Shown: one piece after another, positions 1 to 32,000 of the stretch
Numbering within the stretch: the first letter of the stretch is position 1
How the letters are laid out: every line of letters begins with the position of its first letter
Assembly: GCF_001306055.1 (NCBI RefSeq)
Contig: NZ_LGHJ01000007.1
Coordinates: forward strand, 60,001-92,000
DNA from: Bellilinea caldifistulae
GTDB lineage: Bacteria; Chloroflexota; Anaerolineae; Anaerolineales; Anaerolineaceae
DNA length: 32,000 nucleotides
Direction of reading: 5' to 3'
Translations under genes and position numbers: made by a program
Notes under the pieces: model-generated
Told to the model about the DNA's origin: nothing
Database searches by the model: none
The model's input: the letters and a program-made list of their open reading frames with translations, nothing else

Positions 1-260
1 AGTAAGTTGTTTGGGATCAGGCGATACATGGCTTTCAAGCCTTTTCCCTGCGCTGCGTAAGCAAAGTAACTGCCGGCGAGAAATAGAAACAATGGCACAG
101 CAAAAATCCCTAATTCTTTTATCGGAATCAACAGAGATTTTTGCCATTGAGGAATGCCCACCCCTTGATTTCTGGCAAACTGAAACCCAAGGGTGATGGA
201 ATGGTTAATGACCACAAGCAGTATTGCAATGCCACGCAGAGCAGGGAAATTTCTATTCAC
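1..260 (-). CDS. Acyltransferase family 3 (OafA/YrhL-like membrane O-acyltransferase), N-terminal part only; gene runs off the left edge
   Basis: Absent from the ORF track because there is no stop inside the window. Minus-strand translation from GTG 260..258 gives VNRNFPALRGIAILLVVINHSITLGFQFARNQGVGIPQWQKSLLIPIKELGIFAVPLFLFLAGSYFAY. This matches the LRGIAILxVVxxH N-terminal signature and first TM helices of acyltransferase_3 proteins. An in-frame stop lies just upstream, an AAGGTG-like SD is ~8 nt upstream, and the start is 12 nt after the sat-cysC stop. Confidence 0.6.
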   Translation of the reverse strand, partial: MNRNFPALRGIAILLVVINHSITLGFQFARNQGVGIPQWQKSLLIPIKELGIFAVPLFLFLAGSYFAYAAQGKGLKAMYRLIPNNL

Positions 261-272
261 AAATGCGCACCT

Positions 273-2042
<1,770 letters not shown>

Positions 2043-2121
2043 TTAATATAAAATTCAGGGTAAGAAGCTATGCTCGTAATATTGGAACTCCATGTTAAGG
2101 CAGCTCTCACCCTGTTGATGG

Positions 2122-3114
2122 TCAATTGCAAGGGTTTATTTGTAAGGGGGAGAGTCGGAGGTACTCTGTTGTCCTCTTCTTTTGTAGAATGTCCAGAGCT
2201 ACTCGGTGCACTTGATCTTCACTCAGGTTGAGTTGTTCGGCAATTTCCTTTTCCGAATACCCATTTTCAACACCATACCAGATCAGATCCAATATCTCGA
2301 AGGGGAGACGGAAGAAAAATTCCTCTTGAGTGCTACCTGCGCTATAAGTATCCGAAGTGGGGGGTCTTTGTTGGATTTCGGATGGAATTCCCAGGTATTT
2401 TGCCAATTGATAGACCTGGCTCTTGAATAAATGAACAATGGGACTGAAATCCACACCGCCATCGCCGTATTTCACAAAAAATCCCAGGTCGTGCTCGTTT
2501 TTGTTCGCAGTACCTGCCACGGCGTAATTTTTTCTTTCAGCGTTATAGTAAAGCATTGCCATTCGGGTGCGCTGCTTGAAATTTGATGCCGCCATAATTT
2601 GCAAAAACTCTGCTGTTGGAATTCGTTTGGTTATTTCTACCCCTTCCGGAGAGACAACCGTCAAATAGAACACATTTAAAGTTTGTTCTTCTAATAAACT
2701 GCCCGGAAGGGTGATCTTCGATTTCCAATTTCGATCAAATTGAGGGACAATACGACGGATAGCTTCATCTCTCCTTTGATAACAGCCTGCGCCTTTCAAT
2801 GCTTCTGATATATCCTCAGTAATGGTATCAATTCCCAGCGAATTAGCCAATTCCATGGCTAGTTGTCTGCTGTCAGGGCTGGATTCCGATTCTGGTAAAA
2901 GTATCCCAAGCACTTTCTGGCTACCCAAAGCTCTCACACACAAAGCGGCAACAACCGATGAATCAATTCCTCCACTGATACCTACCACGACCCCACGGCG
3001 ATGCAGATCCTGGAAAACAGTATTCCTTATCCATCCAGAAATTCGATCTGCTTCCTGTCGCACATCCAATTGAAGCGAATTTTTTGAAAAAACGGGTTGA
3101 CTTGAATTCGTCAT
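2122..3114 (-). CDS. nadE: NAD+ synthetase (NadE) family N-type ATP pyrophosphatase, NH3-dependent type (no nitrilase domain)
   Basis: The ORF-track start at 3153 is a TTG that overlaps asnB. The ATG at 3114 is preceded by a GAGGAAGA SD and sits just past the asnB stop, so I prefer it (330 aa). PP-loop GISGGIDSSVVAALC; FVKYGDGGVDFSPIVHLFKSQVYQLAKYLGIP matches the NadE core. Confidence 0.75.
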   Translation of the reverse strand: MTNSSQPVFSKNSLQLDVRQEADRISGWIRNTVFQDLHRRGVVVGISGGIDSSVVAALCVRALGSQKVLGILLPESESSPDSRQLAMELANSLGIDTITEDISEALKGAGCYQRRDEAIRRIVPQFDRNWKSKITLPGSLLEEQTLNVFYLTVVSPEGVEITKRIPTAEFLQIMAASNFKQRTRMAMLYYNAERKNYAVAGTANKNEHDLGFFVKYGDGGVDFSPIVHLFKSQVYQLAKYLGIPSEIQQRPPTSDTYSAGSTQEEFFFRLPFEILDLIWYGVENGYSEKEIAEQLNLSEDQVHRVALDILQKKRTTEYLRLSPLQINPCN

Positions 3115-3133
3115 TCTTCCTCGAAGAGGCAAT

Positions 3134-5092
3134 TCAATTTTGGATTTTGTCAATTATCTTGATTGGAGCAGATGTTGTTTGATTTAGAGAACCATTCCGA
3201 AGAATGAATTGATCAAACAGGAGCAAAGTAGAAATAATCCCCACAACTACCATCTCCTCAATTTCACTAAGCTGATTTTCGTTGGAAGCTTTCAGGAATA
3301 GTTTTTTTACAGCAAGTTTATTAAACAAATCACTTTTTTGAAGATTTTCTTCACTCACCAGATCGGCCAGATATTCAGGTTGATGGTTACTAAAGAAAGA
3401 GGATTTTATTGGAGCGCGATATGGTTTCTTTTTGCGTTTCCAAATTTCTGGCGGTAGAAAACCACTGGCAAATTTTCTTAAGAGGTATTTTTCGTTCAAT
3501 CCTCTCAACTTATAGCCGTCGGGCAATCGGTTGCAAAACTCAACCAGGCGATAATCCAAAAACGGGAAACGCCCTTCTACGGAATGAGCCATTGCCGGTC
3601 GGTCACCTTGAGACGATAAAAGATAAGGGGACATAAAGGTGACAACTTCCAGATATTGAGCCTGTGCCAGGTGCGACCATTGTTCAAAATCAACCGGGAG
3701 ATGGATTTCATCGTAATTCATGCTTTCAGTAAGGGGATCCTTAAGAAACCTCAATGATCTTGCGGTATTTTCCCAGCGGATCAGGTGAGAATAGAATGGA
3801 GAGTCGGTTTCCATCAACTTACGCTGAAAAAATGCCATCAAGAAGTCAGCCGAGCCCCTTAATCGTGGTATGTCTGGATACAATTTTTTGAAAAGCAAAG
3901 GGCGAAAAGCAGATGCCGGATCTCTGGCAACAAATCTGCGAATTTTCATTTCCTTGAATATATCGTAGCCGGCAAGAAATTCATCCGCTCCCTCACCGGT
4001 TAGGACAACTTTGTACCCATGCTCCTGGACAAGCCTGGAAAGTAAAAACATCGGAGCCGGGGAGGTGCGTAATACAGGACTTTCGGTGTGCCAAATTACG
4101 TCTGGAAACACCCTTCCGATGTCTTCTGGTGTGCACTGAACAACCTGATGCCTTGTGCCAAGATAACGAGCCATTTCTTGTTGAAAATCACTCTCATTAA
4201 ATTCTTCGTTGCTAAACGCAATTGAAAAACTATCCAACGGGGTTTCAGTATATTTGCGGATAATTGCTGCAATGGTTGATGAGTCCAGGCCACCGCTCAA
4301 ATATGCTCCTACTGGCACATCTGCTCGAAGTCTGATCTGAGTAGCATCAATCAACAAATCAACAAATTGCTCAAACACCTCAGTCTCACCGATCAGGCTC
4401 TGATGATCCTCCGCTTGAAAGGATAATTGCCAGTACGGTTCGATAATCATTTTATTTTCCCGGTATAGAAGGAAATGGCCGGGCGGAATTTGTTTCACAT
4501 TTTCGAAGGACGTACGTGGTGGTTGCACTGCCCAATAGGTAAAAACTTGACTTAAGGCATGTTTGTCTAATTCGAGATGAAAACCTGGTACCGCAAGGAA
4601 GGATTTAATCTCAGACGCAAACATAAGAGTGGTTGAGTCACATGTATAAAATAAAGGGCGTATTCCAAGTCGATCCCTTGCGAGTAATAAGGTTTTTGTG
4701 CGGCTATCCCATATCGCAATTGCAAATTGACCATTCAAAAAATTCAGACAATCCGTTCCATACTCTTCATAAAGGTGCACAATTACTTCGGTATCGGTCT
4801 TCGTCTTGAAGCGATGTCCTTTTTGTTCAAGAGGAGGTCTTAATTCAACGTAATTAAAAATTTCCCCGTTGAAAACGATCCAAATGGTATCGTCTTCATT
4901 TGAAATTGGTTGTGACCCGCCGGCCAAATCTATGATGCTCAATCGCGCACTGGACAGACCCGTTTGTTCGTCCCGATAAATACCAAATTCATCTGGTCCG
5001 CGGTGATGAAGTGCCAGAATCATATTCTTCAACACCTCGAGAGAAATGTTGTTGGTTGGTTCATAATGGAATATTCCACTAATTCCGCACAT
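3134..5092 (-). CDS. asnB: Asparagine synthase (glutamine-hydrolysing) family amidotransferase/amidoligase
   Basis: 652 aa. N-terminus MCGISGIF carries the Cys2 Ntn-amidotransferase nucleophile; central PP-loop AYLSGGLDSSTIAA. Starts 6 nt after the ligase stop. Confidence 0.9.
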   Translation of the reverse strand: MCGISGIFHYEPTNNISLEVLKNMILALHHRGPDEFGIYRDEQTGLSSARLSIIDLAGGSQPISNEDDTIWIVFNGEIFNYVELRPPLEQKGHRFKTKTDTEVIVHLYEEYGTDCLNFLNGQFAIAIWDSRTKTLLLARDRLGIRPLFYTCDSTTLMFASEIKSFLAVPGFHLELDKHALSQVFTYWAVQPPRTSFENVKQIPPGHFLLYRENKMIIEPYWQLSFQAEDHQSLIGETEVFEQFVDLLIDATQIRLRADVPVGAYLSGGLDSSTIAAIIRKYTETPLDSFSIAFSNEEFNESDFQQEMARYLGTRHQVVQCTPEDIGRVFPDVIWHTESPVLRTSPAPMFLLSRLVQEHGYKVVLTGEGADEFLAGYDIFKEMKIRRFVARDPASAFRPLLFKKLYPDIPRLRGSADFLMAFFQRKLMETDSPFYSHLIRWENTARSLRFLKDPLTESMNYDEIHLPVDFEQWSHLAQAQYLEVVTFMSPYLLSSQGDRPAMAHSVEGRFPFLDYRLVEFCNRLPDGYKLRGLNEKYLLRKFASGFLPPEIWKRKKKPYRAPIKSSFFSNHQPEYLADLVSEENLQKSDLFNKLAVKKLFLKASNENQLSEIEEMVVVGIISTLLLFDQFILRNGSLNQTTSAPIKIIDKIQN

Positions 5093-5098
5093 GATTTT

Positions 5099-6655
5099 CT
5101 ATCGAAGCTCGGTCTTCTTTATTTTTCCGGATGATGTTTTTGGAAGTTCATCTACAAATTGAACAATTTTGGGAATCATAAAATCTTCGAGGTGGTTCCT
5201 ACAAAACCGAAGCACATCTGTTTCTGTAAGAGAAGAGTTGTTTTTAACAATGAACGCTTTTATGGCCTGTCCAAGCAGAGCATCTTCCACACCAATAACG
5301 GCAACTTCATGCACTCCCTCGATTTTATAAAGGACATTTTCGACTTCCTTAGGTGATACTTTTTCTCCGCGGCTTTTGATGACATCATCTTTGCGAGCGA
5401 CGAAATAAAAAAATCCTTCTTCGTCCATCTTGAAAAGGTCACCCGTGTAGCATAATCTTTCCCCGGGTATCCTCCCCGGCCGAAATCGTTGTGCAGTAAG
5501 TTCCTCATCCCCCCAATACCCACGCATGACATGCCTTCCGCGCACCACCAGTTCTCCAACCTCCCCAGCGCCTAGCCGATTTCCACGTTCGTCCTCGATC
5601 CAAACCTCAGTTCCGGGAATTGCAATCCCAACCGAATCGGGTTTCGTATCAAGATAGGAGGGGGGGAGATACAGGGTTCTTTTGGTTTCAGTTAAACCGT
5701 ACATTGAATACAATCGAACATGCGGAAAAGTATCTCGAATTTTCAAGATATGGGCGGGCGGAAGTGCTGCTGCTGTGTTGGTCATGTACCGAAGACTGGA
5801 TAAATCGTAATCATCCAAATCCATATTGACCAGCATGGAAAAAATGGTCGGAACACCCGGAAAACCGGTTACCTTCTCTTTTTCAATCAAGTTAAGGATC
5901 TGGGCAGGAAAACTGAAACCCTTTTCTAAAACCAAGCGCCCCCCAAAAGAAAAAACCATCAAAAGCTGATAGAGGCCGTAATCAAAGGACAAAGGCAGTA
6001 CATTGATCACGACATCATCTTCAGTATTCCCGATGTAAGAAGTAATGGAATTTACGGCAAAAATAATATTGCTATGATCCGACATTACACCCTTTGGCTC
6101 ACCCGTACTGCCAGAGGTGTAAATCAAACAGGCCAGGTCCAGGTCAATATTTCTGGCAGGGAGACGGGTAGGGGGGTAAGTTTTGAGAAATTGTTCCCAT
6201 GAGAAACATGCTGTGGTTGGTTCTGTGGTTGGTTGGTCGAGAAGCTCTCCTTCTTTAGCAATTACAACGAAGAATTTTATACTTGGGCAAGAAGCACGCA
6301 TTTCCTCAATTGGAATTTTCTGGTGAGGGGATACAACCAAGGCAGATACACCACAATTATTGAGGATATAAACCAATTTATCGGTTTTGGTGGTGGCGTT
6401 GATCACAACAAAGACCGCGTCACATTTTAAAATTGCAAAAATCCCAATCACCAATTCAACGCTATTTTGCATGAATAGCGCAACCCGATCTCCTCTTTGA
6501 ATTCCATTGAATCTCAGACCGTTTGCGATACGATTAGCGCGGTCTTCTATCTCGGCATAGGTGAGACGCTCATCCCCACATACAAGAGCCACTTTTTCAG
6601 GAATTCTATCCGCACTTTTTTCCAGAAATTCCTGAACCAACCGAAAGCAGGTCAT
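5099..6655 (-). CDS. AMP-forming adenylating enzyme (ANL superfamily acyl-CoA / acyl- or aminoacyl-carrier-protein ligase)
   Basis: 518 aa. Core motifs YTSGSTGEPKGV, YGLTET, YTGDL, RKDDVIKSRGEKVSPKEVE and PKTSSGKIKK. ATGA start/stop overlap with the upstream carrier-protein gene. Confidence 0.9.
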   Translation of the reverse strand: MTCFRLVQEFLEKSADRIPEKVALVCGDERLTYAEIEDRANRIANGLRFNGIQRGDRVALFMQNSVELVIGIFAILKCDAVFVVINATTKTDKLVYILNNCGVSALVVSPHQKIPIEEMRASCPSIKFFVVIAKEGELLDQPTTEPTTACFSWEQFLKTYPPTRLPARNIDLDLACLIYTSGSTGEPKGVMSDHSNIIFAVNSITSYIGNTEDDVVINVLPLSFDYGLYQLLMVFSFGGRLVLEKGFSFPAQILNLIEKEKVTGFPGVPTIFSMLVNMDLDDYDLSSLRYMTNTAAALPPAHILKIRDTFPHVRLYSMYGLTETKRTLYLPPSYLDTKPDSVGIAIPGTEVWIEDERGNRLGAGEVGELVVRGRHVMRGYWGDEELTAQRFRPGRIPGERLCYTGDLFKMDEEGFFYFVARKDDVIKSRGEKVSPKEVENVLYKIEGVHEVAVIGVEDALLGQAIKAFIVKNNSSLTETDVLRFCRNHLEDFMIPKIVQFVDELPKTSSGKIKKTELR

Positions 6656-6915
6656 TGAGAAACAACACCTTTCATCCGAAGGTAATTCGCCAGATTCCTA
6701 ACCGAATCGAAGTTGGCCGGAATAATTTCCCGATCCTCGACCCGAACCCCGAATGTCTCTTCGACATAAGCAACAATCTCCATGACGTTCATCGAGTCAA
6801 CAATACCATTTTCAAGGAATGAGGTCTCTTCAGAGTAAGGATATCCATCGTTTGTAAACAGAATGTTTTCCGCAATGTAGTCTTTGATCTTTTGTTCAAT
6901 AGGTTGATTCATCAT
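6652..6915 (-). CDS. Stand-alone acyl/peptidyl carrier protein
   Basis: The ORF track extends to 6996, overlapping the rSAM gene. ATGATG at 6915 has a GGGAG SD ~6 nt upstream, giving 87 aa. LENGIVDSMNVMEIVAYVEETFG is the carrier-protein helix II motif with the phosphopantetheinyl Ser (DSM). It is DltC-like in size and layout. Confidence 0.8.
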   Translation of the reverse strand: MMNQPIEQKIKDYIAENILFTNDGYPYSEETSFLENGIVDSMNVMEIVAYVEETFGVRVEDREIIPANFDSVRNLANYLRMKGVVSQ

Positions 6916-6946
6916 AAAACTCCCAACGATTGAGGTAGGATGATGC

Positions 6947-8602
6947 TTACGACTCGCTTTTCCCGGTTTGCCACTGGAAATGCTGCAGACCGACACTGAT
7001 CGCTGATTTCATAGTAGAAAAATCAGAGAAGACCATTTTCAGGTATGTCAAAATAGGGCCAGGTCGAAGTGCCCACTCCCGAAAAGCGCGTTTTTGCCAG
7101 TAAAGGAGTTTTTCAGCCGGCAAACCGGGATAATCCAACACGGTGCCTTTGTCCATATCCACCTGTTCCCAACGCGTTCCGGGGCGGAACCAATTTTCCC
7201 GAACGACTTCAAAGAAAAACGGCGTTCCAGGATAGGGTGCAGCCACATGAAACAAGGCGATATCCAGAGGAAGTTTTTTCGAAAACTCGATGGTTTGACG
7301 AATTGACTCTTCGGTTTCGGTTGGCAAACCTATAATGAAGTATCCCCAATTCTTGATGCCGGCTTTCCTGGCCCATGTAAGGGATCTCAGAGCAGTTTCC
7401 GGATAAGCACCCTTTCGTGCATGACGTAATACTTGCTCGCTGCCCGATTCTATTCCCCAGGTCATCAAGAAACATCCCGCTTTTGCCATCAGATTGAGCA
7501 TTTCCTCGTCCACGTAATCAACCCGGCTATTGCAAGTCCATTTCATGTTGATTTTGGCATCAATCATTGCTTTACAAATTCCGATAACCTGATCGCGATT
7601 TGCCGTGAACAAATCGGCATACATGTTCACGTTATTAATTCCCAGTTTTTTCAACACCCACAGTTCTTCAAGAACCTTTTCTGGGGAACGCAAACGAACG
7701 GTGTACTGATAACTCACATGCTTGATGCAGTAGATGCAACCAGCGGTACAGCCACGACTGGTGACAATAAAGGTAAAAGGTCCTTTCATCAAAGGCATGA
7801 CGTACTTTTTATAGGGCAACATTTCGTGTAGTGGAATCGGGAGATCGTCCAGATCCTTGATGAAGGGACGGTTTTTGTTTAATATGATCTCATCCCCCTT
7901 GCGCCAAACAATCCCCTTGATTTCATGCATATTGACGGTTCCGTCTGCATTCAGAGCAGGGCGGTATTCAGGATCGTGCTCATTAATCAATTTTTGTATG
8001 AGGGGAGGCCGTTCATCAATTTTCCCTTCTAGATGATCAATCAGGTCTCGAAGGGTCAAATCCGGTTCTCCGACCAGCCCAATATCCAGAGCGGGGTAGG
8101 GGCGCATTGTTTCTACGGGAATCGGTGTGATATGCGTCCCGAAAACCATGGTTGTCGCCCCTCTGGCTTTTGCAAGAAAAACACCGTACATGTCATTTTC
8201 AAGTGTTGGGGCGGTGAGTTGTGAAAGATAATACTTTGGCTGATATTTTGAGATCAGGTTAGCAAATTCTTTCCAGCCCATTCGTTCTGCATTCGCATCA
8301 ATAATTTGAACCTTATAGGTAGGCACGAGCAAAGCAGCCATCTGAGCGAGCGAAACTTGCGGCCACACCATGTTCTCTCTCGTTCGTCGGCCAACCCGAT
8401 GTTGAGTCCGAATCCACAAGCCACCATCTGGCGTTGGAGGATTGACCAGTAAAACATCTACAGCGTCTTTACCACGCGGCTGGCTTAATAGACCGTTACG
8501 CACGATGTCATCGGCGTTGGGGAATTTTGCCATTTTCAACGGAGCTACTCGATGTGCCCCCAGATTTTTGTATTTCATTTCCATTTGCGGCTTTTCGTTC
8601 AT
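6947..8602 (-). CDS. B12-binding-domain radical SAM enzyme (class B rSAM)
   Basis: 551 aa, ATG 8602 preceded by a GAGAGG SD. N-terminal Rossmann-like B12-binding-type region (DVLLVNPPTPDGG...IIDAN...). Radical SAM cluster motif SRGCTAGCIYC (CxxxCxxC). Confidence 0.85.
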   Translation of the reverse strand: MNEKPQMEMKYKNLGAHRVAPLKMAKFPNADDIVRNGLLSQPRGKDAVDVLLVNPPTPDGGLWIRTQHRVGRRTRENMVWPQVSLAQMAALLVPTYKVQIIDANAERMGWKEFANLISKYQPKYYLSQLTAPTLENDMYGVFLAKARGATTMVFGTHITPIPVETMRPYPALDIGLVGEPDLTLRDLIDHLEGKIDERPPLIQKLINEHDPEYRPALNADGTVNMHEIKGIVWRKGDEIILNKNRPFIKDLDDLPIPLHEMLPYKKYVMPLMKGPFTFIVTSRGCTAGCIYCIKHVSYQYTVRLRSPEKVLEELWVLKKLGINNVNMYADLFTANRDQVIGICKAMIDAKINMKWTCNSRVDYVDEEMLNLMAKAGCFLMTWGIESGSEQVLRHARKGAYPETALRSLTWARKAGIKNWGYFIIGLPTETEESIRQTIEFSKKLPLDIALFHVAAPYPGTPFFFEVVRENWFRPGTRWEQVDMDKGTVLDYPGLPAEKLLYWQKRAFREWALRPGPILTYLKMVFSDFSTMKSAISVGLQHFQWQTGKSES

Positions 8603-8646
8603 TTTTTTTACCTCTCTAAACCCGTAATAAGTTTGAAACCGAAAAA

Positions 8647-9852
8647 TTAACCATTCAAATCTTGACGGATAAGTAACTCGCGCTGACTAAGGTCTTCCAA
8701 GACCCGCATCAATGCCCAATAGAGAATAAGTTGAACACCAACAAGAATCATCATTGCGCTGCCAAGCAAGTACAACCAGAGTCTCTCAATTTCCCATCCA
8801 GAAATACCTAATGTCAGGCTAACGATACTGAGAACCAAACCGGCTAAAAAGGTTATGCTGCCTAATAAACCAAACCGGCTTTCCAGGGGCTTTTTAAAAA
8901 TCGGTTTACCAAACAACCCTTGCCGGATATTCTTTTTGTAAAAAAGGGACACCAGGTAATTCGACGTTGCACCGAGGGCAAAGAGTGCCACTCCGGTTAC
9001 TCCTGCAACCATCCCTGCAAACAAAGCGGCCACTCCCCATGGGCCAATCGTGGTATCCCCGGACAATCGAGCAACAATTAATCCGAAAATTGAGAGTAAT
9101 GCGAGGAAAACACCTGCCAGTCCCATGATCCCCAAAACCCGAACTGGGTTATAGGCCATTACTGTCCACACCATAGATTGAAGGAAAAGCAATCCATCCC
9201 GTATAACACTTAACTTGGATCGTCCTATCCGTTCGCTGTATGGGATAGGAATTTCACACATGCGAATACCTTCATGAACTGCTCGGGTGCTCATGACAGG
9301 CGTTAGATTTAACCCGTTTGGCAAAGGATAAATCTGGGTTAAGATTTCTCGTTTTACCACCCGCATTCCGCTTGCCGAGTCGGTAATTTTCTGCCATCCC
9401 AGCATGGTCAATAAACCAGCAAAGAAAATATTGCCCACTCGGCGGGTTGCTGGCATTTGACTTTGTTCGCCTGCCATTCGCGAACCGATGACTAAATCCG
9501 CGCCATTGAGAGCTTGTTCACAAAGCAAGGGGAAATATTCGGGCGGGTAGGTGCCGTCAGCATCTAAGAAACCAATGAGCTCACCTTTAGCTCTGGAAAA
9601 GCCGGTCTTTAATGCCCCGCCATAACCTTTGTTGACTTCATGTTTAATAATGACCACATTGTCATCTTGGTCCGCAATTTTCTGAGCAATAACGGCAGTG
9701 TTATCCTTTGAACCATCGTCAACCACCAAAAGCTCGAGATCATCTATGCCAACTTTTCGGAGAGCCGGTCGAATTGACAGAACTCTTTCCATGATTTCAG
9801 CAATACCATTTTCTTCATTATAAGCAGGAATAACAACGGATAAGGTGCACAC
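8647..9852 (-). CDS. Family 2 glycosyltransferase with C-terminal multi-TM anchor (polyprenyl-phosphate sugar synthase-like, GtrB/ArnC/DPM1 architecture)
   Basis: 401 aa, GTG start at 9852 with a GGTAAGAGG SD. GT-A motifs VVIPAYNEE, VVDDGSKDNT and FLDADGTYPP. The last ~150 aa are strongly hydrophobic, with about four TM-like segments. Confidence 0.8.
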   Translation of the reverse strand: MCTLSVVIPAYNEENGIAEIMERVLSIRPALRKVGIDDLELLVVDDGSKDNTAVIAQKIADQDDNVVIIKHEVNKGYGGALKTGFSRAKGELIGFLDADGTYPPEYFPLLCEQALNGADLVIGSRMAGEQSQMPATRRVGNIFFAGLLTMLGWQKITDSASGMRVVKREILTQIYPLPNGLNLTPVMSTRAVHEGIRMCEIPIPYSERIGRSKLSVIRDGLLFLQSMVWTVMAYNPVRVLGIMGLAGVFLALLSIFGLIVARLSGDTTIGPWGVAALFAGMVAGVTGVALFALGATSNYLVSLFYKKNIRQGLFGKPIFKKPLESRFGLLGSITFLAGLVLSIVSLTLGISGWEIERLWLYLLGSAMMILVGVQLILYWALMRVLEDLSQRELLIRQDLNG

Positions 9853-9866
9853 CTCTTACCATCCTT

Positions 9867-10643
9867 TCAAAAATAAACCTTTTTATCGGCGGATAATTTG
9901 ACTTCTCCACTCTCTCGAATGACACGGGCAGGAACACCGCCAACAACTGTATGGGCGGGAACATCCTTTGTAACAACTGCCCCCGCTGCGACAATAGCCC
10001 CCTTTTCAACGCGAACCCCGTCCGTGATAATTGCACCCGCACCTAGCCAGACATCATCCTCTATGGTGATTCCCTCCGCAGTAATTCCCTGATCTACAAA
10101 AGGTAATTCGGGATTGCTGAAAACATGATTGACCGCTAACAATTGTGTGAACGGTGAGGTGAACACGCGATCTCCAATGTTTACACCCCCTTGCCCTCGA
10201 ATAACACTGTATTCTCCGATAAGACAATTTTTTCCAATTTTTATTCCTGAGTTGGGTATTCCGCGAAAATTATAGACATGCAAGATGGCCCCATGCATTA
10301 CGATGGTGTTCTCGCCAATTTGAATTCCATTGGGGCAAGCATGAAGATAAGCCCCCTGGTCGAGGTAAACCCCCTGGCCGAGATGGATTTTGTCTGCAAA
10401 CCGCAAACGTACCCCATTTTCAATTGCCGCCAGACCATCCATGCGCATAATCAACCGATATAAAACCGCACGAAGTGCGATTCCGATAATTGTCGGCACC
10501 CAACCGACACTCAGGTATAAAAATTGTTCCAAAATATAGCGGAACGGATTTGAAGCCTGACGGCTCAAATAAAGACGGATTGAATTATTCTTTGAAGGGG
10601 TCAAATTTGAATGATGGTTTTTCAAAAAGGCATGCTCCGCCAT
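9867..10643 (-). CDS. Hexapeptide-repeat (left-handed beta-helix) acyl/acetyltransferase with N-terminal hydrophobic segment
   Basis: 258 aa, ATG 10643. Hexapeptide repeats [32 protein letters not shown] and [28 protein letters not shown]-terminal TM-like segment [22 protein letters not shown]. Confidence 0.8.
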
Positions 10644-10746
10644 TACGACACAGGATCGTAATGGCTATTGCAGTTATTACCCCTTGCCGGATGGTGTGTT
10701 ACCTCACACGCATACGGTAGGTTTTTTCGTGAAGAGATAAACCTTC

Positions 10747-11898
10747 TTACTTTTCGATTAAATGTGCAGCGGCCAAAATGGAGGGGGTTAATGAAGTTGC
10801 CATTTTTGAAACATAATCCAGGTCTTCTTTAGAGAATTCGCCACCTTGAGGGTGAACAAGGGTGATTGAACCGAGCACCCGATCGTTTACTGATAGCGGA
10901 ACAGAAACCGCAGATCGGCTCTTGGCAGGATCGCCATCCCAAGGCCTTCTCAACCACCGTTCATCTTTCGACGTATTACTTACCAGCGCTGGCTTGCGGT
11001 TCTTAATTACCCAACCTGCCAAACCGTGCTGGCTGATTTCAGCCAGTTGTTCCATTGGGGGGTTTGACACCTGACCTTCACGGACAGTCGCACCTGCAAT
11101 CACATTTCCCTTTTGATCCAGTAAAATCAGTGTTCCACTGCTTGCTCCAGTGCTACATAATGCAATTTGCAGCATGTAACCCAAACTATGTTCTTCTGTG
11201 ACAGAGGGAATCATTTTTACATCTGGATTTCCCTCCACATCTTCATTGCCGTGAATTGCGCTATCGAATAAAGATTCAGCCAGTGATTTTGGCTCTTTTA
11301 GAGGGGTATCAACCGGTTCAGAGAACTGAGAGACCGTAATTTCTGCCATCCTTAACAATGAATAACAGATGACATGTTCAATCGAAAGGTGCAGGTCCTC
11401 GATATGCTGGACATTCTGAGAAGGTACACGAATTTCCAGATTGGCAATTTTTCCAAGTTTTCCACCGTTGTAACCAGTCATACCTACGGTAAAAGCACCG
11501 ACCTTATTGGCTAGCTCAACCGCATGGATTACATTCTCAGAATTACCACTGGTTGAAATCCCAATGACGATATCATTGGGCTGAACAAAATTTCTTAATT
11601 GATCCACAAAAACATTCTCATATCCATGGTCATTTGCAAGGGCTGAAAAGATGGACATGTTATCGGACAAGCCAATCACCTTGAAACCGGGTAAATCAGG
11701 GAAGGCGGTATTTTTGGCCAGGTCACATACAAAGTGAGATGCGGTAGAAGCGCTTCCGCCATTACCCATGATGAAAATCTGCCGGCCGTTCAATCGCGCA
11801 TTGTGAAGAATATGCACCAATTGATCAATTTTTTCTGCAGGTAGTTTCTGAATTGTTTGATCTAACTCTGACATATATTCTCGAATGTACTCGATCAT
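10747..11898 (-). CDS. SIS-domain sugar-phosphate isomerase (GmhA / sedoheptulose-7-P isomerase-like) fused to a C-terminal GAF domain
   Basis: 383 aa, ATG 11898 with a GGAGGAGG SD. The N-terminal ~190 aa align by eye with GmhA (IFIMGNGGSASTASHFVCDLAKN, IGISTSGNSENVIHAVELA, LEIRVPS...IEDLHLSIEH). The C-terminal ~150 aa are GAF-like (GLAGWVIKNRKPALVSNTSKDERW, RSAVSVPLSVNDRVLGSITLVH, FSKEDLDYVSKMA). Confidence 0.75.
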   Translation of the reverse strand: MIEYIREYMSELDQTIQKLPAEKIDQLVHILHNARLNGRQIFIMGNGGSASTASHFVCDLAKNTAFPDLPGFKVIGLSDNMSIFSALANDHGYENVFVDQLRNFVQPNDIVIGISTSGNSENVIHAVELANKVGAFTVGMTGYNGGKLGKIANLEIRVPSQNVQHIEDLHLSIEHVICYSLLRMAEITVSQFSEPVDTPLKEPKSLAESLFDSAIHGNEDVEGNPDVKMIPSVTEEHSLGYMLQIALCSTGASSGTLILLDQKGNVIAGATVREGQVSNPPMEQLAEISQHGLAGWVIKNRKPALVSNTSKDERWLRRPWDGDPAKSRSAVSVPLSVNDRVLGSITLVHPQGGEFSKEDLDYVSKMATSLTPSILAAAHLIEK

Positions 11899-11933
11899 TT
11901 CAACCTCCTCCAGACAATGCAGCGTTCAGTCTG

Positions 11934-12908
11934 CTAGCGTCGGTAATTGAATATGGTTTTTGAACCATCCGGTTCAAGTCGAATGGGTACTTCGCGTAGA
12001 CCATTCAGCGAACTTCGTACCGCATCACGTTTTTCGTAAGGACAATACAGAAGTAAAAAACCACCTCCACCGGCTCCGGTCACCTTACCGCCTAATGCTC
12101 CGGCTTTGCGGGCAGTTTTGTAAATCTCCTCGATTTGACCGTTACTGATTTTGCTGGCGAGTTGTTTTTTGTATTGCCAGCTTTCGTGAAGTAGAGTCCC
12201 GATTACATCAATGTTTCCCTTTTCGAGTTCTTCTTTTGCAACATAAGCCAATTCTTTCAACTGACGTAAAGTTTTTTTATTTTCATGAATGTTATCTTGT
12301 TGTTCTGAAAGGATGCTTGCCGCTTGTCTTGTAGTACCGGTAAAGTACAACAGAAGGTTTTCATTCAAACGCGTCATTGAAACTTCATCCAACGGCAATT
12401 TATAATTACACACCTCACCGCTGTTTGAAAATTCAAAAAATCGCAATCCTCCGTAAGCAGCAATATACTGATCTTGCACTCCTATTGGTTTCTTCAGAAT
12501 GTCAATCTCAATTTCACAAGCCTCTCTGGCCAATTGTTCAGCATTGATGGAGCAATTAAGGTAAGTGTACATCGCGTGAAGAGCCCCAACAGTTACGGTA
12601 CTGGAAGAGCCAAGCCCTGAACCGGAAGGAATATCACCCATGGTAGTGATCTCCACCCCTTTGGTGATTCCAACTTTTCTCAGGGCTTCACGAATCAATT
12701 CATGTTGGAGGTCATTGATGTCTTCAACAATTTCAGTTCGTGTGTAACCAACGCGCAGAAAATCATCAAACCTGCGCTTTATGGTTACAAAAATGTATTT
12801 GTCAATCGCAGATGACAAAACACAACCTCCTTCTTCCATGAAGTAAGAAGGAAAATCCGTTCCCCCCCCAAAAAAACTGATTCGTAAGGGAGTTTGAACA
12901 ATAATCAA
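11934..12908 (-). CDS. GHMP-family sugar(-phosphate) kinase (HddA-like heptose-7-phosphate kinase class)
   Basis: 324 aa. TTG start at 12908 overlaps the epimerase TGA, with GGAG ~9 nt upstream. N-terminal [13 protein letters not shown] motif; GHMP motif [22 protein letters not shown]; C-terminal [14 protein letters not shown]. Confidence 0.8.
12862..12876 (-). repeat. Homopolymer pair T7-G8 (coding strand) at codons 11-16 of the GHMP kinase
   Basis: The plus strand reads C8 (12862-12869) followed by A7 (12870-12876). The coding strand is AGT TTT TTT GGG GGG GGA (S F F G G G). This is the longest G/C homopolymer I found in the window. Confidence 0.95.
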
Positions 12909-13837
12909 TTCACCAGCTCCGTTTGTCTGAAAAACTCGACCGTTTTACTGAGACCTTGCAGGAGTGAAGTCTTCGGTTTCCAGCCCGTTTCAGCCTGAAA
13001 TTTGGTACTATCCAGATAAATCCTTCGTGTTTCGCCCAACCTCGCAGGACCAAATTGAACCTCTTTTGTGTAATGGGTGATTACTTTCAGACCCTCAAAG
13101 ATTTGAATCACGTTAGTTGGCTGCCCTGTTCCAAGGTTGTATACATAGCCACCGGAATTTAAAGAGAGAGCAAGGCGATTGGCTTCAGCAACATCGTCCA
13201 CAAAAACAAAATCCCTCTCCTGCAATCCATCACCATGAATAGTAACCGCTTCATTGCGAGACATCTGGCCAGTAAATATGGCTACTACGCCGGCTTCACC
13301 TTTGGGATCCTGACGAGGACCATACACATTCGGGTAACGAAAAACGACATAATCCAATCCATACATCACGCGGTACATGTACAAATAAAGTTCAGTCATG
13401 TACTTGGTCGCACCATACTGGCAAATCGGCTGAATGGGATGTTCCTCGTCGCAAGGAAGATACTTTGGCTCGCCATAAACCGTTCCTCCAGAGGAAGCAT
13501 AAATGAATTGCCGTACATCATATTTACGAGCGCATTCCAACACATTCAGAGATCCCTTCACATTTACATCCGCATCATAGAGAGGGTCAGCGACAGACCG
13601 CCGTACATCCATCTGAGCCGCATGATGATTGACAACGTCAGGGCGCTCCTTCTCGAATATCTGGGAAAGGTTTGAACTGCGAATATCCAGCTGATAGAAA
13701 GTGGCTGCAGGATTGATGTTGGTGTATCTGCCGGTCACCAGATTGTCTACAATGACAACATCATGCCCATCTTGAAGGAGCAAGTCAACTACCGTTGACC
13801 CAATAAAACCAGCCCCGCCTGTTACAAGAATTTTCAT
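12905..13837 (-). CDS. NAD-dependent nucleotide-sugar epimerase/dehydratase (extended SDR, GalE-like)
   Basis: 310 aa. [14 protein letters not shown] Rossmann motif and catalytic YGATK (YxxxK). Stop overlaps the kinase start by 4 nt. Confidence 0.85.
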
Positions 13838-13851
13838 GATGGTTAGCCTTT

Positions 13852-15366
13852 CTAATATGCGCCGCGTTTGCTGAGTATAGCGGGTATGGTTTGGATGATC
13901 AACTGAATGTCCATCCAGATGTTCCAGTTGCGTATGTAATACATATCAAAACGTACCCGTTCTTGGTAACTGACATCCGAACGGCCCGAGACTTGCCATT
14001 TTCCGGTGATGCCGGGTTTTACAGTCAGCAGATTGATTCCCCATTTTTTATACTCTTCCAATTCAGGGGCTGTAATCATTCGTGGTCCAACCAGGGACAT
14101 CTCGTTTCTCAGAACATTAAACAATTGAGGAAGCTCGTCCAGACTGGTTTTTCTTAAAATCCGGCCTATCCGGGTAATTCGAGGATCGTCTTTGATTTTA
14201 TGGTATCTGACTAATTCCTCTTTTTTTTCTGGATACTGTTCTAAAACATCATCCCCATTGATGACCATGGTTCGAAATTTGAAGGCATCAAATTCTTTCC
14301 CATTTACTCCCAGAACACGCCTACGATGGATAACCGGGCCGGGAGAATCCAGTTTAATGGCTACTGCAATGAGTAGAAGCAGAGGGGATATCAATATGAG
14401 TAACGGGATAGACACCCCATAATCTAATGCAGCTTTTAGCACTTGTTCACTACCGGTCAATCTCACTTTGTTGACTTCCACAAGTGGGACCCACGCAAAT
14501 TCCCGAACGCTCAAACCTGTTGTGATGATCTCGTAAAGGCCGGAAGATATTCGCAATTTGGCTTTATCCGAGGTTCCGAATTTTTCAAAAATATCCAGTA
14601 ATTCTTCGCGGCTTAAGGCACTGCTGGTGAGAATCACTTCATCAATGCGATGCCTTTCGATCAAGTCCCCCAATTGTCGAATCTCTCCCAAGATTCTAAG
14701 TCCTTTATCGTTACCTGTTGGATTGTCGGTATTTGTGACAAAACCAAGCAGGCTCAATCCCGAATGACGAACATCGCTCAATTGTTGAGCCATTTCGGCA
14801 GATTCCTGGTTGTAACCTACAATTACAGCCCTTGATAAGAAGTAACCATAAGTTCTCAAGAAGTAAGCCACACGCCGGAGCAGAAATCTTCCCAACGCCG
14901 TAAAGAAAAATGCCGAAAGCCAAGCTATCAAAATCCAACCCCGCGCAAATACAATGCGAGGCTCAAAATAGCCAACTGCAATGACAATAATCATCGCAAG
15001 GGTATTTGCTTCAAACAGCAGATGATATTCTCGCACCCCGCCAAGTAAGTTCTCCCGTTTATACAGACCCCTCAGTAGAAAAACTGCCAGCCAGGTGGGT
15101 ATAATCAGTAAAATTAATCCTTCATAATAGTCAACAGATGTCAGGGCTCTTGGATCGAATATGGGCAAGGTCAACTCAAACCGAATTAAGTAAGCAAACC
15201 GGAGACCCAATCCAATATTCAAACCATCGCTGATCAACAATATCACACTAAACAGCAACCACTCCCAATAGCGTGAACGAGTTTTGGTAGCAGTAGTAGA
15301 TAATAAAGTCTTTTCACGGATTTGGTCTTTGGTTAATTCTTTTTCGGTCAGGTAAGAGGAACGCAT
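13852..15366 (-). CDS. Polyprenyl-phosphate glycosylphosphotransferase (large WbaP/EpsE-type priming sugar transferase)
   Basis: The ORF-track start at 15390 is GTG. The ATG at 15366 has an AAGGTGG SD 6 nt upstream, giving 504 aa. There are N-terminal TM helices and a central Rossmann-like region. The C-terminal bacterial sugar-transferase domain has PGPVIHRRRVLG, DELPQLFNVLRNEMSLVGPR and KPGITGKWQVSGRSD. Confidence 0.85.
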   Translation of the reverse strand: MRSSYLTEKELTKDQIREKTLLSTTATKTRSRYWEWLLFSVILLISDGLNIGLGLRFAYLIRFELTLPIFDPRALTSVDYYEGLILLIIPTWLAVFLLRGLYKRENLLGGVREYHLLFEANTLAMIIVIAVGYFEPRIVFARGWILIAWLSAFFFTALGRFLLRRVAYFLRTYGYFLSRAVIVGYNQESAEMAQQLSDVRHSGLSLLGFVTNTDNPTGNDKGLRILGEIRQLGDLIERHRIDEVILTSSALSREELLDIFEKFGTSDKAKLRISSGLYEIITTGLSVREFAWVPLVEVNKVRLTGSEQVLKAALDYGVSIPLLILISPLLLLIAVAIKLDSPGPVIHRRRVLGVNGKEFDAFKFRTMVINGDDVLEQYPEKKEELVRYHKIKDDPRITRIGRILRKTSLDELPQLFNVLRNEMSLVGPRMITAPELEEYKKWGINLLTVKPGITGKWQVSGRSDVSYQERVRFDMYYIRNWNIWMDIQLIIQTIPAILSKRGAY

Positions 15367-15472
15367 AAAGACCACCTTATCGAATTTCACATAAGCCGAT
15401 TTGGAGAAGTTCTAAAGGATTGATAAATTTCCAAAATTCGGCGAGATAATAAAATTAATAATCTTTATAAAA

Positions 15473-15500
15473 ATTGTACAACACCCAAAAGCCCAGTCAA
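15473..15500 (-). promoter_or_regulatory. Candidate sigma70-type promoter for the glycan operon
   Basis: Minus strand reads TTGACT (15500..15495), a 16-nt spacer, then TACAAT (15478..15473), ~100 nt upstream of the ATG at 15366. It sits in a visibly AT-rich 460-bp intergenic region, where chance matches are likely. Confidence 0.35.
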
Positions 15501-15851
15501 TCTTTTATAAACAAATTCTAAAAAAAGAATAAGAAATACCAAACCAACTATAAGAATTGATGCGTAAAAAAGTATTATGAAAAGTTCAGAAAAAAGGGGG
15601 AGGGGGGATTAATAGATTAAATGCCACGAATAATAAAGTCTTTTTGGCAGTTTTTTCCCGATCGAAACCATTCAAAAATGTGTTTAAATCACGTGAAAAA
15701 CGATTCGATGAATCAAAAATGAGCCAATGGGGCATGGATCGGATAAAATATATACCCAATATAATATATCTTATCATGGGTTATACAAATGTTTTACCCT
15801 TTTTGTGTGTCCAAATGGGTCTATTTAGCCACAATTCGGCTTAGGAATCTT

Positions 15852-16613
15852 CTACCCAGCCAAACTTTTAATGAAAAACCCTGCTTCTTCTAAAGCCAAT
15901 CGCACTCTCCAAACAATTTCTTTAGCACTCGGAGAATCTCCGTGAATACACAGTGTGTCCACCTTAAGGGTTGTGTTTGAATTTTCCGATTGGATTGCAA
16001 TCCCCTCGCTTGCCAAACACACGGCTTGTTGAGCAGCTTTCAGCGGATCATGGATGATTGAGCCAGCCCAACCGCGTGGCATTAACCTTCCATCTTGAAG
16101 ATAACCACGCTCTATAAACCCCTCATTTGCCGTTTTCATACCATATTCCAACCCCATTGTTACCAAAACCGACCCGGCCAGACCGACAATGATTAATTCA
16201 CGGCTAAAACGCCTGACTGCAAGGACAATGGCCTTGGCTACTTGAGCATCCTCGGCTGCCTGATTGTAAAGCGCTCCATGTGGTTTAACGTGGGTCATTT
16301 CTGCGCCACTCGCCCGAACGAAACTCCACAAGGCTCCAATCTGGTACAAAACCATCGCTTCCACCTCTTCTGGTGCCATTTCCATCTTACGCCGCCCAAA
16401 ACCTTGCAGGTCCGGATAACCGGGATGTGCGCCGATTGCCAGATGATGTTTAACCGCTTTCTCGACCGTTTTTTGGATTACAACTGGATCACCCGCGTGG
16501 AAACCACACGCCAGATTAACTGAACTCAGAAAAGGCATCAGATCTTCGTCCATTCCCAATGTGTACCGTCCAAAACTTTCACCCATGTCGCAATTAAGAT
16601 CAATCGTTTTCAT
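15852..16613 (-). CDS. pxpA: 5-oxoprolinase subunit A (LamB/YcsF family)
   Basis: The ORF-track start at 16637 is TTG. The ATG at 16613 forms an ATGA overlap with the pxpC stop. N-terminus MKTIDLNCDMGESFG is the canonical LamB/YcsF start; 253 aa. Confidence 0.85.
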   Translation of the reverse strand: MKTIDLNCDMGESFGRYTLGMDEDLMPFLSSVNLACGFHAGDPVVIQKTVEKAVKHHLAIGAHPGYPDLQGFGRRKMEMAPEEVEAMVLYQIGALWSFVRASGAEMTHVKPHGALYNQAAEDAQVAKAIVLAVRRFSRELIIVGLAGSVLVTMGLEYGMKTANEGFIERGYLQDGRLMPRGWAGSIIHDPLKAAQQAVCLASEGIAIQSENSNTTLKVDTLCIHGDSPSAKEIVWRVRLALEEAGFFIKSLAG

Positions 16614-17593
16614 TGAATAGATCCAGCCCTTTCCCAAAGTTCCGAGTTGTATGGATCAGTATCCAAAAATTCGAGCCTTCGACTCAAAACCATATACGCT
16701 TCTCTTGCTTGTTCAGGAGAAACCGAGCAAAACTGAATCTGACTTCTGAGAGGTTCGCATTGCGCTAACAGGGGTAAATCTGCCCGTATCACCACACCTA
16801 TAATTGGATAACCACCGCTGGTTGGAGAATCCGCCATCATGACAATTGGTTCTCCATTGGGGGGAATCTGAATTGCCCCAGGGAGCATTCCCAAGGAGAT
16901 CAAATTGCCCGAGAAATTCACTGTTAATGGTTCGCCTTGCAGTCTGTACCCGCTTCGGTTAGACGAAGAAGAAATCACATAAGTTTTCTGAAAAAACGAA
17001 TTATAAACATCTTGATTGAACCAACTGGAGTGCGGCCCAACCACAACTCGGATAACAGGATCGGGTTGATAGTATTGAATCGCCTCGATTGAAAAAGAAC
17101 GATCGCGTATCCCTTCCTGGCCCTTTACGGGTTCGCCAATTTTCAATTGATCCCCCTTCATGAGAAAGCGCCCAAACCCACCGCCGAAACCACCCACCAG
17201 GGATGTTGAGCGCGACCCCATGAGAGGCTTTACATCAATTCCTCCATGAAATGCAATGACTGCCCACATCCCACCCCCTTCGTGATCAACTTGGACGATT
17301 TGACCCGATTGCACTGCGATGGATTGCCACAGGCTCATCAATTGTCCATCCAGTCGAAGAGAAAACCCTTTCCCACACACGGCCATCAACAAATTTTTCA
17401 ACGCTCGAAATCGAAAACCGCCCAATCCGATCTCAATACACGCCAATTCATCTGGATTTCCAACCAGCCTGTTGGCTGCTCGCAAGGCGAATTCGTCCAC
17501 TGCACCGCTGCGCGGTACTCCAAACTGTCCCCAACCATATCGCCCCAAATCCTGGATTGTCGAGAAATAGCCGCCGTCTAAAATTTCAATCAT
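16610..17593 (-). CDS. pxpC: 5-oxoprolinase subunit C (allophanate hydrolase subunit 2 / KipA family)
   Basis: The ATG at 17593 gives MIEILDGGYFSTIQDLGRYGWGQFGVPRSGAVD, the typical family N-terminus. The ORF-track extension to 17701 would overlap pxpB by more than 100 nt. 327 aa. Confidence 0.85.
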   Translation of the reverse strand: MIEILDGGYFSTIQDLGRYGWGQFGVPRSGAVDEFALRAANRLVGNPDELACIEIGLGGFRFRALKNLLMAVCGKGFSLRLDGQLMSLWQSIAVQSGQIVQVDHEGGGMWAVIAFHGGIDVKPLMGSRSTSLVGGFGGGFGRFLMKGDQLKIGEPVKGQEGIRDRSFSIEAIQYYQPDPVIRVVVGPHSSWFNQDVYNSFFQKTYVISSSSNRSGYRLQGEPLTVNFSGNLISLGMLPGAIQIPPNGEPIVMMADSPTSGGYPIIGVVIRADLPLLAQCEPLRSQIQFCSVSPEQAREAYMVLSRRLEFLDTDPYNSELWERAGSIQ

Positions 17594-18263
17594 GGCTAAT
17601 GATGTCATTCCCAACAGGTATAAATCGTAGTCGGTCCCCTGGTTTGAGCAAAAAATAGGGAGCTTCTTCAGGATTGAACAATTGCACAGGAGTCCAACCA
17701 ATCAATTGCCAGCCGCCAGCCGATTCGTTTGGATAAATTCCAGTTTGATTTCCAGCAATGCCCACCGAGCCGGCTGGTACACGGGTTCGGGGTGAAGAAA
17801 GACGCGGGGTGGCAATCCTTGGATTCATTCCGCCAAGATACGGAAAACCGGGACTAAAACCCATCATGAATACTGTATATTCCCCCTCACTATGAAGGCG
17901 GATTACCTCGGCGGGAGTTAAGCGGTTGTATTCAGCCACAAAATCCAGATCAGGCCCATAATCTCCCCCATAAATTGTTGGTATCTCTATCATCTTGCCT
18001 CGACGATAGAATGCCATCTGTATTCGATCTAGCCCTTCAAATATCATATTGTAAAGAGTATCTAAATCAACCTGAAAAGGGTCAAATTCGATAAGCAATG
18101 AGGCATAGGCGGGAATCAATTCCCTGATTCCATGGATATTTGAAAGGCGCAACCATTCACTTAAGTGGTGAACTCGCCGATTCACCTCGAAATCAATTTT
18201 ATCTCCAAGAATGACCAGCAATCCGTATTCACCGAATGGCTCAATGTGAAAATGGGTTCTCAT
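17586..18263 (-). CDS. pxpB: 5-oxoprolinase subunit B (allophanate hydrolase subunit 1 / KipI family)
   Basis: The ORF-track start at 18308 is TTG. The ATG at 18263 gives MRTHFHIEPFGEYGLLVILGD, the family-typical start. Contains FSPGFPYLGG. 8-nt overlap with pxpC. The start choice is less certain than the gene call. Confidence 0.8.
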   Translation of the reverse strand: MRTHFHIEPFGEYGLLVILGDKIDFEVNRRVHHLSEWLRLSNIHGIRELIPAYASLLIEFDPFQVDLDTLYNMIFEGLDRIQMAFYRRGKMIEIPTIYGGDYGPDLDFVAEYNRLTPAEVIRLHSEGEYTVFMMGFSPGFPYLGGMNPRIATPRLSSPRTRVPAGSVGIAGNQTGIYPNESAGGWQLIGWTPVQLFNPEEAPYFLLKPGDRLRFIPVGNDIISHD

Positions 18264-18314
18264 GGAATTAAACCCGATTTTGCGTTTGTGTTCAAAACGC
18301 GCGATCAAATAGGG

Positions 18315-19577
18315 TCAGCGCCGCACGTGACCGTCACCCACAATGACCCACTTGTATGATGTAAGTTCCTTCAATCCCATCGGTCCACGCGCATGAATTT
18401 TTTGCGTCGAAACCGCAACCTCGGCACCCAACCCCAATTGTCCTCCATCAGTAAACCGAGTACTGGCATTAACATAAACCGCGGCCGAGTCCACTCTTTG
18501 GATAAACATTTCGATATTTTCTGGGCTGGTGGATAGTATACCATCGGAGTGAGCAGTTGAATGCTGTTCAATGTGCTCTATGGCTTCATCTATATTATCC
18601 ACAATTTTTACCCCAAGCACCAGAGATAACCACTCTGTATCAAAATCCCCTTCCCCTGCCACTTGATATACCCTCGATGGTTGTAAATTGAGCAGCTTTA
18701 AAACGGATTGATCTAAACGAAACGTCACGCCGGCATTACTCAATTGCTCAAAAACCTTGGGTAAAATTGTGCGAGCGATACCACGATGGACAAGCAATGT
18801 ATCCAAAGCATTACATACCGTTGGTCTTTGAACTTTCGCATTGAAGATGACCTCAACAGACTTTTCAACATCAGCGCTTTCATCAACAAATAAATGGCAG
18901 ATTCCGATACCGCCAACGATTACCGGTATCTGGCTATTTTCTCTACAAAATTGATGTAATTTTGCACCACCGCGAGGAATAATCAGGTCAACATAGGATG
19001 GCATCTTCAGTAAATCCAGTACATAACGACGCTCAGGACTCTCAATCAATTGAACTACCTGTGAAGGTAAACCCTGCTTTTGCAATGCCATCTGGATGAT
19101 TTCTACCAATGCCCGGTTGCTCTCAATCGTTTCACTCCCTCCCCTAAGAATAACCGCATTACCAGACTTGAGCGCAAGGCAAGAAACATCAATTGTCACA
19201 TTTGGTCTGGATTCGTAAATCACTCCCAAGACCCCGATTGGTACCCGCAGTTTACGAACTTGCAGCCCGTTTGGTAACACTTGTTCATCCAAAATCTCTT
19301 TGAGCGGGTCAGGCAGGTCTATGACTCGTTGAATATCGGCTACTATTCCTTCCAATCGAGAAGGAGTAATCAATAGGCGGTCTATCATTGCATCTGAAAG
19401 ACCCTGCTGACGAGCATTTTCCACATCTTTTTCATTGGCCGCCAATATATTGGTTTGTTTCTCTAACAACAATTGGCCAATATCCCGTAAAACATTATTT
19501 CGTTGTTCGGTCGGGGTTATTGAAAGTATCCTCGCACTACTCCTGGCTCGTTTTCCGATTTCACTTAAGTCAACCAT
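18315..19577 (-). CDS. proA: Glutamate-5-semialdehyde dehydrogenase (gamma-glutamyl phosphate reductase)
   Basis: 420 aa, full-length ALDH-like ProA (VIYESRPNVTID, CNALDTLLVH, ASTRFTDGGQLGLGAEV). 8-nt overlap with the proB stop. Confidence 0.9.
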   Translation of the reverse strand: MVDLSEIGKRARSSARILSITPTEQRNNVLRDIGQLLLEKQTNILAANEKDVENARQQGLSDAMIDRLLITPSRLEGIVADIQRVIDLPDPLKEILDEQVLPNGLQVRKLRVPIGVLGVIYESRPNVTIDVSCLALKSGNAVILRGGSETIESNRALVEIIQMALQKQGLPSQVVQLIESPERRYVLDLLKMPSYVDLIIPRGGAKLHQFCRENSQIPVIVGGIGICHLFVDESADVEKSVEVIFNAKVQRPTVCNALDTLLVHRGIARTILPKVFEQLSNAGVTFRLDQSVLKLLNLQPSRVYQVAGEGDFDTEWLSLVLGVKIVDNIDEAIEHIEQHSTAHSDGILSTSPENIEMFIQRVDSAAVYVNASTRFTDGGQLGLGAEVAVSTQKIHARGPMGLKELTSYKWVIVGDGHVRR

Positions 19578-20703
19578 TGCAATTCCTCTCGATGGATTGG
19601 ATCATCACTAAATTATTGCGGTGGATTACCTCATCCCCGTAGGTATACCCTAAAATTGTTTCTATTTCGGTGGATTGGTGTCCGATCAATTTTTCCAAAT
19701 CACGAGCTGCATAATTGGTAATGCCCATTGCAACCGAACTGGCCTTTCCGCACAACACTTCAACGGCATCCCCCCGTTCAAAATCCCCCGACACTTTGGT
19801 AATCCCAATGGGCAATAAACTCCGTCCTCTAATCAGAGCCAGTTCTGCACCTGCATCAATGTAAATTTGTCCGTTGCCTTTTGCGGCAGTCAGAATGTAT
19901 CGTTTTCTTGCTTCTATTTTGTTTAATACAGGTGAGAAATAGGTACCGATTGGCTCGTTATTGACTATGCGCAATATATTAAGTGGCACACTTCCGGAAG
20001 CGACTACGACAGCACAGCCTGAGCGACGCGCCAGATCAGCTGCTTGAAGTTTTGTAATCATACCACCTGTACCCACCCCACTAACACTGCCACCAGCCGC
20101 AGCCCACATTTCAGGAGGTATTTCAGCGCTCTCGATTCGACCGAATAGTCTTGCATGAGGATTTCGACGTGGGTCTTGATCATAAACGCCGTCCTGATCG
20201 GTTAGTAAAATCAACAAATCCGCCTCGATCAGACTTGCCACCTGAGCAGAAAGATTGTCGTTATCCCCAAAACGGATTTCTTCAGTAGCGACGGTGTCAT
20301 TTTCATTGATGATGGGTATAACAGATTGATGGATCAGCGCCTCAAGGGTGCTGCGAGCATTCAGGTAACGCCGCCGGTCAGTTAAGTCTGCTCTGGTGAG
20401 CAGCACCTGGGCAACTTTTTCTTCGTAGATGGCAAAAAAGCGTTCGTACATTTCCATCAAACGAGGTTGCCCAATTGCAGCCAGCATTTGTTTCGCGGGT
20501 ATGAATTTAGGTAATTCAGGGTACCCTAAAGCCTCTCTGCCGGCGGCGATTGCACCCGAGGAAACCAGCAAAACCTGAATCCCGCTTTGTTTTAATTGAC
20601 AAATCGCTTTGACCAGATCAATCACCCTCGGGGGCGAAATGTGCCTTCCACCCGCTGTAAGTGTAGAAGATCCTACTTTTATTACGACTCGCTGATAATT
20701 CAT
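19570..20703 (-). CDS. proB: Glutamate 5-kinase with C-terminal PUA domain
   Basis: 377 aa. VVIKVGSSTLT amino-acid-kinase N-terminus, NENDTVATEEIRFGDNDNLSA, and a C-terminal PUA-like segment (ITKVSGDFERGDAVEV). Confidence 0.9.
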   Translation of the reverse strand: MNYQRVVIKVGSSTLTAGGRHISPPRVIDLVKAICQLKQSGIQVLLVSSGAIAAGREALGYPELPKFIPAKQMLAAIGQPRLMEMYERFFAIYEEKVAQVLLTRADLTDRRRYLNARSTLEALIHQSVIPIINENDTVATEEIRFGDNDNLSAQVASLIEADLLILLTDQDGVYDQDPRRNPHARLFGRIESAEIPPEMWAAAGGSVSGVGTGGMITKLQAADLARRSGCAVVVASGSVPLNILRIVNNEPIGTYFSPVLNKIEARKRYILTAAKGNGQIYIDAGAELALIRGRSLLPIGITKVSGDFERGDAVEVLCGKASSVAMGITNYAARDLEKLIGHQSTEIETILGYTYGDEVIHRNNLVMIQSIERNCNG

Positions 20704-20718
20704 TGGGCTTGTTCGATC

Positions 20719-22470
20719 CTAAGAGATGAGTTTCAATAAAGCCTTGGCAGCCATCAAAGGACCTTCCTGTTCCTTACCAGGGACACCCAGTTGGGTTCTT
20801 AATTCTCCGACAAACACATTTTGTTTAAATAACTGATCAAAATATCGGACAGCCAATTCTTCATGCAAATCCTGATATTGAGGCGGGCCGAAGATATTTG
20901 CAAAGTAACTGTGCACCAGACCCTTTGTGTTGGTAGTCCCCTTACTCATTACCGCTCCGGAGCGGAACACTTCAAGTGCATCTTGAGCATTTTCAAAACG
21001 GCGAATAATCGGATAGTCCTGATCAACCACCTCGTAGTTATTGGCATACAAGAATACATCCACTGGGTAGCCGCGCATGACTTCATCATACGTCGTAATC
21101 GGGATAACTACCCGAGCGTTGGTCTGATCCGGATTCATAATAATCGTGCGGTCAATTTGCCCCCACGCATAACCCGACTGAAGGTCATCCAATCTCACAA
21201 ACGCCCCAATTTCTGTACCAAAACCTGCAACTTTTCCACTCGAGTCAATTTGAAGAGAGCCCATATCATCTGCAATGGGAATTAATTCTTCAACCTCATC
21301 ACCGGCTATTTGTCGTAACGCTTCCAGAGTTTCAGATTTTCCAGCACCTGTGTCTCCTACAATTAACACATTGGATTCCTTGCCTGAGCGCATGCGTATG
21401 TGAAAATAAGCCCCATGATAAGGCAGCCGGCCTCTTTTCATCACAATAATATTATGCAAGGTCAACACCATTTTCTTTAGATAACCAAAATATCCAAATT
21501 CATCTCGACAAGGCACGGCAGCTACCAGCATGTGATTTTCTTCGTCGTCGTAGAAGATCGTTTGACTTTGACCCTCCATTAATCCGGGGATTTCTGGAAC
21601 GCCAAACAGGTATATGGCATCGGGTTGCTGAGTAATCTGGTCACTCTCGGCCAGCTCAAATAAATTACATAAAGAAAATCCCAGCTCAAAGAAGCGCATC
21701 GAAAAATAGATCATGACAACCAGATCACCAACCTTCGCTGGATAACAGACCCATTCTTCCGGATCCAAATGCAAGCCCCGTACCGGATTGAAATTTACCC
21801 GCTCGAACATGCCTTTTCTTTTGTTTGAAGGTGAGTTGAAAATCATTGGCGGGTAAATCATGATTTGTCGGATAATCGAGATGTTTTTTAAGGCGGTATA
21901 ATCGCCATTCGGGTATGGAATTGGCGCAGGTAATGCAATTGCGCCAATTTCGACGCCCGCACTCACCTGCCGATAAACACGCGGATGACTTCCGGTAATG
22001 TTTTCCTGAATATCCCGATAAGTGCTGCGCACAACATGCATCAACCGCTCAACCGTTTCGGCAAAGGTGCGGTAAGGACGCCGATCCATTTCATCCAGCG
22101 TTCGATCGCAAATCAGGACACGATGGAGACTCCGCCAGTAGTTGTATAAATTTTCAACAAAATCATAGATTAAATCGCGTTCGGTCAAGAACTTCCTGGC
22201 CGGTTCATGAACTTTAATCACCAAATCGGCGGGTAACTTGACCAGAAAGCGAAAAGTATCAATCATTTCGGTAATCGCCTTTTCGGAAACCTGACGATTT
22301 GGGAACAAATTCAAGAATCGGGATTCTCGCTTTTGTAAATGGCGTATAAAATCCCACAATACATCCCGGAACAAAGGACTGGTGAGCAGCTCCTCCGAAT
22401 TCTCACAAATCTTCCCCCGTAATCTCAAAACAACTTTACCATCGTACATTTGATAGGACAATGCTTCCAT
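20719..22470 (-). CDS. Uncharacterised 583-aa protein; C-terminal half has an HPr-kinase/PEPCK-superfamily-like P-loop module
   Basis: ATG 22470 with a GAGGAG SD. Residues ~350-403 read LPYHGAYFHIRMRSGKESNVLIVGDTGAGKSETLEALRQ...LIPIADDMGS. Compare the HprK-C pattern HG....G.GVLI.G.SG.GKSE.ALEL....LVADD. I recognise no motif in the N-terminal ~340 aa. Confidence 0.5.
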   Translation of the reverse strand: MEALSYQMYDGKVVLRLRGKICENSEELLTSPLFRDVLWDFIRHLQKRESRFLNLFPNRQVSEKAITEMIDTFRFLVKLPADLVIKVHEPARKFLTERDLIYDFVENLYNYWRSLHRVLICDRTLDEMDRRPYRTFAETVERLMHVVRSTYRDIQENITGSHPRVYRQVSAGVEIGAIALPAPIPYPNGDYTALKNISIIRQIMIYPPMIFNSPSNKRKGMFERVNFNPVRGLHLDPEEWVCYPAKVGDLVVMIYFSMRFFELGFSLCNLFELAESDQITQQPDAIYLFGVPEIPGLMEGQSQTIFYDDEENHMLVAAVPCRDEFGYFGYLKKMVLTLHNIIVMKRGRLPYHGAYFHIRMRSGKESNVLIVGDTGAGKSETLEALRQIAGDEVEELIPIADDMGSLQIDSSGKVAGFGTEIGAFVRLDDLQSGYAWGQIDRTIIMNPDQTNARVVIPITTYDEVMRGYPVDVFLYANNYEVVDQDYPIIRRFENAQDALEVFRSGAVMSKGTTNTKGLVHSYFANIFGPPQYQDLHEELAVRYFDQLFKQNVFVGELRTQLGVPGKEQEGPLMAAKALLKLIS

Positions 22471-22516
22471 TTTTGCTCCTCGCCTGAGTGAAAATTTTGA
22501 AATATGTTTATTGCTG

Positions 22517-23821
22517 TCAAATGATCCCCACCCGCTCTTCTAACATCTGAGTCGTCAAGGATTTCGGGCGTTCAATCGGCTTGCCCAATGCGCGTGCCCA
22601 AATCGCATGGGCAGTCAGCCCTAATAATCGGCTCACGCCAAACAAAACGGTGTAAAAATCAACCTCCCGCACCCCGTAATAATACTGCAGACAGCCGTTG
22701 ATTGCGTCCACATTCGGTCTTGGATTTTTGATCTTCCCATTTTCTCCCAGAATGGAAGGGGCCAGGCGGTAGACCTGCTTAACCAATTGGAATAATGGAT
22801 CCTGAGGCAAAAATTGTTCCGCAAATTCCATTTGGGCGGTGAAGCGTGGATCAGTTACCCTCAATACCGCATGGCCGTAACCAGGGATCACATAGCCCGC
22901 CGACAACTGATTGCGAATGTACCCCTCCAATTCTTCGTCTGAGGGTAACCTTTGAAAATGATCATACACATTCAGCAGCCACCGAATACATTCTTGGTTG
23001 GCAAGCCCATGCAACGGGCCAGCCAGGCCATTCATTCCAGCGGCAGAAGAAAGGTAAATATCGGAGAGCGCTGAACTGACCAGATGGGAGGTATGAGCGC
23101 TCACATTGGCGCCTTCGTGGTCAGAATGGATGACAAGATACAAACGCATCAATTCCTGATACTCCCAATCCGATCCCTTACCAATCATTTGCGCAAAACT
23201 GGCACTCCAATCCAGATTGGGATCTGGGGGTTCTACCTTGCCGTCCTTGTACTTCCAGCAGTATATGAACGCAGCAATTTGAGGAATTTTCGCCGTCAGA
23301 TTCAAACTATCTTCTAAATAATATTCCCAATACTGCGATTTCTGCACGCCTTCCAGGTAAGCTCTGGCAAAGAGGGATTGTGGCTGCAACGCCATAATTG
23401 CCTGACTGAAAAGCGTCATCGGATGGGTTTCAGGGGGCATTGAACAAATAACGTCCCAAACATATTGGGGTACTTCTGACCGGCAACGCCAGATTTCTTC
23501 CACCTCTTCTGCTTCTTTTTGGCTCGGCAATTCGCCGGTCAAGAGCAAGTGATACAAGCCTCCCGCCAGCGGCATTCGAGAGTTTTTTGCTTTTGGTAAC
23601 AATGACAAAACCTGAGAAATCGTGTACCCCCTTAGACGAATCCCCTCATAGGGATCAACATAAGAAATATCACTGATGCTGATTTGCACACCCCGAATAC
23701 CGCTGAGGATTTGTTCTATGGTTACCTCTCCAACCACAAAGTTGCTATATTCTTTTTTCAACCGCTGAATCCGCTCCATCCATCGCGGTATCTGTTCTTG
23801 AATTTTCTCCTTGATAATCAT
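22517..23821 (-). CDS. gltA: Citrate synthase, eukaryote (mitochondrial)-like type
   Basis: The ORF-track start at 23833 is GTG; the ATG at 23821 has a GGGAG SD, giving 434 aa. Long near-identical stretches to mitochondrial CS: MRLYLVIHSDHEGANVSAHTSHLVSSALSD, AAGMNGLAGPLHGLANQE, PGYGHAVLRVTDPRF, KNPRPNVDA and YTVLFGVSRLLG. The catalytic His/His/Asp contexts are present. Confidence 0.9.
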   Translation of the reverse strand: MIIKEKIQEQIPRWMERIQRLKKEYSNFVVGEVTIEQILSGIRGVQISISDISYVDPYEGIRLRGYTISQVLSLLPKAKNSRMPLAGGLYHLLLTGELPSQKEAEEVEEIWRCRSEVPQYVWDVICSMPPETHPMTLFSQAIMALQPQSLFARAYLEGVQKSQYWEYYLEDSLNLTAKIPQIAAFIYCWKYKDGKVEPPDPNLDWSASFAQMIGKGSDWEYQELMRLYLVIHSDHEGANVSAHTSHLVSSALSDIYLSSAAGMNGLAGPLHGLANQECIRWLLNVYDHFQRLPSDEELEGYIRNQLSAGYVIPGYGHAVLRVTDPRFTAQMEFAEQFLPQDPLFQLVKQVYRLAPSILGENGKIKNPRPNVDAINGCLQYYYGVREVDFYTVLFGVSRLLGLTAHAIWARALGKPIERPKSLTTQMLEERVGII

Positions 23822-23843
23822 CCCGACTCCCACTTGTTATGAG

Positions 23844-24590
23844 TTAATGACTCAAAATTTGAGAAAGAAAAGCCCTACTGCGCTCATGAGCCGGCTGGCT
23901 GAAAAACACCTCCGGGGTTGCCCGTTCGATTATTTTTCCATAATCCATGAAAATCACCTCATCTGCGGCTGCGCGGGCAAAACCCATCTCGTGTGTTACG
24001 ACCACCATCGTAATTCCCTCTTCAGCCAGGTTCAGCATCACATCAAGAACTTCCTTGATCATCTCCGGGTCAAGCGCACTGGTGGGTTCATCAAACAACA
24101 TAATTTTCGGATCTTGAGCAAGAGCACGGGCAATTGCAACACGCTGCTGCTGTCCACCCGAAAGTTGAGCCGGATAGAAACGGGCTTTATCCGCAATTCC
24201 AACTCGTTCTAGATGATGCATTGCAATTGCTTCGGCTTGAGATTTTGGAATTTTGCGGACAATTCTTTGCGCCAGGGTCACATTCTCCAAAACGGTTAAA
24301 TGAGGATAAAGGTTGAAATGTTGGAACACCATACCAATTTGGGAACGAATGGCGTTCAATTGTCTTTGATTTCCGGTGATTTTCTGCCGCTCGATCCAAA
24401 TCTCACCTTCGGTAGGAGTTTCCAAATGATTTATACATCGCAAAAGGGTGGATTTACCCGAACCGCTCGGGCCGATGATGACAATCACTTGTCCTCTACG
24501 AACCGTCAGGTTAACCCCATCCAACGCTACCAAACGCCCAAATTTTTTCCTGAGATTGATCACTTGAATCATTTCATGCGTTGCGTTCAT
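23844..24590 (-). CDS. Polar amino-acid ABC transporter ATP-binding protein (GlnQ-like)
   Basis: 248 aa. Walker [10 protein letters not shown], signature [15 protein letters not shown], Walker [13 protein letters not shown]. An alternative ATG at 24572 would remove the 17-nt overlap with the permease. Confidence 0.9.
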
Positions 24591-25461
24591 CTTGTCTTAC
24601 TCTTCTTTCTATCCATTTGACCAAAGCAGATAACACTACCGTCATCATCAAGTAAAGTACTGCAAGGGTGACATAGGCTTCTTGATATTGGAAAGACCTG
24701 CCAGCATACAACTTCGCGATTTGGGTAATATCCCTCACTGCCAGTACCGATACAAGCGAAGAATCTTTCAACATTGAAACGAAATCATTCCCAAGAGCGG
24801 GTAAAACATTCCTAATTGCCTGCGGAAGGATAATAAAACGCATTGCCTGCCAGTACGTCATCCCTTGTGCGCGGGCAGCTTCCATTTGGCCTCTCCCGAT
24901 GGATTGAATTCCAGCCCGGAAAATCTCCGCCTGAAATGCACCATAAGTGACAGAAAGAGCAATAATAGCACGGGTCGTCATTGGCACTGAGCTATTTTCC
25001 AGTTGTATCAACGGCTGGGCAATCAATTGCAAGCCTATTTGGGAAAACCACTCCCCAATCTGGTTCAAGAGACCGACCCCAGCAGGAACACCCACAAAAG
25101 CGATGAAAAATATCAGCACCAGCATGGGTATTCCGCGAATTAACTCTACATACAAAGTACCCAGGTTTTGAATTACTATATTGTGCGAAATACGCCCCAG
25201 GCCAGTAAATAAACCCAAAACCAGGGCAATTCCATATGCAACCAGTGTTGTCTGAACAGTGACACCAACACCAGCCCGGATGAAGTTGAAGGCATCCTGA
25301 TAACTGGGACGAGTCAAGATCAAATGCGCCGTCAGAACAAAAACCCCAATCAATCCAACAGTCCACCAGGGAAAAAGACGGATCTTTTCTCTTATTTCAG
25401 CCCCAGTCAATTGAGGAGAGGCAATTTGCTGTTTTGCTTCAATAGTCTCTTTCACCGCCAT
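24574..25461 (-). CDS. Polar amino-acid ABC transporter permease (His/Glu/Gln/Arg/opine family)
   Basis: 295 aa, multiple TM helices, EAA-loop [32 protein letters not shown]. Confidence 0.9.
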
Positions 25462-25478
25462 ACCTTTATCCTCTCATT

Positions 25479-25515
25479 GGCGTTGGTTGTAACTTTTTCA
25501 GCCACAACCAACGCC
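25479..25515 (-). other. Intercistronic perfect 12-bp stem-loop between the binding-protein and permease genes
   Basis: GGCGTTGGTTGT (25479-25490) pairs with ACAACCAACGCC (25504-25515) around a 13-nt loop. No U-tract follows on the transcribed strand. Confidence 0.7.
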
Positions 25516-25528
25516 TTATTCCTCAAAA

Positions 25529-26419
25529 CTATTTAATGTCCTCTTCGGTTACGTTAAAGGATGGGCCAAAATACTTTTCGTTCAACGCCGCCAGTGTGCC
25601 ATCCGCTTTCATCGATTCAAGAGCCTTATTAACCGGTTCAACCAACGGACTACCCTTTGGAAAGACAAATCCAAGTTCATCACTGGAAATCGAAGGGCCG
25701 ATCAGCTCCAATTTATCTGCGTTTTGACCCGAATACCCCATCCCGACAATTTCGTCAATAATGACTGCATCCACATCCCCAGCTATTAATGCTTGAATAG
25801 CAAAGGGGAATTGCTCAAAAGCCTTGATTCGTCCTTCAGGTAAAAACTTAACAGCAGTTTCATAATTGGTAGTGCTGACCTGAGTTCCCATGATTAAAGC
25901 GTCATTCTGAGCAAATTCCTCAATGCTGGTGAATCGAGACTCACCTTTTCGAACCAATAACCGTTGTTGAATCTGAATATATCCTATAGAAAAATCAACA
26001 ATTTTCTGACGTTCAGGTGTATTGGTAATTCCATCCGCTGCTACATCGAATTGGCCATCCGAAACGGCCTGAATCATTCCATCCCAAGCTGTTTCAACAA
26101 ATACAGGGATACAATGCAGGCGGGTACAAATTTCTCGCCAGGCATCGTAATCCCAGCCTCCCGGTTCACCAGTTTGAATTGAAATGTAGTTAAAGGGAAG
26201 ATAGGCATTTTCCACAGCAATGGTGACTTCACGGCATCCCAAATCCACAATAGCTGTTTCTGCTGTTCCCAAACAACCTTCTGGCTGAGAAGGCGTGTTA
26301 ATGCTTGGGCTTTCACCAACATCTCCAGTTGAAGTTGAGCTGGTATCCGCTGGACTTCCACAAGCGCTCAAGAACAGCACGATTGCCAATACAAAAACCT
26401 TAATAAGTGAATTTTTCAT
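25529..26419 (-). CDS. Amino-acid ABC transporter substrate-binding lipoprotein (SBP family 3)
   Basis: 296 aa, AGGAGG SD. Signal peptide with lipobox LFLSAC-GS and a Ser/Thr/Pro-rich linker. Family-3 SBP core ([32 protein letters not shown]). Confidence 0.85.
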
Positions 26420-26447
26420 CTCTGCCTCCTTTGGTTTTCGATACTTT

Positions 26448-26476
26448 ATATTATGATATTATTTATCCAATTTCAA
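26448..26476 (-). promoter_or_regulatory. Candidate sigma70-type promoter of the ABC-transporter/gltA/proBA/pxp gene run
   Basis: Minus strand reads TTGAAA (26476..26471), a 17-nt spacer, then TAATAT (26453..26448), about 30 nt upstream of the ATG at 26419. Confidence 0.45.
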
Positions 26477-26518
26477 TAATTGATTTCTAACTCTCGCACC
26501 TCCAGGAAAATTGGTTAT

Positions 26519-26550
26519 AAAAAAACCCTCCCGTTTGGGAGGGTTTTTGT
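26519..26550. terminator. Intrinsic terminator hairpin (bidirectional shape; stronger U-tract on the minus strand)
   Basis: A7-CCCTCCC-GTTT-GGGAGGG-T5: a 7-bp GC stem extendable by A/T pairs. The minus-strand transcript ends in U7, the plus-strand version in U5. Confidence 0.7.
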
Positions 26551-26654
26551 TCTCAATTAACTGGTGTTAACCATTAAGGCTAAGCGCCAAAAACCGCTCC
26601 CTGTTTGTAGGTTCGGTTCTTTGGGGTACGCTTAGCATTGGTTTGGAAAAACAT
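26519..26654 (-). ncRNA. Candidate orphan small RNA (~135 nt), or leaderless mRNA for a 24-codon micro-ORF
   Basis: Bounded by the promoter at 26661-26689 and the terminator at 26519-26550. The predicted RNA has an 18-nt 5' tail and a long bulged hairpin at 26579-26636 (GCTAAGCG/CGCTTAGC plus CCAAAGAACCG/CGGTTTTTGG). One position of that hairpin is a G-U pair on the minus-strand RNA but an A-C mismatch on the plus-strand RNA. A small hairpin (TTAATGG/CCAGTTAA) and the terminator follow. I recognise no known RNA family. Confidence 0.4.
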
Positions 26655-26660
26655 AGCAAT

Positions 26661-26689
26661 TTTATAGCACCATTGACAGGATATGTCAA
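26661..26689 (-). promoter_or_regulatory. Candidate sigma70-type promoter of the orphan small transcription unit
   Basis: Minus strand reads consensus TTGACA (26689..26684), a 17-nt spacer, then TATAAA (26666..26661). The -35 lies inside the palindrome TTGACAGGATATGTCAA (26673-26689). Confidence 0.5.
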
Positions 26690-26793
26690 GAACAATTTCT
26701 GGCATTTTCCATCCAATTTTTCAGGTGTTTCGCTCAGGCTTATACTTTTAAGTACCCGGTCAGATTTCTCCTGACAAAAACCAAAATTTTTCC

Positions 26794-26822
26794 TTGACGG
26801 TTATCCGACATACGACTAAAAT
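26794..26822 (+). promoter_or_regulatory. Candidate sigma70-type promoter of rplY
   Basis: TTGACG (26794-26799), a 17-nt spacer, then TAAAAT (26817-26822). This leaves a 5' UTR of roughly 75-80 nt before the ATG at 26907. Confidence 0.55.
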
Positions 26823-26906
26823 AATCCGTCGGCTGTCAAGTCGAAAATCTAATTCATAGAGCGAGGGTAACCTGTCAAGGTGAGAGGCGCTCGAGGACGG
26901 AAAAAA

Positions 26907-27554
26907 ATGGAAAAGCTCGTAATTCAGGCAACTCGGCGATCGGTAACCGGTAAAAAGGTGGGAGCACTTCGAAGAGAAGGCAAGCTACCCGGCGTACTTT
27001 ACGGTTATCAAACAGAATCTACTCCAATCCTAATGGAGCTGCGTGATGCCAGTCGTGTGCTTGCCCACGCATCATCATCTCAATTAATCACAATCAATTT
27101 AGATGGAAAAGAATTTGCCACTCTGGTCCGCGAAAAACAACGTGATTTCATCAAAGGCACACTGCTCCACGTTGATTTTCAGGTGGTTTCTTTGACGGAA
27201 AAGATTCGCACCAATGTTGGCATTGAACTCAGCGGCACATCTCCTGCCGTCAAAGATTACAACGGCGTTATCGTGCAGGAATTGGATGAGATCGAGGTGG
27301 AGGCTCTTCCACAGGAACTGCCCGATAAGTTTGTCGTAGATATTTCAGGTCTAGCGAAAATTGGTGATGCGATATTTGTGAGGGACTTAACGGTTCCCAG
27401 TAGCGTCGAAATCCTCAACGACCCGAATGAAGTGATCGTCATAGTCACCGGTGCTGCTCCTGAAATCAGCGAGGAAGAAGAAACCGCCGAGGAGATCTCG
27501 GAGCCGGAAGTCATCGAACGCGGCAAGAAAGAAGAAGTGGACATCGAAGACTAA
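26907..27554 (+). CDS. rplY: 50S ribosomal protein L25, long Ctc (general stress protein) form with acidic C-terminal tail
   Basis: The ORF-track start at 26880 is GTG; the ATG at 26907 is preceded by GAGGACGG. MEKLVIQATRRSVTGKKVGALRREGKLPGVLYG is the L25/Ctc N-terminus. 215 aa, with tail EISEEEETAEEISEPEVIERGKKEEVDIED. Confidence 0.9.
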   Translation: MEKLVIQATRRSVTGKKVGALRREGKLPGVLYGYQTESTPILMELRDASRVLAHASSSQLITINLDGKEFATLVREKQRDFIKGTLLHVDFQVVSLTEKIRTNVGIELSGTSPAVKDYNGVIVQELDEIEVEALPQELPDKFVVDISGLAKIGDAIFVRDLTVPSSVEILNDPNEVIVIVTGAAPEISEEEETAEEISEPEVIERGKKEEVDIED

Positions 27555-27577
27555 AACAATTCTTGATCAGGATTGGC

Positions 27578-27613
27578 GAGCAGCACAAATCGGTTTTGTG
27601 CTGCTCTTTTATT
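27578..27613 (+). terminator. Intrinsic terminator after rplY
   Basis: GAGCAGCACAAA (27578-27589) pairs perfectly with TTTGTGCTGCTC (27595-27606) around a 5-nt loop, followed by TTTTATT. Confidence 0.8.
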
Positions 27614-27700
27614 AAAATCTACAACAACCAACAGAGAGCCTAACGGCACAATCCTTGCACCTTCCCAAGCAAAATTCAACCTCAACAAAGGTTTTCGCAA

Positions 27701-30616
27701 ATGTCTCATCAAAGCCATTATCCTTTCTCGATTGATCTACTTCTCAAACTCAGCGAAGACGCTGTTCTGGTTTTTTCTCCCTTAACAAAGAAAGTAATTC
27801 GCTTTAATCATAAACTTGTTGACTTATTCAATGGGGAAACCATTGACCATATTCTTCTGGAGCGGTTGTTTTTCTCCAATCCTGCCGGTCGTGATGTGAT
27901 TACCGCTCGGAGTGGCAGCATAATTCGGCTTAGAAATTTCAAAATCGGCAAAGATAACCGCCATCTTGAAGTTCGTTTGAAAAATATCGAGGATAAAGAC
28001 CTCGGAAATTTAACCATTGCCATCATCAAAGACTTGACCCAGCAATTTAAGTGGCAAAAAACTCAGGAAGCTCTCTTAAAAATTGCCGAAAGCGTTGCCA
28101 CCAGTAAGGATTTATCGGATTTACTGGTTCAATTCCATAACATAATTCGCCAGATAATGCCCGCCAATAATTTTTATGTGGCACTTTACCATCCCGATCA
28201 AAATCAGATCTCATTCCCGTATTATGTAGATGAATTTGATTCCCCACCTCTACCTCAACCCCTGGGCAGGGGGTTGACCGACTATGTTATTCGCAGGAAA
28301 ACTCCATTATTGGTAACGCCGGAAATCTTCGAAACCTTATTAAAAACCGGGGAAGTCGAAGCGATTGGCGCACCCTCAATTGACTGGTTAGGAGTACCTC
28401 TCCTAGCCCGGCAAGTAATCATTGGCGCAATGGCAGTTCAGAGTTACCAACACGAAATTCGCTACACACAGGAAGACCTCCAATTTTTGACCATTGTTGC
28501 ACCTCATCTTGCGAATGCCATCCTCATCAAGCAAGCAGAAATCGAACAAAAACAACAACATGATTTAATAAAAAGTATTTTCGACAATTCACCAAATGCC
28601 ATCGTTTTAACGGATTTGAAGGGAAATTTCATTGATTGTAACCCCGCATTTACCACACTATTGAACGTTCAGTCAAAAGATAGAATTATTGGGAAAAATG
28701 CACTTGAATTCATTATTCCCGAAGACCACCAAAAGGCTATTCGATACTTCAATCAAGTCATCGCTTCTCACACACCACTTGAAGATGAATTCACTGGATT
28801 GACTTTAGATGGTCAAAGGTTAATTTTAAAAATAACAGCCTCGCCCATTAAAAACGAGAATCAACAACCCCAATATATCGTGGGAATTTTCAATGATATT
28901 ACACAACAGCGAACTTCTGAAACGGCCCTCAAAATCAGCGAGGAAAGGTACAAGCTCGCTTCAGAAGGCGCGAATGATGGGATTTGGGATTGGGATCTTC
29001 TGGCTAATCGCATTTATTATTCACCCCGCTGGAAGAAACTCCTCGGTTATTCCCCAGATGAGATGTCCGATTCCCCCGAGGAGTGGTTCAACCGCATTCA
29101 CGAAGATGATCTACCAGGCGTGAAATCAAACTTAGAAGCTCACTTATCAGGATTGATACCCCATTTCGAAACCGAACATCGCATTCGTCACCGCGATGGT
29201 GAATATCGCTGGGTACTCGCTCGAGGAATGGCCGTGAAAAGCGAGTTTGGCAACCCTCACCGTATCGCCGGCTCTTTGACCGACATCACCCGCCAAAAGG
29301 CGAACGAAGATCAGCTTATTCATCAAGCCTTGTACGACCGTCTGACCGGCCTGCCTAACCGCATCTTATTCATTGAAAGGCTCGATCAAGCGATCAAACG
29401 TTCAAAAAGGCATGAAGAACCCACCTTTGCAATTCTCCTTTTAGATTTGGATCGCTTTAAACTAGTCAATGATAGTTTGGGTCATCGTGTGGGAGATCAA
29501 ATGATTGTCGAAGTTTCCCGCCGATTAGATGAATGCCTGCGGGCAGAAGACACCATTGCGCGACTGGGTGGCGACGAATTCGCCATTTTACTCAATGACC
29601 TGCACGATCCGTACGAAATTATCCAAATCATCAATCGCATTCAAAGGGAAATAAGCCGTCCGCTTGTTGTTGAAGGGAATAAAGTCTTTACCACTTGCAG
29701 CATAGGGGTTGCAATAGCCAATCCCGATACGGATTCCACAGAAGCCATGATGCGCGATGCCGATACTGCCATGTACGAAGCCAAAGCACAAGGAGGAAAC
29801 GGCTATATGATTTTTGATAAAGTTATGCATGCTAAAGCCGTAACCCTATTAGACATGGAAACGCACCTGCGGCAAGCGCTTTCCAGAGGCGAATTGGTGG
29901 TTTATTATCAACCCATCTTTGATGCTTTCACCCAAAGAGTGGTTTATGTTGAGGCTTTGCTCCGCTGGAATCATCCCAAACATGGAATTGTACTTCCCAA
30001 CCAGTTCATTGATCTGGCAGAGGATACTGGTTTAATCCTTCCTATTGGTGAATGGGTTCTCCGGGAGTCCTGTACCCAACTCAAGAAATGGCAGGCATCC
30101 GGGATGAAAAATCTGAAAGTCTCAGTTAATTTTTCTGCCCGGCAATTCCAGCAAACCGATTTACCCTCAATGGTGCGGGACGCGCTTGTACAAACTCAAC
30201 TCGACCCCGCCTCTCTGGTTATTGAAATTACGGAAAGTCGCAATTTTTCACAATTCGAGAAATTCGAAACCATGTTGTGGGAACTTCGCGGTTTAGGTGT
30301 AAAAATATCCATTGATGATTTTGGAACCGGTTATTCATCGTTGAGCACCATTCAACGATTACCGGTCAACACCATCAAAATCGGACAAAATTTCATCTCT
30401 CAAATAGGGGTACAAAAAGAAAATGACTTAATCATCCAATCCATGATTGAAATGGCGCATCGCCTCGGGTTAAGTGTCATTGCCGAGGGTGTTGAAACCG
30501 AAGAACAGCTGACAGCCTTGAGAAGATTTCATTGCGATATGATCCAGGGTTTTCATTTTAGTAAACCTGTAAAAGCAAATGAGATCGAAAATTATCTGAA
30601 ACCAGCGGATTATTAA
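27701..30616 (+). CDS. Multidomain c-di-GMP signalling protein: N-terminal unknown region, GAF, 2 x PAS, GGDEF, EAL
   Basis: 971 aa. GAF-like region ~130-280. Two PAS-like regions (IFDNSPNAIVLTDLKGNFIDCNPAF; ASEGANDGIWDWDLLANRIYYSPRWKKLLGY). GGDEF domain with intact RLGGDEFAILL and an RAED (RxxD) I-site 5 residues upstream. EAL domain with EALLRW, DDFGTGYSS and IAEGVETEEQ. Confidence 0.9.
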   Translation: MSHQSHYPFSIDLLLKLSEDAVLVFSPLTKKVIRFNHKLVDLFNGETIDHILLERLFFSNPAGRDVITARSGSIIRLRNFKIGKDNRHLEVRLKNIEDKDLGNLTIAIIKDLTQQFKWQKTQEALLKIAESVATSKDLSDLLVQFHNIIRQIMPANNFYVALYHPDQNQISFPYYVDEFDSPPLPQPLGRGLTDYVIRRKTPLLVTPEIFETLLKTGEVEAIGAPSIDWLGVPLLARQVIIGAMAVQSYQHEIRYTQEDLQFLTIVAPHLANAILIKQAEIEQKQQHDLIKSIFDNSPNAIVLTDLKGNFIDCNPAFTTLLNVQSKDRIIGKNALEFIIPEDHQKAIRYFNQVIASHTPLEDEFTGLTLDGQRLILKITASPIKNENQQPQYIVGIFNDITQQRTSETALKISEERYKLASEGANDGIWDWDLLANRIYYSPRWKKLLGYSPDEMSDSPEEWFNRIHEDDLPGVKSNLEAHLSGLIPHFETEHRIRHRDGEYRWVLARGMAVKSEFGNPHRIAGSLTDITRQKANEDQLIHQALYDRLTGLPNRILFIERLDQAIKRSKRHEEPTFAILLLDLDRFKLVNDSLGHRVGDQMIVEVSRRLDECLRAEDTIARLGGDEFAILLNDLHDPYEIIQIINRIQREISRPLVVEGNKVFTTCSIGVAIANPDTDSTEAMMRDADTAMYEAKAQGGNGYMIFDKVMHAKAVTLLDMETHLRQALSRGELVVYYQPIFDAFTQRVVYVEALLRWNHPKHGIVLPNQFIDLAEDTGLILPIGEWVLRESCTQLKKWQASGMKNLKVSVNFSARQFQQTDLPSMVRDALVQTQLDPASLVIEITESRNFSQFEKFETMLWELRGLGVKISIDDFGTGYSSLSTIQRLPVNTIKIGQNFISQIGVQKENDLIIQSMIEMAHRLGLSVIAEGVETEEQLTALRRFHCDMIQGFHFSKPVKANEIENYLKPADY

Positions 30617-31209
30617 TCGTTTGTTGAGACCAGACCGAGTTTTTCCAAAAAATCTAACAAAATTCGAGCAGAAATCCCCCACAATTGCTCCCCGTCATAA
30701 GGTCTGTAAAACACGACACCTCGCCGAAGACCAAAAGGCGAAAGCCAGTCCCGAATCACAAAATTCTCCTTCTTGATGAGCCAATCTAAAGGAATAGTAA
30801 ATACCCGGCTGACTTCACTGGGATTAATTTTTAAAGGGACTGGCCATTGGATTTGGGCGACTACCGGAAAAATGGTGTAGCCAGTAACCGATTCGTGCGG
30901 CAAAAGCTGACCCAAAACCTGAACATAGTCTGGTTTCAAGCCAATTTCCTCTTCAGCCTCTCGCAAGGCAGCCGTCAAGGGGCTGTCATCGGTTGGTTCG
31001 ATCGCTCCTCCTGGAAACGAAACCTGTCCTTTGTGGTCATTGACCGAGTCAGACCTGCGAGTGAAAAGGATGCTCCATTGGCTCTTTTCGTGGATCAAAG
31101 GCATTAAGACCGCTGCATATTTTCCCTTCACCGGAAAAGAGCGAACTGGATAGTTTATTCTTGAATTGAGACGACTCTTAATTTGTTCGGCTGTCAAAGA
31201 AATTTTCAT
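30613..31209 (-). CDS. Nudix hydrolase, CoA-pyrophosphatase-like (NudL/NUDT7 class)
   Basis: The ORF-track start at 31233 is TTG and overlaps the trmI stop; the ATG at 31209 gives 198 aa. ILFTRRSDSVNDHKGQVSFPGGAIEPTDDSPLTAALREAEEEIGL contains the Nudix box plus the upstream LFTxRS...G...FPGG CoA-type motif, with an imperfect match. Confidence 0.75.
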   Translation of the reverse strand: MKISLTAEQIKSRLNSRINYPVRSFPVKGKYAAVLMPLIHEKSQWSILFTRRSDSVNDHKGQVSFPGGAIEPTDDSPLTAALREAEEEIGLKPDYVQVLGQLLPHESVTGYTIFPVVAQIQWPVPLKINPSEVSRVFTIPLDWLIKKENFVIRDWLSPFGLRRGVVFYRPYDGEQLWGISARILLDFLEKLGLVSTND

Positions 31210-31229
31210 TTGAACCGACCACGTGCAAA

Positions 31230-32000
31230 TCAATCCTCAATGTCTTCTTCGCCGCCCTCTTCTAAATCATCTATTGAATCATTTGTGTTTTCGAGCAAAA
31301 CCGGGCGCGCAAAAATCAAAAAACCCGTGTGAGCAACCATACGATCAACAGGACGGAAACGTTCCGGCTCAGGTTTGTAATAGCGAAGCAAGACTTCACA
31401 AACATCCACAAAAGCAAAATCAAATTGACGTAAAGCCAGTAATAACCGAGAAACCTGATTGGCTGTGGGTAGAATGCTTCCAAAAAAACCGCCCAATTTT
31501 AAGGCGCTCCGCGCATGATGAATATAATCATACGGATTTGGTAAATCCAGAAAAAGCGCATCCACCCCCTCTTCATCAAAACCTTGTTCAGCAGTCAATT
31601 CCCGCAATTTGAATTCAACACGATCCTCAAGACCCAGTCGGCTGATATTCTTGCGAGCCAGTTTTTGCATCTCTTCTCTGGCCTCATAGGTGATCACTTT
31701 ACCGCTGTTCCCCACCGCAAACGCCATAGCAGAAGTCAACGAACCTGACCCGGTTCCGGCCTCAAGAACAACCTGTCCTTCACCAATCCCCATCTGGATA
31801 AGGATAAAACCAATATCTTTTGGATAGAGGATTTGAGTATTCCTGGGTAATTCTTTTAACAAATCTCCCAAGGCAGGCTGCAACACATAAAACGGATTGC
31901 CCAGATGGCTTCTAACACGGCTGCCCCACGGTTTACCGATAATGTCATCAAATCGAACAATCCCCCGATGCGTCTGTAACTCACCGCCTTGTTTAATTCT
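31230..32000 (-). CDS. trmI: tRNA (adenine-N1)-methyltransferase TrmI/GCD14 family, 5' end beyond the window
   Basis: The ORF-track start at 31886 is an internal GTG. The frame stays open to position 32000, reading RIKQGGELQTHRGIVRFDDIIGKPWGSRVRSHLGNPFYVLQPALGD, the TrmI N-terminal beta-domain. SAM motif VLEAGTGSGSLTSAMA; acidic C-terminal tail. Confidence 0.85.
   Translation of the reverse strand, partial: RIKQGGELQTHRGIVRFDDIIGKPWGSRVRSHLGNPFYVLQPALGDLLKELPRNTQILYPKDIGFILIQMGIGEGQVVLEAGTGSGSLTSAMAFAVGNSGKVITYEAREEMQKLARKNISRLGLEDRVEFKLRELTAEQGFDEEGVDALFLDLPNPYDYIHHARSALKLGGFFGSILPTANQVSRLLLALRQFDFAFVDVCEVLLRYYKPEPERFRPVDRMVAHTGFLIFARPVLLENTNDSIDDLEEGGEEDIED

Follow-up and report, generated by a model that had tools for sequence, protein, structure and literature searches.

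A conserved ACP-ligase-AsnB-NadE gene unit lies beside a radical SAM gene unit in Bellilinea caldifistulae

The ACP, ligase and AsnB genes on the minus strand of a Bellilinea caldifistulae (Anaerolineae) genome segment, analysed here as a window of 32,000 nucleotides, belong to a conserved unit (module B) whose true fourth member is a NadE-like gene, instead of the radical SAM (rSAM) gene that lies directly beside them. The rSAM gene forms a unit with the Hexa and GT2 genes (module A; 6947-10643). We consider it moderately probable that the two modules are functionally independent and merely abut in Bellilinea, each working by the mechanism proposed below. A first-pass annotation had described rSAM, ACP, ligase and AsnB as one four-gene cassette.

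About 170 related loci (L numbers) were compared, and co-occurrence was scored as presence in the same-locus neighbourhood. Domains were called from Pfam and NCBIfam profile searches, and motif conservation was counted across orthologues.

Results

All four ORFs of the annotated cassette, with the spacing and motifs quoted for them, were present on the minus strand (Table 1). ORF coordinates, gaps and motifs confirmed that the genes are tightly packed, with a 31-nt gap between the rSAM stop and ACP, an ATGA overlap of the ligase and ACP genes, and a 6-nt gap between ligase and AsnB. The annotated span is one gene too short, as the NadE-like gene (2122-3114) belongs to the module B unit. Its ORF is readable from a TTG at 3153, and the ATG at 3114, which has a GAGGA Shine-Dalgarno sequence and lies 19 nt past the AsnB stop, is the likelier start. 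The acyltransferase-3 (AT3) noted at the left edge was confirmed: window positions 3-260 share 85% identity with the L001 AT3 (tblastn), and the L002 orthologue matches Acyl_transf_3 (Pfam). From 273 to 15390 the genes form a single co-directional string that is kept in the close relatives L001-L003, which argues against a chance arrangement. Promoter-like sites near a gene start on this strand were seen only upstream of 15390. The upstream genes were syntenic in 33-41 of 80 rSAM-seeded loci; a Bac_transf domain was seen only on the L081 homologue of the glycosylphosphotransferase (33% identical).

Table 1 Features of the Bellilinea caldifistulae window
Feature	Positions	Strand	Details
AT3 membrane acyltransferase	3-260	-	N-terminal part, continues beyond window edge; tblastn
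Bifunctional sulfate adenylyltransferase/APS kinase (Sat; PAPS synthesis)	273-2027	-	NF004040 864.8 bits, cutoff 669
NadE-like gene	2122-3114	-	PF02540 and NF002048 matches
AsnB	3134-5092	-	652 aa
Ligase	5099-6655	-	518 aa
ACP	6652-6915	-	87 aa from ATG with GGGAG before start
rSAM	6947-8602	-	551 aa
GT2 polyprenyl-phosphate glycosyltransferase	8647-9852	-	PF00535 125.6 bits
Hexapeptide-repeat acyltransferase (Hexa)	9867-10643	-	Hydrophobic N-terminal segment; PF00132; WcaF-, WbbJ-, Mac-like matches
Glycan-precursor and initiation genes, same operon, upstream	10747-15390	-	Synteny and gene calls
GmhA-GAF fusion	10747-11898	-	Upstream operon part
HddA-like GHMP kinase	11934-12908	-	Upstream operon part
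NAD-dependent epimerase	12905-13837	-	Assigned by reading translation
Polyprenyl glycosylphosphotransferase	13852-15390	-	Assigned by reading translation

Profile searches identified Radical_SAM (95 bits, Pfam) in rSAM, PP-binding (PF00550, 31.7 bits) in ACP, AMP-binding (322 bits) with AMP-binding_C in the ligase, GATase_7 with Asn_synthase (315 bits) in AsnB, and PF02540 (199 bits) with the NAD synthase model NF002048 (465 bits, cutoff 313) in the NadE-like protein. The catalytic residues named by the first-pass annotation were conserved in orthologues: Cys2 and SGGxDSS of AsnB in 19/19 each, the DS phosphopantetheine site of ACP (S41) in 17/17, and all three Cys of the rSAM motif SRGCxAGCxYC in 77/77. 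Both the phosphopantetheinyl Ser and the CxxxCxxC cysteines, whose loss had been named as damaging to the cassette, are thus kept. The ANL core motifs of the ligase were likewise conserved, as was SGGIDS of NadE (19/19), which reads SGGIDSS in the window gene.

In the 17 well-flanked ligase loci (ligase identity of 41% or more, with 4 kb or more of flanking DNA on both sides), ACP was present in 17, AsnB and NadE in 15 each, all three in 14, and rSAM in 1; rSAM occurred in 0/10 metagenome loci of this set. Among the 28 homologues of the ligase with less than 41% identity in the metagenome scan, none had AsnB or NadE beside it. The ligase-seeded loci L081 and L083 carried ACP-ligase-AsnB-NadE without rSAM, and in L082, also ligase-seeded, rSAM was three genes off, with Wzy-like, 486-aa and 920-aa BNR genes between. 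A NadE-seeded plasmid search matched 117 rhizobial or Azospirillum replicons; all four module B genes, in three different orders, were found in 6/6 of the alphaproteobacterial replicons examined, and rSAM was absent from all six. Module B was found, with its gene order shuffled, in Chloroflexota, Alphaproteobacteria and metagenomes. With ACP, AsnB and NadE as the constant partners in ligase- or NadE-seeded comparisons, rSAM was rejected as a module B member. The cassette as first drawn therefore holds for ACP, ligase and AsnB and not for rSAM (1/17 well-flanked loci): co-occurrence fails for rSAM/ACP/ligase/AsnB and is found for ACP/ligase/AsnB/NadE.

Spacing within module B is tight. In L081 and L082 the NadE-like ORFs, as called, directly adjoin AsnB or run into it, nadE overlaps the ligase gene in rhizobial replicons, and asnB does so in Mesorhizobium. 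At L091 the place of NadE is taken by a WbuX-type amidotransferase, and at L111 WbuX is present and NadE absent. In most module loci of Anaerolineae the gene after NadE, or after Sat, is AT3; Sat/APS kinase (273-2027) separates NadE from AT3 in Bellilinea-like loci alone (five loci only) and is outside conserved module B. Of the two transfer steps first suggested, AT3 is consequently the better candidate, and the hexapeptide protein is a partner of rSAM and GT2. One Azospirillum locus reads deacetylase-ACP-ligase-AsnB-NadE-GNAT. Neighbourhoods bore out that the ACP-ligase-AsnB unit is often in glycan loci. In Sinorhizobium meliloti, Rhizobium and L083 module B lies outside any obvious glycan locus, and AsnB is linked to ACP and ligase even without adjacent glycan genes (these three and Mesorhizobium). 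The L083 module adjoins an acyl-CoA dehydrogenase and a C-T-TE NRPS-like protein, and rhizobial copies sit on accessory replicons.

The rSAM-seeded set comprised 80 genome loci (72-97% identity). Where enough upstream DNA was available, 60/67 loci carried GT2 and 54/67 carried Hexa, which adjoined GT2-rSAM with or without module B. GT2 and Hexa were the constant partners returned by the rSAM-seeded check proposed for the cassette. Of the 53 loci with 7 kb or more of downstream sequence, only 12 had ligase and AsnB downstream of rSAM, module B being missing from the other 41. A BNR protein gene was found in 31/53 and a Wzy-like one in 26/53 of these loci; when both modules were present, the BNR gene (protein of ~890 aa) mostly lay between rSAM and ligase/AsnB. 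Direct rSAM-ACP adjacency is specific to the Bellilinea lineage, and arises because the usual intervening Wzy-like and BNR genes are missing there.

The B12-binding-like N-domain ascribed to rSAM stands at fold level only, as PF02310 scored 17.4 bits against a threshold of 32.1 (E 0.004). The predicted model, mediocre and of low confidence (pLDDT 61.6), combines a Rossmann-like beta/alpha N-domain with the CxxxCxxC core; its best structural match was AprD4, followed by the cobalamin rSAMs TsrM, MgmA, OxsB, CysS and TokK. AprD4, a sugar diol dehydratase, is the nearest structure by sequence as well as by fold, and HpnJ, for which contraction of a glucosamine ring has been proposed (PMC9204698), is the nearest family (NCBIfam). 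Few rSAM relatives exceed 40% identity. The GT2, which has C-terminal membrane segments, most closely resembles ArnC, DPMS and GtrB; its AglJ, ArnC and DPM-synthase-type NCBIfam matches are all below cutoff, and its top PDB hit is ArnC, with an alignment spanning residues 4-316. The HpnJ/AprD4-like rSAM probably modifies a lipid-linked sugar. In module A, the ArnC/GtrB-like GT2 would make a polyprenyl-phosphate sugar, whose ring rSAM would then alter by radical chemistry and which the hexapeptide transferase would acylate.

For the ligase pocket segment, VinN was the best PDB match (E 1.5e-20; next 7.8e-9). VinN activates aspartate-type acids via the beta-carboxyl; its residues D230, F231, S299, K330 and R331, with a shortened loop, bind 3-methylaspartate or Asp as a beta-amino acid (PMC11253843). 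The module B pocket is VinN-like, with D225, Y226, T294, K325 and R326 at these positions. R326 was invariant in 56/56 ligase orthologues, and D225 was found in 41. An Azospirillum and Shinella subgroup has G225, A294 and T/I325, suggesting that an amino group on the substrate is not universal. The VinN-like pocket residues were lacking in the controls, ordinary acyl-CoA ligases retrieved by the same scan. The bona fide TIGR03098 sister family has D, Y, R and the short loop in common with the module ligase. There the ligase gene is followed by a TIGR03099 PLP decarboxylase gene, the same logic as VinN/VinO, where the alpha-carboxylate proposed below as an amidation target in module B is removed.

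AsnB matched TIGR01536 (525.8 bits, cutoff 267) and aligned colinearly with TIGR03108 across profile positions 1-625 of 628, at 453 bits, below the cutoff of 817. Its architecture is long and XrtA-amidotransferase-like, with a Cys2 glutaminase nucleophile and an SGGLDSS PP-loop. The nearest solved structures were TsnB9 (213 bits) and E. coli AsnB (182 bits). The region expected to bind aspartate did not align to E. coli AsnB; query residues 381-496 fall between aligned stretches (ending at residue 361, resuming at 389). The NadE-like protein is a predicted PP-loop amidating enzyme of the ammonia type.

Discussion

Module B would comprise 2122-6915, plus AT3 in Anaerolineae. From its pocket residues, the VinN-like ligase would adenylate an acidic, most likely aspartate-type, substrate at the distal (beta) carboxyl and thioester it to ACP, sparing the amino group and the free carboxylate. 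The glutamine-dependent AsnB and the ammonia-type NadE-like enzyme, both ATP-dependent PP-loop proteins, might then turn free carboxylates into carboxamides, either the alpha-carboxylate of the tethered unit, giving an isoasparaginyl-type unit, or the uronic acid of an acceptor sugar, or both. Neighbourhoods suggest that AT3 in Anaerolineae, and the GNAT-like protein in Azospirillum-type loci, would pass the loaded unit to a cell-surface glycan. Against this mechanism, an Asp-like unit offers one free carboxylate, yet there are two amidating enzymes.

A tentative alternative is that AsnB makes a uronamide, as does its homologue WbpS (PGN_1234), genetically shown to be needed for glucuronamide (PMC7468200), while ACP and ligase separately supply an N- or O-acyl group and NadE amidates a remaining carboxylate or is unrelated. 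In the WbpS system a deacetylated sugar receives an amino acid through the GNAT/FemAB-like VimA, and TIGR03108-type AsnBs accompany VimA/VimE-like genes in PEP-CTERM loci (PMC7468200). The colinearity of the window AsnB with TIGR03108, and the deacetylase and GNAT flanking the Azospirillum module, fit such a role. Gene calls and Pfam/NCBIfam searches revealed no gene of a uronic-acid pathway in the window, however, and the strict linkage of AsnB to ACP and ligase without adjacent glycan genes is better explained by a shared small substrate.

The first-pass annotation could place the gene combination in no characterised pathway, a claim that does not hold. The module B ACP, ligase, AsnB and NadE are orthologous to S. 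meliloti pSymB genes around smb20651/smb20650 (37-52% identity; ACP 37%, to the ACP beside the smb20650-type ligase), of which ACP and ligase are already partly characterised (PMC7232532, PMC5686131). Judged by orthology, module B belongs to this described operon type. There, smb20650 and the ACP gene smb20651 share a transcript, and acylated ACP forms in E. coli when SMb20650 is produced together with holo-SMb20651 (PMC7232532). This result, like the neighbours of the L083 module, favours a ligase that is a medium- or long-chain acyl-ACP synthetase feeding a lipid or lipo-amide, such as an N-acyl amide or a lipidated glycan. Ramos-Vega is said to have found in 2009 that the acyl groups on the ACP were C12 and C18 fatty acids, a poor fit to an Asp-like substrate. 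We nevertheless regard the fatty-acid role as unlikely. SMb20650 fails to replace FadD in oleate activation (PMC7232532), the VinN-like pocket with its invariant Arg and mostly Asp is missing from the scanned fatty-acid ligases, NRPS adenylation domains outscore acyl-CoA ligases among solved structures (300 against 210 bits), and a saturated fatty acyl-ACP has no carboxylate for two amidating enzymes.

A single pathway, in which the class B rSAM methylates or rearranges an ACP-tethered acyl or aminoacyl group before amidation and installation on the glycan, is improbable. In its favour, rSAM, ACP, ligase and AsnB lie close together both in the window and in L001-L003, the two sets share one gene string in 12/53 rSAM loci, L082 and L126, and the structural neighbours CysS and TokK work on pantetheinylated substrates. 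Yet rSAM is lacking in 16/17 well-flanked module loci and in the six proteobacterial replicons, module B is missing from most rSAM loci and usually separated by the BNR gene where both occur, and rSAM has GT2 and Hexa as steady neighbours and sugar-active HpnJ and AprD4 as nearest relatives. Against full independence of the two modules, a lineage-specific functional link between rSAM and ACP may exist in Bellilinea, given their 31-nt spacing in one operon and the pantetheine-bound substrates of the cobalamin-type rSAMs CysS and TokK.

That AsnB and NadE are an ordinary asparagine synthetase and NAD synthetase, merely syntenic with the ACP-ligase pair, is highly implausible even though both pass their NCBIfam cutoffs (TIGR01536, NF002048), since AsnB does not align to E. 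coli AsnB in the aspartate-binding region, WbuX replaces NadE at L091 and occurs without it at L111, rhizobial copies are on accessory replicons, and the four genes are linked across phyla in at least three orders with tight or overlapping spacing.

The carrier-protein genes form a unit without the radical SAM gene

The four genes that the first-pass annotation had joined into a single tailoring cassette, encoding a radical SAM enzyme (rSAM), a stand-alone carrier protein (ACP), an adenylating ligase and an AsnB-type enzyme, lie as described on the minus strand of the window, and their families are backed by Pfam and NCBIfam profile searches. The motifs on which it had relied are kept in orthologues, namely the Cys triad of rSAM in 77/77, the DS site of ACP in 17/17, and Cys2 together with SGGxDSS of AsnB in 19/19. 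This confirms the observation, and the interpretation is partly supported: the proposed boundary encloses a real carrier-protein module, wrongly includes rSAM, and leaves out a NadE-like gene. The ACP, ligase, AsnB and NadE-like genes are all adjacent and co-directional at 2122-6915 (ORF calls, Pfam and NCBIfam; module B), and rSAM stands with genes for a hexapeptide acyltransferase (Hexa) and a GT2 glycosyltransferase at 6947-10643 (module A).

Genes of module B and their immediate neighbours in the window
Gene	Position	Strand	Features
rSAM	6947-8602	minus	radical SAM core by PF04055
ACP	6652-6915	minus	87 aa; GGGAG SD; 31-nt gap to rSAM
Ligase	5099-6655	minus	ATGA overlap with ACP
AsnB	3134-5092	minus	6-nt gap to ligase
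NadE-like	start ATG 3114	minus	GAGGA SD; 19 nt past AsnB if read from this ATG
Sat/CysC (bifunctional PAPS synthesis)	273-2027	minus	downstream of NadE-like, followed by an acyltransferase-3 gene (AT3) at the window edge

Relatives of rSAM were collected from one genome per species, and the best 80 of 292 (72-97% identity, mostly Anaerolineae) were kept; the window proteins were mapped onto these 80 loci and all ORFs were clustered. The closest relatives came from Bellilinea and other Anaerolineae, and the window ligase matches the acyl-CoA synthetase of Bellilinea caldifistulae at 100% identity. Within these best 80 of 292, rSAM was accompanied by GT2 in 60/67 loci and by Hexa in 54/67. Ligase and AsnB were present in only 12 of the 53 loci with at least 7 kb of downstream sequence, compared with 31 for a large BNR-repeat (BNR) protein and 26 for a Wzy-like protein. 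The usual gene order runs from a NusG-like gene through a phosphoglycosyl transferase, an epimerase, an HddA-like kinase, GmhA and GmhB (opposite strand) to Hexa, GT2 and rSAM, and continues with a Wzy_C/TPR protein, a BNR protein of ~890 aa carrying a signal peptide and a C-terminal anchor, and further variable genes. Where the ACP-ligase-AsnB-NadE block is present in rSAM loci, it generally lies after the BNR gene, and direct contact with rSAM is confined to L001-L003, the Bellilinea caldifistulae group. The BNR gene is absent from the window, and the sole match to the Wzy query falls within the rSAM gene itself and seems spurious. rSAM and ACP thus abut in the window because the BNR gene is missing and there is no credible Wzy-like gene.

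Ligase homologues with 64-67% identity likewise sit in ACP-Lig-AsnB-NadE blocks (L081-L083). In L081, the block lies beside GT4, PGT and PMT_2 genes, and in L083 beside a Condensation-PP-binding-Thioesterase protein, in both cases with no rSAM within 10 kb; in L082, it is found three genes downstream of rSAM, behind Wzy-like, 486-aa and BNR genes. A tblastn search of plasmids seeded with NadE returned 117 rhizobial, Azospirillum and related replicons (46-52% identity), and all four module B genes occurred together in 6/6 alphaproteobacterial replicons examined. For such high-GC proteobacterial loci, gene content was taken from tblastn and record annotation rather than from a simple ORF caller. 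Their order varied, being AsnB-ACP-Lig-NadE in S. meliloti pSymB, Shinella and Rhizobium, NadE-AsnB-Lig-ACP in Mesorhizobium, and ACP-Lig-AsnB-NadE in both Azospirillum replicons.

Scanning metagenomes with the ligase alignment gave a further 80 loci, with identities of 31-64% (68% for a partial match). All loci whose ligase reached 41% identity and was flanked by at least 4 kb in each direction were then counted. Of these 17 well-flanked loci, ACP was found in 17, AsnB in 15, NadE in 15 and all three in 14, while rSAM occurred in one and in none of the 10 metagenome loci of this set. Neither AsnB nor NadE was found beside ligase homologues below 41% identity (0/28 loci). That genes stay together while their order is shuffled is what is classically expected of a functional unit, and it marks module B as one, without rSAM. 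With rSAM, ligase and NadE as three independent seeds, the co-occurrence counts led to rejection of the four-gene cassette including rSAM, and the carrier-protein module itself holds. Its gene set is conserved across phyla, occurring in Chloroflexota, Alphaproteobacteria and many metagenomes. Reconstituting rSAM with ACP, ligase and AsnB would mix two pathways and miss NadE.

A scan of the window for promoters and terminators returned fewer sites than in shuffled sequences and found no terminator between modules A and B; a single operon through both modules is plausible. Two module loci deserve separate mention. In L083, an 871-aa Condensation-PP-binding-Thioesterase protein (2043-4658) and an acyl-CoA dehydrogenase precede the module, a non-glycan, natural-product-like context on a contig binned as Coleofasciculus, the taxonomy of the bin being doubtful. 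In the S. meliloti ml46 pSymB locus (L084, 5168-7103), the module asnB is split by a frameshift and missing from the annotation table, and the other three genes are intact.

A counterpart of module B in Sinorhizobium meliloti

The smb20651/smb20650 region of S. meliloti carries the same four families as the window, adjacent and co-directional. Identity to the pSymB copies, over nearly full length, amounts to 47-51% for AsnB, 37% for ACP, 52% for the ligase and 48% for NadE, and the S. meliloti ligase has the same D/Y/T/K/R pocket as that of the window. The two loci differ in gene order (AsnB-ACP-Lig-NadE versus ACP-Lig-AsnB-NadE) and in setting, as the S. meliloti copy lies on a megaplasmid next to minCDE and not in a glycan operon, with neither AT3 nor rSAM nearby. 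An operon asnB-smb20651-smb20650-nadE was reportedly described by Ramos-Vega in 2009. Module B of the window is a further example of this operon type, and because the gene combination is already described in S. meliloti, its novelty is limited; in turn, the Anaerolineae module is now tied to a carrier protein, SMb20651, that has been studied since 2009.

smb20650 and the ACP gene smb20651 are cotranscribed, co-expression of both with AcpS in E. coli yields acylated ACP, and SMb20650 cannot replace FadD for oleate (PMC7232532). SMb20651 has been listed among the ACPs whose functions "need further investigation" (PMC5686131). Searches with neighbouring SMb locus tags returned nothing beyond PMC7232532, and those combining asparagine synthetase, ACP, NAD synthetase and EPS, or exosortase, ACP, asparagine synthase and radical SAM, found nothing relevant. 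The window ACP has the DS site (17/17) and is predicted to be phosphopantetheinylated and loaded by the ligase, the biochemistry coming from the S. meliloti pair only.

The ligase pocket suggests a probable Asp-type substrate

Compared with solved structures, the ligase scored higher against NRPS adenylation domains (~300 bits) than against acyl-CoA ligases (~210), and its pocket segment (residues 221-355) gave VinN as best match with an E-value of 1.5e-20, the next being 7.8e-9. The substrate of VinN, 3-methylaspartate or L-Asp, is bound as a beta-amino acid; D230 contacts the amino group, the bulky F231 and S299 are thought to position the substrate, and K330/R331 lie in a beta13-beta14 loop shortened by one residue relative to alpha-amino-acid domains (PMC11253843). 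D225, Y226, T294, K325 and R326 of the window ligase match these positions in an alignment that is ungapped through the loop, so that each of the five contact residues is either identical or conservatively substituted and the short loop is retained, although the overall similarity to VinN is modest (233 bits). Over 56 module ligases, R326 is conserved in 56, K325 in 48, T294 in 45 and D225 in 41. An Azospirillum/Shinella subgroup carries co-varying G, A and T/I in the pocket, which suggests that its members may activate a related acid without the amino group. Control ANL enzymes were drawn from the same scan. Ordinary ligases among them show PxFH and lack the Arg, and a sister family sharing D, Y, R and the short loop proved to be bona fide TIGR03098 (609.8 bits, L156).

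Like module B, the VinN/VinL/VinO system pairs a stand-alone adenylation enzyme with a stand-alone ACP, and the free alpha-carboxylate of the tethered unit, which is processed afterwards in the Vin system, would be processed here too. The VinN system serves to load a macrolactam starter (vicenistatin-type), whereas module B mostly sits among surface-glycan genes. The window lacks a Vin-type PLP decarboxylase, VinM/VinK-type enzymes and a PKS, and carries two PP-loop amidating enzymes instead; neither PLP decarboxylase nor PKS was found among the window ORFs, by Pfam/NCBIfam for 273-12908 and by reading translations for the remainder.

A second parallel is the XrtA set, which embodies the same idea of an Asp-type unit readied for exopolysaccharide. 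TIGR03098 is the best NCBIfam match of the ligase and TIGR03108 the second-best of AsnB, and a bona fide TIGR03098 ligase in an EPS locus has D225, Y226, R326 and the short loop in common with the window ligase. In that locus (L156), the gene directly after the TIGR03098 ligase encodes a TIGR03099 PLP decarboxylase, and XrtA export genes follow. The window ligase is 31-35% identical to true TIGR03098 ligases (~33% to that of L156), the XrtA set does not include NadE, and the window showed neither a decarboxylase nor a PEP-CTERM export gene. Membership of the window ligase in TIGR03098 itself was rejected, as it scores 478.6 bits against a cutoff of 592.35 and the TIGR03099 neighbour is absent from the window.

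From the VinN-like pocket, the invariant Arg and the TIGR03098/TIGR03099 parallel, which together give a specific Asp-type substrate hypothesis, we infer that the ligase would tether an Asp-type acid to ACP through its distal carboxyl. The main datum against Asp-type loading is the fatty-acylated ACP in E. coli, where C12 and C18 acyl forms of the S. meliloti protein were reportedly found by Ramos-Vega in 2009.

Other carrier-protein systems fit less well. DltA/DltC and the V. cholerae O1 rfb ACP/ligase, both cited in the first-pass annotation, share with module B a stand-alone ANL enzyme that loads a small carrier whose cargo goes to a surface polymer; they lack amidating enzymes, and the window has no DltB/DltD-type partners. 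The ACP scores 22.2 bits as DltC against a cutoff of 68, and DltA is not among the best 25 NCBIfam matches listed for the ligase. The best NCBIfam match of the ACP, "ACP_for_OlsHI", is weak (47.7 versus 130), and the OlsH/OlsI pathway with its GH3-like enzyme (PMC12493201) has no counterpart in the window.

The L156 locus (9926-15037) is an observation in its own right. Its TIGR03098 ligase with VinN-like D, Y, R and short loop stands beside TIGR03099 and XrtA export genes, and by analogy the XrtA ligase/decarboxylase pair may make a beta-alanyl-type unit by the VinN/VinO route.

Two amidating enzymes and a candidate transferase

AsnB belongs to TIGR01536 (525.8 bits versus a cutoff of 267.1), with Cys2 and the PP-loop kept in 19/19. 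It is colinear with TIGR03108 over positions 1-625 of the 628 in the profile but is not a member of that family (453.3 bits versus a cutoff of 816.9). Aligned to E. coli AsnB, GEGxDE (E348) has its counterpart, and ~115 residues of the query (381-496), at the place of the aspartate-binding region of the E. coli enzyme (residues ~362-388), have none. The NadE-like protein scores 465.3 bits with NF002048 (cutoff 313) and keeps SGGIDS in 19/19. The strictness with which it accompanies ACP, ligase and AsnB speaks for a specialised role rather than NaAD amidation for NAD supply. Should the substrate of the NadE-like enzyme indeed be bound to a carrier or a glycan, an entire "NAD synthase" subfamily in NCBIfam bears the wrong annotation.

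The Vin and XrtA systems remove the free alpha-carboxylate of the tethered unit by decarboxylation, whereas in module B it would be amidated. This step is supported because AsnB keeps Cys2 and the PP-loop and is colinear with the XrtA amidotransferase model; the unaligned stretch at the aspartate site may count in its favour as well. A different placement of the nitrogen is suggested by the Wbp/Vim pathway of Porphyromonas and Tannerella (WbpS, VimE, VimA), in which an AsnB homologue forms a carboxamide on a sugar acid and a deacetylase and a GNAT/FemAB-like enzyme place an amino acid on an amino sugar. For WbpS, the formation of a sugar uronamide together with the deacetylase and the GNAT/FemAB-like aminoacyl transferase rests on genetics, and neither an ACP nor an adenylating ligase is named there as amino-acid donor (PMC7468200). 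In Azospirillum, the module is bordered by a deacetylase gene on one side and a GNAT gene on the other, comparable to Wbp/Vim, while the window has neither of that type and AT3 only. Given the WbpS uronamide and the Azospirillum deacetylase and GNAT, one of the two amidating enzymes, AsnB or NadE-like, may act on the acceptor sugar. AT3 follows module B in Anaerolineae and is the likeliest transferase there.

Returning to amidation of the carrier-bound unit, we tentatively read module B as a widespread decoration of surface glycans (or of glycan-anchored proteins), a reading to which we assign a rather low probability as a whole: Asp, activated at its beta-carboxyl, would be held on ACP, converted to an isoasparaginyl unit by AsnB, and then receive a second, ATP-dependent nitrogen insertion by the NadE-like enzyme, with the same route in S. 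meliloti. By analogy, this second insertion could be a further amidation or the conversion of an amide to an amidine, as carried out by WbuX-type enzymes. To our knowledge, no member of the NAD synthetase family is known to carry out such chemistry.

Two further enzyme types recur at module loci. A WbuX-type N-acetyl-sugar amidotransferase (an amidine-forming PP-loop enzyme) is encoded in three of them (L091, 3984-5024; L111, 12834-13877; L094, 9595-10605), occupying the NadE position in L091 and present in L111, where NadE is absent. A PrmC/HemK-like N-methyltransferase lies in or beside the module in nine loci (L082, 11559-12560; L096, 11536-12366; L087, L118, L121, L123, L125, L136 and L141), scoring 196-206 bits with TIGR03534, around its cutoff of 199. 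Known PrmC/HemK-type members methylate amide or amine nitrogen, and their presence suggests that the product is N-methylated on an amide or amine.

In the Bellilinea group only (five loci), Sat/CysC is inserted between NadE and AT3. The insertion hints at glycan sulfation; no sulfotransferase was seen in the window.

Probable radical chemistry in the Hexa-GT2-rSAM triad

The Hexa-GT2-rSAM triad is a separate lead and is found in almost all of the 80 species-representative genomes, inside a heptose-containing glycan locus. Module B appears moderately interesting for its wide distribution and its specific, testable substrate hypothesis, and the triad comparably so.

The first-pass annotation had assigned rSAM to class B with a B12-binding-like N-domain. 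Its CxxxCxxC core stands (PF04055, 95 bits), while the B12-binding domain stays below the Pfam threshold (PF02310, 17.4 versus 32.1 bits, E 0.004). A structural model of mediocre confidence (pLDDT 61.6), which informs on domain architecture and not on pockets, has a Rossmann-like N-domain fold, and its best structural matches are AprD4, followed by cobalamin rSAM enzymes. AprD4, the best solved relative by both sequence and fold, works as a diol dehydratase on an aminoglycoside sugar and binds no cobalamin (PMC12931638). Because AprD4 has the same kind of N-domain without cobalamin, the fold likeness gives no inference of cobalamin use by rSAM.

The rSAM clade is narrow, with few 50%-identity representatives more than 40% identical, beyond which follow proteins of ~470 aa at 31-37% identity; these are HpnJ-sized and probably of HpnJ type. 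The best family match of rSAM itself is HpnJ (TIGR03471), with 204.7 bits over residues 219-546 only. Membership was rejected, given a cutoff of 577.6 and no hopanoid genes in the window or in related loci. HpnI, HpnK and HpnJ belong to the hopanoid cyclitol ether pathway, reportedly described by Schmerk et al. 2015. For HpnJ, contraction of the glucosamine ring in a glycolipid has been proposed (PMC9204698). HpnJ and AprD4, the latter in aminoglycoside 3'-deoxygenation, both act on amino-sugar rings, and in its pathway HpnJ likewise acts after a GT2 and an N-acetyl-handling enzyme, as the window rSAM would after its GT2. Unlike in the HpnJ pathway, the window GT2 is ArnC/GtrB-like and not HpnI-like, and the partner of rSAM is an acyltransferase and not a deacetylase.

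The best solved relatives of the GT2 are ArnC, dolichol-phosphate mannose synthase and GtrB, with the ArnC alignment extending through residue 316. With this GT2 and the membrane-associated hexapeptide acyltransferase as fixed partners of rSAM, the most economical reading, by analogy, is that rSAM would perform radical chemistry (methylation, deoxygenation or rearrangement) on a polyprenyl-phosphate-linked sugar. The triad would then mark a lipid-linked sugar that is modified by radical chemistry, in a cell envelope of which little is understood.

Around the triad, several features of the locus stand out. A Wzy_C/TPR membrane protein and one or two BNR proteins normally lie downstream of rSAM (L004, L006, L007, L009, L012, L019 and others); the BNR proteins combine a signal peptide and a Pro/Thr-rich linker with a C-terminal TM segment and a basic tail, and could be glycosylated or anchored surface proteins of the rSAM locus. 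The GmhA-type SIS phosphoheptose isomerase of the window (10747-11898) carries a fused C-terminal GAF domain, as in 17 related loci, and a GmhB-like HAD phosphatase is absent from the window; other Anaerolineae have a SIS-only protein and a divergently transcribed GmhB-like HAD phosphatase. Finally, a 583-aa ORF with a P-loop-like GDTGAGKSE motif is located between citrate synthase and proB (20719-22470).
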